Positions 1 to 64,000 of a DNA stretch of 64,000 nucleotides are shown in pieces. The stretch spans positions 608,001 to 672,000 of the forward strand of contig CBDHDF010000002.1 of assembly GCA_965261545.1 (NCBI GenBank), given 5' to 3'. The DNA comes from Bdellovibrionales bacterium. Its GTDB lineage: Bacteria > Bdellovibrionota > Bdellovibrionia > Bdellovibrionales > UBA1609. A model generated the notes under the pieces. The model made no database searches and was not told where the DNA came from. It was given only the letters and a program-made list of their open reading frames with translations. A program made the position numbers and the translations under genes. Within the stretch, counting starts at the first letter, position 1. The number at the start of each line of letters is the position of its first letter.

Positions 1-891
1 CCCTGTGTGAAGAAAGTTCTTAAAGGAAATCAGCGAATTTACACCCAATCTTTTGATCGAGCCATCCAATACTATGGATTTAAGGTTCTTCCCTGCCGCG
101 CAGGGAAGGGCTCTGACAAGGGAGATGTGGAGCGTGATATTCGAACCTTCAGTTCTCGGATAAAAAATATTGTTAGAAACAAAGGAATTGTTTTTAAAGA
201 CTGGGATCATTTGAATCAGTTTTTAGAGTCTTATATGGATCAGCATCAGAGTGACTCCACCAAATCTCGCTTTGAGGAGGAGGCCAAAGTTCTTAAGCCT
301 TTGCCTCCACGAGATGAAGATATTCTCTGTAAGGTGAATATTTGTCAAAGTAATGGTTATGGGACTTTGAGAATAGGTAAAACCACATATTCCATACCTG
401 ATGAGGTGATCCAATCTCCCTGTAAAACCGTACAGGGTCCCTATCATGTCACGATCTATCGTGCAGGAGGGAAGCAAGAAATTGTCGCTCGCCATCAAAG
501 AAAACCTGATGGGGAGCATAGTCTTCTTCTTGAACATATCCTTCCCTCTTTAGTTCGTAAGCCGCAAGCCATGGTAAGATGGGCTCACCGATCCATTCTT
601 TTTCCAACAAATGTGTTTGAAAATTTTTATCAATACCTCAAGCAACAAGATTCAAGCCGTGCCGAGCATGAATATTTAAGAGTTATCAACTTGATTCAGC
701 ATGTGAGTTGGCAGGACTTATCTACAGCCATGGAGCTTCAATTAGAAAGTCGTGAGATTTTCGACTTTAAATCCATAAAAGATTTGCTCTTAGGCAATCC
801 CACCAAAATTAATTTGAATGACCAACAAAAACCACTTCAACCTAGATTGTCTCAATATGACAGTCTTGTTCCAAACATAGGAGGTTCTTAA
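1..891 (+). CDS. istA: IS21 transposase IstA, C-terminal part (5' truncated by window)
   Basis: KGDVERDIR motif (third DDE residue region) and YSIP motif; stop overlaps the istB start (TAATG). Confidence 0.88.
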   Translation, partial: PCVKKVLKGNQRIYTQSFDRAIQYYGFKVLPCRAGKGSDKGDVERDIRTFSSRIKNIVRNKGIVFKDWDHLNQFLESYMDQHQSDSTKSRFEEEAKVLKPLPPRDEDILCKVNICQSNGYGTLRIGKTTYSIPDEVIQSPCKTVQGPYHVTIYRAGGKQEIVARHQRKPDGEHSLLLEHILPSLVRKPQAMVRWAHRSILFPTNVFENFYQYLKQQDSSRAEHEYLRVINLIQHVSWQDLSTAMELQLESREIFDFKSIKDLLLGNPTKINLNDQQKPLQPRLSQYDSLVPNIGGS

Positions 892-1673
892 TGAATCACG
901 AAGAACTTATAGGTTCTCTTAAAAAACTCCGACTTCCAGCGATGGCGGATGAATATGTTGCAACGGCTAGAGTTGCCGAAAAAACAAAAAAGACGTATGA
1001 ACAGTATTTAGGTATACTCGTTCAAAATGAGCTTGCTGACAAGCATTCCCAGAGAGTGAAAAGATTGCTTAAGGGGGCCAAGCTTCCTCAACTTAAATCA
1101 CTCCAAACTTATAACTTCCAGAAAAGAACGGGAGTGACAGCTCAGCAAATTAATTGGATGGCAGAGGGAGAGTGGGTCAGAAAAGCCTGTAATGTTGTGT
1201 TTTACGGAAGCTTTGGAATGGGGAAAAGTCATTTGGCCATGTCCCTAGTTCGTTCACTCTGTGAACAAGGCTATCGATGTTTATGGGTCACCACTCATGA
1301 ACTTATTGAAACAATGCGTGAAAGCAAGAAAGAACTCTCATTGAATGCTCTTTTTAAGAAATTAGACCGTTTTGATCTTATTGCTTGTGATGAACTTGGC
1401 TATACAGCTTCCTGCACAGAGGGGGCAGATCTTTTCTTTCAATTCATATCTCAGCGATATGAAAGGAAAAGTCTCATGATCACTACAAACTTAACTTACT
1501 CTGAATGGGATAAGGTGTTTCTTAACCCTATTACCACCGCTGCTGCTGTTGATCGAATTATTCACAACTGTGAAACCCTCAACATTGAAGGAAAAGAAAG
1601 TTGGAGAACCGAATCGGCAAAAGCCAAGTCTAAACAGAGCAAAGAGGAAAGTTCAACCAAAGAAGTTCATTAG
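891..1673 (+). CDS. istB: IS21 helper AAA+ ATPase IstB
   Basis: LKKLRLP N-terminus, Walker A GSFGMGKS, Walker B LIACDELGY, ITTN and AAVDRIIH motifs. Confidence 0.95.
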   Translation: MNHEELIGSLKKLRLPAMADEYVATARVAEKTKKTYEQYLGILVQNELADKHSQRVKRLLKGAKLPQLKSLQTYNFQKRTGVTAQQINWMAEGEWVRKACNVVFYGSFGMGKSHLAMSLVRSLCEQGYRCLWVTTHELIETMRESKKELSLNALFKKLDRFDLIACDELGYTASCTEGADLFFQFISQRYERKSLMITTNLTYSEWDKVFLNPITTAAAVDRIIHNCETLNIEGKESWRTESAKAKSKQSKEESSTKEVH

Positions 1674-1700
1674 AGATCCCCACTTTTGGGGAAGGAACTC

Positions 1701-1798
1701 GCCAGTTATCCACAAAATTTATCCACAGCAGCACTGCGTTGCTAGACATCGGGGTCACAGCCGCAGTGTCGCCATGGATAAATTTATGGATAACTGGC
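1701..1798. repeat. Long imperfect palindrome containing DnaA-box sequences
   Basis: GCCAGTTATCCACAAAATTTATCCACA...TGGATAAATTTATGGATAACTGGC; TTATCCACA at 1706-1714 and 1719-1727. Confidence 0.75.
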
Positions 1799-2558
1799 TT
1801 TTACCGTACTATTTGCTCGTCACTCTCGCGGAGCTTTAGACATTAGCTGCGCCAAGGAATCCTGAAAAATACTCCATTTACCTCTGCCATAGGGCTGAAG
1901 GATGCATTTGGGGTCATGCCAAAAGTGGTGGGCAGAAAATCATTCCTCAGAATCTTGTGGCATAGTCCGAGTTAAATGATGAGCAAAATAAAGACACTTG
2001 ACTAAACTCTGAACGAAGAATAACTAAATCAGTACATCATCAACTGGCCGTTTTTCATTGGCGACGGCTTCTAAAAATGGCCAATTTTAATTGGCGCCTA
2101 ACAATTTATAAGGTGTCCGCCTTAAACGGTAAACGGTAGTAGAGGTTAAATCCGTCTATGTAAACATTTGTTTTCAATTTTTTGAGCCTTAAAAAGAAAC
2201 GAAAGCGGCCCTTCAGCCGCCTCGCACTCGCACCTACCCAACGAACCAAGTAGGAATGTTACTTTACATCGGCTACTTGTTGGAAAAAGTCAATCCTTAA
2301 AACTCTATGACATAAGTCCATAGGCTAAATATTAAATAATTTCAAACACTTAGATGACTCGTGCGGTTAATCAAAAGCCTGGCCGCGACGGAGATGGGAG
2401 ATGCCATCGAAGAATTTACGGGCACATTCGATTTTCGATTTTGGTTTTCTCAATTTCGTGTAATTTAATTGTCGCTTAACATCGCCTAACAACATTGGAG
2501 CCCTCATTGCTTACTGTTTAAGAAATAGGAAGCCTAGCATCCAATTAGTGAGCATGAG

Positions 2559-2579
2559 GAAAGCCTTCTAAAGGCTTTC
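2559..2579. terminator. Hairpin downstream of DUF285 gene, possible terminator (also present in second unit)
   Basis: GAAAGCCTT-CTA-AAGGCTTTC; no U-tract follows it on the minus strand, so function is uncertain. Confidence 0.35.
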
Positions 2580-2619
2580 TAAAAAAACCGAAACTGGGAA
2601 GCTATCGTCGGAAAATACT

Positions 2620-4617
2620 TTAACCACCATCATCGACACTTTCATCGAGTCCACCGTCACTAATATTCCAACTACGATCTATGAGGGCGCTTCGTGCATC
2701 AATAGCACTACTATTGTATTTTGAGTTTCCACCATGGAGTGAAATATCATTCTGCTGTGAGGTGGTGTGGATTTGATTGAGTAGGCTGCTGTATATTGTC
2801 GTGGGAAGAGTGAGTCCTTCAAGCATGTGACTCATCTTTGTGACGTTACGGAAATTCCATTGGGTCATATCGGGTTGAGCCACTGGGGCTTGCCTAAACA
2901 TAGAACTCATGTTTGTGACATTGGAGACATCCCAACCTCTGACGTCGGGATTGGCAACACCTGCCCCAGTAAACATCTCTTCCATGGTTGTGACGTTGGA
3001 TGTATTCCAACCGCTAACATCGGGATTGGCAGCCCTTGTCTCATAAAACATAGCACTCATGTTTGTGACATTGGATGTATCCCAACCACTGACATCGGGA
3101 TTGGTAACATCTGCCCCAGAAAACATATATTCCATGTTTGTGACATTGGAGACATCCCAACCGCTGACATCGGGATTGGCAACATCTGTCCTACTAAACA
3201 TAAAACCCATGTCTGTGACATTGGAGACATTCCAAAGGCTTACGTCGGGATTGGCAACATCTGCCCCATCAAACATATAATTCATGTCTGTGACATTGGA
3301 GACATCCCAACCGCTGACATCGGGATTGGCAACATCTGCCTCATAAAACATATCTTCCATGTTTGTGACATTGGAGACATCCCAACCGCTGACATCGGGA
3401 TTGGCAGTTGCCGTCTCTTCAAACATAGAACCCATGTCTGTCACCTTGGATGTATCCCAACCTCCAATGTCGAGATGAATAGATTCTGTATATCCAAACA
3501 TAGAACTCATGTCTGTAACTCCAGAAACATTTCCTCCACTTAGATACTCAATGGCCTTGCATTGCCTAAAGGCTCCTTTTAAACTCCGCCACCCCACATC
3601 ACCAAGATCTTTCACAGAGATGAGTTTTAACCTATGTGCTGTAGCCTCGTTATCGAAATTCCAAGCCTCAAGGGTCCCCGAAATGCTGACAGTGTAATCT
3701 CCAGCTTCGGCGTAGATATGAGTGATATCGCTGTCATCATGGGACGTGATCTCACTGGAGGAATCATCCCCCCAATCCACAGTAAAATTATACTTGTATC
3801 CTGAGGGCAAGGGGAGAGCGATGGCTTCACTTGCTTGAGAAGTTCTCCAAACAGAGACAAAGAAAGAAAACCCTCCATCGTTGATATTCCACCCTCGTTC
3901 TTTTAAGAGTTGTCGGATACTTTCGGAACGGCTGTCGTACTTAGAGTTCCCCACATCCAATGTGAAACTTTCCTGGGTGGAGGTTTCATAAAGCTGCTGA
4001 AGGAGTGTGTTATAGACCACTGTGGGAAGGGTAACTTCATTGAAAGTCTCATCCATTTTTGCCAAAAGAGCGAAATTCCATCCACTGAAGTCGATTTTCT
4101 TTATAGAAGTCGCCCCTTTAAACATGCGATCCATGTTTGTGACATTGGAGACGTCTCCTCCTCCGACTTGACGAAGGTTGCTGCAACCCTCAAAGGCTCC
4201 CTCTAAGTTGATCCACCCCATATTCCCTAAGTCGGTTACAGAAATGAGTTTGTCTTTGCTCCCACTGTTGTTGAAATACCAAGCCTCAAGCTCCCCCGAA
4301 ATAGTGACGATGTGGTCTCCAGACTCGGCATAGGTATGAGTGATATCGCTGTCATCATGGGATGTGATTTCATTAGAGGCACCATCACCCCAGTCCACAG
4401 TGAAATTATAATTATACCCTGGTCGCAACGGAAGAGTGATGGACTCATTTTCACTGGACAAACGCCACACAGAGATAAAGGGAGAAGTTGCCTCAGAAGC
4501 TGCCACAGGAGTAGTTTGCTCTGTATCACCACAGCCTAAAAAACTCGCCATGATGAGTCCAACAGAGAGACCCATGGTGAGTAAAGGTAGGGCTGCAAAA
4601 GTTTGTAATGGAGTCAA
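2620..4617 (-). CDS. DUF285/BspA-like repeat surface lipoprotein with two PKD-like modules
   Basis: TTG start after GGAGGAGGT; lipobox FLGC; two YNFTVDWGD...THxY..SG modules; nine 25-aa WDxSNVTxMxxMF repeats. Confidence 0.88.
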   Translation of the reverse strand: MTPLQTFAALPLLTMGLSVGLIMASFLGCGDTEQTTPVAASEATSPFISVWRLSSENESITLPLRPGYNYNFTVDWGDGASNEITSHDDSDITHTYAESGDHIVTISGELEAWYFNNSGSKDKLISVTDLGNMGWINLEGAFEGCSNLRQVGGGDVSNVTNMDRMFKGATSIKKIDFSGWNFALLAKMDETFNEVTLPTVVYNTLLQQLYETSTQESFTLDVGNSKYDSRSESIRQLLKERGWNINDGGFSFFVSVWRTSQASEAIALPLPSGYKYNFTVDWGDDSSSEITSHDDSDITHIYAEAGDYTVSISGTLEAWNFDNEATAHRLKLISVKDLGDVGWRSLKGAFRQCKAIEYLSGGNVSGVTDMSSMFGYTESIHLDIGGWDTSKVTDMGSMFEETATANPDVSGWDVSNVTNMEDMFYEADVANPDVSGWDVSNVTDMNYMFDGADVANPDVSLWNVSNVTDMGFMFSRTDVANPDVSGWDVSNVTNMEYMFSGADVTNPDVSGWDTSNVTNMSAMFYETRAANPDVSGWNTSNVTTMEEMFTGAGVANPDVRGWDVSNVTNMSSMFRQAPVAQPDMTQWNFRNVTKMSHMLEGLTLPTTIYSSLLNQIHTTSQQNDISLHGGNSKYNSSAIDARSALIDRSWNISDGGLDESVDDGG

Positions 4618-4775
4618 AGCTTACCTCCTCCGCTCATATTTTCTTCTTCTCACCTTGATATAAGAATATATAATATATTATATGTGCACTCTGGTTAAGG
4701 TGAAAACGCTGACTTAAATTTATGGACTTTATGCCTGTAAACGGAACTCTAAACCAATCCATATCATCTCTGGAT

Positions 4776-4878
4776 GTATCTATTCAGGGGGGCATGAGTT
4801 TACAGAGAGAGATTTATATTTTCTCTGATAAGAAGGAGCAATTTACCTCTTGAACTCTGCTACCCCCTGAACAGTTAC
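4776..4878. mobile_element. 103-bp MITE with IS66-like ends
   Basis: Ends GTATCTATTCAGGGGG / CCCCCTGAACAGTTAC; 8-bp TSD CTCTGGAT (4768-4775, 4879-4886); empty site at 7809-7816 in the paralogous unit. Confidence 0.88.
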
Positions 4879-4950
4879 CTCTGGATCATCATCAAAAACT
4901 AAGACCTTTTGTAAGTACTCATTTTATTCTCCCCTTCATGTAAGCCTCAA

Positions 4951-5178
4951 CATCGACACTTTTCATCGAGTCCACCGTCACTAATACTCCAACGACGATC
5001 TATGAGGGCGCTTCGTGCATCAATGGCACTACTATTGTACTTTGAATTTCCACCATGGAATGAGATATTATTCTGTTGTGAGGTGGTATGGATTTGGTTG
5101 AGCAGGCTGCTGTATATTGCCGTGGGAAGGGTGAGTTCTTCAAGCATGTTACTCATCTTTGTGGCACTACGGAAATTC
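4951..5178 (-). pseudogene. 3' fragment of DUF285 lipoprotein gene
   Basis: Matches the last ~75 codons of the full genes, has a 1-nt insertion near the 3' end, and stops abruptly at TGCGACGTCGAAATTAGGCC. Confidence 0.85.
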
Positions 5179-5817
5179 TGCGACGTCGAAATTAGGCCCT
5201 TTTTTGTTGAAAAAGTCGGATATAGCCATAATGGCTGTAAAGTCTTTATTTTAATAATATCATGGGGCTTTGTAAGGACTATATCTAGTAGTTCTTTTAT
5301 ATTAAGCCATTTATAAGGTGTCCGCCTTAAACGGTAAACGGTAGTAGAGGTTAAATCCGTCTATGTAAACATTTGTTTTCAATTTTTTGAGCCTTAAAAA
5401 GAAACGAAAGCGGCCCTTCAGCCGCCTCGCACTCGCACCTACCCAACGAACCAAGTAGGAATGTTACTTTACATCGGCTACTTGTTGGAAAAAGTCAATC
5501 CTTAAAACTCTATGACATAAGTTCATAGGCTAAATATTAAATAATTTCAAACACTTAGATGACTCGTGCGGTTAATCAAAAGCCTGGCCGCGACGGAGAT
5601 GCCATCGAAGAATTTACGGGCACATTCGATTTTCGATTTTGGTTTTCTCAATTTCGCGTAATTTAATTGTCGCTTAACATCGCCTAACAACATTGGAGCC
5701 CTCATTGCTTACTGTTTAAGAAATAGGAAGCCTAGCATCCAATTAGTGAGCATGAGGAAAGCCTTCTAAAGGCTTTCTAAAAAAACCGAAACTGGGAAGC
5801 TATCGTCGGAAAATACT

Positions 5818-7656
5818 TTAACCACCATCATCGACACTTTCATCGAGTCCATCGTCACTAATACTCCAACGACGATCTATGAGGGCGCTTCGTGCATCAA
5901 TAGCACTACTATTGTATTTTGAATTTCCACCATGGAATGAGATATCATTCTGTTGTGAGGTGGTATGGATTTGGTTGAGCAGGCTGCTGTATATTGCCGT
6001 GGGAAGGGTAAGTCCTTCAAACATATTATCCATCCTTGTGACACTAAGGAAATTCCATTGAGTCATATCGGGTTGAGCCATTGGGGTTTGCTTAAACATA
6101 GAACTCATGTCTGTGACTTTAGATGTATCCCAAGCACTGACATCGGGGTTGGCAACACCTGCGAGTGTAAACATAGATTCCATGTTTATGACGTTGGATG
6201 TATCCCAACCGCTGACATCGGGATTGGCAACATCTGTCCTACTAAACATAAAACCCATGTCTGTGACATTGGAGACATTCCAAAGGCTTACGTCGGGATT
6301 GGCAACATCTGCCCCATCAAACATATAATTCATGTCTGTGACATTGGAGACATCCCAACCGCTGACATCTGGATTGGCAACATCTGCCTCATAAAACATA
6401 TCTTCCATGTTTGTGACATTGGAGACATCCCAACCGCTGACATCGGGATTGGCAGTTGCCGTCTCTTCAAACATAGAACCCATGTCTGTCACCTTGGATG
6501 TATCCCAACCTCCAACGTCGAGATGAATAGATTCTGCATATCCAAACATAGAACTCATATCTGTAACCCCAGAAACATTTCCTCCACTTAGATACTCAAG
6601 GGCCTTGCATTGCCTAAAGGCTCCTTTTAAACTCCGCCACCCCACATCACCAAGATCTTTCACAGAGATGAGTTGTAACCTATGTGTTGTAGCCTCGCTA
6701 TCGAAATTCCAAGCTTCAAGGGTCCCCGAAATGGTGACAGTGTAATCTCCAGCTTCGGCGTAGATATGAGTGATATCGCTGTCATCATGGGACGTGATTT
6801 CGCTGGAGGAATCATCCCCCCAATCCACAGTAAAATTATACTTGTATCCTGAGGGCAAGGGGAGAGCAATGGCTTCACTTGTTTGAGAAGTTCTCCAAAC
6901 AGAGACAAAGAAAGAGAACCCTCCATCACTGATACTCCACCCTCGTTCTTTTAAGAGTTGTCGGATATTTTCGGAACGGCTGTCGTACTTAGAGTTCCCC
7001 ATATCCAATGTGAAATTTTCATGGGTGGAGGTTTCATAAAGTCGCTGAAGGAGTGTGTTATAGACCCCTGTGGGAAGGGTGACTTCACTGAAAGTCTCAT
7101 CCATCTTTGCCAAAAGAGCAAAATTCCATCCACTGAAGTCTATTTTCTTTATAGAAGCCGCCCCTTTAAACATGCGATCCATGTTTGTGACATTGGAGAC
7201 GTCTCCTCCTCCGACTTGACGAAGGTTGCTGCAACCCTCAAAGGCTCCCTCTAAGTTGAGCCACCCCATGTTCCCTAAGTCGGTCACAGAAATAAGTTTG
7301 TTTTTGCTCCCACTGTTGTTGAAATACCAAGCCTCAAGCTCCCCCGAAATAGTGACGGTGTGGTCTCCAGACTCGGCATAGGTATGAGTGATATCGCTGT
7401 CATCATGGGATGTGATTTCACTAGAGGCACCATCACCCCAATCCACAGTGAAATTATAATTATACCCTGATCGCAACGGAAGAGTGATGGACTCATTTTC
7501 ATTGGACAAACGCCACACAGAGATAAAGGAAGAAGCTGCCACAGAAGCAGTTTTCTCATCACCACAGCCTAAAAGATTCGCCATGATGAGGCCAACAGAG
7601 AGACCCATGGTAAGTAAAGGCAGGGTGCATCTTGCAAAAGTTTGTAATGAAGTCAA
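5818..7656 (-). CDS. DUF285/BspA-like repeat surface lipoprotein (paralog, seven repeats)
   Basis: Lipobox LLGC; same architecture as 2620-4617 with two fewer 25-aa repeats. Confidence 0.88.
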   Translation of the reverse strand: MTSLQTFARCTLPLLTMGLSVGLIMANLLGCGDEKTASVAASSFISVWRLSNENESITLPLRSGYNYNFTVDWGDGASSEITSHDDSDITHTYAESGDHTVTISGELEAWYFNNSGSKNKLISVTDLGNMGWLNLEGAFEGCSNLRQVGGGDVSNVTNMDRMFKGAASIKKIDFSGWNFALLAKMDETFSEVTLPTGVYNTLLQRLYETSTHENFTLDMGNSKYDSRSENIRQLLKERGWSISDGGFSFFVSVWRTSQTSEAIALPLPSGYKYNFTVDWGDDSSSEITSHDDSDITHIYAEAGDYTVTISGTLEAWNFDSEATTHRLQLISVKDLGDVGWRSLKGAFRQCKALEYLSGGNVSGVTDMSSMFGYAESIHLDVGGWDTSKVTDMGSMFEETATANPDVSGWDVSNVTNMEDMFYEADVANPDVSGWDVSNVTDMNYMFDGADVANPDVSLWNVSNVTDMGFMFSRTDVANPDVSGWDTSNVINMESMFTLAGVANPDVSAWDTSKVTDMSSMFKQTPMAQPDMTQWNFLSVTRMDNMFEGLTLPTAIYSSLLNQIHTTSQQNDISFHGGNSKYNSSAIDARSALIDRRWSISDDGLDESVDDGG

Positions 7657-7881
7657 AGCTTACCTCCTCCGCTCATATTTTCTTCTTCTCATCTTGATAT
7701 AAGAATATGTAATATATATTATATGTACACTCTGGTTAAGGTGAAAACGCTGACTTGGATTTATGGACTTTATGCCTGTAAACGGAATTCTAAACTCATC
7801 CAAATCATCTCTGGATCATCATCAAAAACTTAAGACCTTTTGTAAGTACTCATTTTATTCTCCCCTTCATGTAAGCCTCAA

Positions 7882-8108
7882 CATCGACACTTTCATCGAG
7901 TCCACCGTCACTAATACTCCAACTACGATCTATGAGGGTGCTTCGTGCATCAATGGCACTACTATTGTATTTTGAATTTCCACCATGGAATGAGATATTA
8001 TTCTGTTGTGAGGTGCTATGGATTTGGTTGAGCAGGCTGCTGTATATTGCCGTGGGAAGAGTGAGTCCTTCAAGCATGTTACTCATCTTTGTGGCACTAC
8101 GGCAATTC
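7882..8108 (-). pseudogene. 3' fragment of DUF285 lipoprotein gene
   Basis: Second copy of the C-terminal cap fragment, same breakpoint as 4951-5178. Confidence 0.85.
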
Positions 8109-8395
8109 TGCGGCGTCGAAATTAGGCCCATTTTTTGTTGATAAAGTCGGATATACCCATTTTATTGAGAGTGGTCCAAGTCAAAACGATTTTATAATAA
8201 ATTTATTTTTTATGTATTTTTTTGATCACAGACCCTTATCATTTAATTTTATTCAACCGAGTGATGAGTATAAACTTTAATAAGTGAACTCATGAATGTT
8301 TCTGGATCAACAACAAATGCAAATCCAAATTATTGATGGAATATTTTTCTATCATAATGATGGGTGTCTAAAAAAATGAGAAGGAAGCAACAACT

Positions 8396-10408
8396 ATGAA
8401 TAAAACAAAAAATGTATCATCTAAAAACAATTACTTTTACTTTTTATTTAGCTTATCTTTGATTCTTTTTGTGGGTTTAGGTTGCAAGGATCGTTCTAGT
8501 AAAAGACAAGAAAGAAAGCTTGTTGAACCACCCCCCATTGAAAATCCCGTCGACCCTCCCTCTGAATCCTCCCCTGGAAACAGTGAAAACAACACCCCTG
8601 GAAGCAACCCTGGGAACAGTGAAAACAGCAACTCTGAAAATACTGAGAACAACTCTGGTGGTACCACCACTCAAGCGTCCACACTGAGTATCAACGCACA
8701 ATTACCCCCCATTTCTTCAAACAATGTAGGAGCCTACACTGTAGGAGGAACCTGTAATTCAAGCACAACAGAAAGTGTATCTATATTCATTGAAGAACTT
8801 AAAACCAATCCTGTAGAAGTCTCTTGTGATTCCAATTCCTTTACAGGAACAATCGACGCAAGAGGGGTCGTTTCTCAAATAGCTACCATCAAAGTCACCC
8901 ATGGAAATGAGAACACAAGTGCTGAAGTTAATAATAGTATCACTTTTTCTGCGACACTGAAATTTCTATCATTGCCTCCACTTTCTTCCGATAACATGAA
9001 TCAATATATTATAAGTGGAACTTGTGACCCAAGCCTTGGAAATGTCACAATTATTATTGGGAAACCAAATGTAGAAAAAGATTTACCTTGTGATTCAAGA
9101 AATACATTTTTAGGAAATTTGAATGTAGAAAACGTATCATCCCATCCATCTGCTATTCAAGCAAGTCAAACTCAAGGAAGTACAATCGTTTCTTCCATGG
9201 ATAATAATATTAATCTCTTTGTAACAAAATGGAATTTTCCAAGTAATTTTGAATTCACTATACCTCTTAAAAATAAGTCATCATTAAGATATAACTTTAC
9301 TGTGGACTGGGGAGATAATACTAGCGTCAGTGAAGTTACATCTTTCGATGATCCAGATAAAGTACATACCTATCAAAACACCGGAGTATATACAATCAAG
9401 ATCCAAGGCACATGCGAAGGATTCCAAAACACCTTAGAATCCACAAAAGAGCGTTTGCTAGAGGTGGTCAACTTAGGAAATATGGGATGGAAAGATCTCT
9501 CTGAAGCTTTTCAGAGAAATATTTTTCTCTCAAATGTTTTTGGAGGAAATACATCCAATGTCACCAATATGAAGGGCATGTTTAGCTATACTCAAAAGGC
9601 GAATCCAAACACCGAAGGTTGGGACACTTCTAAGGTCACAGATATGTCTTATATGTTTGATATTGCTCAGGGGGCCAACCCAGATACCAGTGGTTGGGAT
9701 ACTTCCAAAGTGACAAATATGGGAGCTATGTTTCGGGTTGCTCAGAAGGCCAACCCAGAGACCAGTGGTTGGGATACTTCTAAGGTCACAGACATGAGAG
9801 CTATGTTTGCTCTGATCTCCAAAGAAGCCAACCCCGATGTCAGTCAATGGAATACTTCTAGGGTCAAAAATATGAGAGCTATGTTTTATGAATCCGTGAA
9901 AGCAAACCCAAATACAAGCCAATGGGATACCTCCAAAGTTTTGGATATGGCAGAGATGTTTTATGGTGCCACTGAGGCGAATCCGGATGTAAGTCAATGG
10001 GATATTTCCGGAGTCCAGGATATGTCATCCATGTTTCACAATGCCACCAATGCAAATCCAGATGTAAGTCAATGGAAGACTGGACTTCTCATGAATGTGT
10101 CAAATATGTTTCACAATGCCAGCAATGCAAATCCAGATACAAGTAGCTGGGCCTTTCCAGTCCTCAGATATCCTTTAGATAATATGTTTCTATCATCAGG
10201 ATTGTCTGTTGAAAATTATTCAAAATTTTTAATAAGTATCAATAAAAGGAAACTTAGAGGTCTTCCTGGCTACTATTCCCCTCCAAGCACTAAGAATATC
10301 AATGTAAACACATTGCAATACAACTCCAGTGCTAAAGCCGCCCGTGAAAGCTTAATAAGTAAAGGGTGGACCATTACAGATGGAGATCTTGAGGAGAATA
10401 GTCAGTAG
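8396..10408 (+). CDS. DUF285/BspA-like repeat surface lipoprotein with P/S/N/E-rich linker
   Basis: Lipobox GLGC; low-complexity linker; two ISGTC-type Ig-like segments; YNFTVDWGD module; WDTSKVTDMxxMF repeats. Confidence 0.85.
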   Translation: MNKTKNVSSKNNYFYFLFSLSLILFVGLGCKDRSSKRQERKLVEPPPIENPVDPPSESSPGNSENNTPGSNPGNSENSNSENTENNSGGTTTQASTLSINAQLPPISSNNVGAYTVGGTCNSSTTESVSIFIEELKTNPVEVSCDSNSFTGTIDARGVVSQIATIKVTHGNENTSAEVNNSITFSATLKFLSLPPLSSDNMNQYIISGTCDPSLGNVTIIIGKPNVEKDLPCDSRNTFLGNLNVENVSSHPSAIQASQTQGSTIVSSMDNNINLFVTKWNFPSNFEFTIPLKNKSSLRYNFTVDWGDNTSVSEVTSFDDPDKVHTYQNTGVYTIKIQGTCEGFQNTLESTKERLLEVVNLGNMGWKDLSEAFQRNIFLSNVFGGNTSNVTNMKGMFSYTQKANPNTEGWDTSKVTDMSYMFDIAQGANPDTSGWDTSKVTNMGAMFRVAQKANPETSGWDTSKVTDMRAMFALISKEANPDVSQWNTSRVKNMRAMFYESVKANPNTSQWDTSKVLDMAEMFYGATEANPDVSQWDISGVQDMSSMFHNATNANPDVSQWKTGLLMNVSNMFHNASNANPDTSSWAFPVLRYPLDNMFLSSGLSVENYSKFLISINKRKLRGLPGYYSPPSTKNINVNTLQYNSSAKAARESLISKGWTITDGDLEENSQ

Positions 10409-10568
10409 CTGTTAGGCGACAGTAGCTACCTGAAATTTCCTTTTTGGGATTTCAGGAAGTAAGAGCGTACCCACTCATCGAGTCTCGGACTGGCTTTCAT
10501 AGATGCCTTATATGTAGCGAGAGAGAGAGAAATATATAGGATCTCATTTTATCTTATAAAGTCTCATT

Positions 10569-10619
10569 GTAACATTCATGGGCGTGGGTGGGGAAGCAAG
10601 GCGCCCCCATGAATGTTAC
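10569..10619. mobile_element. 51-bp ends-only mini-element, IS66-like
   Basis: Perfect 14-bp TIR GTAACATTCATGGG; 8-bp TSD GTCTCATT (10561-10568, 10620-10627); right part recurs at ~34342-34371. Confidence 0.82.
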
Positions 10620-10800
10620 GTCTCATTTTTATCTATTAAGAATATGACGCAATTGGCCGTATAGTATAATAGTGTATAAGTATAAGATAGTTTATATTGA
10701 AAGAGCTTCATACAATAACCCAATACGAAGAGGCCACGGTATGCTTTAAAGCATACTTTATAAGTATAATCTAAGGCTTATAAGCATGTGAATACTATTA

Positions 10801-10827
10801 CCCCGATGGGCGGGTTCACCATCGGTG
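10801..10827. mobile_element. 27-bp IS-end remnant
   Basis: First 16 bp identical to the IS end at 31530-31545; imperfect TIR CCCCGATGG/CCATCGGTG; flanked by ATTA on both sides. Confidence 0.55.
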
Positions 10828-10859
10828 ATTAAGTAGGACGTTTCGAGGGGATTGTTGTT

Positions 10860-13220
10860 TTGAAAATAAATCGACTCAAAATCTATCTAAGGTTTATAAA
10901 TAGCCCTACAAGACCCATGGGACTGAAACTTTCTGGTCTCGCTAAACTATCTGGCTTTACTCTCATATCTATGTTGGTGGCCCTTTTCATCATGGGGCTC
11001 TCCCTATCTGTTGTAGTTTCTCTGATGGTTCGTCAGGAACAAGCGTCATTTGTCTTAGATGAAAAAATTGCAATAAATCATTTAAAAGAAAAAATTATTC
11101 GTACAATGACAAACTTCGAGACATGCTCTTGTCAATTTACCACCATGAAGATCAAACTCGATTCAGACAGACCCTCTAGGATCGCTCTAAGTACTCTTCG
11201 AGACAGCTGCGAGACTTCATCTCCAGATAATATTCTTGTGAAGAACAGAGTCCCTATTCTTGGCCTCAAAGGATGGGAGGGAGCACACATCCTCGTTAAC
11301 GATTTTCAAAACATAGGAGGATATCAATACGCAGGAAAGTTTTCGGTATTTTTGAAAAATCGAGATAAAAATTATACATTGAATTTTGTCTCTTTTCCCA
11401 TAGTTGTGGAGTTGGATCCAAGATCTGTAAAAAGAGGGTCGCACTATGAAGTTAAGTTTTGCCGAACCACTAAAAATGTAAAAAAGGAAGCAACAATATG
11501 GGACTGTTTGAACATAGATTCCTTGGCGAATCAGTCTGAAGGGAAAACCCTCTTTGGTTGTGGAGGCACCATAGAGAACTCCCACCCCCATAGCACGTCT
11601 TTTGGCTTTGGTGCGGGAGTATCTTCAGGGGCTGGGGACAATACCTATTTTGGTTATTTCGCAGGAAATGGACACAGTGGGATGAAAAGTACTTTTGTGG
11701 GTTATTCGGGAGGGGAGCTTGCGGGGAGTGCTGTGGCAAACACGGTCGTTGGCTATCATGCGGGAAGGAAGGCCCAAGGTGGGGAGCAGGTTCTTGTGGG
11801 TGTTTCAGCAGGGAAAGAGTCCACAGGAGAGCAAAATGTTATCATAGGAGCCGACGAAGCCGTCCAAAAAGAAAAAGGAAGCAACAGAAGTGTCATTTTA
11901 TCTTACCAGACCGAAGACGAGATTAGCGGGCTAGTGTTTTGGAATTTTAATTATAATCAAGAGGCCCATGACAATGTTATTCTTGGTGGGTTCAATCATG
12001 CATACGGTAATAAGGGTGAAAATGTAACCTTGGGTTACAGATCATGCCAAAATTTTAAAAAAAAGGGTCATATTTGTGTAGGTACATTGGCAGGAGCTTC
12101 TGGAAGTACAAATAATAGAAATATTTTTATAGGTAAGGAGAGTGGGTACTTGAGTGGAGGTGATGACAATATCTTCATAGGTGTTGAGGCGGGTCGAGAC
12201 CAAAGTGATAGAAGTGAGAAGAATGTTTTCTTAGGGTACGGAGCGGGAACTACGAATCAAGACAACGGCTCAGCAAATGCAGACAAAAATACATTCTTGG
12301 GAAATGGCACAGGAAATGGTGGCGGCATTTGGCGCTTTAACACATTGGTGGGGGCAAATATAGGATACACATCTAGTCAGACCATAAAGAATAATGTTGT
12401 TGTAGGTGCTCAAGCGCTTCTCAGAATGAAAGATAACCGTGGGAACGTCGTATTGGGTCATAACTCCCTGAACAATACTCACAAGGATCATACAAATGAG
12501 CATAGTATTTTTATAGGGCAGGGAGTGGAAAGATCATCTGTTGATATGGCCGCTTCTTCTGAATTCGCTGTGGGATCCTCTGACGCCTCAAGGTGGTTGA
12601 CAGGAACGATTGGAAGTGAGCTTTATGTCAATGGTGTTTCGGTGACTCCCCCTGCAAGCTCTCGACGATTAAAGAAAAACATCCATCCGGTGAAGAGTAT
12701 CAAGCAGTATGTAGATAGCCTTATTGAATCACCCCTATTTACCTATCAGTACAAAGATAAGAATCTTCATCCCAAAAAGGTTCGTATGGGATTTATTTCT
12801 GAAGAACTTCCTGAACATTTACAGATCAAGAAAGAAGGACAACTCTCCTATCCGGATTGGCCGAGTATTTATGGGTCTTTCTGGTCGAGTATTCAATATC
12901 TTTATGGTATGTTAAAGAGTTTTCAAGGAGATATCTTCTTTGAGGCAAAGAAATTAGCAGATCATATGCAATCTTTTGAGGACAAGCAAAGTCGTTTTAT
13001 GGAAAAGACCATGGGTTCTAAAAAAGAACTTTTAGAGATGAAGACACACCTCTCCCAGGCGTCCCAAGAGCTTGAGGATACCAAGAAAGATCTTATGGAA
13101 TTGAAAGAAAGCATAAAGAAGAATTGGAAAGAGGTGGAAGAAAGGTTTCCTAAAATGAAAAAATGGGCAAAATCAAAATCAGCATCCATATCTTTAAGTG
13201 ATGGAGTTTTCCATGAATGA
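10860..13220 (+). CDS. Prepilin-leader fibre protein with peptidase S74-type chaperone, subunit A (start uncertain)
   Basis: SG|FTLISMLVAL plus hydrophobic helix; CSCQF Cys motif; NTxxGxxAG repeats; SSRRLKKNI...MGFISEE; C-terminal coiled coil. Confidence 0.8.
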   Translation: MKINRLKIYLRFINSPTRPMGLKLSGLAKLSGFTLISMLVALFIMGLSLSVVVSLMVRQEQASFVLDEKIAINHLKEKIIRTMTNFETCSCQFTTMKIKLDSDRPSRIALSTLRDSCETSSPDNILVKNRVPILGLKGWEGAHILVNDFQNIGGYQYAGKFSVFLKNRDKNYTLNFVSFPIVVELDPRSVKRGSHYEVKFCRTTKNVKKEATIWDCLNIDSLANQSEGKTLFGCGGTIENSHPHSTSFGFGAGVSSGAGDNTYFGYFAGNGHSGMKSTFVGYSGGELAGSAVANTVVGYHAGRKAQGGEQVLVGVSAGKESTGEQNVIIGADEAVQKEKGSNRSVILSYQTEDEISGLVFWNFNYNQEAHDNVILGGFNHAYGNKGENVTLGYRSCQNFKKKGHICVGTLAGASGSTNNRNIFIGKESGYLSGGDDNIFIGVEAGRDQSDRSEKNVFLGYGAGTTNQDNGSANADKNTFLGNGTGNGGGIWRFNTLVGANIGYTSSQTIKNNVVVGAQALLRMKDNRGNVVLGHNSLNNTHKDHTNEHSIFIGQGVERSSVDMAASSEFAVGSSDASRWLTGTIGSELYVNGVSVTPPASSRRLKKNIHPVKSIKQYVDSLIESPLFTYQYKDKNLHPKKVRMGFISEELPEHLQIKKEGQLSYPDWPSIYGSFWSSIQYLYGMLKSFQGDIFFEAKKLADHMQSFEDKQSRFMEKTMGSKKELLEMKTHLSQASQELEDTKKDLMELKESIKKNWKEVEERFPKMKKWAKSKSASISLSDGVFHE

Positions 13221-15840
13221 CCTGGGGCCATGGAGCGTGATGGCCTTAATTTCTCAAAGGGGAATTTCTCTCATATCCTCTTTGATAGCTTTGTTTGTCG
13301 TTAGCATGGGTTCCCTGGCCTTTATCTCTATGCGAGTGGGTCAAGAAAAAGAAGCCCTCGCTTTAAAACAGAAGCTCGCCAATATTCATTTGGAATCCTC
13401 GATCACAGAAGTTTTTTACAATGGTTTTTGTTCTTGTCATTTTGATGCCAGTATCAACAGAATCACTCCTTCAGGGAGTCTTCTCTTGGACACAGCTCAA
13501 CTCAGCAATATAAATTTGGGGGTTATCAGACCAAATTGTGTGTTTAAAAGCAGTAAGACTGATCTTGTAAAGTCCAATACGCGATTGCGAAATGGGGGAG
13601 GTTTGGTGGTGAAGGACATTATGGTGAAAGATTTAATGTCCATAGGATCAAGAGGATCCGTCAATGAGTACTCTGGAAATCTCGTGATAAGCTACAAGGA
13701 ATCCAGTCAGGTACGTCTCCTTGAGCCCATATCTATACCTCTCATTTTTTCTGTGGATCCGACTTCAAAAGCTTTTTCTACCAAAAAACCAATTCAATAC
13801 TGCTGGGAGGAGGGTGTCCATTATGATGATGGGCCTGAATGTCTTCAACTGGGAGAAGACAATGCAATTCTACATTCTGAGAGAACGAGTCTCCTTGGCT
13901 GTGGTGTCACAATAAAATCGACAAAGAAAGAGAAGACAGCCCTAGGCTTTGATGTGGCAGCTCAGAACTGGGGTTCTCAGGGCAAAACAAACGTAAGTGT
14001 GGGTACCTACCTGGGTTTTCAATCTGGGAACCAAACCCCCCGAGATAGAGAGGGGACACAGGAGAAAAATACTTTTTTAGGTTTTAAATCGGGTGATAAA
14101 ATAACGGATTCCGACTTAACTATGATTGGTTATCATTCAACCCCACCCCATGGTGGAGATATTAGCAAATTTGTATGGATAGGAGTGGATATAGGGAAAG
14201 GGAAGAATGATAAGAAGGACGGCTTAAACAGTTATGGTGTCGTGATAGGTAGCCATGCAGGAGAAGTGCCAAATACGCATGCTATCTTTGTGGGAACAGA
14301 GGCTGGACGCAACGCCAACTCAGGGATTATCTTAGGTGATCAAGCGGGACTTCATGCTGCTAATCATGGTAGTGGTTACCATGAGGAGCAAATATTTATA
14401 GGAACTAGAGCCGGCTTGAATCGACGCATCAGAGGTACGAGCCGTGGCCTTCTTCGTACCAACGATGTTATTATTGGCCACGAGGCTGGAGTGAATGTTG
14501 GAACAATTAGGCTTTGGAAAGATAAAATTTATCTTCTTGCGAAAGGAGTTAATAAGGGGGACCCCGTTGTCATGGCGGGAGATCGTATTTTAATCGGTCA
14601 GGGTGCTGGCCAGGCTGGAGGGGGCCTTGGTTTGATGATAGGTTTTGAGGCTGGTCAAAAGGATTTTTCTGGACTCAATTCTTTTGATTATGAGACATAT
14701 ATGAGGGACGGGGTTGAAAGAAATGTAGTAGTTTCTATGAGTTTCTTAATCTTTAAGGATGAAAGTAAAAATGATCATACAATAAATCTAAGTAATACAG
14801 TTCGAGCTTATGGTGCGAATTTCTTTGTGGGCGGGCAGTCAGGCTCCAATTTTATAAGGGGGATGATGAATACTTTTTTAGGTTTTCAATCTGGATATTC
14901 AAAGCTAGGTGGAGACAGTAATACCTATATTGGAGCCTTTGCAGGCTACAGTGATGGCACAGATTCACATTCACATAACAATACCTGTATCGGTTGGAAA
15001 TCTTGCTATGCCAACCAAGGGAGTGTGACGATGCCCTTTTCTTTGCCTTCTGGCATAAAGGTTGTTGCCTGGCGTCAGGATGAGGAGTCAATTCGAACAG
15101 GAAGCAAGAACACCATCCTCGGGGCCCTTGCTGGAAAGGCGAATATCCATGGTTCTCACAATATACTTATTGGCAAAGGAGTGGGATCTTCAGCGATGTA
15201 TAGCGATATTAATAATAAATTCATGGTGGGCACTGAAAATAACCAAGAATGGTTGAGCGGAGATATCAATGCAACATCAACACTGTCAGTCAACGGGGCA
15301 GCTTTAACCACCCCAAGTTCAAGGGCCTTGAAGAAAAATATAGTTCCTGTGAAGAATTTTAAAAAATACCTTCAATCTATACTGGAAACTCCACTTTTTA
15401 CTTATCAATACAAAGAGTTGAACCTCCACCCCGACAAAGTGCGTATGGGTGTTATTTCTGAGGAACTTCCTAAATACTTACAAATCAAACAGAAGGGAAG
15501 ATTGTCTCGTCCTGATTGGCCAAGTATCTATGGGGTTTTTGCAGCCAGTATCAAGTGGATTTATGAATCGACCATGACTCTTGAGAAAACCATGCTCACC
15601 AAGTTGAATGAATTTATGAACTCATTGGATCAACTTGAAAGAGGGTATAAAAATATGAAGAAAGATGTTGATAGATGGATGAAAACTATAAATGTGACAA
15701 AAAATCATATCAAGCAATCTAAAAAGGTGATCAAAGAAATGAGAGGTGAAATATCAAAGACAAAATCTTACACACAAAGAAAATGGGAAGAACTCATAGG
15801 CGATGATCCACGAGAAGATAAAGGTGAGTCCCATGAATAA
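13213..15840 (+). CDS. Prepilin-leader fibre protein with S74-type chaperone, subunit B
   Basis: ATG at 13213 after GGAG, overlapping the upstream stop (ATGAATGA); RG|ISLISSL; CSCHFD; SSRALKKNI...MGVISEE. Confidence 0.8.
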   Translation: MNDLGPWSVMALISQRGISLISSLIALFVVSMGSLAFISMRVGQEKEALALKQKLANIHLESSITEVFYNGFCSCHFDASINRITPSGSLLLDTAQLSNINLGVIRPNCVFKSSKTDLVKSNTRLRNGGGLVVKDIMVKDLMSIGSRGSVNEYSGNLVISYKESSQVRLLEPISIPLIFSVDPTSKAFSTKKPIQYCWEEGVHYDDGPECLQLGEDNAILHSERTSLLGCGVTIKSTKKEKTALGFDVAAQNWGSQGKTNVSVGTYLGFQSGNQTPRDREGTQEKNTFLGFKSGDKITDSDLTMIGYHSTPPHGGDISKFVWIGVDIGKGKNDKKDGLNSYGVVIGSHAGEVPNTHAIFVGTEAGRNANSGIILGDQAGLHAANHGSGYHEEQIFIGTRAGLNRRIRGTSRGLLRTNDVIIGHEAGVNVGTIRLWKDKIYLLAKGVNKGDPVVMAGDRILIGQGAGQAGGGLGLMIGFEAGQKDFSGLNSFDYETYMRDGVERNVVVSMSFLIFKDESKNDHTINLSNTVRAYGANFFVGGQSGSNFIRGMMNTFLGFQSGYSKLGGDSNTYIGAFAGYSDGTDSHSHNNTCIGWKSCYANQGSVTMPFSLPSGIKVVAWRQDEESIRTGSKNTILGALAGKANIHGSHNILIGKGVGSSAMYSDINNKFMVGTENNQEWLSGDINATSTLSVNGAALTTPSSRALKKNIVPVKNFKKYLQSILETPLFTYQYKELNLHPDKVRMGVISEELPKYLQIKQKGRLSRPDWPSIYGVFAASIKWIYESTMTLEKTMLTKLNEFMNSLDQLERGYKNMKKDVDRWMKTINVTKNHIKQSKKVIKEMRGEISKTKSYTQRKWEELIGDDPREDKGESHE

Positions 15841-18256
15841 TGTTTCTCAAGAACATTATGGCTTTGCCATGGTTTCCGCGCTCTTATTTATTTTTCTTAT
15901 GGGTCTATCTATGTTGTCTTTTTTATCCAAGGTTAATATGAGGGATAAAGACAACCTTGGTTTAGCTAAGGATATTCGAAAGCAGCGTGTTGAGTTATCT
16001 GTTAAAAAAATGATGAATCATAAGAGATGCCTATGTCATTTTGATCCAGCACAAAATACTTCAGTTTCTGTACCACTGGGAATTGATACAGTGAATTTTC
16101 ATGATATTCCATTGGGCATCATAAGAAAAGATTGTGATTTTAGTTCCTCCGATAATGTTCTTATTCAAAATGGAAGTGCTTTGGGCAAAGGTTTTGCGGT
16201 CGATAAAATCAAGGTGACGAACCTTAGGGGCCAACGAGGCTCCTACCGATCCTATTTGGGGGAAATTCTCATCACTTATTCAAGCCAAAACAATAGAGAA
16301 AGACCCCCTTCCCCCTCTTCGATTCCCCTCGTTTTTGTCGTTAACGACAATATGGGAACGGATGAAAACCGACCTGTTTTGTCCTGTTGGAGCGCTGCTT
16401 ACTCAACTCCTAAAGAGTTGGCATTATTTGATGAATCTTGTTACTTTGTAGATGAAGAGGCCGATACGACGCAGGATCCAGATGCGAAGTCGAAGGGTCG
16501 GATTCTTGTGGGCTGTGAGGGAACCGTAGGTACCACAAATGCCCCTCGCCCTCCAACGACCACGGCCTTTGGATTTCAGGCTGGAAAATCTCTCACGGAT
16601 CCTGCCCATATAGGAAATACTTATTTTGGGTATCAAGCAGGAATGAATCACCAAGGAGATAAAACCACAATGATAGGTTACATGGCAGGTAAAATGTCTG
16701 ATTCTGCAAAAAGTATAAGTGTACGAAAAAGTAATTTTATTGGATATCGTGCAGGGGAGTCTTTGATCGAGGGTGAAAATTTACATTTTGTGGGAGCCGA
16801 GGCCGGTCTCAATACAGTGGTGGCCAACAATAATATTTTTGTGGGTGCTTCGGCGGGGAAGAACCACACCAAGGGAAATAGGAATGTGTTTTTGGGTTAT
16901 GCAGCGGGGAGAGATGGTTTTCCAGATCCTGCATCCAGTGACACCATCGATGACAATATTCTTGTGGGATATAAGGCGGGGTTAAAGAACAGGGGAGATC
17001 GAAATATTTTTATTGGCTCTCAGGCGGGAGAGGCCAATATAGATGGTTCAGGTTCTGTGGTGATGGGTTTTCAATCAGGTCAGAAAAATAGTTCCATCGA
17101 CAAGAGTGTTCTTATAGGATATGAGGTGGGAAAGAAGAGTCAAGGAGGTGAATACTCCGTGTTTATAGGTCATAGGGCTGGAAGAGAAAATACAGGAGAT
17201 AAAAATACATTTGTAGGTAATTCTTCTGGGTTGAAGAATAAAAGTGGCCAAGAGAATGCTTTTTCAGGGCATGAATCAGGTAAATCCAATACCACGGGTT
17301 CACAAAATACTTTTATTGGAGCTTCTGCGGGGCAGAAGAACACATCGGGTTCCTACAATACTTTTGTAGGAAAAGAGGCAGGGGCTGCCAATACGACAGG
17401 GGATGCAAACACCATGATTGGTATGCAAGCAGGGGCTCAGAATACCACAGGAAGCAATAATATATATATAGGGTTTGGTGCTGCCAATATCAGTGACACC
17501 GATACTTATAAGACGGGTAGCAATCAATTTGTTGTTGGTAATAGTACGAATAAAACTTGGTTGACGGGAGAGATGACTTTCACAGGGGATCTTTTTGTGG
17601 AGGTGGGGGGGGCCAAGATCAAAGCCGGGTCGGCTGCAAGTTCACGTTTTCTGAAAAAGAATATTCGGCCTGTCACCGACTTTAGGAAATACTTAGATGA
17701 TATCTTAGATACTCCTCTTTTTACATATCAATATAAGGACCCCATGAATCACCCCCATAAGACACGCATGGGAATTATCTCTGAGGAACTGCCCGAGCAT
17801 TTACAAATCAAAAGCAAGGTACGAATTCTTGATGGTATCACAGATGAAATATCCCGTCCCGATTGGCCCAGTATCTATGGCTATTTTTGGGCTGGTCTCA
17901 AGGCTCTCCATCAAATAAAAACAGAGTTGGAAGAAGATCTTCTTTCAAAGATTCAAGATTTTCTCTCTCGGATTCAATCCATCAAGGAGAAGCAAGTTCG
18001 CTTTATTGAGGTATGGACCCAGAATAAAAAAGAAATGTCATCGATTCAATCCAAGCTCCATCAGGTGAATCGAGAAATGGAGCAGGTCCAACGGGAAATC
18101 GTCAAGACAAGAAAGGATTTTGATAGGGATTGGGAGGAATTGATGGCAAGAATTTCTTCCTCCCGGTCGGCTTCTTCTTCTATGCCACCCCCACCTTCAC
18201 TCTCGTCCTCGGCTTCTTCTTCTGTGCGCCCCTACCCACCTTCGTCATCACCATGA
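15833..18256 (+). CDS. Prepilin-leader fibre protein with S74-type chaperone, subunit C
   Basis: ATGAATAA overlap with B; YG|FAMVSALL; CLCHFD; regular NTTGxxNTFxG repeats; SSRFLKKNI; Ser/Pro tail. Confidence 0.8.
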   Translation: MNNVSQEHYGFAMVSALLFIFLMGLSMLSFLSKVNMRDKDNLGLAKDIRKQRVELSVKKMMNHKRCLCHFDPAQNTSVSVPLGIDTVNFHDIPLGIIRKDCDFSSSDNVLIQNGSALGKGFAVDKIKVTNLRGQRGSYRSYLGEILITYSSQNNRERPPSPSSIPLVFVVNDNMGTDENRPVLSCWSAAYSTPKELALFDESCYFVDEEADTTQDPDAKSKGRILVGCEGTVGTTNAPRPPTTTAFGFQAGKSLTDPAHIGNTYFGYQAGMNHQGDKTTMIGYMAGKMSDSAKSISVRKSNFIGYRAGESLIEGENLHFVGAEAGLNTVVANNNIFVGASAGKNHTKGNRNVFLGYAAGRDGFPDPASSDTIDDNILVGYKAGLKNRGDRNIFIGSQAGEANIDGSGSVVMGFQSGQKNSSIDKSVLIGYEVGKKSQGGEYSVFIGHRAGRENTGDKNTFVGNSSGLKNKSGQENAFSGHESGKSNTTGSQNTFIGASAGQKNTSGSYNTFVGKEAGAANTTGDANTMIGMQAGAQNTTGSNNIYIGFGAANISDTDTYKTGSNQFVVGNSTNKTWLTGEMTFTGDLFVEVGGAKIKAGSAASSRFLKKNIRPVTDFRKYLDDILDTPLFTYQYKDPMNHPHKTRMGIISEELPEHLQIKSKVRILDGITDEISRPDWPSIYGYFWAGLKALHQIKTELEEDLLSKIQDFLSRIQSIKEKQVRFIEVWTQNKKEMSSIQSKLHQVNREMEQVQREIVKTRKDFDRDWEELMARISSSRSASSSMPPPPSLSSSASSSVRPYPPSSSP

Positions 18257-18324
18257 TGTGATATCCTGATATCCCCCACCCCCGACTGCTGTCGTGACCC
18301 CCTTTGGTCGTATCGTCAGATAGT

Positions 18325-18379
18325 TGAAATTCATAGAGGTTGAAATCCAACAGAGTGTGAAATCCAACAGAGTGTGAAA
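18325..18379. repeat. Short tandem repeat, 17-bp unit
   Basis: TGAAATCCAACAGAGTG twice (18341-18374) plus degenerate flanking copies. Confidence 0.65.
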
Positions 18380-18709
18380 AATGTGAGTATTGTGAACTGT
18401 TCTCATTATGAATGTTACAGTAGTTCCTGTCCAGGGAAGAAAGTTAAGTAGTTTTAAGTATTTACATGCCTTCCCTTTAGATTTTATGCTTTAAAATGGA
18501 GTCCATCAAACATAATCCGTGTAAATTCAGTTACTTACATAAAACGGAAAAATAAAATAAGTTCCCCCCCCCCCTCCTCTCTCTTGACGAACCTTTCACA
18601 GCCCCTCCCTTTCAGTGACTTATGTGGCTATCAACTACGTTACTTGATATGAGAGGAAGAGTTGGATCAACCTGTGTTTCCACCGTGGTGATTTCAAACC
18701 TCCTTCAGA

Positions 18710-18776
18710 CCCGGAGGGGCGGACAAAACCATCCATTTGTGGGCTAACAAAACCATCCATTTAGGGTGATCTGACA
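18710..18776 (-). mobile_element. Right end of a second IS21-type element
   Basis: Two AAACCATCCATTT subterminal repeats just downstream of the minus-strand istB; related to 31530-31597 and 23240-23286. Confidence 0.6.
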
Positions 18777-18979
18777 AGATGGGCTCAGCCTACATTTAAT
18801 TTTTTATCTTGACAAGTCGGTTTGAAGCTTCCTTCAATCGGTAGCTTTTTCCCTCAAATTTTAATAGTTGGCTGCAGTGGAGAAGGCGATCCAGGATGGC
18901 AGAGTATAGTGGACCCCAAAAACAGACTGGTTGCTAAGTTACACCGCAGCGGGTAAAAAGCCCCTCATAGGAGGGGATA

Positions 18980-19270
18980 ATGAGAAAGAAACACAGCGCA
19001 CAATTTAAGGCCAGAGTCGCACTTGACGCCATTCGTGAGACTGACACAATGGCAGAGTTGGCCTCCAAGCATGGAGTTCACCGCATCCAAATCCAAGATT
19101 GGAAGAAGCAAGCTATTGAAGCCATTCCTAAGGCCTTAGCGAGCAAAAAAAAGGACAACAACGAGGTAGAAGAACAAAGAAAAACCATTGATGAATTGTA
19201 TCGGCAAATAGGGCAGTTAAAGGTTGAAAATGATTGGTTAAAAAAAAAATCTGAGAGCTTCAATGCCTGA
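18980..19270 (+). CDS. IS3 OrfA (HTH)
   Basis: [14 protein letters not shown]...[18 protein letters not shown]. Confidence 0.9.
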
Positions 19271-20111
19271 GAAAAAAGCCGCTATCAATTGGAAACATCC
19301 AAATATTTGTGTCACTCGCCAATGTGAGTTGCTAGGACTCTCTAAGGGAGCCTTGTACTACAAGCCCATACCTGAGAGTGCCTACAACTTAAAACTGATG
19401 AGTTTAATTGACAAACAGTACTTGGAGACCCCTTTTTATGGGAGCCGTAAAATGGCAGCTCACTTAAGACTTAATGGCCATGGGGTCAACCGCAAGAGGA
19501 TTCAGCGGCTCATGGAAAAGATGTGTCTTTTCGCTATCTTCCCAGGTCCAAACACCAGTCAGCGAAACCATCAGCATAAGGTTTATCCCTACCTACTTAA
19601 GGGGCTTAATATCTGCTCCCCCAACCAAGTGTGGGCTACTGATATTACTTTTATAAGGTTGTCTGGTGGCTTTGCTTACTTGGTAGCTGTGATAGATTGG
19701 TTTAGCCGATTTGTTCTGTCTTGGAGACTTTCTAATAGCCTTGAGACAACTTTTTGTTTAGAAGTCTTTGAGGAAGCCATAGAAACATTTGGTTGCCCTG
19801 ATATCGTCAATACTGATCAAGGGTGCCAATTCACTTCTGAGGTTTTCACAAAATTATTGAAAAATCATGGAATCTCGATCAGTATGGACGGCAAAGGCAG
19901 GTGTTTAGACAACATTATGATCGAGCGGCTTTGGCGGTCTGTTAAGTACGAAGAGGTTTACTTGAAAGGCTATCAAGACAAATCAATGGTTCAAGCCAAC
20001 AAAGGTTTTAAAACGTATTTTAATTTTTATAATAATAAAAGGCCACACCAGTCTCTTCAGGATTGCACCCCTTATCAGGTGCATATGGGAGAGGTGGATT
20101 TAACACATTAA
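19263..20111 (+). CDS. IS3 OrfB DDE integrase
   Basis: [42 protein letters not shown]. Confidence 0.93.
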
Positions 20112-20550
20112 CACGGGGCTTCTTTGTGCGCTGTGGTGTAGCTTAAAAATCAAGTTTTTCAGTCTGACATTGGGGTCCACCTCAGAGGCCACGGTATTAT
20201 CGCCCAAACACTTTCCCCAGTCCTCAATAATGCGATTGGAGGTAATAAGAGTGCTTTTTCTCGCTGAGTATCGATCCAGAATGATTTCCTGGAAGTCATC
20301 GCAAGCCTCTGGCGGAATGCGCTTTCTAAGAAAAAGATCATCAATGATCAACAGGTCCACATGGATGAGTTGGGTGTAGAACCTCTTTCTGCGCCCCAGC
20401 TGCCTGGCCTCAAAGAGATTTTCAAAGAGCTTGTGAGCTTCTTGATACAAAACCTTGTAATTTGATATGGAACAGACCTTGGTGGCTATAGCTTTTGCAA
20501 TGTGGCTTTTTCCAGTTCCAGGGGAGCCAATAAGCAAGGCTCCCTCCCCC

Positions 20551-23104
20551 CAATGGCATTCGTTTAGTGAGAGATCCCATTCGGTTAAGGATTTGAACCT
20601 CTAACTCCTCGGGGGTGGGCTAACCCCAAGTTTTTTTCTTTGATCCATGTGATTATCCGTTGGCCATAGCCCCCCTAACCTCTTTACTGGGTCTCCATAC
20701 TCCGATGGGTTTTCTAGAAACTCGGTCGTAATGCCTATTCGGACGTAGCCTTTGTCGGCAGGTCTTCATATTTGTAATGATGCAATTGAGGGTTTTACTA
20801 AGCACTACCTTTTGTTGAAGAAAAAGACCTTCAATATTTCTTGCAATTGTCAGTAAATTGTTTTTAAAGTTTTTCTGCATGGTTTGTTTTTTACTATGGG
20901 ATTGAGATGTATTAAGACGGTCTTCCGTGTAGTTGGAAAATAATCTTGTCAGAGTGATAAGTGTGAAGTGTGCAAACAATTCTTGTTTGACTCCCCTTTC
21001 ACTTTGAGAATGAAACTCTTCAATGGTCATCAGTTCTTTGGATATTTTGTACAGTTCCTCTATACTCCAGCGTCCATGATAGAGATTGGCCAGATCATCA
21101 ATGGAATATTTTTTTTGATCCATTAAGGTTGTTCCTAGAACAAAAGTAGTTTGTCCAATTTTATATTTGACCAAACGCAAAGCGTAGGCTTTGAAGTCGT
21201 CTTGTGGCTTTTTTTTATGTAGTTCTTTCAGAATTTGCTTGCTAGGAATGACTTGGATCACTGAGTCTTTTTGATCATTATTAATAAATTCATCAAAAAC
21301 AGTGTTGGCATTTCTCCTTATCCTAAACACCGCATGCAGACTTCGCACCTTATGCTCATGAAGCATTTCGTAGGAATAATAGCCACGATCATAAACCACA
21401 ACATCGTTTTCAAACAATTTTTTGAAATGAGTTTGTGCAGCCTTTCTCTCATTGTTATGGGCAAAGAGATCAAAATCCACAGGAATCTTCGACTGTAGTT
21501 GGTACAGGCAACTGACAAGACCTTGAGGGTACCATGCTTTTTCCCATGGTTGCTGATACCCATTATCTACGAGTTGACGTGGTAAATTTATTTTCGATCC
21601 ATCCACTGCGAAAACCTTATGGCCCTTCCATAAGGTACTAGAATTGGATATACCGTCTTGTTTAAGAATTTCATCATGCAAAACTTTAAATATATTTTCA
21701 TCTACTTTAGCCCGTGCACTACACATAGTGGATGCCCGAACTGTTTTAGGTTGAGGGAGTTCAATGTCTAATATGCGACACTGCTCCCAAAGTTCAATCA
21801 AAGTTGTATCATAACCTTGTTTTCCTTTAGAGAAAACAAGTCGGAAGATGAAAAGTATAATCAACAATGTATTCAAGACACGTTGACGCTTTTGCCAGGT
21901 TCGGTCGTACTCATCTGCAATGATAACCACTGTCTTGATGATGTTTTGCCAAAGATGCACAAAAGAGTCCTCTAGCATAGGCTCAGCCAAGTTCTTATGT
22001 GGCTTGATGGTGGGTTTCCCGACGGGTTTCTTGATAGCGCATTGGGGGCCATTCAATAAGATAGACTGATAATTCTTTGTCAGAGGTTGAACATAAACAC
22101 CTTTTTGAGTTTTTCCCTTTACATTTTTGTAGGCACGACTCCCATTTGTTTTGCCCAAATAAAGCCAGTTGGCAGCACGATAGCTCGTGGCATTAAATTT
22201 GGTAAGGTCGACAAAAGTCTCCATGAGTACAGGTTTGAAAGCATGTTTTAACTCCCAGTCTGTGGGAAGTTGGCGAGTTGCCATAGATAAAGCCATCGAA
22301 GCAAGATGGCGAACCTTTACCCAGGGAAAGATCAAAAATCGACTATTGTTCACCACTAAATTCAAGTGCTTTTTGTAAGCTCGATTTTGCCAACCGATCC
22401 ATTCATCACGGCAAGGCAAAGTGGATGTGCCAGCTTCAAATAAAAGACAACCCAATCTTCGCCCACAATTATCTAAGATGAAATAGCGTAAGTGGGGACC
22501 AAAGGGACGTCTGTAATTGAGATAATGATGCCGATCGACAACTTCATTCCATTCCTTAATGGCCTCTTGATCAGTTACGATTTGCAAAGAAAGTGGGGTC
22601 AATGAGTCTAGTTTATCGTTGATGAGAGGCTTTTCATCTGTTCGGTGTGTCCAAGTGATTTTTTTGGAGGGGACACTCCGCTTTGACATGTCTTTTTCTG
22701 GCAGGGATAGAATGTCAAGTTCCTCTAGCGTCTCAAGCATACGAAGGCACGATTGGATGCGATGATCACCTTTGGGAGTTAGCCAACCAAGATGCTCACA
22801 AACTGTATAACCCAGTTCACGGCGACTTAAAGAAGGAAATAGCGCCACCGTCTTTTGAATGTCGGCAATTTGCTTGCGCGTCAAGCGTCTTCCAAAAAAA
22901 GTTGTTGAAGGCAATGTCTCTATGCGTGGGTCCATTTGAGTCTCTCCCCTTTGGGAATGGTTCAAATATAATGTGACACAACGATGGGGTGGACTCAAGT
23001 ATTTTTTTTCGGAAAAAGAAAAAAGATAAAAGCCCCCTTAACTCAGTATGTTAGAGGGAGTCAGAAAAATGTGGAAAAATCTTCTGCAAAAACGAATGCC
23101 ATTG
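20551..23104 (-). mobile_element. IS4-family element with DUF4338-fused transposase
   Basis: Perfect TIR CAATGGCATTCGTTT / AAACGAATGCCATTG; no TSD visible. Confidence 0.85.
20653..22935 (-). CDS. DUF4338 domain plus IS4 DDE transposase fusion
   Basis: N-terminal HHYL..RDEWIGW..NNSRFLIFPW..ETFVD..YRAANW; C-terminal AVDGS, YDRGY, YHGRWSIEELYK (YREK-type motif). Confidence 0.85.
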   Translation of the reverse strand: MDPRIETLPSTTFFGRRLTRKQIADIQKTVALFPSLSRRELGYTVCEHLGWLTPKGDHRIQSCLRMLETLEELDILSLPEKDMSKRSVPSKKITWTHRTDEKPLINDKLDSLTPLSLQIVTDQEAIKEWNEVVDRHHYLNYRRPFGPHLRYFILDNCGRRLGCLLFEAGTSTLPCRDEWIGWQNRAYKKHLNLVVNNSRFLIFPWVKVRHLASMALSMATRQLPTDWELKHAFKPVLMETFVDLTKFNATSYRAANWLYLGKTNGSRAYKNVKGKTQKGVYVQPLTKNYQSILLNGPQCAIKKPVGKPTIKPHKNLAEPMLEDSFVHLWQNIIKTVVIIADEYDRTWQKRQRVLNTLLIILFIFRLVFSKGKQGYDTTLIELWEQCRILDIELPQPKTVRASTMCSARAKVDENIFKVLHDEILKQDGISNSSTLWKGHKVFAVDGSKINLPRQLVDNGYQQPWEKAWYPQGLVSCLYQLQSKIPVDFDLFAHNNERKAAQTHFKKLFENDVVVYDRGYYSYEMLHEHKVRSLHAVFRIRRNANTVFDEFINNDQKDSVIQVIPSKQILKELHKKKPQDDFKAYALRLVKYKIGQTTFVLGTTLMDQKKYSIDDLANLYHGRWSIEELYKISKELMTIEEFHSQSERGVKQELFAHFTLITLTRLFSNYTEDRLNTSQSHSKKQTMQKNFKNNLLTIARNIEGLFLQQKVVLSKTLNCIITNMKTCRQRLRPNRHYDRVSRKPIGVWRPSKEVRGAMANG

Positions 23105-23239
23105 GCCCATCGGGGCGCTATTTTACGAAATGAGTGACCTGCTATAATTAATGTTAATATCTCTTCTTGTTTTTGTTTATTCAAGACGTTCATCCTTCCC
23201 TCCCAGGTTGTTTTCTAGAAGGTATTTTACAATACGCCT

Positions 23240-23286
23240 TGTCAGATATTAAATTTTAAATGGCCTGGTTTGCCCTCCCCTCCGGG
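23240..23286 (+). mobile_element. IS21-type end remnant
   Basis: AAATGGCCTGGTTTGCCC is the reverse complement of a subterminal repeat at ~31566-31583; a further GCCCATCGGGG end lies at 23105-23115. Confidence 0.5.
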
Positions 23287-23639
23287 CACATTCATAAATT
23301 CATTCTCTAGGTCCTTTCTAGGGAATCTCTTAATTTCTTTATGGGTCAGACAAATGTCAAAATGATTGTGCATTTTGAAATAATACCAAGGCGATCTTCT
23401 TTGTACAGAAAAATTTTGAATATTCATGATTTTTTTTCACTCTACTGATAGCTATGAATCTCAGGTATAGCCTGAATTTTTGGATTTGCCTCTTGTCTGG
23501 AACTCTTCGCACGAAGAGTTCCCTCCATGAAATATTCATGCTGTGGCCCTTGTCATAATAGAGAGTTCTTTTCCGTTCGCTCAGACTAGACTATGGTCGT
23601 GTGAAAGGGATGCCAACTTCATCCCCTCCGCCTAGCCAA

Positions 23640-23663
23640 ATTTTACTTTCAGTCAGAACTCAC
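23640..23663. repeat. 24-bp sequence repeated in inverted orientation at 34270-34293, probable IS end
   Basis: ATTTTACTTTCAGTCAGAACTCAC versus GTGAGTTCTGACTGAAAGTAAAAT. Confidence 0.6.
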
Positions 23664-24222
23664 AAAGAAAGTATCAGGTTGCTTCAGGACAGCAAAAATG
23701 GCAAAGCACTTTTGTCGGATTACCAGTTATGTCAAGACTATGAGAAACAAGGGGTTCTCTTCCTTAGAGGCCATCAATATGGCTCTCAAGGGAGAAATTC
23801 CTATGTAAGGTGCGAGCAGTTACGTTTTAAGAGGTATGTAAAGAATGCCGTTTGTGCCTATAATTGTGTTGTCTTGGCAAGACATGAATTATCAACTGTC
23901 ACCTAAATTTATCCATTAGGAATAACAGCAATGGACCAGGTCGAAGGTGCTAAAATCTTCCAAAGGTTAGGGGTGCGTCTTCAAATCGAAAAAACTAGGG
24001 CGCAAGTCGCTTAAAGACCTTTTTCCCCTTAATCTGTAGAGTTTGTGTGGCAAATCTCCAACTCTCACTCCCCCATTGAGGCATTGGGAGGCTCAATGGG
24101 GAGTGTCAGAGAACAAAAAATGGGCCTTTTTGGACAGAAACTAACTATAGACAAATGTATAGTATTTAATTATATATAATATTATAATTGATGTGTTAAA
24201 TTAATATTTATAATATTAAGTA

Positions 24223-26562
24223 ATGAAGATAATTATATGTTTATGTTGGCTCTATTCTTTTAAATTCCTTAAAGCGTGGGTGAATTTTGCCATTGGACTT
24301 TATATTTTTATTTTCTTAAGAACAAAAGCATCTGGTTTTTCTCTTATATCCATGCTCATAGCTCTTTCTATCATGGGTTTTTCCATGACGGCTCTTATTT
24401 CCCTTATGGTAAACCATGAAAAAGGCAACCTGACTTTAAATAGAAAAATGGAAAATATTCGCCTCAAAAACAATTTGATAAGAACGATAAGGGATACAGA
24501 TATATGTTCTTGTCATTTCACTTCTTCTAGAGCCACTGCCATCAATTTAGATACAAAGGGCTTAGGGGATATCACAATGGCCTCCATTCGAAGAAGCTGC
24601 GACTTTTCATCTTCCTCTAATATTCTCTTCAAGAGTGGAGCCTTTGTTCCTGGAAGCAATCAATTGAGAGTAGCTAGCATCAAGGTCACAGGCATTAAGT
24701 TTACTGGAACAAAAAATCAATATTGGGGAAATCTCACGGTCAATTATAACCAAGATAGTTTGTCTTCAATTCTTTCACCTATTTCTGTTCCCTTTACTTT
24801 CTCTGTGGACGGGACCTCAGGAACAGAGAGTGCTCGTCCCATTCAATCCTGTTGGAATACGTCAGTGGTGCAAATTCAACAGCAAGATAATAATTGTATG
24901 ACTGTGGATCCAGCAGGGCCGGAGACTAAAGGGAGAACTCTTTTGGGGTGTGGGGGAACTTCTAATGCTTCCCACAAACATAGTACGGCCTTTGGTTATG
25001 CTGCTGGGGTTTCTTCAGGAAGTGGTAATAACACTTATCTTGGTTATCGTGCGGGGACTCAACACAGTGGAAGCCAAAGTACTTTTGTGGGATACAAAGC
25101 AGGGGAGTCCGCAGGTAATGCTTCATCCAACACAGTGGTGGGATCTCATGCAGGAAGACTTGCAACAGGGGGGGAGCAGGTTCTTATAGGAATTGAGGCA
25201 GGGGAAAAGTCCACTGGAAATAAGAATGTTTTTGTAGGATACCAGACGGGGCAAAGAAATACTAGTGGAAGTAGAAATGTAGCGTTCGGTAACTCTGCAG
25301 GACGAAACAATAGCAAAAATCACGACAATGTGCTATTGGGCCATAATGCCTTTTCCCATAATTCCTTTTCATATTATGGTGACGGGAGCGAAAATGTTGT
25401 TGTGGGTGAAAGTTCGGGTCTCAGCAGCCGAAGAAGTCGAGGCATTTTTATTCAATCAAAAGGATTCGGGACGTTTCGAAATCTTGCTATAGGTGAGTTA
25501 TCAGGAGGACACGGATCAGATAATGTGGCCATAGGTTATAAGGCAATGGGTAGTAGGAAGCAGACTGCTGGCTTCAAAAATGTTGCAGTAGGACAGTGGG
25601 CTGGAAGGAACAAAACAAAAGGTGATGAAAATACTTATGTAGGATTTAGGGCAGGAGAGTCTGGTAACGGATCCAACGTTAATGAGAATACAGCTATAGG
25701 CTCATTTGCCATGATAGGGAATGTGGGTGGCAAGAAAAATGTCATGTTAGGTTTTTCGGCAGCAGAGAAATCACCTTATGGTAATGGGAATGTTTTGGTG
25801 GGCGCTGGAGCTGGGAGGTTTCTTTCTCTGAAAAATGATAGTATTTATATAGGCGATTCGGTAGCCACTACGGGTAGCACTAAAAATTCTCAATTCATTG
25901 TGGGTGTTTTGTCGTATCTAATTATGAAGCCAAGAATTTGGATAAGAGGAACCATGACTCCAACAGGCAATCTTTATATTAATGACCAGCAAGTTGCTAT
26001 AACAAGTTCTCGACACTTGAAGAAGAATCTACGTCCCGTGAGGGATGTAAAAAAATATGTGGATCATCTCATCAAAACACCCTTGTTTACCTATGAGTAC
26101 AAAAGTAAGAATCTTCATCCTAAAAAGAATCGTATGGGATTTATATCTGAGGAGCTCCCTGAAAGCCTACAGCTTAGGAGCAAAGGTCAACTGTCCCATC
26201 CCGATTGGCCAAGTATTTATGGATATTTTTGGGCAAGCATTAAGTATCTTTACGATATGTTGGAAGGCATTAGGAAGATACTCAATGTTGAAGTGAACAA
26301 AATGAAGAATCACATAAGCCTTTTTCAAGCAAAGCACGATCGATGGTTGAACAAGACCATGGCTTCTAAGCAAGCGATTGCATATCTTAGTACTCACTTA
26401 TCTCAAGTATCCCAAGAGCTTGAAGATTCCAAGCGAGATCTTAGGGAACTCAAAAGGGATATAAAAGAGCAGTGGGAAGAAATAGAGAAACAGTTTCCTG
26501 GTGGATGGGTGCTATCGAGCTTAGAAGTCAGGGAGTTTAGTGATGGGGCTCAAAATGAGTAA
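24223..26562 (+). CDS. Prepilin-leader fibre protein with S74-type chaperone, subunit A' (start uncertain)
   Basis: SG|FSLISMLIAL; CSCHF; shares GCGGT..HST.FG and GGEQVL with 10860-13220; SSRHLKKNL. Confidence 0.8.
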   Translation: MKIIICLCWLYSFKFLKAWVNFAIGLYIFIFLRTKASGFSLISMLIALSIMGFSMTALISLMVNHEKGNLTLNRKMENIRLKNNLIRTIRDTDICSCHFTSSRATAINLDTKGLGDITMASIRRSCDFSSSSNILFKSGAFVPGSNQLRVASIKVTGIKFTGTKNQYWGNLTVNYNQDSLSSILSPISVPFTFSVDGTSGTESARPIQSCWNTSVVQIQQQDNNCMTVDPAGPETKGRTLLGCGGTSNASHKHSTAFGYAAGVSSGSGNNTYLGYRAGTQHSGSQSTFVGYKAGESAGNASSNTVVGSHAGRLATGGEQVLIGIEAGEKSTGNKNVFVGYQTGQRNTSGSRNVAFGNSAGRNNSKNHDNVLLGHNAFSHNSFSYYGDGSENVVVGESSGLSSRRSRGIFIQSKGFGTFRNLAIGELSGGHGSDNVAIGYKAMGSRKQTAGFKNVAVGQWAGRNKTKGDENTYVGFRAGESGNGSNVNENTAIGSFAMIGNVGGKKNVMLGFSAAEKSPYGNGNVLVGAGAGRFLSLKNDSIYIGDSVATTGSTKNSQFIVGVLSYLIMKPRIWIRGTMTPTGNLYINDQQVAITSSRHLKKNLRPVRDVKKYVDHLIKTPLFTYEYKSKNLHPKKNRMGFISEELPESLQLRSKGQLSHPDWPSIYGYFWASIKYLYDMLEGIRKILNVEVNKMKNHISLFQAKHDRWLNKTMASKQAIAYLSTHLSQVSQELEDSKRDLRELKRDIKEQWEEIEKQFPGGWVLSSLEVREFSDGAQNE

Positions 26563-28894
26563 GCCTAGGCTACCACGGAGAACGATGATATTATTATCTC
26601 CAAGGGGAATATCTCTTGTATCTGCCTTGGTAGCTATGACTGTAATTGGTATGGCTGCACTTTCTTTTGTCTCCATGGAAGTGAGTCAAAAAAAAGAAAG
26701 TATTCTTTTAAAGCAAAGGCTCACTCATATTGGTTTGGAATCATTTATAACACAGACCTTGTATACGGGAACTTGCTCCTGTCACTTTGACCCTACTGTG
26801 AATACGTCAGCAGCTGCGGGGACACTCAATCTTAATACAAGTACATTGGCTGATATTAATTTGCAATCCATACGAACAGGCTGTGCGTTTAGTAGTGATG
26901 ACAATGTAATTCTAAAGGTCAACAAGGAGGTTCCTGACAGTGTAGGTCTTATTGTGAGCCGCATTGCTGTCAAGAATTTAACACCCACAGGAAGCACCGA
27001 TGAATACTCTGGAAATCTTGTTGTCAACTACACGAAATCGAGCCAAAAGCGTCTCCTCAATCCCATTTCTATACCCCTCATTTTTTCTATTGATTCCACA
27101 TTGGGAACTCCCTTGGCAAGGTCCATTCAATCTTGTTGGAAAGATAAATTGACACAAGATCAATATCCTCCTGAATGTGCTCAAATGACGGGGGATGGCC
27201 AGAAGAATCATCTTGTGGGGTGTCAGATATCACAGCCCCCCTTTTACGGAAATACAACACTTGGCTTTAACTCGGGAGTGACGGGGCAGTTTGATTGGAA
27301 TAGAAAAGGAACCAGCTTAGGCTTTCAGGCCGGGAAAGGAAAGTATATAGGCCAAGAGCGAGGGTACCTGAGTTCTTCTGAGAATACTCTCTTAGGTTTT
27401 AAGTCAGCCAATAGATTTGGAGGTGGTCGCCGTTTAACTCTCATTGGTCCTCAATTCATAGGTCCGGTTATGGCTAATGGGGCCCCTAACAAGACAGATG
27501 AAGCAACATTGATTGGTTTGAATATGGGACGTGACTATGTTCTAAGTACAAGGGCGACTGTAGCTATAGGCACTGATTCGGGACGAAACCCCTCAAAAAA
27601 ATTTCTCGCCGTTCATAAGTCTCTTTTTATTGGCACTAGTACTGTTGGCAACGGTCACCAAGATCCCCGCCAAACGATCATAGGTTACCAGGCAAAGGCA
27701 AGGCCAAAGATCGAGAATATCTCTGAGACCACATCCATTGGAACGCAAGCAAAATCAAAGTATGGAATATCTATTGGTCACAATAGTGGGAATAATTCTT
27801 CAAGAGGCCTTTTCATCGGTAGTGGTGCTGGAAAAAATACACTTATTGAGAACGTGCTGGCAATTGGTTTTGAAGCATCTCCAAAACAGCAGTCTACTGG
27901 AGATTATAATACTTTTTTAGGTGCAAGATCGGCTCATAACTTTGTGGGTGGGGGGCCACCTGGATCCTTTGTCTATGCCTATCATTTGAGTTCTGGATGG
28001 AATACTGCTTCCATCGCTGGGGATGGGGCGAGGAATGTGTTTATCGGTGCTGACTCTGGGCTTTCGCTGGTATCTGGAGGCTACAATCTCTACGTAGGTG
28101 CTTCTTCAGCTTCTTATGTTGTCCATAGCAGCAAGAATGTTTGTATAGGTTGGAATTCTTGTAAAAAAGCCACAACTTCCATAGGAGGTAATACCATAAT
28201 AGGAGCTGATGCTGGAACGGGAATTGGTGGGCGTAGCAATATATATATTGGTTATGGCGTGGGAAAAGCAGGAACTCATCAGAGTCATTATGATGATCGA
28301 TTTGTGTTGGGAACCCACAATCGTGACCAATGGCTGAATGGATCAATGGATATACTTTCAACACTTTATGTCAATAACAGGCCGCTAAACACAGCAAGTT
28401 CAAGGGCTTTAAAGAAAAACATAGGCTCTGTAATGAATCTTAAAAAATACTTTCAATTTATACTAAAAACCCCTCTCTTTACCTATCAATACAAAGATCC
28501 CAGTCGTTATCCTGACAAAATACGCATGGGTGTGATCTCTGAGGAGCTTCCTAACTATTTGCAAATTAAAAAAGAAGGGGAACTCTCTCAACCCGATTGG
28601 GTAAGTATCTATGGACTCTTTGCGGCCAGCATTAAATGGATATACAACTCTATCATAATTTCCGAGAAAATTGCGTTTGATAAAGTGAAAGCATTCACAG
28701 ATTTATTAATTGACCTTGGACAGAATGACAAGAATATGAATGCGGATATGGATCAATGGACTAAAGATTTTGCCATAGCAAAGAATCATATCCATACTTC
28801 GAAAAGTAAGATGAAAAAAGTAAGAGGTCAAATATCAGATGTGAGAAATTATATAAGGAAAAAATGGAAAATTTTTTATGATCAGAGTCAATAA
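26555..28894 (+). CDS. Prepilin-leader fibre protein with S74-type chaperone, subunit B'
   Basis: ATGAGTAA overlap; RG|ISLVSAL; shares EYSGNLV, NxCIGWxSC, SSRALKKNI and FAASIKWIY with 13213-15840. Confidence 0.8.
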   Translation: MSKPRLPRRTMILLSPRGISLVSALVAMTVIGMAALSFVSMEVSQKKESILLKQRLTHIGLESFITQTLYTGTCSCHFDPTVNTSAAAGTLNLNTSTLADINLQSIRTGCAFSSDDNVILKVNKEVPDSVGLIVSRIAVKNLTPTGSTDEYSGNLVVNYTKSSQKRLLNPISIPLIFSIDSTLGTPLARSIQSCWKDKLTQDQYPPECAQMTGDGQKNHLVGCQISQPPFYGNTTLGFNSGVTGQFDWNRKGTSLGFQAGKGKYIGQERGYLSSSENTLLGFKSANRFGGGRRLTLIGPQFIGPVMANGAPNKTDEATLIGLNMGRDYVLSTRATVAIGTDSGRNPSKKFLAVHKSLFIGTSTVGNGHQDPRQTIIGYQAKARPKIENISETTSIGTQAKSKYGISIGHNSGNNSSRGLFIGSGAGKNTLIENVLAIGFEASPKQQSTGDYNTFLGARSAHNFVGGGPPGSFVYAYHLSSGWNTASIAGDGARNVFIGADSGLSLVSGGYNLYVGASSASYVVHSSKNVCIGWNSCKKATTSIGGNTIIGADAGTGIGGRSNIYIGYGVGKAGTHQSHYDDRFVLGTHNRDQWLNGSMDILSTLYVNNRPLNTASSRALKKNIGSVMNLKKYFQFILKTPLFTYQYKDPSRYPDKIRMGVISEELPNYLQIKKEGELSQPDWVSIYGLFAASIKWIYNSIIISEKIAFDKVKAFTDLLIDLGQNDKNMNADMDQWTKDFAIAKNHIHTSKSKMKKVRGQISDVRNYIRKKWKIFYDQSQ

Positions 28895-31169
28895 AAACCA
28901 TATCAATAAAAATCATGGTTTCGCCATCACATCCATTCTCTTGGCCATTTCTATTATGAGTACTTCCATGTTGTCTTTTTTATCACGATTGAACATAAGT
29001 CATAAAGAAACCAATGAATTGGCTAAAAAATTTAGAAGTCGTAGCATTGAGATGGTTGTTAACCAATTAATGGACAATGATCGATGCTCTTGTCACTTTG
29101 ATCCCACAAAAAATACAGAGACTTCCACCTCCTCGCTGAGTATCAATACAGTGCAACCACAGGATATCTCACTGGGAAGTATAAGGTCAGGTTGTGATTT
29201 CACTTCTTCTAATAACATTTTCCTTAAAAATGGAACCTCTGTGGGCGAAGGTTTGGTCGTGGATAAAATCAAGGTATCTAGTATTAAGGCTGCAACCAAT
29301 TCTCAAAATGTTTTTAATGGGAATATAGTCATTAGTTATTCGAGTCAAAATACAACATCCATACCAAGTGCTTCTTTAATTCCCATGACCTTTACTATTG
29401 ATACCAATGAAGGGTCCAATCAAAGTCGGCCCATAAAAGCTTGCATGAGTTCAAAATATCATCTTTTATTGTCATCATCATCAGGATCTTGCTATCTCTT
29501 TGATACAAGTATGACTGATAAGAGTGGAGGCCGGACTCTTATAGGCTGTGGAGGTAGTGTGAGTACAGATCGTGCAAGGTTTACCACAGCCTTTGGTTTT
29601 AGGGCTGGAAGTTCCACCGTATCTCACATAGGAAATACCTACTTTGGATATGAATCAGGACTCAAACACGACGGCGAAAAAACCACCATGGTGGGTTATA
29701 AGACTGGAAGGCTTGCCACATCCCTAAAACAGAGTACTCTTATTGGATATCGGGCTGGAGAGCAAACTCAATCAGGTCAAAACTTCTACGCTATTGGAGC
29801 TGAGGCGGGTACCAATACACAGTTTGGAAATGAGAATATTTTTATAGGGACTCTGGCGGGAAATAATAATAGGCAGGGATCTAGAAATATTTACCTGGGT
29901 CATGAGGCAGGCCGATATGGAATACGTGGCAATGACAATATTTTTGCAGGATATCAGGCTGGTCTCCAGAATCGTGGATCTCGAAATATTTTCATAGGCT
30001 CCAGAGCGGGACAAAAGAATCTCACAGGGGAAGACTCTGTCCTGATAGGTTGTCAAGCAGGACTTTCCAATACGTTCATCCATAAAAGTGTTTTTATGGG
30101 GTATCAAGCAGGAAAGTCCAGTCAAGGAGGTCAATCTTCTACTCTTATTGGTTATCAGACAGGTTTCAATAATAAGGCAGCTAAAAATACATTTATAGGT
30201 AATTATTCTGGATATAATAATAAGAAAGGTCATCATAATGTTTTTGTGGGGCACGCCTCAGGTCAGAAAAACACAACCGGCTCATACAATACTTTTTTAG
30301 GAACTTATGCAGGGTACCAAAATAAGATAGGTTCTTACAATACTTTTGCGGGAAATAGATCGGGCTACAATAACACTAGGGGGCAAGGTAATACCTTCAT
30401 GGGATATAAGGCCGGAGCTAGTAACACCACAGGAAGTTATAATGTATTCATAGGCCATCAGGCCGCCAACAACTCCAACTACTCCACTGCCAGTTATAAG
30501 CTTGTTATTGGTAGTCCCAGTGCAAAAACTTGGATGACCGGTGATATTACGGCTACGGGAGGTCTTTATATCAATGGTCAGGAGGTAGGTAGTCCTCCTT
30601 CTTCCAAGTTTTTAAAGAAAAATATTCGGCCTGTGACCAACTTTAAGAAGTACTTAAACAGTGTGCTCAAGACTCCTCTTTTCACATATCAGTACAAAAG
30701 TTCCATGAATTTTCCCCACAAAACTCGTATGGGAATCATCTCTGAGGAGTTACCCAAACAACTACAGATCGTGCCCAAGGGGAAGCTTTCCCATCCAGAT
30801 TGGCCTAGTATTTACGGTTATTTTTGGGCCAGCTTTAAAGCTCTCCATGAGATCAGGCAAGAGTTGAAGAACACACTTCTTTTAAGAATCCAAGATTCTC
30901 TTTTACAACTTAAGTTCATAAAGGAGAAACAAGCTCGTTTTATTGAGAAATGGATTCACAATAGACAGAAAATGTCGTTGATCCAGTCTGAAATTCGACG
31001 GGTGTATGAAGAAATGGAGCAGGTGAAAAAAGAAACAGCACAGGTCAAAAAGAACTTTGACAGAGATTGGGAAAATTTAATGATTAGGCTTTCTCCTTCA
31101 CCTCTCTCACCATCGCAACCTTCCCCATCATCCACCACTTCTTCTTCGATCGTAGATGCGAGGAACTAG
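28878..31169 (+). CDS. Prepilin-leader fibre protein with S74-type chaperone, subunit C'
   Basis: HG|FAITSILL; HIGNTYFGY; NTTGSYN repeats; SSKFLKKNI; FDRDWE; Ser/Pro tail as in 15833-18256. Confidence 0.8.
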   Translation: MIRVNKNHINKNHGFAITSILLAISIMSTSMLSFLSRLNISHKETNELAKKFRSRSIEMVVNQLMDNDRCSCHFDPTKNTETSTSSLSINTVQPQDISLGSIRSGCDFTSSNNIFLKNGTSVGEGLVVDKIKVSSIKAATNSQNVFNGNIVISYSSQNTTSIPSASLIPMTFTIDTNEGSNQSRPIKACMSSKYHLLLSSSSGSCYLFDTSMTDKSGGRTLIGCGGSVSTDRARFTTAFGFRAGSSTVSHIGNTYFGYESGLKHDGEKTTMVGYKTGRLATSLKQSTLIGYRAGEQTQSGQNFYAIGAEAGTNTQFGNENIFIGTLAGNNNRQGSRNIYLGHEAGRYGIRGNDNIFAGYQAGLQNRGSRNIFIGSRAGQKNLTGEDSVLIGCQAGLSNTFIHKSVFMGYQAGKSSQGGQSSTLIGYQTGFNNKAAKNTFIGNYSGYNNKKGHHNVFVGHASGQKNTTGSYNTFLGTYAGYQNKIGSYNTFAGNRSGYNNTRGQGNTFMGYKAGASNTTGSYNVFIGHQAANNSNYSTASYKLVIGSPSAKTWMTGDITATGGLYINGQEVGSPPSSKFLKKNIRPVTNFKKYLNSVLKTPLFTYQYKSSMNFPHKTRMGIISEELPKQLQIVPKGKLSHPDWPSIYGYFWASFKALHEIRQELKNTLLLRIQDSLLQLKFIKEKQARFIEKWIHNRQKMSLIQSEIRRVYEEMEQVKKETAQVKKNFDRDWENLMIRLSPSPLSPSQPSPSSTTSSSIVDARN

Positions 31170-31468
31170 GAGGATTCAAGGTCCAGGGAATAGGAAGGAT
31201 AAAAGGTCTTTTTTAGAAATCCGCAAGGCATATCAGTAAAAACTGCAGAGGCCAGCGAAAGCTCCAATAGAATTTTTGGGCTTAACTGGTGGTTTAGGGT
31301 GGTGTTGGGCAAAGTTTGAGAAAAATAAGGCCAGAAAAATATGTTGTTTTATGGTGTTGAGCCTACATTCCGCAGTAAAAAATGAAAAAAGTTCTTCCTT
31401 ACAGTCTGAGCGGCAATCAAATAACACACAATATCATTTAGAGAATTTTGATAACGGCACCCCCATTA

Positions 31469-31529
31469 TGAGGTGGACCCCAATGTCAGACTGAAAAACT
31501 TGATTTTTAAGTTACACCACAGCGCACAA
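31469..31529 (-). mobile_element. Isolated right end of the IS3 element
   Basis: Near-identical reverse complement of ~20124-20184. Confidence 0.85.
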
Positions 31530-31597
31530 CCCCGATGGGCGGGTTAAACCAGGCCATTTGTGGGCGGGCAAACCAGGCCATTTAGGGCGATCTGACA
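31530..31597 (-). mobile_element. Right end of second IS21-type element
   Basis: CCCCGATGGGCGGG followed by two AAACCAGGCCATTT repeats, immediately downstream of istB. Confidence 0.6.
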
Positions 31598-31616
31598 AGA
31601 TGGGCTCACCCTACAT

Positions 31617-32090
31617 TTAATTTTTTATCTTGACAAGTCGGTTTGAAGCTTCCTTCAATCGGTAGCTTTTTCCCTCAAATTTTAATAGTTGGCTGCAGTG
31701 GAGAAGGCGATCCAGGATGGCAGAGGCCACGGTATTATCGCCCAAACACTTTCCCCAGTCCTCAATAATGCGATTGGAGGTAATAAGAGTGCTTTTTCTC
31801 GCTGAGTATCGATCCAGAATGATTTCCTGGAAGTCATCGCAAGCCTCTGGCGGAATGCGCTTTCTAAGAAAAAGATCATCAATGATCAATAGGTCCACAT
31901 GGATGAGTTGGGTGTAGAACCTCTTTCTGCGCCCCAGCTGCCTGGCCTCAAAGAGATTTTCAAAGAGCTTGTGAGCTTCCTGATACAAAACCTTGTAATT
32001 TGATATGGAACAGACCTTGGTGGCTATAGCTTTTGCAATGTGGCTTTTTCCAGTTCCAGGGGAGCCAATAAGCAAGGCTCCCTCCCCCTG
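31617..32090 (-). pseudogene. istB: istB remnant, 5' truncated
   Basis: GSPGTGKS, LLIIDD, ITSN, AILDRLLH, GKSYR; N-terminus replaced by the IS21 end at 32091. Confidence 0.9.
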
Positions 32091-33365
32091 TGTTAGGCGC
32101 CAATTAAAATTGGCCATTTTTAGAAGCCGTCGCCAATGAAAAACGGAAGGTAGCCTTTAAAAATCAGTCGATCTGGACAAGTTAAGGTTTCTGAGATTTC
32201 TTCCGAGTGTTTTGATATAAATTTTTCTATAGTCTCATGTCGGAACGCTCCTTCATGGGACTTTTTTTGTTTTTTTAACTGGACTTAGAGTTTAAGACTT
32301 TTCTCTTGGTTCTGGCTCCGCCAGGTTAGAGATATTACGCAAGAAATTGAGCACATATTTGTGAGCTTTGAAGGTCACTGAAAATAAGATTAAGATTGAG
32401 GAGCGATGGACTCATTCTTGCATATATCTGTTGTATGAAATATATGAAGTCAAGTGAGTGTGGAGCCAAGCCCGGATGGGGGCCAAGTGAAATCGATGAA
32501 TGGAGCCCGGAGGGGAGGAGGTTTTAATGTCAGATAGTGCTAAAAAAATAACCCCTGAAGTTGTGTGGGAGCTTATGGGAGAGTTGGCAAAATCTCAACA
32601 GGAGTTGGCAAAATCACAAGAAGAGACAGATCGCTATTTGAAAGAGGTATTCAAGGAGTCCGAACTTCAAAGGAAGGAGGCCGAACTTCAAAGGAATAAG
32701 GCGTCCAAGGAGTCCGAACTTCAAAGGAAGGAGGCTGAACTTCAGCGGAAAGAGACAAATCTCCAGCAAAAAGAGGTAGATCGTCGCTGGGAGGAGACGG
32801 GTCGTTATTTGAAAGAGATATCCAGAAAGGCAGATCTTCGGCAGGCCCGTTTGGAAAAAAGAATGAAAGAACTTAACAAATTGTTTACGGGACAATGGGG
32901 GAAGCTCATAGAAAGTCTTGTCAAAGGTGATCTGGTAAGGCTCCTCAATGAAAGGAATATACAGGTCATGGGACTTGCCCAAGAAAGCTTTCGCCGGCGA
33001 AACAACACAGATTATGAGATTGATATCATTGCCGTCAATGGGAGGGAGGTTGTGGCTGTGGAAGTGAAAACTACTTTAAAAAATCAGCACCTCGATCACT
33101 TTATAGAAAAGCTCAAAATATTTAGAGATATTTTTCCAGAGTACAAAGACAAGACGATTCATGGTGCCATTGCTTATTTAAGGGCTGATGAAGGGTCTCA
33201 TAACAAGGCTGAAAAAGAAGGTCTTTTTGTGATTCGAGCCACGGGCAATAGTGCGACTATTACAAATCAAAAAGAATTTTCTCCTCGGGTGTTCTAGCTC
33301 GGAGGGGCGGAAGCCCTCTCCACTTTTCATTGGCGACGGTGGGGCATTTTAATTGTCAGTTAACA
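32091..33365. mobile_element. Non-autonomous IS21-ended cassette with passenger gene
   Basis: 32091-32146 is the exact reverse complement of 2048-2103; 33324-33365 is a related end finishing TAACA; no transposase between; no TSD. Confidence 0.7.
32527..33297 (+). CDS. Coiled-coil plus PD-(D/E)XK nuclease-like protein (DUF3782-like)
   Basis: GGAGGAGG RBS; ELQRKE repeats; WGKLIE...EIDIIAVN...AVEVKTTL. Confidence 0.75.
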   Translation: MSDSAKKITPEVVWELMGELAKSQQELAKSQEETDRYLKEVFKESELQRKEAELQRNKASKESELQRKEAELQRKETNLQQKEVDRRWEETGRYLKEISRKADLRQARLEKRMKELNKLFTGQWGKLIESLVKGDLVRLLNERNIQVMGLAQESFRRRNNTDYEIDIIAVNGREVVAVEVKTTLKNQHLDHFIEKLKIFRDIFPEYKDKTIHGAIAYLRADEGSHNKAEKEGLFVIRATGNSATITNQKEFSPRVF

Positions 33366-33417
33366 ATTGAAATGGGAAAATAAAAAAGATAGAATTTCAA
33401 AAAAAGGAATAAAATCA

Positions 33418-34248
33418 ATGACTACAATAGAAGAAATTCTCCAGATCCATAACCAATGGCTTAAATCCTGCCAACTATCTGAGGCAAACCGTCAGGCTCT
33501 GTGGAAGTGGATTCGTATGAGATTTAATCACACTTCAAATCATATTGAAGGAAACACTCTCACCTATAATGAAACCCAACTACTTCTTATCCACGGTCGG
33601 GCTTCAGGGGGTCATAAACTCCGGGAATATGAAGAAATGAAAGCTCATAACGTGGCTTTTGACCACATGGTAAGACTTACTGGTGAAAAAAGAATTCTCA
33701 ATGAAGGGGATATTAGAGACCTTAATAAAATTTGCCTCAAGGAACCCTTTTATAAAATGGCCCAAACTCCTGGTGGTGGACCTACAAGAAAGAAAGTCAT
33801 CCCAGGAGAATACAAAACACAGCCTAATCATGTTCTTACGGAAACAGGGGAAATCTTTCAATTCGCTATCCCAGAAGAAACGCCGTCATTGATGGAAGAG
33901 CTTGTTCAATGGATGGGAAAATGGCTTGAACAGAGCTTGGAAGAACAACATAAGAACCTTGTTTCATTTTTAGCTGAACTTCATGAACGGTTTATTCTTA
34001 TTCATCCCTTTGATGATGGAAATGGGAGAGTTGTTCGTCTTTTGATGAGTTATATCCTTGTTCGACTGAATTTCCTTCCTATTATTGTCCATGATCGAAA
34101 AGAATATATTAAAGCTATACAATTTGCTGACGCTGGAGACAGAAAGCCTCTTGAGAAACTGTTTGCTTCAAGTATTGTTGTAATGCTTAGAAAGGGAATT
34201 CTTGCCAGAAAAAATAAAATTGATCTTAATGAACCCTTAGTGCCTTAG
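33418..34248 (+). CDS. Fic-family protein with N-terminal autoinhibitory motif
   Basis: HPFDDGNGRVVR catalytic motif; SNHIEGN inhibitory motif. Confidence 0.92.
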   Translation: MTTIEEILQIHNQWLKSCQLSEANRQALWKWIRMRFNHTSNHIEGNTLTYNETQLLLIHGRASGGHKLREYEEMKAHNVAFDHMVRLTGEKRILNEGDIRDLNKICLKEPFYKMAQTPGGGPTRKKVIPGEYKTQPNHVLTETGEIFQFAIPEETPSLMEELVQWMGKWLEQSLEEQHKNLVSFLAELHERFILIHPFDDGNGRVVRLLMSYILVRLNFLPIIVHDRKEYIKAIQFADAGDRKPLEKLFASSIVVMLRKGILARKNKIDLNEPLVP

Positions 34249-34674
34249 TGGAAGACAACTAAACTTTAAGTGAGTTCTGACTGAAAGTAAAATCTGACAG
34301 GGGGGAGAGGGAGTCGGGCCTCCTGCTATGGTAGCAGATGGGGGGAAGCAAGGCGCCCCCATGAATGTTACCTTTATTGTTGATAATAGATTGCTATCAT
34401 ATTTCATGAGAAGTAGGAGGTCCTTTTCATTTCTTTCAAAGTTTAGTTTCACAGGAGCTGAAAAGTCTCTCAAAAGAGAGGGGGTGGGTGGAGATGAATT
34501 TTGAATGGGGCCATTCGTGGGGTATTTAAATGTAAAGCTTTGTTGAAATTTCGTAAGGGTGAGAATATTTTGGGTTTCACCATTGGGGCCAAGGGGGAGA
34601 CTTTCTCTTTTTGCACTTATAAGCCCTACCTTCATGGGAGTGACATAGGGTTTCTTAGAGGAAGATTCTTTGGT

Positions 34675-34965
34675 TGGCCCGTCCAATTGTGGAAATATTC
34701 GTGCCCTACAATGGACTCAATGTTTTCGTAGTCTTGATCTGTAGCTGTTTGAGGGTCTGCCAGAATATACTTTGCATTAAAGATATTAAGTCCCTTGTTC
34801 TCCATAGCTCCTGCATTGAAATCATCCACAGCGACAATCATAAATCGATCGAGGTCGTACTCCAAGCCGTAGCGGTCTTCATCCCATTTCATGGATTTTT
34901 TGAGACTTGTCATGGCGTGGTGGCATTTGGAGGTTCGCCCTAGCTCAGTGTAAATGCGAAGGTCT
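34675..34965 (-). pseudogene. pepN: Internal fragment of aminopeptidase N (M1)
   Basis: [16 protein letters not shown]...[12 protein letters not shown]...HEYFHNWTG; similarity stops directly after the HEXXH motif. Confidence 0.85.
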
Positions 34966-35340
34966 ACTAGGGAACTCTTATGAAAGCTCATTTCTTCCTG
35001 CATAAGGGCTAGGGCTAAGGAAAAATCTGATTTTAGCTTCTCTTTGGATATCCCTGCTTTGTCCGCAAAGAGTTCATGAAGGGCTGCGGAGATAGAAAAG
35101 CCCCCGCCATGCCAATGAAGTGATTGAGAGAGCTTGGAAGAGCGGGCCACCGAGAGAGAGTCTTATTTGTACCCCAATGAGCACCCACAAATCCTCCAAA
35201 GGCGATGATGCCGTGGAGAAGATTGGGTGAAAAAAATCATTTTTTGTGAATTTCTCTTGGACAAATAGTGGCTTTTCAGTATGATTTGAGAGTAGTGACC
35301 GCGAAGGTCAATAACATCAATATACGGGGAGGAAGAATCC

Positions 35341-35880
35341 ATGGCGAAGAAAAAAACAGCTACAAAAAAGAAGTCAACAAAGAAGAAAGTAGAAAGAAAG
35401 TCGACAACGAGGAAAAAAGCAGCAAAGAAGTTGAGTCGAAAGGGAGCTTCTAAAAAGGCAATCACTGGAAAAAAAGCCACAAAGAAGAAGGCCACAAAGA
35501 AGAGCGTGACGGCTAAAAGAGGGACTAAAAAGAAAACAAAGGCAGGAGTGAAGGTCAAAAAAAGCACGACCACAGCAAAAAAGTCCAAGGCAAAGAAAGC
35601 CACAAAGGCCGCAAAAAAGACAAAGTTAAAAAGAAAGCCTAACCCCGCTTTTATGAAACCCTGGACCCCTAGTGAAGAACTTGCCGCTGTGGTGGGCCCC
35701 AAGCCTTTACCTCGAACTGAGGTCATGAAGAAGGTATGGGAGTACATTAAAGAGCATGACCTCCAAGATAGTAAAAAGCGTCGCAATATCAATGCAGATG
35801 AAGTTTTAAGGCCTGTATTTGGTAAAAAGACCATCGACATGTTTGAATTGGCAGGACTTCTTGGCAAGCACCTAAGTTAG
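35341..35880 (+). CDS. SWIB/MDM2-domain protein with long Lys/Ala/Thr-rich N-terminal tail
   Basis: NPAFMKP..PSEELAAVVG..RTEVMKKVWEYIKEHDLQD...INAD...MFE; ~95-aa basic tail. Confidence 0.9.
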   Translation: MAKKKTATKKKSTKKKVERKSTTRKKAAKKLSRKGASKKAITGKKATKKKATKKSVTAKRGTKKKTKAGVKVKKSTTTAKKSKAKKATKAAKKTKLKRKPNPAFMKPWTPSEELAAVVGPKPLPRTEVMKKVWEYIKEHDLQDSKKRRNINADEVLRPVFGKKTIDMFELAGLLGKHLS

Positions 35881-36058
35881 GTTCTGTTAGGAGTTGTTCG
35901 TTAGATAGATAGAGATGAGTGCCTCCGCCTTTGACCTGATTTTTGACTTGCTTTTAAGGGCTCGAAGGGTTTTGAGGGCCTTTGGACAAGTTGGGTCAGG
36001 CAACAAAGCGCCCCTTGGATGTTGCATTCAGGCCATAATCTTGCTAGCTTTGGTTCCT

Positions 36059-36814
36059 ATGACACCTCTTGCTGCCAATGAAATAAGTAAAATGGAAGGC
36101 TCTTGCCAACTTGCCGCAAGGACACTTGCCCATGTGGGCTCTTTCGTGAAAGAAGGCATGACCACCAATGAGTTGAACCAGATTGCCGACGATTTTATTC
36201 GGAGTCATGGTGCGATTCCCGCCCCATTAAACTATCATGGTTTTCCCAAGTCTATTTGTACCTCGATCAATGAGTGTGTGTGCCATGGAGTTCCCAGTGA
36301 AGCTTCTTTAAAAGAGGGTGATATTATCAATATTGATGTCACTTGTATTTTAGATGGTTTTTTCGGGGACACATCTTCTATGTTTTTTGTGGGTACAGTG
36401 ACAGAGCGGGCTAAGAGTCTTTCTGAATGTGCCTTGCAAGCGATGTGGGAGGGTATTGGTGCCCTTGGGCCTCAAGCGACGACAGGTGATGTTGGCTTTG
36501 CTGTGAACAAGTATGTGACAAGGCATGGTTTTTATGCCGTTCGAGATATTGGTGGTCACGGTATTGGAAAAGTCTTTCATGATGCTCCCTTTGTGCCCTC
36601 CCATGGCAAGAAGGGGCGTGGCCCCCAACTTAAACCTTGGTGCTGTTTGACAGTGGAGCCCATGGTCAATGAGGCCTCGGAGGACGTCATTGAGTTGAGT
36701 ATTCCTAACTCTACCATAAAATACTATGAAACCCGGGACAAAACTCTTTCAGCCCAATATGAACATACGATTATGATTACCGATTCAAGCTATGAGGTTT
36801 TAACACAACTATAG
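36059..36814 (+). CDS. map: Methionine aminopeptidase type I
   Basis: FPKSICTSINECVCHGVP, DIINIDVT, GDTS, GGHGIG, EPMVN, SAQYEHT. Confidence 0.95.
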   Translation: MTPLAANEISKMEGSCQLAARTLAHVGSFVKEGMTTNELNQIADDFIRSHGAIPAPLNYHGFPKSICTSINECVCHGVPSEASLKEGDIINIDVTCILDGFFGDTSSMFFVGTVTERAKSLSECALQAMWEGIGALGPQATTGDVGFAVNKYVTRHGFYAVRDIGGHGIGKVFHDAPFVPSHGKKGRGPQLKPWCCLTVEPMVNEASEDVIELSIPNSTIKYYETRDKTLSAQYEHTIMITDSSYEVLTQL

Positions 36815-36870
36815 TTCTTAAAAGTTCTTAAAAAAACTATCGTTTCTAAAGTGAAAAAGGAGTTAAGGAT

Positions 36871-38265
36871 ATGCAAGGCGTGGTTAATAGGACAGAGAAA
36901 TTCACCAAATCAAAGAAAGCATTGGTTCAGCCACTGCAAAGTGAAAATGATTTTAGGGTTTGTGATGAGGCCATGGAGGACCCCAAGAGGTTTCAAGAGC
37001 TCGCTCGCTGGGGGCGCGAGGAAATCCAAATTGCTGAAACTGAGATGCCTGGACTTATGGCTCTTCGAAAGGAATACAAAGACAAACAGCCCTTAAAGGG
37101 GACACGCATTTCAGGCTGCTTGCACATGACGATTCAAACAGCTGTGCTCATAGAAACACTCAGGGTTCTAGGGGCTGAAGTTCGGTGGAGTTCCTGTAAT
37201 ATCTACTCCACCCAAGACCATGCTGCGGTGGCTATGGCAGCGGCAAGAGTTCCTGTATTTGCATGGAAAGGTGAAACAGAGGAAGAATTTAATTGGTGTA
37301 TTGAGCAAACGATCACTGGGTGGGGGCCTACAGGCTACAACCTCATTTTGGATGATGGTGGTGATTTAACCAATATGATGCACGAAGAGCGTTTTGCAGC
37401 GGAGATGAAAAACATTGTTGGTCTCTCTGAGGAAACCACCACAGGGGTTCACAATCTTGTGAAGCTCCATAGGGAGGGGCGACTTAAGGTTCCATCCATC
37501 AATGTCAATGACTCTGTGACCAAATCTAAGTTTGATAATTTGTATGGGTGTCGTGAATCCTTAGCTGATGGTATCAAGCGAGCCACGGATGTGATGATCG
37601 CAGGAAAGGTGATTGTTATTGCAGGTTATGGGGATGTGGGTAAGGGCTGTGCTCACTCCATGCGTTCCTATGGGGCACGAGTGCTTATCACTGAAATTGA
37701 TCCTATCTGTGCCCTCCAAGCGGCCATGGAAGGCTTTGAGGTGCTCACCATGGATCAGGCTCTGCAACAGGCTGATATTTACGTCACAGCCACAGGTTGC
37801 TGTGATATTATTTCTGCGCCTCATTTTATGAAGATGAAAGCAGGTGCCATTGTTTGCAATATTGGCCACTTTGACATTGAAATTGACATGGCCTGGCTGA
37901 GTGCTCACACAAAGGTACGAGAGGTCAAGCCCCAGGTAGACCTCCATACCTTTAAAGATGGTCGTGAGATTATTGTCTTAGCCAAGGGGCGTTTAGTGAA
38001 CTTGGGTTGTGCTACGGGACATCCTAGTTTTGTCATGAGCCACTCTTTTACAAATCAAGTGATGGCTCAGATTGATCTTTGGACCCACAAAGAAAAGTAT
38101 CAAGATGTGGGGGTTTATGTCTTATCCAAGGAATTGGATGAAAAGGTGGCTTTTCTTCATCTGGAAAAGCTGGGGGTTCATCTCACCACTTTGTCTGATA
38201 AACAATCCCAGTACTTGGAAATTCCTAAATCGGGTCCCTTTAAGCCCGACCACTACAGGTACTAG
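36871..38265 (+). CDS. ahcY: Adenosylhomocysteinase
   Basis: [44 protein letters not shown]-terminal YRY. Confidence 0.97.
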
Positions 38266-38392
38266 GAGAGATGAGGTGACTTCTTGTGCATTGTGTCTTG
38301 TTATCGATAATTTTGAGGTTATTCGTTAGGTTTTATGATACTCCTTTGCATTCAGTCACTGTGCAACTGCGTATGAGAGGTCTAGGTATTTT

Positions 38393-39022
38393 ATGAAAAA
38401 ACCAGGTAAAGTCGCTCGTTATAAGATTCAACGTCGTCTAGGAATGGAGCTTCCCGGTCTTGGGAAGCCTGGGGCTTTGGAGCGTCGCCCCTATCCTCCG
38501 GGTGAAAAGGGAAATCGTCGGCGTAAATATTCGGATTTTGCCCTCCACCTTGAGGAGAAGCAAAAAGTTCGTTTTCACTATGAGTTGAGGGAGGAGCAAC
38601 TTCGTCACTTTATCCGCCGGGCCAAGCATGGGCGTGGGGCTAATTGGGTTAGTAAGTTGGCGGGTCTTCTTGAGTGTCGTCTTGACAATGTGGTTTTTCG
38701 CCTGGGTTACGCTCCCAGTATTCGATCAGCTCGACAGCTTATTAGCCATGGTCACCTTCGTGTCAATGGTCAAAAGGTCAATATTTCATCTTTTATTTGT
38801 TCCGTGGGTGATAAGGTTTCCATAGCTTCTAAGGCCAAGGAAAATCAAATTGTTTTACAAGCTCAAAAGAGCCCTCGTTTAGAAATTCCAGACTTTCTTC
38901 GAAAAGAGGAGGATTCTGGAGAAGAAATGGGTATTCTCCAAAACACTCCTGGTACAGAGCATATTCCATTTGCCTTTGATGCTGGCTTGTTTACGGAATA
39001 TTATGCTGCGCGTAAGGTTTAG
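38393..39022 (+). CDS. rpsD: 30S ribosomal protein S4
   Basis: RPYPPG, LEEKQK, LECRLDNVVFRLG, ARQLISHGH..VNG. Confidence 0.93.
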   Translation: MKKPGKVARYKIQRRLGMELPGLGKPGALERRPYPPGEKGNRRRKYSDFALHLEEKQKVRFHYELREEQLRHFIRRAKHGRGANWVSKLAGLLECRLDNVVFRLGYAPSIRSARQLISHGHLRVNGQKVNISSFICSVGDKVSIASKAKENQIVLQAQKSPRLEIPDFLRKEEDSGEEMGILQNTPGTEHIPFAFDAGLFTEYYAARKV

Positions 39023-39335
39023 TGAGATAGACTCTTCTCACTTATAAAGAGATATTTTAAATATTCATGATTTTTTCTCGTGATAATGAACACTAGTCAT
39101 GGTGACCGACTAGGTCGCACATTTCTTTTGTGAAAGCAGTACCTCCTAAAATAATGCATCGCAGAAATCTCCCCCTGCTCATTGAAGCCTTTCAAAGTCC
39201 CAAAGACACTTGAGGCCTAAGAACTAGAAATGTATACTTAATGAAGATTAAAAAGGGGCATCAAAAGCAAAAAAGACTTCTCAGACCCCTTAAAAAAAGA
39301 GTGGCTTCATGCTTTAGGAGCAAAATATCAATTCA

Positions 39336-40976
39336 ATGTCAGCATCAACAGAAAATAAGCAAGAAGATAATGAAAGATACGGCCATGAATTATTTATTGG
39401 CCTTGTTGGGGCAACAGGTTCAGACTTAGCTTCTGTGGAATCCTATATTAAAGACATACTCTCCAATTTTGAATATAAAATGACAGGCATCAAATTTAGT
39501 AGTTTTTTTGAATCTGAAGAAAGTCTTATCAAAAAATTTTTAACTCAAAAGGATATTGAAATTGATAGAACGAACTCAACGAATTCTTTTAATAAAATTT
39601 ATTCTCAAATGGAAGCTGGCAATAAAATTCGATCTGGAACGCAGGATAATTCTATTTTGTCGGGATATGCTATCGGAGAAATTAATAGAAAAAGAATAAA
39701 AGAAGTAGATCAGAAAACCAAAACACATAAACCTATTATTTCTGAGTATAGCGCTTACCTCTTCAATTCTCTCAAACACCCTGATGAGTCTAAACTTTTG
39801 CAAAAGACTTACGGAGCTTCATATTATCAGATCAGCGTTTTTTCTTCTGAAAAACAAAGAGCTTCTTATTTACTTACAAAGAAGGGTATCCAAAAATTGT
39901 CTGATGTCTACAAATTGATAGAAAAGGACATCTCTGAAGATGATGATTTTGGCCAACAAACAAGAGACACTTTTCATTTATCCGATTTTTTTATAAAACA
40001 TGATCATGAAAATGAAGATGAAACAAGACGACAATTAGAAAGAATTTTTGATTTAATATTTGGACACCCCCATATAACTCCTACAATTGATGAGCATATG
40101 ATGTATATGGCCTATGCTTACTCCACGAGATCAGCAGATCTTTCACGCCAAGTAGGAGCCGTAATTGCAAATGAGTCTGGAGATATCTCAGGTCTCGGCT
40201 CCAATGATGTGCCAAGATATGGTGGTGGTCCATACTGGCCTTGCCCAAAGACAAATAATAACTTGGACTGGCGTGATTATAAAAAAGGTGAAGATGCCAA
40301 TCAGATAAATAAAAATAAAATGATAGTAGACGTAGTAAAAAATATAAAAAAGGAATTCAAAGAAATCATAGATGATATGGAACTTCATGAAGATGAGAAA
40401 AAGAAGCTTCTTGATCATTTTGAAGACAGTAGCCCAGAAGATGGTTCTCTCCTTGAAATAGGAAAGAAATACTTTAAAGGAACTGACTTCCTTGACATAA
40501 GTGAGTTTGGTCGAGCAACACATGCTGAAATGTCAGCTATTTTAAATTGCTCAAGAAATGGTGTTATCCCCAAAGGAAAGATATTATACTGCACAACTTT
40601 TCCCTGTCATAATTGTGCCAAACATATTGTCGATGCAGGAATTAAAAAAGTTTTCTTTGTTGAACCGTATCCAAAAAGCAAAGCTCAAGTTCTACATAAT
40701 GATGCTATTTCTTTTGAAGAGCATAAAGAAGGCAAAGTCATTTTTGATCACTTTATAGGGGTTGCTGCAAGGAAGTATCTGGATTTATTCTCATTAAAAT
40801 TAGGTATGGGAGAATCTCCACCAAGAAAAGATAAGAAAACAGGAAAAATAAATAAATTTGACAGAAAGACTTCTAACATTAAGGTGCATGGACATGTACA
40901 CAAATATTTAGAAGACGAAGAAAATGCTGTGGCATCTTTTAAAGAAATAATTGAAGAACTTAGGAAAAAGAAATGA
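39336..40976 (+). CDS. Anti-phage dCTP deaminase-like protein (P-loop kinase plus deoxycytidylate deaminase)
   Basis: ELFIGLVGATGS, NSLKHPDE, RSADLSRQVGA, HAEMSA, TTFPCHNCAKHI, EPYPKS. Confidence 0.88.
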   Translation: MSASTENKQEDNERYGHELFIGLVGATGSDLASVESYIKDILSNFEYKMTGIKFSSFFESEESLIKKFLTQKDIEIDRTNSTNSFNKIYSQMEAGNKIRSGTQDNSILSGYAIGEINRKRIKEVDQKTKTHKPIISEYSAYLFNSLKHPDESKLLQKTYGASYYQISVFSSEKQRASYLLTKKGIQKLSDVYKLIEKDISEDDDFGQQTRDTFHLSDFFIKHDHENEDETRRQLERIFDLIFGHPHITPTIDEHMMYMAYAYSTRSADLSRQVGAVIANESGDISGLGSNDVPRYGGGPYWPCPKTNNNLDWRDYKKGEDANQINKNKMIVDVVKNIKKEFKEIIDDMELHEDEKKKLLDHFEDSSPEDGSLLEIGKKYFKGTDFLDISEFGRATHAEMSAILNCSRNGVIPKGKILYCTTFPCHNCAKHIVDAGIKKVFFVEPYPKSKAQVLHNDAISFEEHKEGKVIFDHFIGVAARKYLDLFSLKLGMGESPPRKDKKTGKINKFDRKTSNIKVHGHVHKYLEDEENAVASFKEIIEELRKKK

Positions 40977-41413
40977 GTGAAGTAGATAAAATTAAATATG
41001 ATGACAATGATGATTTATTTTCTTTAGAGTCTCAAAGGAATAAAGCCAATGGCACCTTCACTACCCACAATGAAAAATTTAAGAAAAAAAATGTAGATAA
41101 CAATAAAGATTTCGAATCAGAAAATCTAGAAGATACTTCTCTTTCTTTTGAAGAAAATGTTCGTCGTGCCGTAGGAGAAGTCTCTAATTGGCCAGCTTGG
41201 AAGCTAAAACACATGCGATCATCCTTTTCTGAAAAAAGAGAATGGAAAATCAAGGGGAAAGACTATCAGTTAGAAAATACTCCCCTTTCTTTTGAAGAAA
41301 ATGTTCGTCGTGCCGTAGGAGAAGTCTCTAATTGGCCAGCTTGGAAGCTAAAACACATGCGATCATCCTTTTCTGAAAAAAGAGAATGGAAAATCAAGGG
41401 GAAAAAGTATTAA
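40973..41413 (+). CDS. Hypothetical protein with internal duplication
   Basis: ATGA overlap with the deaminase; 41141-41260 is identical to 41285-41404. Confidence 0.6.
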   Translation: MSEVDKIKYDDNDDLFSLESQRNKANGTFTTHNEKFKKKNVDNNKDFESENLEDTSLSFEENVRRAVGEVSNWPAWKLKHMRSSFSEKREWKIKGKDYQLENTPLSFEENVRRAVGEVSNWPAWKLKHMRSSFSEKREWKIKGKKY

Positions 41414-41673
41414 TTATAATTGATAAATTTATTCCATGAGCTATTGCGAGAACGAAATAATTGCCCTCACCCATCGACCACGAAAATAACTTCTGTAGAC
41501 ATTGTCTATTTCGATTTACCGGTTCAATGAGCCGTGGACTTGATTCATTCTGTCAGAAATTTCCATAGCCATAAAGGCAGGATAAGACTCTATGTGTCAT
41601 TCAAGGTCCAGAGGCCCAGTTCAGAGTCAAAGGATGCGAAGAAGAGAGGCCCAAGAGGCAGAGCCTCTCCCAC

Positions 41674-42990
41674 TTATCTTATGTGTGTGAGTCCCCCTGT
41701 GTAGGGGTGGAGGGCTTTGGGGATTTTAACACTTCCATCTTTTTGCTGATAGTTTTCGAGAATGGCGATGAGAGCTCTTCCAATGGCGAGCCCAGACCCA
41801 TTGATAGTGTGAACAAACTGAGGTTTTACTTTCGCCCCTCTATCCCTGTCCCTAAAGCGAATATTGGCTCTGCGTGCCTGGAAATCTTCAAAGACAGAGC
41901 AAGAGCTTATTTCTCTGTAGGCTTTTTGACCGGGAAGCCATACCTCTAGGTCGTAGCACTTTGAGGCTCCGAAACCGATATCTCCCGTGCATAAAGCCGA
42001 GACTCGGTAGGGAAGCTCTAGTTTTTGTAGAATTGCTTCGGCATCTGTAGTTAACATTTCAAGTTCATTATAGGATTCATTGGGGTGAACAAACTTTAAA
42101 AGTTCCACTTTGTTAAATTGGTGTTGGCGAATGAGCCCTCGGGTATCTCTTCCATAACTGCCAGCCTCCGAGCGAAAGCAAGGCGAATAGGCCACAAATC
42201 TTTGAGGTAAATCATCCACGGAAAGAATCTCTTCTGCAAACATATTGGTGACAGGGACCTCTGCTGTGGGTACGAGGTAGTAATCTGTTCCATCCAAATG
42301 AAAGACGTCTTCCTTAAATTTGGGGAATTGGCCCGCTCCAAACATGGAGTGGCTATTGACCACAAAAGGGGGAATCACTTCAACATAGCCGTGCTCTCTG
42401 ACATGAATATCCATCATAAACTGGATGAGAGATCTTTCCAAAAGAGCTGCTGGACCCTTTAAAAAGACAAACCTTGCCCCTGTCACCTTACTTGCTCGTC
42501 CAAAATCTAAGATGTCCAACTTTTCACCGAGTTCAAAGTGTTCTTTGGCTTCAAAGTCAAAGGAAGGGAGTTGCCCCACAGACCTTAAAACTTGGTTCTC
42601 TGCCTCAGAGGCTCCTATGGGAGTTGTATGGTGACATATATTGGGAAGTTGGCTCAGGTGCTCCTTCAACTCAAAGGCTACTTTCTCCATATCCTTGGCC
42701 ATTTCTTTGATCTTTCGGCTCAATGTTTTCATTTCTGTAAGCACTTCTGGGGGAGGGGCTTTTTTCTCTTTTTTTAAGTTGGCGAAGTCCTGTCCCACTT
42801 TGTTTTGGTGGGCTCTGGCCCTCTCCATTTCACCAATGAGTGTTTTTCGTTTGCCATTGATTTCAAGGAGATTGTGAATTTCCAGAGGATCCATCCCTCG
42901 GTTTTTCAAGGTGAGTTTATAGTCTTCTATAAATGTTCGTCCCGTTTCTGGAAGAGGATTTTCATCATCTAATTTCTTGAGGTCAATCAT
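41674..42990 (-). CDS. serS: Serine--tRNA ligase
   Basis: [41 protein letters not shown]. Confidence 0.97.
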
Positions 42991-43118
42991 AGCACTTGCC
43001 CTATGTGTTCAATGCACCAAGCCCAATGTAGTTCAGTGTAGTTCAATATGGTATTGGTGTATTGATTCTATGTATAACTCTATGTATATTCAATTCAATG
43101 TATATATGTATATTCAAT

Positions 43119-43412
43119 TTAATTCAATGAAGATTGAATATACATCTTAAGGAGGAGGGCTATCAAGACACAAATGAAGTCAAAAATAAGGACGCTGGGA
43201 AGTCTCCAAGTCTGGGAAATTTTCATGAAAATACCGATGGTCACAACGGTGATAAAAGTGAAGCTGAGTTGATCGTAGCCAAGGATTTCTTGTCCAATGA
43301 GAGAGAGGGTGAGGCCAATAATTAAGCCTGTAAAGAGTTTAAGTGAATAAAACCCAAGGTGACTTGAGGTGTTTTTTACTTTCATATTGAGTTTGCCGGC
43401 CCATTCGGACAT
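43119..43412 (-). CDS. Small membrane protein
   Basis: ORF with three hydrophobic segments upstream of serS. Confidence 0.6.
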   Translation of the reverse strand: MSEWAGKLNMKVKNTSSHLGFYSLKLFTGLIIGLTLSLIGQEILGYDQLSFTFITVVTIGIFMKISQTWRLPSVLIFDFICVLIALLLKMYIQSSLN

Positions 43413-43609
43413 ATTTCCTCACCTTTCTGACCTTCATTGATTGCCTTATCTTCGTTGTTGTTTTTTCTTGCCTTATCTTATCTTGTCTTGCCTCTCAATG
43501 CTCTTTAAAGGATACTTAACTTTATTGTAGTCCTTTATGGGTGAGAGATGCAATCCCTTGGATATCATAGGTGCTTCATAGTTGGTAGTTGGAGCTAGAG
43601 GAGGGGTTC

Positions 43610-45799
43610 ATGTCTATCATAAAGAGTCATAGAGACTGCCATCAGGGGGGGCACCGTGGCCTTCGTGGCCACCATAAAAAAAACTTTCAAATAGTCACGC
43701 CTTTTCAACCATCGGGAGATCAGCCCAAGGCTATTGCCCAAATGGTGGGAAATATTCGTGAAGGGGCTTTTCATCAAACTCTTTTAGGAGTGACAGGGTC
43801 TGGAAAAACTTTTTCCATGGCAAAGGTTATTGAAGAATTGAATCTTCCCACCCTTGTTTTGGCGCCCAACAAGACCTTGGCGGCTCAGCTTTACGCTGAG
43901 TTTAAGGAGCTTTTTCCCCACAATGCCGTGGAGTATTTTGTTTCCTACTACGATTACTACCAGCCTGAAGCTTATATCCCCTCCACCGGTACATTTATTG
44001 AAAAGGATTCTTCCATCAATGAGCAGATTGATCGTATGCGACATTCTGCCACTCGCTCCCTTTTGGATCGTCGAGATGTGATTATTGTGAGCAGTGTTTC
44101 TTGTATTTATGGTCTTGGAAGTCCCGAAGTCTATGAAGGCATGCTCATCCAAGTTGTGGCGGGGACAGACATGCAAAGAGATCACCTGTTGCGGGAACTT
44201 ATTCGGATTCAGTACAAGCGTAACGACCTAGACTTTCATCGTGGCACTTTTCGCGTCCGTGGGGATGTGGTGGATATTCACCCCCCCTATGAAGAGGATC
44301 GAGTTCTTCGTTTGGAGTTCTTTGGTGATTTTATTGAGAAGCTGTCTTGGGTGGATCCCCTCCGAGGACAAGCCTTAGAGGAAGTGGATCAGGCAGCTAT
44401 TTACCCGGGAAGTCATTATGTGAGTTCTGATGAAAAAATACACATGGCCATTGAGACCATTCGAGAAGAGCTTCGTGAGCGCATTCAGTATTTTCGAGAT
44501 GAAATTGAACATGGGAAAGCCGAGCGCATTGAGCAAAGAACTCTTTACGATTTGGAAATTATGCAAGAGATGGGATTTTGTTCGGGCATTGAAAATTATT
44601 CGAGACACCTGACAGGTCGTGCTTCGGGAGATCCTCCCCCCACCTTGTTGGAATATTTTCCCCAAGAGTTCTTAACTTTTGTGGATGAGAGCCATGTGAC
44701 GATTCCTCAGATTGGTGGCATGTACCGGGGGGATCGGGCGAGAAAGCAAACTTTGGTGGAACATGGTTTTCGCCTGCCTTCGGCCCTTGACAATCGTCCC
44801 CTTCATTTTCAAGAGTTTGAAAAGTATGCGGATAAAGTAGTTTATGTTTCTGCCACCCCAGGTGACTATGAGTTCAAAAAGAGCGAAGGCTTGGTGGTGG
44901 AGCAAATCATTCGCCCCACGGGTCTTATTGACCCCATGGTGGAGGTGCGCCCTGTGGTTCATCAAGTGGATGACTTACTTGCAGAAATTGTGAAGAGAGG
45001 GGAGCGCAACGAGAGAGTCCTTGTGACCACTCTTACAAAAAGAAGTGCTGAAGAGCTTACGGACTATTACGAAGGTTTGGGGGTCAAGGTGAAGTATCTT
45101 CATAGCGATATTCACACCATTGAAAGAACGGAACTTATTCGTGATCTTCGCTTGGGAGTTTTTGATGTTCTCGTTGGAATCAACCTTTTGCGGGAGGGGC
45201 TTGATCTGCCCGAAGTGAGTCTTGTTGCCATTACAGATGCCGATAAGGAGGGTTTTTTGCGTTCGGAGCGATCTCTCATTCAGACCATTGGGAGAGCTGC
45301 ACGAAATGTCGAAGGGCATGTGATTCTCTATGCAGATAAGGTCACAAAATCCATGGAGTCGGCTATGTCTGAGACCCAGAGGCGCCGAAAAATTCAGAAA
45401 AAACATAATGAGGTCATGGGAATTGTTCCACAAACTGTGCAAAAATCCATGGGTAGGGGGCTCGTGGATGTTTACAGTGCTGAGCCCAGAGACGCAGGGG
45501 GGCTTGCTGTGGCCTCTTTCAGTCCTCCCTATCAGTCTAGAAAATCTCCATCTAAGAAGTCTCTATCTAAAAAGAAAGGGTCTCAAAAGAATTGTACCAA
45601 AGGCTTAGCCAAGGAGATTGCAAAATTACGCCGACAGATGAAGAAGCATTCAGATCGTCTCGAGTTTGAGGAAGCTGCCAAAACAAGAGATGAAATCAAG
45701 CGTTTGGAGATGATGGAGCTTGCCGGTCTTTCAGGGGCTATTGAAGAAGAGTCCTTGGCGGTGATATCCCATGGGTTGAAGGAGGGGGAGGGAGAGTGA
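43610..45799 (+). CDS. uvrB: Excinuclease ABC subunit B
   Basis: [35 protein letters not shown]-terminal UVR motif. Confidence 0.97.
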
Positions 45800-47676
45800 G
45801 GTCTGGGCACCTAAAAAAAAAGTCCATTGGTGAGAAGTTTAAGGCTCGGGTGAAGTTATTTCCCGAACAGCCCGGTGTGTACTTGATGAAAGATATATCT
45901 GGAAAAATCATATATATTGGAAAAGCCAAAGAACTGCGTACAAGAGTGAGGAGTTACTTCACAGGTTCTAAGGATCACAGCATTAAAACCCAGTATTTGG
46001 TCAATCAAATTGATAACATTGATTATATGATTACCCACACAGAGGTGGAAGCTTTTTTGCTTGAAGCTTCTCTTATTAAAAAACATCGGCCCAGGTACAA
46101 TATTCGACTCAAAGATGATAAGTCTTATCCCTATATTCGATGTAGTTTGGAGGTGGACTTTCCAAGATTTTACCTGAGTCGCAGAGTAAAAAATGATGGC
46201 GCTATGTACTTTGGCCCCTATACCAGTGGTTTGGCTGTTCGAGATACCATTCGCTTTTTGAATCGAATTTACCAGATAAGGGACTGCACCGATCATTTTA
46301 TGAAATCGAGAAAACGAGCCTGTATGACTCACCAAATAGGTCGATGTACGGCCCCTTGTGTAAACTATATTGCCAAAGAAGAATACCGTGAAAACATTCA
46401 AGGAGCACTTTTTTTTTTAAAGGGTCGGAGTAAAAAAGTTCTTCATCACTTGAAAAAAGAAATGAAGAAGGCCGCCAAAGAAGAGCGCTTTGAAGCTGCC
46501 GCAAGATTGCGGGATAGTATTTCGGCGGTGGAGGTTATTTGGAAAAAACAGTTTATTGTGAACTCCCATGTAGATACAGATCAAGATGTTATTGCCTACC
46601 ATGGAGATCACCGAGGTACCCTCATTGAGACTCTTCATGTTCGCAGTGGTCGTGTGACGGGGAACCGTTCTTATTTTTTCCCAAAGTTGAATGTGCAGGC
46701 TGAGGATGAAGACCCTCGTGAGTGGCTTACATCTTTTATCAACCAGTATTATAGTGAAAATGTCATTCCCGATGAAATTATTATCTCTGTGGACCTAGGG
46801 GAAGACCTTTATAAACTTCTTGGACAAGTTTTGAAGATGCGTCAGGGCAAGGAGAGGGAAAGTCAGTTTATCTATGTCCATAGGGAAGAGCATGTCCAAT
46901 TATTAGAACTCGCTCAAAGCAATGCTGTAAGTCATTTTGAAGACCAAGTTTCTAAGCAAGAAGACCTTGTCCAGGCTCTAAAGATCATTCAAACTCAGTT
47001 CAAGCTTCCTGCCCTTCCCCAAAGAATGGAGTGTTTTGACATCTCTAACTTTCAAGGTGATGAAAGCGTGGCAAGTCAGGTTGTCTTTGTGGGTGGTGTG
47101 CCTCAAAAAGATGAGTATCGTCGCTATAAAATCAAGACGGTGCAGGGGGTCAACGATTATGCAAGTATGAAAGAGGTTTTAGGGAGGCGCTTTCTTCATA
47201 CGGAATATGATGATCCTCAGTTAGTTCTTGTGGATGGGGGACGTGGCCAACTCAATAAGGCTGTGGAAATCTTAAAAGAGCTAGGGCGTTCTGAAATACC
47301 TGTTGTGGGAATAGCCAAGGCAAGAACCGAGAGGAACTTTCAAAAAGAAGAAGTGGTTGAAAGCGAGGAGCGCTTTTTTTTGCCCCAAAGACAAAACCCT
47401 GTGACCTTCTCAAGAGGGGGGGCTCTTCACATATTGGTTCAAATGCGAGATGAAGCCCATCGATTTGCCATCACCTATCATAGGAATTTAAGAGGTAAGA
47501 ATTTACTGTCCAGTGAACTCGACAAAGTAAAGGGGCTTGGGGAGGTGCGAAAAAAAGCTTTGCTTCAGAAGTTTGGCTCCGTGGAAAAGCTCAAAAACGC
47601 CTCTGCCGAGGAAATATCTAAAGTTCAAGGCTTTTCAATGAATTTGGTTGAGAAAATTCTGAAACAACTTGGTTAA
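45796..47676 (+). CDS. uvrC: Excinuclease ABC subunit C
   Basis: [37 protein letters not shown], HhH. Confidence 0.97.
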
Positions 47677-47694
47677 ATTGAAAAATATCATTGT

Positions 47695-50169
47695 ATGATA
47701 TGGCGCATATATTGTAGATATTACACCATTGCATGTGTTCTATCAAGTAAGGGGCAACTAGGGGGGGAACCAAGTTTGTTCATAATAAGGAACTTTGTAG
47801 TATTCATTTTTATAGGGCTTATCATTATTCCCGGAACTCTCATTTTTAAGATGGGCAGTCTCTCTGCGGAGTCCATTAAGGTTTTTGTTCGTCCAAAGCT
47901 TTTAGATCAGCTGGAAGAAATTGCGACTGTTGAGGTGATCGCCCTCATAAACAATGAAAGACCATTTGAAGTCAACGAGGAGCAAGTTCAAGAACTCAAA
48001 AACTTAGTGGCAAACTCTCCATATCCAACGAGTCATTGGTTAGCTATAAGTCGCTTGGCCCGTATTTATCATAAAACTCAGCCTGATGGTTACAAAGATG
48101 AACTTGCTCAAATGCTGACGGAAAAATTTGCTTCTTGCCATGGTCACTTTAGCTGCATTCAAATGGTAGAGCGACTTTTTGAAATTGCTGAAACGATTCC
48201 CTCTATTGTCGTCGATCATCTGCCCCATATTAAAAAAAGAATTGATAATCTGAGCTTTACCAATGATCTTATTAAATTTTATTTCCAGACAATTCACACC
48301 TATGCGGAGTTTATAAAATATACGGGTATTATGAATCATAGAAGTCGTTCAAAGGTCAATCAAACTTTGGGGGTGCCATCGGACGAGATTAAAAATATTC
48401 GCATGCAGCTCCATCAGCTCAATAATCACTACAAAGACCTTGAAACCATGCTTTTAAAGTGGCAACAAGAAAAAGAACAAGGAAAAAATTTTCCCGTTTA
48501 TGTGGATATTCTTGAGGGAGAGGAAAAGGAACTTTTTAATCAACTTAACCCTGATGTAGAAATTTCTGAATATCTTATCAACTACATTCACCAAAAAATG
48601 GCTTATTTGAAAAAGGCCAACTATGCACTCTATCTTTATACAGAGAGGTATGAAGTAAGAACTCCCATGTCTTGGTTGATGAGTATTAAGGAAAAAACAG
48701 AGCTTTCTCTTGGCGATACTCACTATTTGTCGACAAGGGATGCTTTTTGGTTACTTGTGAGATTTTGCCATCTTGAGTTTGAGCTTCCCTATCGACGTGA
48801 ATGGATAGATGCGATGAGGTCCTTGGGACATCTGGCTTGGCAAAAGGACCCAGAGCAAAGGGAGGGCATTGAAGCTATTCTTGCTCAGAAACAAAAAATT
48901 TATGAAAATATTAATAATTTCTATGAAAGTTTTCTTGAAGAGGAGTATAACCATCTTTCCTCAGGAGAAAAAGAATTTATTAAACAGCAATTTAGTGAAG
49001 AACAAGAAAAACATCTTTTTAATCAAGGTGGTATTTTCTTAAGTTTTTTTAGTGAGTCTCTAAGCAAAATAAAACTCTATATTGAATTAGAAGAAGTTAC
49101 AAGAAAACATGAAGAGATTAGAAATAAGAAAGAAAATCAAAGTAAGAAAGAAAATCAAAGTAAGAAAGAGATCGAACACTATGAAAAGAAGTACTACCAA
49201 TTGGTTGATCTCAATAGCATCCGTTGGCTTAGATTGCAGTGTAGCTTTATGGCAGCTACTTACAATCTCAACAAAACAAGATTTTCAAGATACCAAAATA
49301 GAGCTTGGTCACACCCCCATTGGCGGAGAACTCCCATTAGTCATGAAAATTATTCTATGCGTGAGGCTTGTTACTTCTATGGATCTCACCTTCGTAAACT
49401 AAGACAGTTTGCTGCTAGTCCCACTGTCTCCCAGTACGTTAGGAACTATATTACAAAGTTGGCTCCAAAACGAAGAGTATTGAAAAAGACACTTAATTCA
49501 ACAGAGTTCCAATTGGCTCTAAGTATTGTTGCCATTTATATGACTGGTGGAACCTACAATCTGCTCTTTCAAGGTGGAAAATCTCTCATAAAAAGGATGG
49601 TGACCCAATCCACAGCGAAAAAAATTTCTCAAAAGATGGCTCAATTAGCTCCTTCGCTCGTTAATACCACAGGCCAAACTCTCACTTATATGGGAAAGGG
49701 GACTTTACAATCATTGATTTATACCTTGATGTATGGTTCATTGGCTGTGGCTGTCGGCAATAAAAGCGTTTTTAAGAAATTTGGCGATTATTACACTTAC
49801 AATGCTGTTTTTTACTTGGCTTATCCCGCCTATATGAAGGCGGCAGGGATGATATTTCAGAGGGCTTCAGTGGCTAAGGGAAGTCGCTCCATGGCTAAGA
49901 AGGCCAGGGTTTTGATGCAAAAAACTCCCGCTTTGATGAAGTTGAATCCTGTGATGAATCACTCTTTGATGCGGGGTTTTTTGAGTGTCAATCGCCAGGT
50001 CCTTTCCTATGTACCGGTTGCCCCTATGGTGTCTGTTGTTGATAATATTTGGCGCAATAAAAGTAAGAAATACTGGAAGAATACTAAAGAACTCAGTGAA
50101 GAAATCTATATGAGCTATCTTTTTGTTATTTTTTCTCGTTGCTCTGCTCACTTGGTTTATTCCCATTAG
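47695..50169 (+). CDS. Large hypothetical protein with N-terminal membrane segment (start uncertain)
   Basis: 824-aa ORF; no recognised motif. Confidence 0.65.
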   Translation: MIWRIYCRYYTIACVLSSKGQLGGEPSLFIIRNFVVFIFIGLIIIPGTLIFKMGSLSAESIKVFVRPKLLDQLEEIATVEVIALINNERPFEVNEEQVQELKNLVANSPYPTSHWLAISRLARIYHKTQPDGYKDELAQMLTEKFASCHGHFSCIQMVERLFEIAETIPSIVVDHLPHIKKRIDNLSFTNDLIKFYFQTIHTYAEFIKYTGIMNHRSRSKVNQTLGVPSDEIKNIRMQLHQLNNHYKDLETMLLKWQQEKEQGKNFPVYVDILEGEEKELFNQLNPDVEISEYLINYIHQKMAYLKKANYALYLYTERYEVRTPMSWLMSIKEKTELSLGDTHYLSTRDAFWLLVRFCHLEFELPYRREWIDAMRSLGHLAWQKDPEQREGIEAILAQKQKIYENINNFYESFLEEEYNHLSSGEKEFIKQQFSEEQEKHLFNQGGIFLSFFSESLSKIKLYIELEEVTRKHEEIRNKKENQSKKENQSKKEIEHYEKKYYQLVDLNSIRWLRLQCSFMAATYNLNKTRFSRYQNRAWSHPHWRRTPISHENYSMREACYFYGSHLRKLRQFAASPTVSQYVRNYITKLAPKRRVLKKTLNSTEFQLALSIVAIYMTGGTYNLLFQGGKSLIKRMVTQSTAKKISQKMAQLAPSLVNTTGQTLTYMGKGTLQSLIYTLMYGSLAVAVGNKSVFKKFGDYYTYNAVFYLAYPAYMKAAGMIFQRASVAKGSRSMAKKARVLMQKTPALMKLNPVMNHSLMRGFLSVNRQVLSYVPVAPMVSVVDNIWRNKSKKYWKNTKELSEEIYMSYLFVIFSRCSAHLVYSH

Positions 50170-50228
50170 TGCTTGGTTCACTCTCGTTAATTATATTGGA
50201 AAAGAGTTTTGAATCTCAGAAATAATTT

Positions 50229-51668
50229 TTAAATTCTTAAAACAGTTCCCAGCATTCTCATGCATTTGACTTTGAATTTTTGGATGAAATTTATTTGGAT
50301 GTTGATTCTCTCAGACATAAACATATTCATATCTCTGTAGATAACATTCCAAGTGATAGGATTGAGTCCCTTGGCACTGATGCAGACTGCTTTATCAATG
50401 AGAATAATATGGTGCTTAATTCCATTAAAAATAAGATGTCCATAGGAGTGGGGAGTTTTTCTAAATCCAATTCTTTTATAAGTCGGCCATAATTGATCGT
50501 CGGCAGAGGTGATAACATAGTCTCTGTCTGAAGCTAAGAAAACTCTATAAATATGCTCAAATATCCTTATGAGAAGATCACTGCGCCTGTATTCATCATC
50601 AATGCAAAGTCTTGATACTTCCATAAGATTCATTTTACGAGGCAAATCCTGAGGGTATATTTTTCCCAAAGCTCTTTCTACATCTAAAATAGTAATTTCA
50701 CTTTTTGGAAATGATAGCGCTACTGTTGCAATGATTTTAGACCCATGGTAGGCAGCAAGAATACGGCTAATATGATCCAAGGGGGCGATAAGTTCTCTGG
50801 GATCGATATCTTTATCTAGCTTATGGACAGAAACATAAGCTTTTTTTCGTAGTTCAAGGACTTTATTGTATTCCATTATATCTTTTTCACAGTTAATGAA
50901 GCGAATACGAAAGTGATTGGAGATGATTTTTGCCTTTAAACCAACTTTTCTTAATTGATGGGGAGTGTGAGTGTCATTGTAGAGAAGGTGGGCGACAAGG
51001 TCTTTTTCCAAGTCTTTCGTCAACTTCTTAATATTTAAAAGAACCTCAAATTTTTCTCCATTTCTTCGTATATCTGCCACCATTCCCTCAAGGGGTTTTT
51101 TTGTATTGTTGACAATGGTCAAGTTCAACATGGCGGACATACCTGGAAAGATAAAGGCTTCTGTCGTCTGAAAGAGTTCAAATACAATTTTTGTTTGGCT
51201 TAGCATCTTGAGTTTTATAGCTATTTTTTCGTTGTAAAATATATCTTGATACAGGTAAGCCACAATGGGAACTTTGTCATTAACAGTGAGAACCTCAGTT
51301 TCACTAAAAATTTCTCGAAATGGTTTTTCCTCTTCTTTCCTTTGGAGTCCACAGCGCCGGCCGATATCTTCATCTTTGATCCATAAGCACTTGTAGTCCA
51401 TTTCAATATGATTCTCTTTAGCCCATTTTCTATGAATGAATATTTTGTAGGTTTTCTCACACTGAAGAGCGTCTTTGTCGTCGTCTCCTAAGATGATAGA
51501 AAGTCCTGACAAAGAGATATCGTAAACTCGAACCTCTAGGTTTTTGTCACCCAAGCAAATTACGGCTGATAAGCCATCACTGGGCCGGATATCTATTCTT
51601 TCTGTTGCTCTTTTTTGAACAACAGATAAATGAGCTCTTTTTTTTGATATAAACTGAGTACGTGCCAC
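50229..51668 (-). CDS. PilZ-like domain plus GNAT/FeeM-like N-acyltransferase
   Basis: KRATERI...DISLSG (RxxxR, DxSxxG); LELRKKAY...MEVSRLCID...YKRIGF. Confidence 0.7.
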   Translation of the reverse strand: MARTQFISKKRAHLSVVQKRATERIDIRPSDGLSAVICLGDKNLEVRVYDISLSGLSIILGDDDKDALQCEKTYKIFIHRKWAKENHIEMDYKCLWIKDEDIGRRCGLQRKEEEKPFREIFSETEVLTVNDKVPIVAYLYQDIFYNEKIAIKLKMLSQTKIVFELFQTTEAFIFPGMSAMLNLTIVNNTKKPLEGMVADIRRNGEKFEVLLNIKKLTKDLEKDLVAHLLYNDTHTPHQLRKVGLKAKIISNHFRIRFINCEKDIMEYNKVLELRKKAYVSVHKLDKDIDPRELIAPLDHISRILAAYHGSKIIATVALSFPKSEITILDVERALGKIYPQDLPRKMNLMEVSRLCIDDEYRRSDLLIRIFEHIYRVFLASDRDYVITSADDQLWPTYKRIGFRKTPHSYGHLIFNGIKHHIILIDKAVCISAKGLNPITWNVIYRDMNMFMSERINIQINFIQKFKVKCMRMLGTVLRI

Positions 51669-51914
51669 TTTTCACCTTTGGAGTTGCCACGAAGTTATCG
51701 ACTTCCTTCTCTTAGTCAAGCTTTCTTCCTATCCTATATATCTACCAAAGATATGAGAGAGGGCTTTTAGAGAGGTTTTTCGTTGTGACATCACCTAACT
51801 TTTCATAATCACTTATCGGACTTAAGTCCTAATACTTGAGTTGTTTTTTTAGAGAATAGAGGTGTGAGGCATTATTTCTTGGACATCTTCTTTCTATTAT
51901 TATACATCAGAGGA

Positions 51915-53546
51915 ATGAAAAAAGTGGCTCAAATTACAAAAAGTAGCACAGCCGAGTATTTTGCTAAAAATCTACAGCAAGTGGGCTTTTCCTCTCCCTT
52001 GAAGGCTGTTCTCACCACCTTGAAAGAGTCCGTAGATAATTCCTTGGATGCCTGTGAGGAAGCTCAGATACTTCCCAGCATTCAGGTTTCTGTTAAAAAG
52101 GTGGGAAAGGGCTCCACAAGAAACAGCGATCTCATTTCTATCACTGTGGAAGACAATGGGCCCGGCCTCGATGGGGCCAGTCTTCCCAAGGTTTTTGGGG
52201 AATACTTGGCCTCATCAAAGTTTGGACGTGGTCAATGCTCCCGTGGACAACAGGGTATTGGTATTTCGGCTGCTACGACTTGGGCTCAGTTGACCAATGC
52301 CGCTGGTGTGAGGGTCGTTAGTAAGACTCCAAATATGCGCCAAGCTTTGCAAGCCACAGTGGATGTGGATATCAAAGGTAACAAGGGGATTCTCAAAGAT
52401 AAAAAAATCATGGATTGGAATAAGCCCCATGGGTTAAAGGTGGAATTTCGAATTGATGGGCGCATTCAACTCAACGGGGATGGTGGTTTGATTACTTACT
52501 TAGAGGGAACCACCCTTGTCAACCCTCACTTGAGTCTTAGCTATGAACTCTTAGATATAAAAAAGCAGGTGGAAAGAGTTTCCCAAGAGGTTCCCCATAT
52601 CCCCGAAGCGACCCTTCCCCACCCTCACACCATGAAATTGGGAGAATTTTTAACCCATGCTCATTTGTACGGCCACCTGTCCTTAAAGAACTTTTTAAAA
52701 AATGGTTTTTCAAGAGTCACAGATAGGACGCTTACAGAAATCATTCAAAAGGGGCTGCCTCGAAAGCATCTAAATACTCTGGTTAAAAAAATCTCTGAAA
52801 GTGATTTTAAGAAAATCTTTCAAGCCATTCAGCAATCCGAACTTTCATCCCCCAGCACTCGTTCCGTTCTCACCGTGGGGGAGGAGGGGCTCACTAACAG
52901 CATTCACCGCCTCGGTCAAGTGGATTTCTTAAGTGTGGTCACTCGTACACCAAGAATTTGTGATTTTAAGCCCGTAGTGGTCGAAGTGGCCATTGCTCGT
53001 TTTGAAGATAAAAAATCCGCTACAGAAAATGAGTTCATTCAGCTTTTAAGGTTTGCCAATCGGGTCCCCCTGCAATTTGATAAGTCGGCCTGTGCTATCA
53101 CCCGTGCTGTAGAGTCGGTCAACTGGCGCTCCTATGGTTTGGCCCAGTCCAAGAATAGCCTCCCCCTAGGCCCCTATGTGTTTGCCATTTCAGTCACCTC
53201 ACCTTTTATCAAATTTAAGAATGCTTCCAAGGAAACCATTGATGCCAGTGACGATCTTGTGGAAGAGCTACGCCTGGCCCTGATGCGCACGGGGCAAAAA
53301 CTCTCACGCCACATCCGAAGGGAAAACAAGGCGGCGGACCTAGAGAGAAAAAGACAGCATATTGAAAAATTTGCTCCTATTTTAGTGGAGGGGCTCACGC
53401 GAATCGCGAAGGCTTCTCTTTCAAGAAAGGCCAAGGCCGAAGAGGGGCTTAAAAAAATTCTTGGGAGAGACGCCGATGCGGCTGAAAAAGACCTCCAAAC
53501 GGCGGAGTCTCGTTTGGAAGCTCTTAAGAAGGCAGAAAGGAGTTAG
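51915..53546 (+). CDS. top6B: DNA topoisomerase VI subunit B
   Basis: AEYFAKN..VGF, KESVDNSLDACE, EDNGPG, SRGQQGIGIS, RFANRVPL. Confidence 0.95.
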   Translation: MKKVAQITKSSTAEYFAKNLQQVGFSSPLKAVLTTLKESVDNSLDACEEAQILPSIQVSVKKVGKGSTRNSDLISITVEDNGPGLDGASLPKVFGEYLASSKFGRGQCSRGQQGIGISAATTWAQLTNAAGVRVVSKTPNMRQALQATVDVDIKGNKGILKDKKIMDWNKPHGLKVEFRIDGRIQLNGDGGLITYLEGTTLVNPHLSLSYELLDIKKQVERVSQEVPHIPEATLPHPHTMKLGEFLTHAHLYGHLSLKNFLKNGFSRVTDRTLTEIIQKGLPRKHLNTLVKKISESDFKKIFQAIQQSELSSPSTRSVLTVGEEGLTNSIHRLGQVDFLSVVTRTPRICDFKPVVVEVAIARFEDKKSATENEFIQLLRFANRVPLQFDKSACAITRAVESVNWRSYGLAQSKNSLPLGPYVFAISVTSPFIKFKNASKETIDASDDLVEELRLALMRTGQKLSRHIRRENKAADLERKRQHIEKFAPILVEGLTRIAKASLSRKAKAEEGLKKILGRDADAAEKDLQTAESRLEALKKAERS

Positions 53547-53548
53547 TT

Positions 53549-54709
53549 ATGTCATTGATTAAAATACGCCGTCTGGACAAAAATATTCCCAAAGTGACCA
53601 AGGAATTATGCGACCATATGCTTAAGGAATTGGAATCCGCAAGGCGCCCCATGCTCCAAGCCACCAAGTGTTCCCTAGATAATGCCACTTATAGTTCCAC
53701 CAAGGGCTACTTAAGACCTGGAAACAAGGTTGTCACCACAGAACTTAATGTGTCTTCGGTTCAAAAGCTTGCCAGAACCATATTTATGTTAGAAACACTC
53801 TTAAACAATTTAAAGACGGGGGCTGTCAATACAAAGCGTGAGATTTACTATATCTCCAAGGGAGCCGTTAGATCCAACGTCCATTTTCAACCCATTGATT
53901 TTGAGACACAAGATGAGAGTGATGCCATCATTAACTACATTTGTGACTTGCTTGAAGTTTACCGCGAAGAAATGAATTGCTATGCCAATGATCGTGGAGG
54001 ACAAACCTACTCTAAAAACCTTATTGTCGTGGAAACCCTTGAAGATGACTCCAAGGCCACCATAGATCTTTCTCTCTTGGGAACCACTCCCTTTCAGCCA
54101 AAAAATAAACCCCAACAGTTCAAGCTGAGAGCTAAGGGAAAACTCGATTTTTGCTTAGTTGTTGAGTCTGAAGGTACAGCCAACACTCTTGTCACCAACG
54201 GCTTCACCAAAAGAAACAAATGCATTGTTGTTGGAGCCCAGGGGGTTCCTAGCAATGGTGTTCGTGGGTGGTGTAAAACGATTCAAGATCAGCTGCAAAT
54301 TCCCATTTATTTTTACGGAGATTTAGATGCCTACACTTTGCAAAATATTTATAGAACACTGAAGGCCGGTTCGGCAGCGAGTCTCATTAGAAATCGCGAT
54401 TTTTCGGCTCCCAAGGTGCGTTTTTTGGGAGTGTTACCCGAAGATGTCTCTAAATACGATCTTCACTGTTATGACGTCAACGACAAGAACCCCACAGAAA
54501 ATCGTTCTCTCAAAAAGGCCAGAGATGTTCTTAGCAACGATCCATTTTTTATGGATAAGAAGAATAAGAAGCTGACTGAAATATTAAAGTGGCTCCTTAA
54601 AAATAAGAAACGATGTGAGCAACAAGCTATTTTTGCCGTGGACCCCAAAGACCCCCTTTTTCCTGAAAAGATTATTTTAGAGAAAATCAATAAAAAAATC
54701 TACGCATAA
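53549..54709 (+). CDS. top6A: DNA topoisomerase VI subunit A
   Basis: TKREIYY catalytic Tyr, QDESD, TOPRIM VVE...GVP...GDLD, CEQQA; follows top6B. Confidence 0.92.
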   Translation: MSLIKIRRLDKNIPKVTKELCDHMLKELESARRPMLQATKCSLDNATYSSTKGYLRPGNKVVTTELNVSSVQKLARTIFMLETLLNNLKTGAVNTKREIYYISKGAVRSNVHFQPIDFETQDESDAIINYICDLLEVYREEMNCYANDRGGQTYSKNLIVVETLEDDSKATIDLSLLGTTPFQPKNKPQQFKLRAKGKLDFCLVVESEGTANTLVTNGFTKRNKCIVVGAQGVPSNGVRGWCKTIQDQLQIPIYFYGDLDAYTLQNIYRTLKAGSAASLIRNRDFSAPKVRFLGVLPEDVSKYDLHCYDVNDKNPTENRSLKKARDVLSNDPFFMDKKNKKLTEILKWLLKNKKRCEQQAIFAVDPKDPLFPEKIILEKINKKIYA

Positions 54710-54872
54710 TGTACTTGTATTACTTGGGCCATACACGAAACTAATGCGCTAAGTCGCCGATCTGCATTGACCTCTTTGACTCATCTTGGTAACTAATCGT
54801 CTAGCTGACCAGGCTGTTAGGTGTTACGTTAGGTGATTGCATAAGTGATTATAAGATGATTTAGGTGGTTGT

Positions 54873-56063
54873 ATGAAAAACTACTTTTTTACAAGTGAAT
54901 CTGTCTCAGAAGGTCACCCCGATAAAATGGCGGACCAAATTAGTGATGCTATTTTAGATGCTCTCCTCAAACAAGACCCTCAAAGTCGTGTGGCCTGTGA
55001 GACCATGATCTCTACAGACTTTATTGCCCTTGCCGGAGAAATTACAACACAAGCGAAGGTGGATTTTGCAGAAGTGGCCCGTCAAGTGGTTCGAGATATT
55101 GGCTACGATGACAAGGGCAAAGGCTTTGATCACAAATCTTGTGATATTTTTACAGCCATGGACCCCCAGAGTTCTGATATTGCCATGGGAGTCAATGATG
55201 ATAAGCACGAGCAGGGGGCCGGGGATCAGGGGATTATGTTTGGTTATGCGATCAGGGAGACCCCCGAACTTATGCCCCTCACTATTAGCTTGTCCCACCA
55301 ACTTGTTTATAATTTAATGAAAATTAGGAAGAATAAAGATCATGAGATGTCTTGTTTTCTTCTTCCCGATAGCAAAAGTCAGGTGACAGTGGAGTATTTG
55401 GAGGGCCAGGCCCATCGCATTGACACCATTGTTCTTTCCACCCAACACTCTGCGGATATCTCCATGAAATCTCTCAAAGCCTTTATCCTTGAGGAGTTAA
55501 TTCCTTTGACGATTCCAAGTCATTGGATTGACAACAAGACCAAGTTTTTTGTGAACCCAACAGGACGCTTTGTCATTGGAGGCCCCCATGGAGACTGTGG
55601 GCTTACGGGAAGAAAAATTATTGTGGACACCTACGGTGGGCATGGAGCCCACGGTGGAGGTGCTTTTTCTGGCAAGGACCCCTCCAAGGTGGATCGTTCG
55701 GCTTCCTATGTGGCTCGACATATTGCCAAGAATATTGTAGGTGCAGGGCTGGCAGATAAGTGTCTTGTGCAACTGTCCTACGCCATTGGAGTGGCTGCGC
55801 CTACAAGTCTTATGGTTAATGACTTTGGAACAGGAAAGGTCTCCAGCGAGGTGTTGACTCAGGCGGTTCATGAGGTTTGGGATCTTCGGCCGGCGGCCAT
55901 TGTGGAAAGTTTTGATCTTCTTCAGCCACACTATCGCAAGACGGCGGCCTATGGTCATTTTGGAAGGGAATCCGAAGAATTCACCTGGGAGAAGCTCGAC
56001 CGAGTGGATAAGCTCAATGATGTTGTGAAAACTCTTGGAACTTTGCGAGCCTGGGTCACTTGA
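54873..56063 (+). CDS. metK: S-adenosylmethionine synthetase
   Basis: [28 protein letters not shown]. Confidence 0.97.
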
Positions 56064-56073
56064 TGAGTATAAA

Positions 56074-57894
56074 ATGAGTATAAACCCCGAAAAGATTCGC
56101 AACTTTTCTATTATTGCTCACATCGATCACGGGAAATCCACTTTGGCCGATGGGCTGCTCAAGCTCACTGGAGCTCTCTCTGATCGCGAAAGCAAACAGC
56201 AATTCCTAGACAGCATGGACCTTGAAAGGGAAAGAGGAATCACCATCAAGGCCCAAACTGTACGACTTAACTACAAGGCTCCTGATGGGGAGACCTATCA
56301 GTTGAATCTTATTGATACTCCAGGGCATGTTGATTTTTCTTATGAAGTCTCTCGCTCTCTTGCGGCCTGTGAAGGGGCTATCCTTGTGGTGGATGCCGCC
56401 CAGGGGGTGGAGGCGCAAACCCTTGCCAATGTCTATTTGGCTCTAGACAACGATTTGGAAATTATCACCGTGCTTAACAAAATTGATCTTCCCGCGGCGG
56501 ATCCTGAAGGGGTCAAGAGTCAAATCGAAGAGGCTATTGGACTAGACACCGAGGAAGCGATTTACGCTAGCGCCAAAGAGCTAAAGGGCATTGAGGAAAT
56601 ACTTAAAGCAGTTGTGGAGAAAGTTCCTCCTCCCCGGGCAGATCGTAGTCAACCCCTTCGAGCCCTTATTTTTGATTCCTGGTTTGACAGTTATCAGGGG
56701 GTGGTTATTCTTTGCCGTATTGTGGATGGAGTGCTTCACAAAGGAGAACGCATTAAGTTTATGAACTCGGGTCAAGATTACGAGGTTTTAAAGTTGGGTG
56801 TTTTTTCTCCCTTTGCCGAACACTTAGAAAGTCTTGGGGCCGGAGAGGTTGGCTTTATCATTAGTGGAATTAAAGATATTCGAGATGTGACTGTGGGGGA
56901 CACGATCACCCATCTTAAGAGAGCTCACCAAAAGGAGTCCCAGAAGCCTCTTGCTGGATTTCAAAAGGTTTCTCCCATGGTGTTTTCGGGAATATTTCCC
57001 GTGTTTTCTACGGACTATGAACCCTTGAAAAAAGCCATGGAGAAGCTTTCTCTCAACGATTCAAGTCTTATTTACGAGCCTGAAAAATCCATGGCCTTGG
57101 GTTTTGGTTTGCGTTGTGGTTTTTTGGGTCTCCTTCACATGGAGATTATTCAAGAAAGGCTGGAAAGGGAATTTAACTTGGATCTTATCACCACAGCGCC
57201 CACTGTGGTCTACAAGGTATTTACCACGGACGGCCGCATGGAGGAGCTTGAAAATCCGGCCGATCTACCGGAGGCTGCAAAAATTGATTGTATCCAAGAG
57301 CCTTATGTGAAGGTCACTCTCCACACACCTTCTGAGTACATTGGAAGCATTCTCAAGCTGTGCGAGGATCGGCGTGGGACGCAAATAAAGATGGAATATA
57401 TTTCTGACTCAAAGGTAATTATTGAGTATAAAATTCCCCTCAATGAAGTTGTCATGGATTTTTATGATCGCTTGAAGTCCATTTCAAGGGGCTATGCTTC
57501 CATGGAGTATGAGAAGATGGACTTTGAAGAGGGAAATTTATGTAAAATGGATGTTCTTCTCAATGGAGACCCCGTGGATGCTCTTTCGGTGATTATTCAT
57601 AAATCCAAGGCGCACTTTCGTGGCCGACAACTCATAAAAAAGCTCAAAGAACTCATACCCCGGCAGCAGTATCAGGTGGCGATTCAAGCGGCCATTGGAG
57701 CAAAAATTGTGGCTCGTGAAACCTTGGGGGCTCTTCGCAAAGATGTGACAGCCAAGTGCTATGGTGGAGATATCACTCGAAAGAGGAAGCTTCTTGAAAA
57801 GCAAAAAGAAGGCAAGAAACGCATGAAGCAAATTGGTCAGGTGGATGTTCCCCAAGAGGCTTTTCTGGCCATTTTAAAAGTGACCGATTCTTAG
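56074..57894 (+). CDS. lepA: Elongation factor 4
   Basis: [43 protein letters not shown]. Confidence 0.97.
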
Positions 57895-57916
57895 TGGGTG
57901 GCTTGGTGGTGGTTGG

Positions 57917-60151
57917 TTACCTTTGACTGGCGAGCAGGGCTTCTTGGGCGCTTTCTATGAATTTGCGAAGGTTTTTTTGGGAGGGGTCCTTGGTGCTGGC
58001 GAGGACGCTAATCACAGAGCAGGTGGAGTGCTCCATAATTTTGTCATCTGTGGATCCAAAGAGGCGCTGGTAGAAACTTGTTGTGTTTTGGGACTCAAGG
58101 ATGAGCATATCAAACTCGTCACTAACTTGGCAGAAGGCTTCCCATTTTTTGTCCCCTGAAATGATAAGTGTATCCACGCTGTGGCTACAGATTTCGGACA
58201 TTTTTATAAGAAGTTGCTTTTTCCATGAAGAGACTTCTTTCTTGGAACCTGGGGCTATATAGGTGGCGAGTGTGATTTCTGCTTTGTTGACGCTTGCTAG
58301 GTGGTCAGCTGTTTGGAGGAGAAGCTCATTGGACTGGTCTGTTTCAACGATCACAAGAATATTTTTGAAGTAGTGAACTCCTTTATCTCGAAAGGTCATG
58401 AGGTTGCATGAGAGGTGGTTTTTGAGCCATCTCATGGGGTCAATGAGTGTGAAGGTTTCTCGGGATCTCCCTCCCCACTCCGTCACGAGCCATTGGCTAT
58501 GCATCCTTTGGGAGATATCATGAATCGTTTTGTAGATGTCGTGGGAGACGATGGCATTGAAATCGAGGTCTGCCTTTTTTCTTTGAGCCATATGTTTGAT
58601 CCGGCGTCGTATAGATCGTACTTGAGAACTTTCATAATCGAGGCGATTGAGTTCCGTTTGTTCGGGAACTTCCGTGACATGGACAACCTCAAGTTTTTTT
58701 TCATTGGCGAGAGCAACACCCATTTGTGTGAGAACTTCAGGAGATCTTTCATTGCCAAACATGGCGACAATGACGGAGGCTTTATTGAAGTCGATATCCT
58801 CTATATTTTCTATGCTCCTTTTGTGCATATCTTCCTTAATGAGGTCTTTCCTAGGGCCACGAATGCCAAGCACTCCTTTTCGGTCTGTACGTGTTCGACT
58901 AAAGAAAAGATAAATCAGCAGGCCAGGGACACTGATGGTAAGAAGTGCCAAGGGAACAATGGAACCCATGGCAATCAGGAGAGCGATGCATGCTATCATA
59001 CCAAAGAGCTGAGTGAAGGGGTAAAGGGGAGAGTGGTAGGCGGGTTGGTACCATTGTACATGGGTCTCTCGCAGCACAATGACTGCAAAATTGACAAACA
59101 TAAACATTGTAATCATAAAGGCACTGGCAAGCTTGGCAATTTTGATCATATCGAGGTTGAGAATCGCCAAGGCCACGAGGAAACCTGACAGAAGAATACT
59201 CCAAAAGGGAGTTAAGAATTTTGGGTGAATTTTCCCTAAAAAAGGGGGTAAAAGGTTGTCGCGGCTCATAGCAAAGGGAAATCTGGAGCCCGCCAAAAGA
59301 GCTGCATTGGCCACGGAAAACATGGTGAGGATAGCGATGACAGCAATGATAGTTCCCACATGCTTGCCTCCGATATGCTCGGCAAGGGTATAAACAGGAC
59401 GAAGGTTGCCTGATAACATATCCATTGGCAGAACTCCTGCAATAATAAAGGTGACGCTACAGTAAATAGTGGTTGCGAAGATAAGGGAGAAGAGAATTCC
59501 TCGAGGAAGATTGCGTCCTGGATTTTTTATTTCTTCTGCAATGGCGGCAATTTTTGTGACACCCGCAAAGGAAACAAAAACGAGAGCGGTGGAGGCCATG
59601 AGTCCTGAAACTCCATTCGTTAAGAGAGGTTCAAAGTTGATTCTCTGAACTTGTGGGAAACTATACACTGTAAGGACTGATAGGGTTAAAATTGTGATGG
59701 CAGTGACAATGCCTAGGAGCCATCCCACTTTGCCCACTCCGAGAAGGTTGATGGCAACAATAATGGCCAAGAGGGTGAGGGCGGCGAGTTCTAAAGGTAT
59801 ATTGGCGAGAATTTCAAGGTAGGCTCCAAAGCCCACGAGGGCAAAGGAAGCCTTGAGAATTATAGAAAGAAAGAGGCCAAGTCCTGCAATGGTTCCAGCC
59901 AAAGGTCCAAATGTTCTTTCCATGTAGACATAAGTTCCCCCTGAGGTAGGCATGGCTGTGGAGAGTTCCGATTTACTCATTGCTGCGGGTAAAATACAAA
60001 GGGCGGCGAGAAAAAAGGCCAAAAATAGGGAGGGGCCGGTGATGGTAAATCCCACACCTGGCAAGACAAAAATCCCACTGCCTAGCATTGAGCCAATACT
60101 GATGGAGACAACAGCTCCTAAGCCCAATCGTCGTTCAAACTTCTTAATCAA
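57917..60151 (-). CDS. APC-family amino acid permease with C-terminal universal-stress-like domains
   Basis: GSMLGSGIF, ELSTAMPTSGG, AEEIKNP, ~12 TM segments; FGS..DKIM.HSTCSV USP-like end. Confidence 0.85.
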   Translation of the reverse strand: MIKKFERRLGLGAVVSISIGSMLGSGIFVLPGVGFTITGPSLFLAFFLAALCILPAAMSKSELSTAMPTSGGTYVYMERTFGPLAGTIAGLGLFLSIILKASFALVGFGAYLEILANIPLELAALTLLAIIVAINLLGVGKVGWLLGIVTAITILTLSVLTVYSFPQVQRINFEPLLTNGVSGLMASTALVFVSFAGVTKIAAIAEEIKNPGRNLPRGILFSLIFATTIYCSVTFIIAGVLPMDMLSGNLRPVYTLAEHIGGKHVGTIIAVIAILTMFSVANAALLAGSRFPFAMSRDNLLPPFLGKIHPKFLTPFWSILLSGFLVALAILNLDMIKIAKLASAFMITMFMFVNFAVIVLRETHVQWYQPAYHSPLYPFTQLFGMIACIALLIAMGSIVPLALLTISVPGLLIYLFFSRTRTDRKGVLGIRGPRKDLIKEDMHKRSIENIEDIDFNKASVIVAMFGNERSPEVLTQMGVALANEKKLEVVHVTEVPEQTELNRLDYESSQVRSIRRRIKHMAQRKKADLDFNAIVSHDIYKTIHDISQRMHSQWLVTEWGGRSRETFTLIDPMRWLKNHLSCNLMTFRDKGVHYFKNILVIVETDQSNELLLQTADHLASVNKAEITLATYIAPGSKKEVSSWKKQLLIKMSEICSHSVDTLIISGDKKWEAFCQVSDEFDMLILESQNTTSFYQRLFGSTDDKIMEHSTCSVISVLASTKDPSQKNLRKFIESAQEALLASQR

Positions 60152-60328
60152 TAATGCCTACCCCTTCCTTCATGTCTACGTCTTCCTTTGGTGGAGCCCT
60201 TTTTATTTTATCAAATTTTATTAAAGGGGAGTTCTTTTTTACATAGTAGTCCCTCTATTGATCCTGGATTGATTGCGCAGGGTGGCAATTTATGTCACTG
60301 AAGATATGTCAGGTTGTGTCAGTGAAGT

Positions 60329-62017
60329 GTGTCAGGTATAACACATAACATGGCAATAAAAATGATAATAAGAATAAATAAAACCACTTTCTTTCTTATC
60401 AGCTTTATCAGCATGATGATTATGAGTGGCCCTGTTGTTCAAGGGAATCCAGAAATAAACCTAGAAAATACCTCAGAGGCTCCTCAAGGAACTATAGGGG
60501 ATCTTAGTATTTCCTGTGAGGATTTAGACCATTGCCCCGACTATGTGGGAGGTCTTTTTACGGTGACTCAAGAAGACACCGCGAACTCTTTCATACCTCA
60601 ATGGGGAATTGGTCTTTGCTCACAAACTCTCATAGCTCCCGACAAGATTTTGACAAACCGACACTGCTTACCTGAACAGAGCCTCGAACCCAACCTCCCC
60701 TGCAGCAATATCACGGTGATTTTTCCAAAAACAAAGAGCAAAGAGGCTGAGATCGTGGGATGCCAATCTGTGATTGCACTGAGTGAAGAAATTTTTGATG
60801 AGGTTGATGGAAAAAGCACTTTAGAAGAAGATTGGGCTATTCTTCAATTGGATCGTCCCGTCCGTCGAACACCTATTGAAATAAGTTTGCAAGGAGTACC
60901 TCACCAGGCGAACTTAACAGCTTTTCCCGTGTATTACGAAAAGTCCAAGGTGAGATATTTTTCTGACACTATAAAACCTGTGGTCAAAGGTCAAATTAAG
61001 AAGGTTTCATGTCTTGCACACATGAATAGTGCTCTCATTCCAACTTATAATTACCCCCACAATTCGATTTTATCTCTTGTTTGCAATAGAAAAGTCATAG
61101 GTGGAAACTCCGGTTCAGGACTCATTTCAGATGGAGGAAAGCTTTCTGGTGTTCTTAGCGTTGTATTGAAGAACTTCGAAGGTCAAACATTTGCCTTCAT
61201 GGGGTCTACAGATTATCAGTTCTTGGGGGGTTACACTGTAGGTGCCACCAACACCCAATGCATAGATAAAGCTTACAAAATTGGCAAGGCCAATAGAGCA
61301 TACAGTCGTGAATGGACTCCCTTTTGTGTTCGCAATAAAAATGAATCAGAATATGCAAATTGGATGCTCACTGTATTTTATGGATCCACTCTTTTCAAAG
61401 ATTCTCTGCAAGAAATATCGAAGGATCTTTTAAGGGATCCTACTATTCAATGGGAAGATCATAACAAACATTTTTTCCAAAACTTGTCTCGTCCTCGTTC
61501 AGCAGGCCGATTGTCGGAGCTAGTGACTTCCCCTGTTTTTGAGTACTTTTATACCACCTTAGGAGCCTTGTTGTACCCCAAAACACCACAATGTATTAAA
61601 TCCTCAAGAAGGGGAGAGACCTTTTCTCTTATGCTGCCCCAAATGGTGCTCTCCTACGGAGAAATGAATCTCAATGAATATACCTTGTTTACTTTACCAC
61701 TTAAGCTTAAATTTTTAAAGTTTGGAATGACATACGATGCTTCTCTCGACTCTTTTCGCGGAACCCCATTGCGTCTCGGCGACACCCATCTCAAAGAAAA
61801 ATTCTTAGATATTTCTAAAAAAATATCAAAGGGGCTACTCCAATGTATGTTTGCAAAACAAGAATGCCATGAATTTGACAAGCGACTCAATGAAAGAGAG
61901 AAACTACTAGAAGGCACCGATTCGACTCAAAAGGTTTTATTGGAGAATGAACTTTTCATTCAAAGTAATCAATTTGGCGCCATTGATATCTATGTCCCTG
62001 TTTGTATAGATAAATGA
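60329..62017 (+). CDS. Secreted trypsin-like serine protease (start uncertain)
   Basis: Signal peptide; LTNRHC, DWAILQLD, GGNSGSG triad motifs. Confidence 0.75.
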   Translation: MSGITHNMAIKMIIRINKTTFFLISFISMMIMSGPVVQGNPEINLENTSEAPQGTIGDLSISCEDLDHCPDYVGGLFTVTQEDTANSFIPQWGIGLCSQTLIAPDKILTNRHCLPEQSLEPNLPCSNITVIFPKTKSKEAEIVGCQSVIALSEEIFDEVDGKSTLEEDWAILQLDRPVRRTPIEISLQGVPHQANLTAFPVYYEKSKVRYFSDTIKPVVKGQIKKVSCLAHMNSALIPTYNYPHNSILSLVCNRKVIGGNSGSGLISDGGKLSGVLSVVLKNFEGQTFAFMGSTDYQFLGGYTVGATNTQCIDKAYKIGKANRAYSREWTPFCVRNKNESEYANWMLTVFYGSTLFKDSLQEISKDLLRDPTIQWEDHNKHFFQNLSRPRSAGRLSELVTSPVFEYFYTTLGALLYPKTPQCIKSSRRGETFSLMLPQMVLSYGEMNLNEYTLFTLPLKLKFLKFGMTYDASLDSFRGTPLRLGDTHLKEKFLDISKKISKGLLQCMFAKQECHEFDKRLNEREKLLEGTDSTQKVLLENELFIQSNQFGAIDIYVPVCIDK

Positions 62018-62020
62018 GTT

Positions 62021-62389
62021 TCAGTCTATATTTTTATGCACACAATCTGGGGACTTCCATTGGGCAGCCGTCCTTTTCTTCTCTTCCTCTTTCCATTCTT
62101 GAGGAGTTAATAGTTTTTGTGCCAAAGCATGGATAGGCCCTCCGCCTGCCAATTCATCTCTCAACAACTCATTGAGAGAGCGCTGCCTTTCCAAAGGGTT
62201 CTGATTTTCAAATTTGGAAGACACCACAAGCACCCTAAAATGGGATTGAGCCCCCTTAGGCACACGGTGGGTATGGCTTTCATCAACGACTTCTACGTAA
62301 ATGGGGTCAAATCTTTTTTGAACCTTTATTTCAATGATATCTCGAAGGCACATGTTGACCTTTTTAGCACCATTCAAGAGATACAGCAA
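62021..62389 (-). CDS. bolA: BolA-family protein
   Basis: DESHTH, SHFRVLVVSSKF, ERQR, IHALA. Confidence 0.9.
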   Translation of the reverse strand: MLYLLNGAKKVNMCLRDIIEIKVQKRFDPIYVEVVDESHTHRVPKGAQSHFRVLVVSSKFENQNPLERQRSLNELLRDELAGGGPIHALAQKLLTPQEWKEEEKKRTAAQWKSPDCVHKNID

Positions 62390-62478
62390 AACAGATGACT
62401 CATAGCATACTCTCCCTTGGATTTTTGTTGAGAGGAAGGTCGTGATAGAGATAGCATCGAATCATAGGGGGGTGTTGT

Positions 62479-63267
62479 ATGTCCACGGGGTTTCGTTTTC
62501 TACACTGGGTTGTTTGGGTGACCTTGGTTTCTTTTGTCATCTTTTATGGGATGAAGACTTGGATTTTTTCCCCCATAGTCTCCATAGGGAGTCAAAAGTC
62601 TCCAAAGTCAAGCATGTCCCGTGGGGACTTTCTAGGTGAAAAAAAACATGGGGATAGAAATAAAGAAGGGGAGTTTTCTATAAAAATATTGAGGAAGGAC
62701 GTCTCAATGACAGTTCCCTCTCCCAATAAGAAACTACCCTTGGGCATACCAAAGGCCTCTAGACTTTCCCCAGGTGTGGCCACCTCTTCTCCAACAGAAG
62801 AAGACAACGAAAGTTGGGTGACTCTTAAGAAAAAAATCATTTACGAAAGCCACCAAGTGGGAAAACTAAACCCCGACCCTAAGGAAACAAAGAAACGCTT
62901 GGCAGCATTGGCCGAAGGACTGACTGAAGAGGAAAAGAACTACTTAAGTCAACAAGCTATTGGAGAGAAAGCCAAAGCCAGCGCCAACGCCGATTTGAGG
63001 TTCTTAAGTGTCTATCTTCTCAATAAAAATGGCACTTCTTTCAAGCATTTAATGAATATCGCCCGGCACCCCATTGAAGTGCCTTTCAATCAACGGAGAC
63101 TTTTTGAACAAGAAGTTTTGTTAAGGGCTATGGCCCTTGAAGGGATAGTTCAATCATTGAGTCCTGATGAAGCTCAGAGAAGAATCCTCGAATTTATCTC
63201 TCAGCAAGATAACACGATGTTAATACACCAAGCCCGTCAGCTGCTCTTTCGTGTTCGAAAGATGTGA
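62479..63267 (+). CDS. Hypothetical membrane-anchored protein
   Basis: N-terminal TM segment; helical C-terminus. Confidence 0.6.
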   Translation: MSTGFRFLHWVVWVTLVSFVIFYGMKTWIFSPIVSIGSQKSPKSSMSRGDFLGEKKHGDRNKEGEFSIKILRKDVSMTVPSPNKKLPLGIPKASRLSPGVATSSPTEEDNESWVTLKKKIIYESHQVGKLNPDPKETKKRLAALAEGLTEEEKNYLSQQAIGEKAKASANADLRFLSVYLLNKNGTSFKHLMNIARHPIEVPFNQRRLFEQEVLLRAMALEGIVQSLSPDEAQRRILEFISQQDNTMLIHQARQLLFRVRKM

Positions 63268-63402
63268 AAATTCAGTAAATATAAAAATTTAGAAGAATAG
63301 ATATGAAGAATTAGGTCTAGCTTAGAGCGCCTTGGACACGTTTAAGGTGCGGAATTGAGGTTGAAACTTGTATTTCTCATTCAAGTGGGTAGAATGTAAA
63401 GA

Positions 63403-63867
63403 ATGGCAGTGACCCAAGAAGCAAGTGAGAAAAAGCAGAAAAACTCTTCCAAAGACAAAGGTATCTTGGTTTTACCTCCTGTTGCCACCAGTACTTATCA
63501 CTTTTGTAAAAAGTGTGATACAGATCGGTACCATAGGGTTCAAGCTCACTCTAGCCCCTCCAGTGCTAAGTTGGAATGTGAAGTTTGCAAAAGAAAAAGC
63601 ACTTTGAAGATAGCCAAGAAAAAACCGGTAAGGTCAACTCGACTTCGTGAAAAGAAAGAAAGCGACGCCCAAAATGCCCTTTGGACACGCCTTAAAACAG
63701 AAGTTAATGTCGAGTCTGTCAGCCCCTATAGCATGAAAGGCTCCTTTGTCCTCCAAGCGGCCATCAATCACCCTAAATTTGGTATTGGTTTTGTAACCTC
63801 TGTCCAAGATAAGAAAATTGAGGTTATTTTTGAAGAGAGTTCCCGACTTTTAATCCACAATAAGTGA
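63403..63867 (+). CDS. Hypothetical Zn-ribbon protein
   Basis: CKKC...CEVC and HPKFGIGFV...KIEVIF C-terminal domain. Confidence 0.7.
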   Translation: MAVTQEASEKKQKNSSKDKGILVLPPVATSTYHFCKKCDTDRYHRVQAHSSPSSAKLECEVCKRKSTLKIAKKKPVRSTRLREKKESDAQNALWTRLKTEVNVESVSPYSMKGSFVLQAAINHPKFGIGFVTSVQDKKIEVIFEESSRLLIHNK

Positions 63868-64000
63868 CTGCAGGTGACACTAAATAAATAAGGGTGCGAC
63901 CACGAGATGACGTATTGTGCTATGCACCAATGCCGTTTCCTTAAGCCACCACACCCCTCTGCCTCTGCGTTAAGCTATTTCTTTTAAAAGAACTCCCAGC

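Follow-up and report, generated by a model that had tools for sequence, protein, structure and literature searches.

Four ordered triplets of genes, A-B-C, with 12 full-length members in all, are present in the genome studied here, and their products join a pilin-like N-terminus to a repeat shaft and an S74 chaperone domain. The strict keeping together of the three genes suggests that A, B and C probably form one mixed 1:1:1 three-chain fibre, which is our best reading of the sequence comparisons. We regard the domain make-up, the conserved residues and the triplet organisation, including its age, as established. What is new here is the set of four triplets, their position-specific clades, the overlap of all gene junctions and the single-gene state of the outer relatives.

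Organisation and age of the triplets

Two of the triplets, T1 and T2, lie in the window, which is the whole stretch of 64,000 nucleotides that was analysed. The three T1 genes have a common layout of a short leader with Gly as its last residue, a hydrophobic helix of ~25 residues, a six-Cys domain (predicted helix and beta-sheet), a shaft, S74 and a long helix. The features of the two triplets are as follows.

10917..13220, + strand: gene A of T1, 767 aa from ATG 10917, within an ORF open from TTG 10860
10953-10955: Gly that ends the leader of gene A of T1
10956 to ~11561: mature pilin-like domain of gene A of T1, to the sixth Cys
~11562-12656: 17-residue repeat shaft of gene A of T1
12657 to ~12881: S74 of gene A of T1, with its Ser at 12657
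to 13217: helical tail of gene A of T1
Scores of gene A of T1: Peptidase_S74 23.2 bits; N_methyl 17.7 bits (hmmscan), 21.5 bits (genome scan)
13213..15840, + strand: gene B of T1, 875 aa from ATG 13213; 8-nt overlap with A; leader Gly 13261-13263, sixth Cys ~13900, S74 Ser 15316; Peptidase_S74 22.9 bits
15833..18256, + strand: gene C of T1, 807 aa from ATG 15833; 8-nt overlap with B; leader Gly 15860-15862, sixth Cys ~16514, S74 Ser 17639; Peptidase_S74 24.6 bits
24223..26562, + strand: gene A of T2, clade A; N_methyl 20.8 bits; Peptidase_S74 15.8 bits (below cut-off)
26540..28894, + strand: gene B of T2; Peptidase_S74 22.3 bits; overlap of 8 nt for a start at ATG 26555
28878..31169, + strand: gene C of T2; Peptidase_S74 24.3 bits; 17-nt overlap with B

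The open reading frames of T1 (10860-13220, 13198-15840 and 15803-18256) are all on the same strand, and gene A likely starts at ATG 10917. Given ATGs at 13213 and 15833, the junctions ATGAATGA and ATGAATAA are both 8-nt overlaps, and the three consecutive overlapping genes reported in the first-pass annotation are borne out. There are alternative in-frame starts upstream, at 13198/13201 for gene B and at 15803 for gene C, so the overlaps are possibly longer, and the genes overlap whichever start is used. An independent assembly of the same sample contained a 7089-base contig that matches 10591-17679 with zero differences and spans both T1 junctions; the public sequencing runs listed are four, all from one sample and none of them of RNA. 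A promoter and terminator scan gave 26 against 18.5 +/- 4.2 in shuffles, which is not above chance. T2 occupies 24223-31169, and across the four triplets all eight gene junctions overlap. A third seeming trio in the window, at 43589-50169, was rejected, as it consists of uvrB, uvrC and an unrelated ORF.

The genes at positions 1, 2 and 3 fall into three separate clades, A, B and C, each with a support of 100/100 and each including three proteins from other metagenome contigs; the trees of clades A and C are congruent. Because the clades are shared with other contigs, the triplet is of old date and has been copied as a unit. One contig of 114398 bases has one member per clade, the proteins being assigned to it by that shared figure, which gives linkage and not order. 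Two further metagenome contigs have two clades apiece, again as linkage by shared contig size and not as order. In four Bdellovibrionales MAGs, the more distant relatives are encoded by lone, dispersed genes (1 to ~6 per genome), and they form a separate outer clade. Since these relatives are single, the older state is likely that of single genes. The survey of ordered triplets against single homologs that had been proposed therefore had a divided outcome: the four sets of the genome are all ordered, and the more distant homologs are single and in arbitrary numbers, but in an outer clade of their own. A pattern scan of a metagenome contig collection matched 139 stretches, none of them a relative. 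A word search with residues 1-260 of B returned only paralogs from the same genome, and a profile word search was dominated by Gly-rich fibre proteins and brought in no further members of the triplets.

Domains of the triplet proteins

Judged by sequence, the N-terminus is pilin-like, the shaft is made of tail-fibre-like repeats and the S74 chaperone domain is present, and the domain calls of the first-pass annotation appear to be right. A Gly at -1 followed by at least 22 hydrophobic residues was found in all 12 family members of the genome, in agreement with the class III-like leader (G, then hydrophobic) described there. With the metagenome relatives included, the Gly is kept in 20 of 21, the exception being N-terminally truncated. 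The six conserved Cys (CxC, RxxC, C, C, GC) also held, as they are invariant in 12/12 proteins of the genome and in 21/21 with the metagenome relatives, and this fits a periplasmic or extracellular protein. Mature position +5 is Ser or Ala in all 20 readable triplet-clade proteins (P0042, N-terminally truncated, is unread). Glu5 is a hallmark of assembling pilins, and GspK is without it. None of the 20 triplet-clade proteins with a readable mature N-terminus has Glu5, which is found in 6 of 13 outer-clade single-gene relatives. Some of the outer-clade relatives have the canonical prepilin motif G|FSL[LV]E, e.g. Gly|FSLLE.

The profile scores of the N-terminus differed among the clades. For N_methyl (PF07963), with a cut-off of 21.2 bits, the clade A proteins of the four triplets scored 17.7, 20.8, 21.4 and 22.8 bits by hmmscan, two of the four being above the cut-off, and 21.5-28.2 bits in the genome scan, where all four were above it. 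Clade B had 12.7-16.1 bits, under the cut-off, and no score was reported for clade C. Of the two HMM scans that had been suggested, Peptidase_S74 was positive for all three T1 genes, and for N_methyl hmmscan gave 17.7 bits for the first gene, below the cut-off, and reported no score for the other two. In the AF2 model of the N-domain, a helix at residues 2-50 is followed by a beta-sheet, with a core pLDDT of 70-93 and a mean of 71. Foldseek gave no match to this model at E <= 0.001. In the VIA fold search, pilins and pseudopilins made up 12 of the top 39 rows, including GspK, EpsI, XcpW, ComZ and CofA, and these matches were weak (best Z 4.2). The pilin-like N-terminus with the six-Cys domain is found as well in stand-alone pilin-like proteins of many bacteria (1258 matches), and the annotations of this family, where they name it, are prepilin-type or PilV-like.

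The T1 shafts have ~20 repeats of 17 residues each. The motif [hydrophobic]-G-x-x-[AS]-G occurs 7-18 times per protein, mostly at a spacing of 16-17 residues, against <=0.9 in shuffles, and these counts confirm the Gly-rich repeats noticed earlier. PHROG matches of the triplet proteins were to tail spike, virion structural and tail fiber families. Gene C of T1, which has a Ser/Pro-rich end after its helical tail, has the most regular repeats (15 motif matches) and the strongest PHROG matches (E 2e-28). Several loop insertions make the shaft of gene B the longest of T1, at 472 residues between the sixth Cys and the Ser. In the alignment, the repeat units pair one to one across clades A, B and C, and the shafts of A and C within one set differ by <=6 residues in 6/6 sets. 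The Trp after PDWPSIYG is kept in 35/35 non-B sequences with the motif and lost in 6/7 clade-B proteins; in gene B of T1 this otherwise invariant residue is replaced by Ala.

Against a gathering score of 22 bits for Peptidase_S74 (PF13884), the three T1 genes (23.2, 22.9 and 24.6 bits) were all over the cut-off. Over the four triplets 6 of 12 proteins reach it, and the other six score 15.8-20.8 bits with an identical site. The SSxxLKKN motif of the first-pass annotation was recovered as S-S-x-x-x-K-K-N, invariant in 12/12 proteins of the genome and located at position 1 of the Peptidase_S74 profile. The catalytic Ser and the Lys five residues on are present in 12/12 proteins of the genome and in 43/43 sequences tabulated. 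Compared with the motif SDxxxK given for the S74 of MAT fibres in the relevant part of PMC10769870, the Asp is replaced by Ser in the triplet proteins. The AF2 model of the tail has a helix at residues 108-201 with a pLDDT of ~90, and its S74 part, modelled as a monomer, has 47-67. Foldseek placed the MyRF ICA domain 7dc3, 3gw6 and 3gud among the top matches of this model; chaperone entries of the 3gw6/3gud/7dc3 type held ranks 1, 3, 5, 6 and 15 of the list and were non-significant (E 0.24 to 1.0). PDB sequence and profile searches with the C-terminal part found nothing for S74 and coiled coils only. These coiled-coil profile matches, together with the AF2 helix, bear out the C-terminal coiled coil claimed before.

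Proposed chain composition and display of the fibre

The 1:1:1 heterotrimer proposed in the first pass has comparative support in the four ordered triplets, the three shared clades, the 8/8 overlaps and the one other contig with all clades, and it is opposed by the single state of the more distant homologs. To our knowledge, all characterised S74 proteins are homotrimers. This is also what the sections of PMC10769870 that we draw on describe for the S74 fibres of Bdellovibrio, and it speaks for three separate homotrimeric fibres, in which case the operon would encode three different tip adhesins, a tandem array copied together by chance. The outer-clade relatives, single and 1 to ~6 per genome, point the same way, because each chain would then go back to an ancestor that assembled with itself, an ability that the chain may have kept. 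All three chains retain the catalytic Ser and Lys, and a test of charge complementarity among the helical tails gave no pattern. However, independent paralogs should get lost, gained and reordered, yet not one of the four sets lacks a gene, and all four have the same order and overlapping genes. In addition, the three clades are old and co-diverging, and an otherwise invariant Trp has been lost from clade B. We therefore consider three homotrimers unlikely, though worth keeping in mind beside the mixed fibre.

The explanation that we prefer as a whole, and hold with about even confidence, is that these are modular pilin-like proteins with an S74-folded fibre, placed as a heterotrimer at the tip of a filament. 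Each protein would be built from a class III-type leader, a hydrophobic alpha1, a small disulfide-bearing globular domain, a shaft of beta-helix repeats resembling those in phage tail spikes and in Bdellovibrio MAT fibres, and S74 with the long helix. Coupled translation would deliver equal amounts of A, B and C into the inner membrane, where a prepilin peptidase, for which the genome has two candidate genes, would remove the leaders. One copy each of A, B and C would next come together in the periplasm through their S74 domains and helices, which would zip up the shaft starting at the C-terminus, and self-cleavage at the conserved Ser would finally release the S74 domains. Both cleavages, of the leader and by S74 itself, are predictions for the triplet proteins. 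The three unlike pilin-like heads would start a type IV filament, either a pilus or a pseudopilus, as its asymmetric first layer, and the filament, made by machinery encoded elsewhere, would carry the fibre outward as a tip adhesin. Four paralogous triplets would in this way give four alternative tips. Display at the pilus tip falls, in our estimate, slightly short of an even chance. More tentative still, although possible, is the set of an obligate A-B-C fibre, a heterotrimeric S74 chaperone, unlike heads forming a staggered first filament layer and triplets serving as a repertoire of tips.

It might be argued that the proteins are not pilus components, and that the helix is a signal anchor that stays uncleaved, or else what is left of a degenerate pilin, with the fibre standing in the inner membrane or leaving by another export route and no filament beneath it. 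This would agree with the lack of Glu5 in the triplet proteins, the N_methyl scores of B and C under the cut-off and the weak fold matches to pilins. It would also agree with the surroundings of the genes. Searches for pilus genes found no machinery within the window, just as the first-pass annotation had stated, and none adjoins a triplet at any of the four loci, which are flanked by IS elements and by genes for DUF285/PKD surface proteins. Genome-wide, there are two Peptidase_A24 genes, the candidates for prepilin peptidase, neither of them near any triplet, as well as 11 T2SSE matches and 8 T2SSF domain matches. Against it stand the Gly at -1, kept in 12/12 proteins of the genome and in 20/21 with the metagenome relatives, the complete prepilin motif of the outer-clade relatives and the prepilin-type or PilV-like names of the N-domain family. 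Moreover, a diderm would probably need such a machine to bring a membrane-anchored fibre to its surface. We judge a role outside the pilus to be rather improbable. The S74 chaperone, typical of phage fibres, and the PHROG matches to tail spike and virion structural families would suit tail fibre genes of a prophage, a tailocin or a contractile injection system. No phage genes adjoin any of the four loci, however, and the prophage reading was rejected for this reason; the pilin-like N-terminus and six-Cys domain are common to stand-alone pilin-like proteins, and a scan of a viral contig collection gave only one weak match. A phage origin of this kind is very improbable.

Known systems and significance

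The claim that the arrangement is undescribed stood in part. [quoted passage not shown] Modular type IV pilins in that portion, such as PilB of Streptococcus sanguinis, share the joining of a pilin module to a grafted functional module expected at the filament tip; S74 is read there as a peptidase function, and fibre, trimerisation and gene triplets are not treated in it. The triplet proteins differ from these pilins in being without Glu5 and mostly under the N_methyl cut-off. The mosaic adhesive trimer (MAT) fibres of Bdellovibrio bacteriovorus, S74 subgroup, e.g. Bd3182, resemble our proteins, as far as the excerpts of PMC10769870 go, in phylum, in a long beta-helical fibre with a self-cleaving S74 chaperone at its end, in an S-x-x-x-x-K site and in the proposed recognition of other cells. 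According to the same excerpts, MAT fibres are homotrimers from scattered genes, with a Sec signal peptide, a beta-rich N-domain of ~130 aa and an anchor that is not known. In contrast, the triplet proteins have the pilin-like N-terminus, conserved triplets and a long helix after S74, the N-domains being set apart by description. The pilin-like N-terminus makes strict membership in the MAT family doubtful.

Among pilus caps, CofB and TcpB of type IVb pili likewise have a pilin module linked to trimerising C-terminal domains, and their trimer is thought, in the part of PMC8179133 that treats it, to be located at the tip and to initiate assembly. They differ in being homotrimers whose genes belong to the pilus operon, and they have neither an S74 chaperone nor a repeat shaft. 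The heterotrimeric pseudopilus tip of type II secretion, GspK-GspI-GspJ (PDB 3ci0), also consists of three different pilin-like proteins in one staggered complex, and 3ci0_K and its relatives were among the best, though weak, VIA fold matches of the N-domain. It has no fibre and no chaperone, and its three proteins are not close paralogs. The chaperones of phage endosialidase and tail spike (3gw6, 3gud) and the MyRF ICA domain (7dc3) likewise match the Peptidase_S74 profile and have the Ser/Lys pair. They are homotrimers, with N-termini that are virion-attached or part of a transcription factor.

S74 chaperones are the textbook quality control for homotrimers. If the mixed fibre is true, this conserved set of three paralogs would be the first heterotrimeric S74 case and a natural system for studying chain choice and register, and the pilin-S74 class of the modular-pilin catalogue would be a fibre-folding device and not a peptidase activity. 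Staggered unlike heads would solve the mismatch of a three-fold fibre with a helical pilus, and pilus biology would gain a candidate tip complex whose three polypeptides are at once the adhesin and the priming pilins. Type IV pili are needed for Bdellovibrio prey entry. Two topics kept apart in the Bdellovibrio field, tail-fibre-like adhesins of unknown anchor and type IV pili, are now linked by these proteins. If our reading is correct, they would reveal a way for predatory bacteria to anchor MAT-like fibres and push them outward, with the four triplets as an interchangeable repertoire of tips. The source organism is related to the predatory Bdellovibrio group.

Organization and history of the triplet

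The three genes of the first triplet (T1) lie on the same strand and read as follows:

10860-13220, + strand: gene A, open frame, likeliest start ATG 10917
13198-15840, + strand: gene B, open frame, ATG at 13213
15803-18256, + strand: gene C, open frame, ATG at 15833

The first-pass annotation had described three consecutive genes with 8-nt overlaps, and both junctions (ATGAATGA and ATGAATAA) have this length if the ATGs at 13213 and 15833 are used. In-frame starts lie upstream of these two ATGs, so the overlaps may exceed 8 nt. The genes are paralogous, the other two being 29% and 33% identical to the first, with a mean column identity of 54%. Because a 7089-base contig from a separate assembly of the same sample matched 10591-17679 without a difference, the arrangement is no assembly artefact.

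The triplet is an old and conserved unit. A family HMM built from six proteins was run on all 4943 ORFs of at least 100 aa in the genome, and the 12 full-length members were all within four ordered triplets, T1 and a second set at 24223-31169 (T2) in the window and two more on another contig (C7). In the tree of these 12 proteins, positions 1, 2 and 3 formed three clades (A, B and C) with 100/100 support each, and clades A and C branched identically inside. Overlaps were found at all eight triplet junctions, ranging from 1 to 43 nt with the start chosen. When the tree was extended to 43 family members, each clade included three proteins from other metagenome contigs. A 114398-base contig carried A (P0011), B (P0126) and C (P0005); among the matches listed, a 31157-base contig carried A and C and a 91099-base contig A and B, and their third members may simply be outside the matches listed. 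These co-locations were matched on equal size in bases, which shows presence and says nothing of order or adjacency. The repeat units of the shaft aligned one to one across the clades. Within a set, the A and C shafts differed by at most 6 residues (six of six sets), and clade-B shafts had loop insertions. The Trp following PDWPSIYG was present in all 35 motif-bearing sequences outside clade B, whereas six of the seven clade-B proteins have another residue there; in the four B proteins of this genome, a Trp occurs five residues later instead.

In the survey for ordered triplets proposed earlier, all full-length members of this genome were in such sets, but the outer relatives are single. Among 40 genomes from the same family or order, none matched gene C at E ≤1e-20. 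When one genome per species was scanned, five loci were found in four 'Bdellovibrionales bacterium' MAGs, each locus having one family gene only, and these genomes had 1 to about 6 scattered copies each. Two of the MAGs with single-gene pilin-fibre-S74 proteins (G041 and G043, via loci L013 and L016) are small, about 2 Mb, and have up to about six of them. In another single-gene relative (L014:9119-11290), the pilin-like domain and S74 are joined by a long collagen-like Gly-Pro-Pro stalk, which takes the place of the 17-residue repeats. Since these single genes make up the outer clade of the 43-member tree (rooted at the midpoint only), the family likely began as a single-gene, presumably homotrimeric, pilin-fibre-S74 protein, which was triplicated before the whole triplet was copied.

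Protein architecture

Each triplet protein has a short leader ending in Gly, about 25 hydrophobic residues, a six-Cys domain, a repeat shaft, and S74 with a long helix. The six Cys, within a domain of about 180 residues, were invariant in 12/12 paralogs and in 21/21 sequences when metagenome relatives were included. In the shaft, repeats were mostly spaced by 16-17 residues, and the motif [hydrophobic]-G-x-x-[AS]-G occurred 7-18 times per protein versus ≤0.9 in shuffles. The SSxxLKKN-type motif was invariant as S-S-x-x-x-K-K-N at the site where the Peptidase_S74 profile starts, and was followed by a conserved stretch of some 75 residues (PLFTYQYK, RMGxISEELP, PDWPSIYG) and the long helix. In the Peptidase_S74 scan, T1 genes A, B and C scored 23.2, 22.9 and 24.6 bits (cut-off 22). 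PHROGs matches were to tail spike, virion structural and tail fiber families, the top one with gene C (E 2e-28). In the tail model, residues 108-201 form a helix at high confidence, and the PDB matches of the tail profile are coiled coils. For the S74 part, which gave a poor monomer model, the top Foldseek rows (the MyRF ICA domain, endosialidase and GA-1 chaperones) were not significant, with E of 0.24 to 1.0.

A pilin-like N-terminus has points for and against it. The Gly-then-hydrophobic layout is present, but Glu5 is absent from every triplet protein, and although all four position-1 genes reached the N_methyl cut-off in the genome scan, position 2 and 3 genes missed it in the profile scan. 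Canonical G|FSLLE or G|FSLVE was found in more distant relatives. In an AF2 model of the mature N-domain, residues 2-50 form a helix, with a sheet after it (core pLDDT 70-93). The model had no Foldseek match, and its VIA-align matches were weak (best Z 4.2), with type IV pilins or pseudopilins in 12 of the best 39 rows, including GspK, EpsI, XcpW, S. sanguinis PilA and PilB, ComZ, FimA, CofA, FimT, PilA4 and MshA. The nearest named ESM Atlas clusters were Bdellovibrionota proteins, one of the 'PilV family', with N_methyl on 24-43% of members; with scores of 0.85-0.89, these clusters are no more than a lead.

The N-domain profile, searched against 1.84 billion representatives, matched 1258 proteins at E ≤0.001. 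Of the best 150, most were 200-450 aa and are thus stand-alone proteins; 28 of the 150 were scanned, and N_methyl was reported in 11, above the cut-off in three. The domain also occurs in nine shorter ORFs of this genome, and directly downstream of one such gene (L025:6001-7017) is a reverse transcriptase (RVT_1, L025:7155-8015). The domain was found in 26 of 301 sampled genomes of the phylum, this one counted; outside this genome all matches were in open frames of 232-648 aa, so that it is not fused to a fibre there.

Proposed composition and display of the fibre

The most likely reading is that A, B and C would join in a single mixed trimer. Coupled translation would supply them in equal amounts, and the C-terminal S74 domains and helices would select the chains, set the register and then self-cleave. 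All biochemical precedent favours the main rival, in which A, B and C form three separate homotrimers, but this leaves a never-broken triplet set unexplained, and we regard the A-B-C heterotrimer as moderately probable. A type IV machine might carry such a fibre outward by its pilin-like heads, most simply as a filament cap. Display at a pilus tip is a more tentative proposal: no pilus gene was found in the window, nor did any of the four triplets have one as a neighbour. We infer leader processing, self-cleavage and the location of the fibre. The original observation is confirmed, and its interpretation as a heterotrimeric pilus-tip adhesin is partly supported, by the triplet as a conserved, old unit, with the missing Glu5 and pilus neighbours against it.

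As had been noted, no assembly machinery is encoded in the window. Outside it, two Peptidase_A24 genes were found, along with 11 matches to T2SSE and 8 T2SSF domain matches spread over five open frames; these include a pilB-pilT-pilC-like cluster on contig C10 and, on contig C11, a Gsp-like one that contains four N_methyl genes.

Bdellovibrio MAT fibres are described as homotrimeric, S74 or non-S74, carrying a Sec signal peptide and an N-domain with no known anchor, and the authors bring up a possible interplay between these fibres and type IV pili (PMC10769870). Pilin-S74 (IPR012902-IPR030392) is listed by Raynaud et al. among the 15 commonest modular-pilin architectures, where S74 is taken as a peptidase function (PMC8179133). 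Full-text literature searches turned up no account of either a pilin-fibre-S74 triplet or an S74 fibre that is heterotrimeric. The first-pass annotation knew of no description of the arrangement; as far as these sources go, the fusion is already catalogued, whereas the triplet and its heterotrimer reading appear new.

Genomic surroundings

The neighbours of the triplets are IS elements and large surface proteins with DUF285 (PARCEL repeat) and PKD domains, up to 2232 aa, located near T1 and T4 (the fourth triplet):

window 2620-4617, - strand: DUF285/PKD surface protein
window 5818-7656, - strand: DUF285/PKD surface protein
window 8396-10408, + strand: DUF285/PKD surface protein
L020:4450-6213: DUF285/PKD surface protein
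L021:662-11432: DUF285/PKD surface proteins

Their position beside T1 and T4 may reflect a functional link, or the family may merely be abundant in this genome. A palindromic repeat (GTAACATTCATGGG...CCCATGAATGTTAC) lies upstream of T1 (10569-10619) and an IS3-like element downstream (18421-18700). In the sample's contigs, both are 15-30 times deeper than the triplet. A single contig links 10619 to 18421, and its part on one side is just 25 letters long; the excess depth and this join probably represent repeat copies elsewhere, not a deletion. An IS4-type transposase with a fused DruA-like domain (20653-22998, - strand) lies between T1 and T2, and a second copy (L027:2794-5139) adjoins a stand-alone pilin-like gene on C10.

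A Fic/DOC domain protein (33367-34248, + strand) and, adjoining it, a protein that weakly matches Hjc resolvase (32500-33297, + strand) lie just past T2 and a fragment of IstB. An 824-aa ORF after uvrB and uvrC (47695-50169, + strand) had no family match above threshold. A 546-aa protein (39336-40976, + strand) had cytidine deaminase and MafB19-like deaminase matches and may be a toxin-type deaminase.

What the first reader, a model, noticed from the sequence alone, without database searches (positions are those of the whole stretch)
24223..31169. Second triplet preserves A-B-C subunit identity and order
Seen: each gene resembles the same-position gene of the first operon through diagnostic motifs (A: GGEQVL; B: RGISL, CIGWxSC, FAASIKWIY; C: HIGNTYFGY, Ser/Pro tail), and the overlaps are kept. 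Inference: the triplet is the unit of selection. This is the strongest internal evidence for non-interchangeable subunits and for alternative fibre variants.
Basis: partly seen in the sequence, partly recalled or inferred. Interest (0 to 1): 0.8.

Follow-up and report, generated by a model that had tools for sequence, protein, structure and literature searches.

The report
Three-gene pilin-anchored fibre tip
A bacterium related to the predator Bdellovibrio keeps sets of three different fibre genes in a fixed order, each starting with a pilus-building module and ending in a three-chain folding domain, which suggests that each set builds one fibre from three different chains on a pilus tip, while many relatives use a single gene for the same kind of fibre.

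Summary
Observation confirmed and extended. The six window genes group by position, not by operon. The genome holds two more A-B-C triplets, and all 12 of its S74 genes lie in these four triplets. Each protein is a type IV prepilin-type leader and pilin-like head, a Gly/Asn beta-solenoid, an S74 chaperone-protease and a fixed-length coiled coil. The triplet is not universal: the same design is a single gene at most loci in relatives. But the pilin family comes in ones or threes: of 18 multi-gene clusters inspected (not a random sample), 14 were triplets, one was 3+3, three were pairs (two cut by contig ends), none had four or five. Position-keeping triplets occur in at least five lineages, with S74 fibres, beta-helices or short tails, and position identity always sits in the pilin head. 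Best reading (0.62): single genes give homotrimeric pilus-tip fibres and triplets give 1:1:1 heterotrimers. Support is genomic plus one weak complex prediction; a coiled-coil complementarity test gave no support. The pilin-S74 fusion was catalogued in 2021; I found no paper on the triplets or on a heterotrimeric S74 fibre.

The parts
24223..26562 (+). A2: prepilin-type leader (Gly/Phe site, Gly codon at 24334), pilin-like head, Gly/Asn repeats, S74 chaperone, coiled coil; 779 aa from the first ATG (start uncertain, leader unusually hydrophobic)
   Evidence: N_methyl 20.8 bits, cut-off 21.2; over cut-off; PF13884
26540..28894 (+). B2: same architecture, position-2 class (CIGWxSC, FAASIKWIY); Gly codon at 26606
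   Evidence: (PF13884 over cut-off)
28878..31169 (+). C2: same architecture, position-3 class with Ser/Pro tail; Gly codon at 28917; predicted self-cleavage near mature residue 561
10860..13220 (+). A1, first gene of the first triplet
13198..15840 (+). B1, second gene of the first triplet; carries the longest insertions in the repeat region (473 aa against 340-376 in 10 of 12)
15803..18256 (+). C1, third gene of the first triplet
19263..22998 (.). Insertion-sequence block between the triplets (rve integrase, IS21 helper fragment, DruA-DDE transposase); context, not part of the system

Best explanation
Each triplet encodes one heterotrimeric (1A:1B:1C) fibre that caps a type IV filament. Shown from sequence: the domain order, the fixed gene order, the tight coupling of the three genes and the presence of pilus machinery in the genome. 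Inferred steps: (1) the three coupled genes are made in equal amounts and anchored in the inner membrane by their pilin helices; (2) the C-terminal coiled coils and S74 domains bring three chains into register, fold the repeat stalk from its far end and cut themselves off at the Ser-Lys dyad; (3) prepilin peptidase removes the leaders and the three pilin heads, bundled, start a pilus as its tip trimer; (4) the fibre is pushed out and binds a surface, prey or host unknown. Single genes in relatives give the homotrimer version. Triplication lets each pilin head adapt to one of the three staggered, non-equivalent places at a helical tip, which is why position identity is kept. The four triplets are alternative tips.
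For: 12 of 12 S74 genes of the genome in four A-B-C triplets, all without stops. Grouping by position in 5 of 5 partitions. A Trp lies exactly 91 residues after the PDW motif in 11 of 12 proteins although the tails are only 16-19% identical between classes; the repeat region is 340-376 aa in 10 of 12, against 267-883 aa in 21 single genes. Cluster sizes in the pilin family: 14 triplets, one 3+3, three pairs, none of four or five among 18 multi-gene clusters. Position-keeping triplets in other lineages: X-Y-Z in G372 and G361 (one clade with A-B-C rejected, AU p 9e-8), two tandem pilin-S74 triplets in G329, sister to single pilin-S74 genes, short-tailed triplets shared between genomes, beta-helix triplets in G247. 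S74 domains act only as trimers (PMC8326128, passages); type IV filament tips are trimers, either CofB homotrimers or PilIJK heterotrimers (PMC6048534, PMC12918778, passages). Complex prediction of the N-terminal thirds of A2, C2, B2: weak support, 0.55 against a best control of 0.18; the mark was reached by 116 of 157 solved and 2 of 215 mismatched pairs, but at 0.60 or under by only 18 of the 157 and by both mismatches; runs agree in at least 80% of contacts, partner pLDDT at least 63. PilD, secretins, T2SSE-family ATPases and a canonical pilin are in the genome.
Against: Coiled-coil core volumes of A+B+C are no more even than shuffled layers (fraction of shuffles at or below observed 0.27-0.63 in 4 of 4 operons), and g-e charge sums favour AAA over ABC in 2 of 4 operons and tie in one. 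The complex prediction had no homotrimer control, and close cousins of a true partner pass this test too, so it cannot separate hetero- from homotrimer. Single genes show that a heterotrimer is not needed for this design. One internal pair exists (G247, first gene cut short). The pilin fold is not confirmed by structure search: Foldseek found nothing at E 0.001 and the pseudopilin matches are at background level, Z 3.5-3.8. None of the 12 has Glu5, and all carry Ser where the S74 consensus has Asp. Whole-operon duplication alone also gives grouping by position.
Confidence: 0.62

Rival explanations
1. A, B and C are three separate homotrimeric tip fibres (or mix at random), kept in one operon because each binds something different and they are needed together.
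For: All described S74 fibres and MAT fibres are treated as homotrimers (PMC12428579, passages). Single genes are the commonest state. The class-specific coiled coils of this genome (43-50% within, 16-19% between) could serve to keep the three apart, and AAA has the best charge sum in 2 of 4 operons.
Against: It gives no reason for three rather than two or four, nor for equal lengths across classes. A spaced array of 15 single genes in G364 shows what independent homotrimer genes look like: near-identical heads, free lengths of 607-1207 aa among the full-length copies, no period of three. In X-Y-Z the chaperones are near-identical, so the three chains could not sort themselves. In a homotrimer model C would have a three-Trp layer and A a three-Thr layer at one core position, B a three-Trp and A a three-Ser layer at the next (two layers, anecdotal).
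Confidence: 0.2
2. A heterotrimer forms but is not displayed on a retractile type IV pilus: it caps the type II secretion pseudopilus, or stays anchored in the inner membrane by uncleaved pilin-like helices.
For: The genome also has a type II secretion locus with its own pseudopilins and secretin. The weak structural matches are mostly to pseudopilins (GspI, EpsJ, XcpV). No Glu5 in 12 of 12; only the 4 A leaders pass the N_methyl cut-off. No assembly gene lies next to any of the four triplets.
Against: A Gly before the hydrophobic stretch is kept in 12 of 12, and Glu5 is present in close relatives of the same design. An adhesin-like fibre makes little sense if confined to the periplasm (inference).
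Confidence: 0.1
3. The order is only a trace of history: one gene was triplicated, the copies drifted, and the block was then duplicated whole; there is no physical or selective link among A, B and C.
For: Block duplication alone gives grouping by position, and the same sub-tree (triplets 3+4) appears in each class. The region is rich in insertion sequences.
Against: The four copies are only about 47-54% identical, yet none has lost, swapped or broken a gene in an IS-rich genome. The same count of three recurs in separate lineages.
Confidence: 0.08

Closest known systems
Modular type IV pilins with the architecture IPR012902 (N_methyl) + IPR030392 (peptidase S74), catalogued by Raynaud et al. 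2021 (PMC8179133, passages read)
   Same: Prepilin N-terminus and C-terminal S74 domain in one protein; predicted tip location.
   Different: The passages list the architecture and read S74 as a peptidase module; they say nothing of gene triplets, position classes or heterotrimers.
MAT (mosaic adhesive trimer) fibres of Bdellovibrio bacteriovorus (Caulton et al. 2024, PMC10769870, passages and Discussion read)
   Same: Same order of bacteria; trimeric fibres, 13 of 21 ending in a self-cleaving S74 domain; a paralogous repertoire.
   Different: MATs have a signal peptide and a beta-rich domain of about 130 aa with an unknown anchor, and are described as homotrimers; these proteins have a prepilin-type leader with a 50-residue helix and come as ordered triplets. 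The S74 motif is SSxxxK here, SDxxxK there.
CofB / TcpB homotrimeric tip pilins of type IVb pili (PMC6048534, passages read)
   Same: Pilin domain, beta-rich linker and C-terminal trimerisation domain; a trimer that starts pilus assembly. The single-gene relatives fit this plan.
   Different: CofB keeps a lectin-like trimer domain and is one gene; here the trimer domain is a removable S74 chaperone and three genes share the job. No sequence match to CofB or TcpB was listed.
Heterotrimeric tip complexes PilIJK / GspIJK and the four KilLMN tips of Myxococcus (PMC12918778 and PMC12075869, passages read)
   Same: Three syntenic minor pilins in fixed order; in Myxococcus four paralogous three-gene clusters give four alternative tips, as proposed here.
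   Different: Those are three old, differently shaped pilins, usually with one large module. Here all three are co-linear paralogues, each carries a full fibre, and the triplet has formed repeatedly next to single-gene forms.

Membership tests
Type IV pilin (modular) | Class III signal: leader ending in Gly or Ala, then 20-25 mostly hydrophobic residues | tested here: met
   Gly plus hydrophobic stretch in 12 of 12; PF07963 over its cut-off for the 4 A proteins only, B3 under it, 7 not listed. The A2 leader is atypically hydrophobic if the first ATG is used.
Type IV pilin (modular) | Pilin fold: long alpha-1 helix packed on an antiparallel sheet | tested here: inconclusive
   AlphaFold2 model of C2 head, pLDDT 84: helix 2-50 and antiparallel strands. 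Foldseek: no match at E 0.001. VIA-align: GspI Z 3.8, rmsd 3.2, 79 aligned; TTHA1218 Z 3.7, rmsd 3.7, 73; EpsJ Z 3.6, rmsd 4.1, 102; XcpV Z 3.5, rmsd 3.5, 84; all at background level.
Type IV pilin (modular) | Prepilin peptidase and assembly machinery in the same genome | tested here: met
   One PF06750 match, 5 secretin matches, 11 T2SSE-family matches, canonical pilin at C2:331406.
Type IV pilin (modular) | Processing by PilD and incorporation into a filament | not testable with these tools
   Needs experiment.
Peptidase S74 intramolecular chaperone fibres | C-terminal PF13884 domain followed by a coiled coil | tested here: met
   12 of 12 match PF13884; model helix 628-724; best Foldseek row is the MyRF ICA domain, E 0.05, not significant alone.
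Peptidase S74 intramolecular chaperone fibres | Ser-x4-Lys catalytic dyad | tested here: met
   S-S-[RK]-x-[LI]-K-K in 12 of 12.
Peptidase S74 intramolecular chaperone fibres | Asp of the SDxxxK consensus | tested here: not met
   Ser replaces Asp in 12 of 12; the G329 triplets keep SD. Effect on cleavage unknown.
Peptidase S74 intramolecular chaperone fibres | Self-cleavage on trimerisation | not testable with these tools
   Needs expression and a Ser-to-Ala control.
MAT fibres of B. bacteriovorus | Conserved beta-rich domain of about 130 aa directly after a signal peptide | tested here: not met
   The N-terminus is a prepilin-type leader and a 50-residue helix; judged against the paper's description, no MAT sequence was aligned.
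MAT fibres of B. bacteriovorus | Homotrimeric, surface-exposed fibre | not testable with these tools
   Stoichiometry and location need experiment.
PilIJK / GspIJK tip complex | Three syntenic minor pilins in fixed order | tested here: met
   4 of 4 loci in the genome.
PilIJK / GspIJK tip complex | Orthology to PilI, PilJ, PilK | tested here: inconclusive
   Only weak NCBIfam hits (gspI in 5 of 33 alignment members, pilV in 4 of 33); A, B, C are closer to each other and to single genes than to anything named. The genome has a separate pseudopilin locus.
PilIJK / GspIJK tip complex | One capping subunit lacks Glu5 while the others keep it | tested here: not met
   12 of 12 lack Glu5; all of X, Y, Z keep it.
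CofB / TcpB tip pilins | One gene, homotrimer through a retained C-terminal beta-sandwich | tested here: not met
   Three genes and a C-terminal S74 domain; no CofB or TcpB row among 13 PDB sequence matches at E up to 1.

The most novel reading that the evidence does not exclude
Bdellovibrionales have a large, undescribed family of tip pilins whose working unit is a trimer and which has turned from one gene (homotrimer) into three position-specific genes (obligate heterotrimer) several times. The A-B-C operons make a heterotrimeric S74-chaperoned fibre, and because the chaperones in this genome are specific for position and not for operon, subunits of the four operons could mix to give up to 64 tips.
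Probability: 0.4. Interest if true: 0.8.

Novelty: new variant of a known kind. Interest (0 to 1): 0.64.

Why it matters
How Bdellovibrio-like predators hold trimeric fibres on their surface is open; the MAT paper only raises a link to type IV pili. These genes build the link into one chain and make it testable. A heterotrimeric S74 fibre would break the three-fold symmetry assumed for this class and give three different binding grooves on one stalk. The repeated one-gene to three-gene switch, with sister single genes available, is a natural experiment on how homomers become heteromers, and it points to the pilus tip geometry, not the chaperone, as the driver.

Tried and rejected
Coiled-coil complementarity by core volume and g-e charge: no support for a heterotrimer (also listed against the best explanation). 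Foldseek of both models: no match at E 0.001. PDB sequence search with the full-length profile: only coiled-coil and pilin-helix rows, best E 0.0014. ESM Atlas: no usable hit. Two scans of metagenome contigs: 262 pattern matches each, none confirmed, so the gene order on the unnamed ENA contigs could not be seen. A whole-protein homologue search was swamped by the Gly/Asn repeats. The search of 40 relatives with C2 gave only weak repeat matches in 6. A phylum sample gave no S74 match at 1e-5 in 400 other genomes, but this single-protein query also missed the pilin-S74 genes later found through the pilin profile, so it is a lower bound. Promoter and terminator scans were below shuffle expectation (11 against 18.5; 3 against 6.0). 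No RNA holder listed. A period of three in the G364 array was looked for and not found. A published S74-family heterotrimer was looked for in PMC8099431 (passages) and not seen there. Rejected: filing as MAT (N-terminal module differs); filing as PilIJK (no orthology shown, Glu5 pattern absent); assembly artefact (copies only 37-50% identical).
Full report
1. Observation. The window holds two triplets of long + strand ORFs, 10860-18256 and 24223-31169. Same-position pairs score 501, 465 and 756 bits; the best cross-position pair scores 425. In-frame starts allow the same overlaps in both operons, 22 nt and 16 nt before the end of the upstream stop; true starts are not known. A single 7114-base contig covers the second triplet without differences in both runs laid (one sample).

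2. The genome. A profile of the S74 region run over 18,760 ORFs finds 12 proteins, and Pfam PF13884 finds the same 12. They form four A-B-C triplets: two in the window and two on contig C7 (320080-327097, 426745-433639). None has an internal stop, although insertion sequences lie between and around them. Trees of five partitions each need 2 changes for position and 9 for operon; SH-aLRT support for A, B, C is 100/100/100 for whole proteins and 78/85/92 for the S74 domain. Mean identity within a position is 47-54%, between positions 31-33%; the coiled-coil tail is the most class-specific part, 43-50% against 16-19%. Nine further ORFs carry the same head without an S74 domain, each on its own.

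3. Anatomy. Each protein has a leader ending in Gly, a hydrophobic stretch without Glu5, a head of about 180 residues, some 20-26 Gly/Asn repeat cores by a crude count, an S74 domain with Ser-x4-Lys (Ser in place of the consensus Asp) and a coiled coil. AlphaFold2 gives the C2 head a helix over residues 2-50 and an antiparallel sheet (pLDDT 84), and the full chain regularly spaced short strands and a helix at 628-724 (pLDDT 74.5). Structure searches did not confirm the pilin fold: nothing at E 0.001 with Foldseek, and background-level matches to GspI, EpsJ, XcpV and a Thermus pilin (Z 3.5-3.8) and, for the repeats, to the autotransporter adhesins SadA and UspA1 (Z 4.7 and 4.4, rmsd about 8) with VIA-align. 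The genome has a prepilin peptidase, secretins, T2SSE-family ATPases and a canonical pilin; no assembly gene was seen next to the triplets. A Trp lies 91 residues after the PDW motif in 11 of 12 proteins, and the repeat region is 340-376 residues in 10 of 12 (B1 473, B2 393). In 21 single-gene relatives it is 267-883; two more could not be measured and two with misplaced starts were dropped.

4. Relatives with the same S74 type. The 20 loci found in named genomes are all titled Bdellovibrionales; these genomes fall in the same family code as the window's genome. Nineteen of the 20 loci hold a complete gene of the same design with no coupled paralogue; the twentieth is a split gene, and one locus has a broken second copy about 5 kb away. 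A search of 384 genomes of the order gave strong matches in 14 other genomes of two genera. Among them G372 has three coupled genes X-Y-Z, and G361 has the same three split over two contig ends, with the tail of Y directly upstream of Z. Their pilin heads pair by position across the two genomes, while their S74 ends pair by genome. A single clade of A-B-C and X-Y-Z heads is rejected (AU p 9e-8). G364 has a spaced array with 15 prepilin starts, near-identical heads, free lengths and no period of three. Among unnamed proteins, an A-like, a B-like and a C-like head share a contig length of 114398, an A-like, a C-like and a partial protein share 31157, and an A-like and a B-like share 91099. Shared contig length is my inference for a shared contig; adjacency and order were not seen. 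The three proteins of the 31157 set group together in the S74 tree (90/92).

5. The head family. A profile of the head alone matches 177 of 384 genomes of the order, with at most 8 candidates scored per genome. Eleven regions from one genus and twenty from elsewhere were fetched; five of the twenty were picked because they showed adjacent hits, so the set is not random, and kin are not independent. Counting co-oriented genes within 250 nt over these regions, the earlier loci and the window's genome gave 88 clusters. One pair plus one single is a triplet on inspection (G291). The corrected count is 87 clusters: 69 singles, 3 pairs, 14 triplets and one run of six, which is two triplets with 8-nt gaps inside and 247 nt between. 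Two pairs are cut by contig ends (one is X-Y of G361); one is internal, with its first gene cut short. No cluster had four or five genes. The six genes of G329 are pilin-S74 fibres, pair 1-4, 2-5, 3-6 with support 99-100 and are sister to single pilin-S74 genes. Short-tailed triplets pair by position between genomes in two separate sets. Two triplets in G247 carry hexapeptide-like beta-helices and pair at positions 1 and 3, position 2 unresolved. So position-keeping triplets occur in at least five lineages; independence was tested formally only for A-B-C against X-Y-Z.

6. Mechanism. S74 domains trimerise through their coiled coil and cut only as trimers (PMC8326128, passages). Type IV filaments start from a tip trimer, a CofB homotrimer or a PilIJK heterotrimer, and pilins sit staggered in a helix (PMC6048534, PMC12918778, PMC10191384, passages). 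A family whose genes come in ones or threes, whatever tail they carry, fits a trimer that can be filled by one gene product or by three specialised ones. That position identity is always in the head, while the chaperone may be homogenised, suggests the three non-equivalent places at the tip as the cause; this is inference. I put a 1:1:1 pilus-tip fibre at 0.62. A complex prediction of the first 325-335 mature residues of A2, C2 and B2 gave weak support: 0.55 against a best control of 0.18, a mark reached by 116 of 157 solved and 2 of 215 mismatched pairs, but at 0.60 or under by only 18 of the 157 and both mismatches; contacts agree at least 80% between runs, partner pLDDT at least 63. It had no homotrimer control. 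Against the reading: core volumes of A+B+C are no more even than shuffles (0.27-0.63 in four operons), and charge sums favour ABC in one operon, tie in one and favour AAA in two. Two neighbouring core layers hold one Trp each, from C and from B, facing Thr and Ser in A in 4 of 4 operons, but the 114398 set lacks them. What the fibre binds is unknown; no separate tip domain precedes the cleavage site, so binding would rest on loops of the repeats (inference).

7. Known systems. The fusion of a prepilin N-terminus with S74 was catalogued in 2021 (PMC8179133, passages); I was pointed to it by earlier notes of this scan and checked it. MAT fibres share the order and the S74 end but have another N-terminal module and are described as homotrimers (PMC10769870, passages and Discussion; PMC12428579, passages). 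Two supplement files of the MAT paper held none of five terms including prepilin and pilin; a third could not be read and may bear on this. Myxococcus has four three-gene Tad tip clusters predicted as heterotrimers (PMC12075869, passages). Nine searches listed no paper on these triplets or on a heterotrimeric S74 fibre; the library lacks most subscription papers. An unchecked note of this scan describes three tandem prepilin-S74 genes in another Bdellovibrio-like genome; it is a lead, not support.

8. Verdict. New variant of a known kind; interest 0.64.

Noticed in passing
window 2620-4617 (-), 5818-7656 (-), 8396-10408 (+): Three DUF285 repeat proteins, two with PKD domains, directly upstream of the first triplet; proteins with similar-looking sequence flank the fourth triplet on C7 (by eye).
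   Followed up: no
window 20653-22998 (-): DDE transposase fused to a DruA domain; another copy lies at C10:955678.
   Followed up: no
window 20124-20482 and 31469-32020: IS21 helper fragments repeated on both sides of the second triplet (300 nt at 99%), with a 61-nt inverted pair at 20124-20184 and 31469-31529. Could make the triplet part of a movable block.
   Followed up: no
window 39336-40976 (+): Deoxycytidylate deaminase domain behind a P-loop-like N-terminus, overlapping a 146-aa ORF; resembles the anti-phage dCTP deaminases (recalled).
   Followed up: no
window 51864-54709 (+): Topoisomerase VI B and A subunit genes.
   Followed up: no
G000 C5:21220-22566, C10:660768-662018, C10:358561-359346, C11:1008640-1009656 and five more: Nine single genes with the same pilin-like head and short or unrelated tails; two pairs are near-identical in the head, and the C5 and C10 copies sit in duplicated surroundings.
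   Followed up: partly
L072-L076 (G364:C7:821149-886726): Array of 15 prepilin starts with near-identical heads and chaperones and strongly varying repeat length, including broken copies: looks like a recombining variation locus.
   Followed up: partly
L116, L117, L121 (G247:C2): Triplets of the same pilin head fused to long hexapeptide-like beta-helices instead of S74 fibres.
   Followed up: partly
L071, L079, L080 (G372, G361): The S74 and coiled-coil ends of X, Y, Z are near-identical within each genome while the heads keep position identity: concerted evolution limited to the 3' ends.
   Followed up: partly
L104-L109 (G332, G347, G334): Triplets of about 300-aa pilins with Cys-rich C-terminal domains without a Pfam match in the two tested; the first gene of the G334 triplet has an in-frame TAG.
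   Followed up: partly
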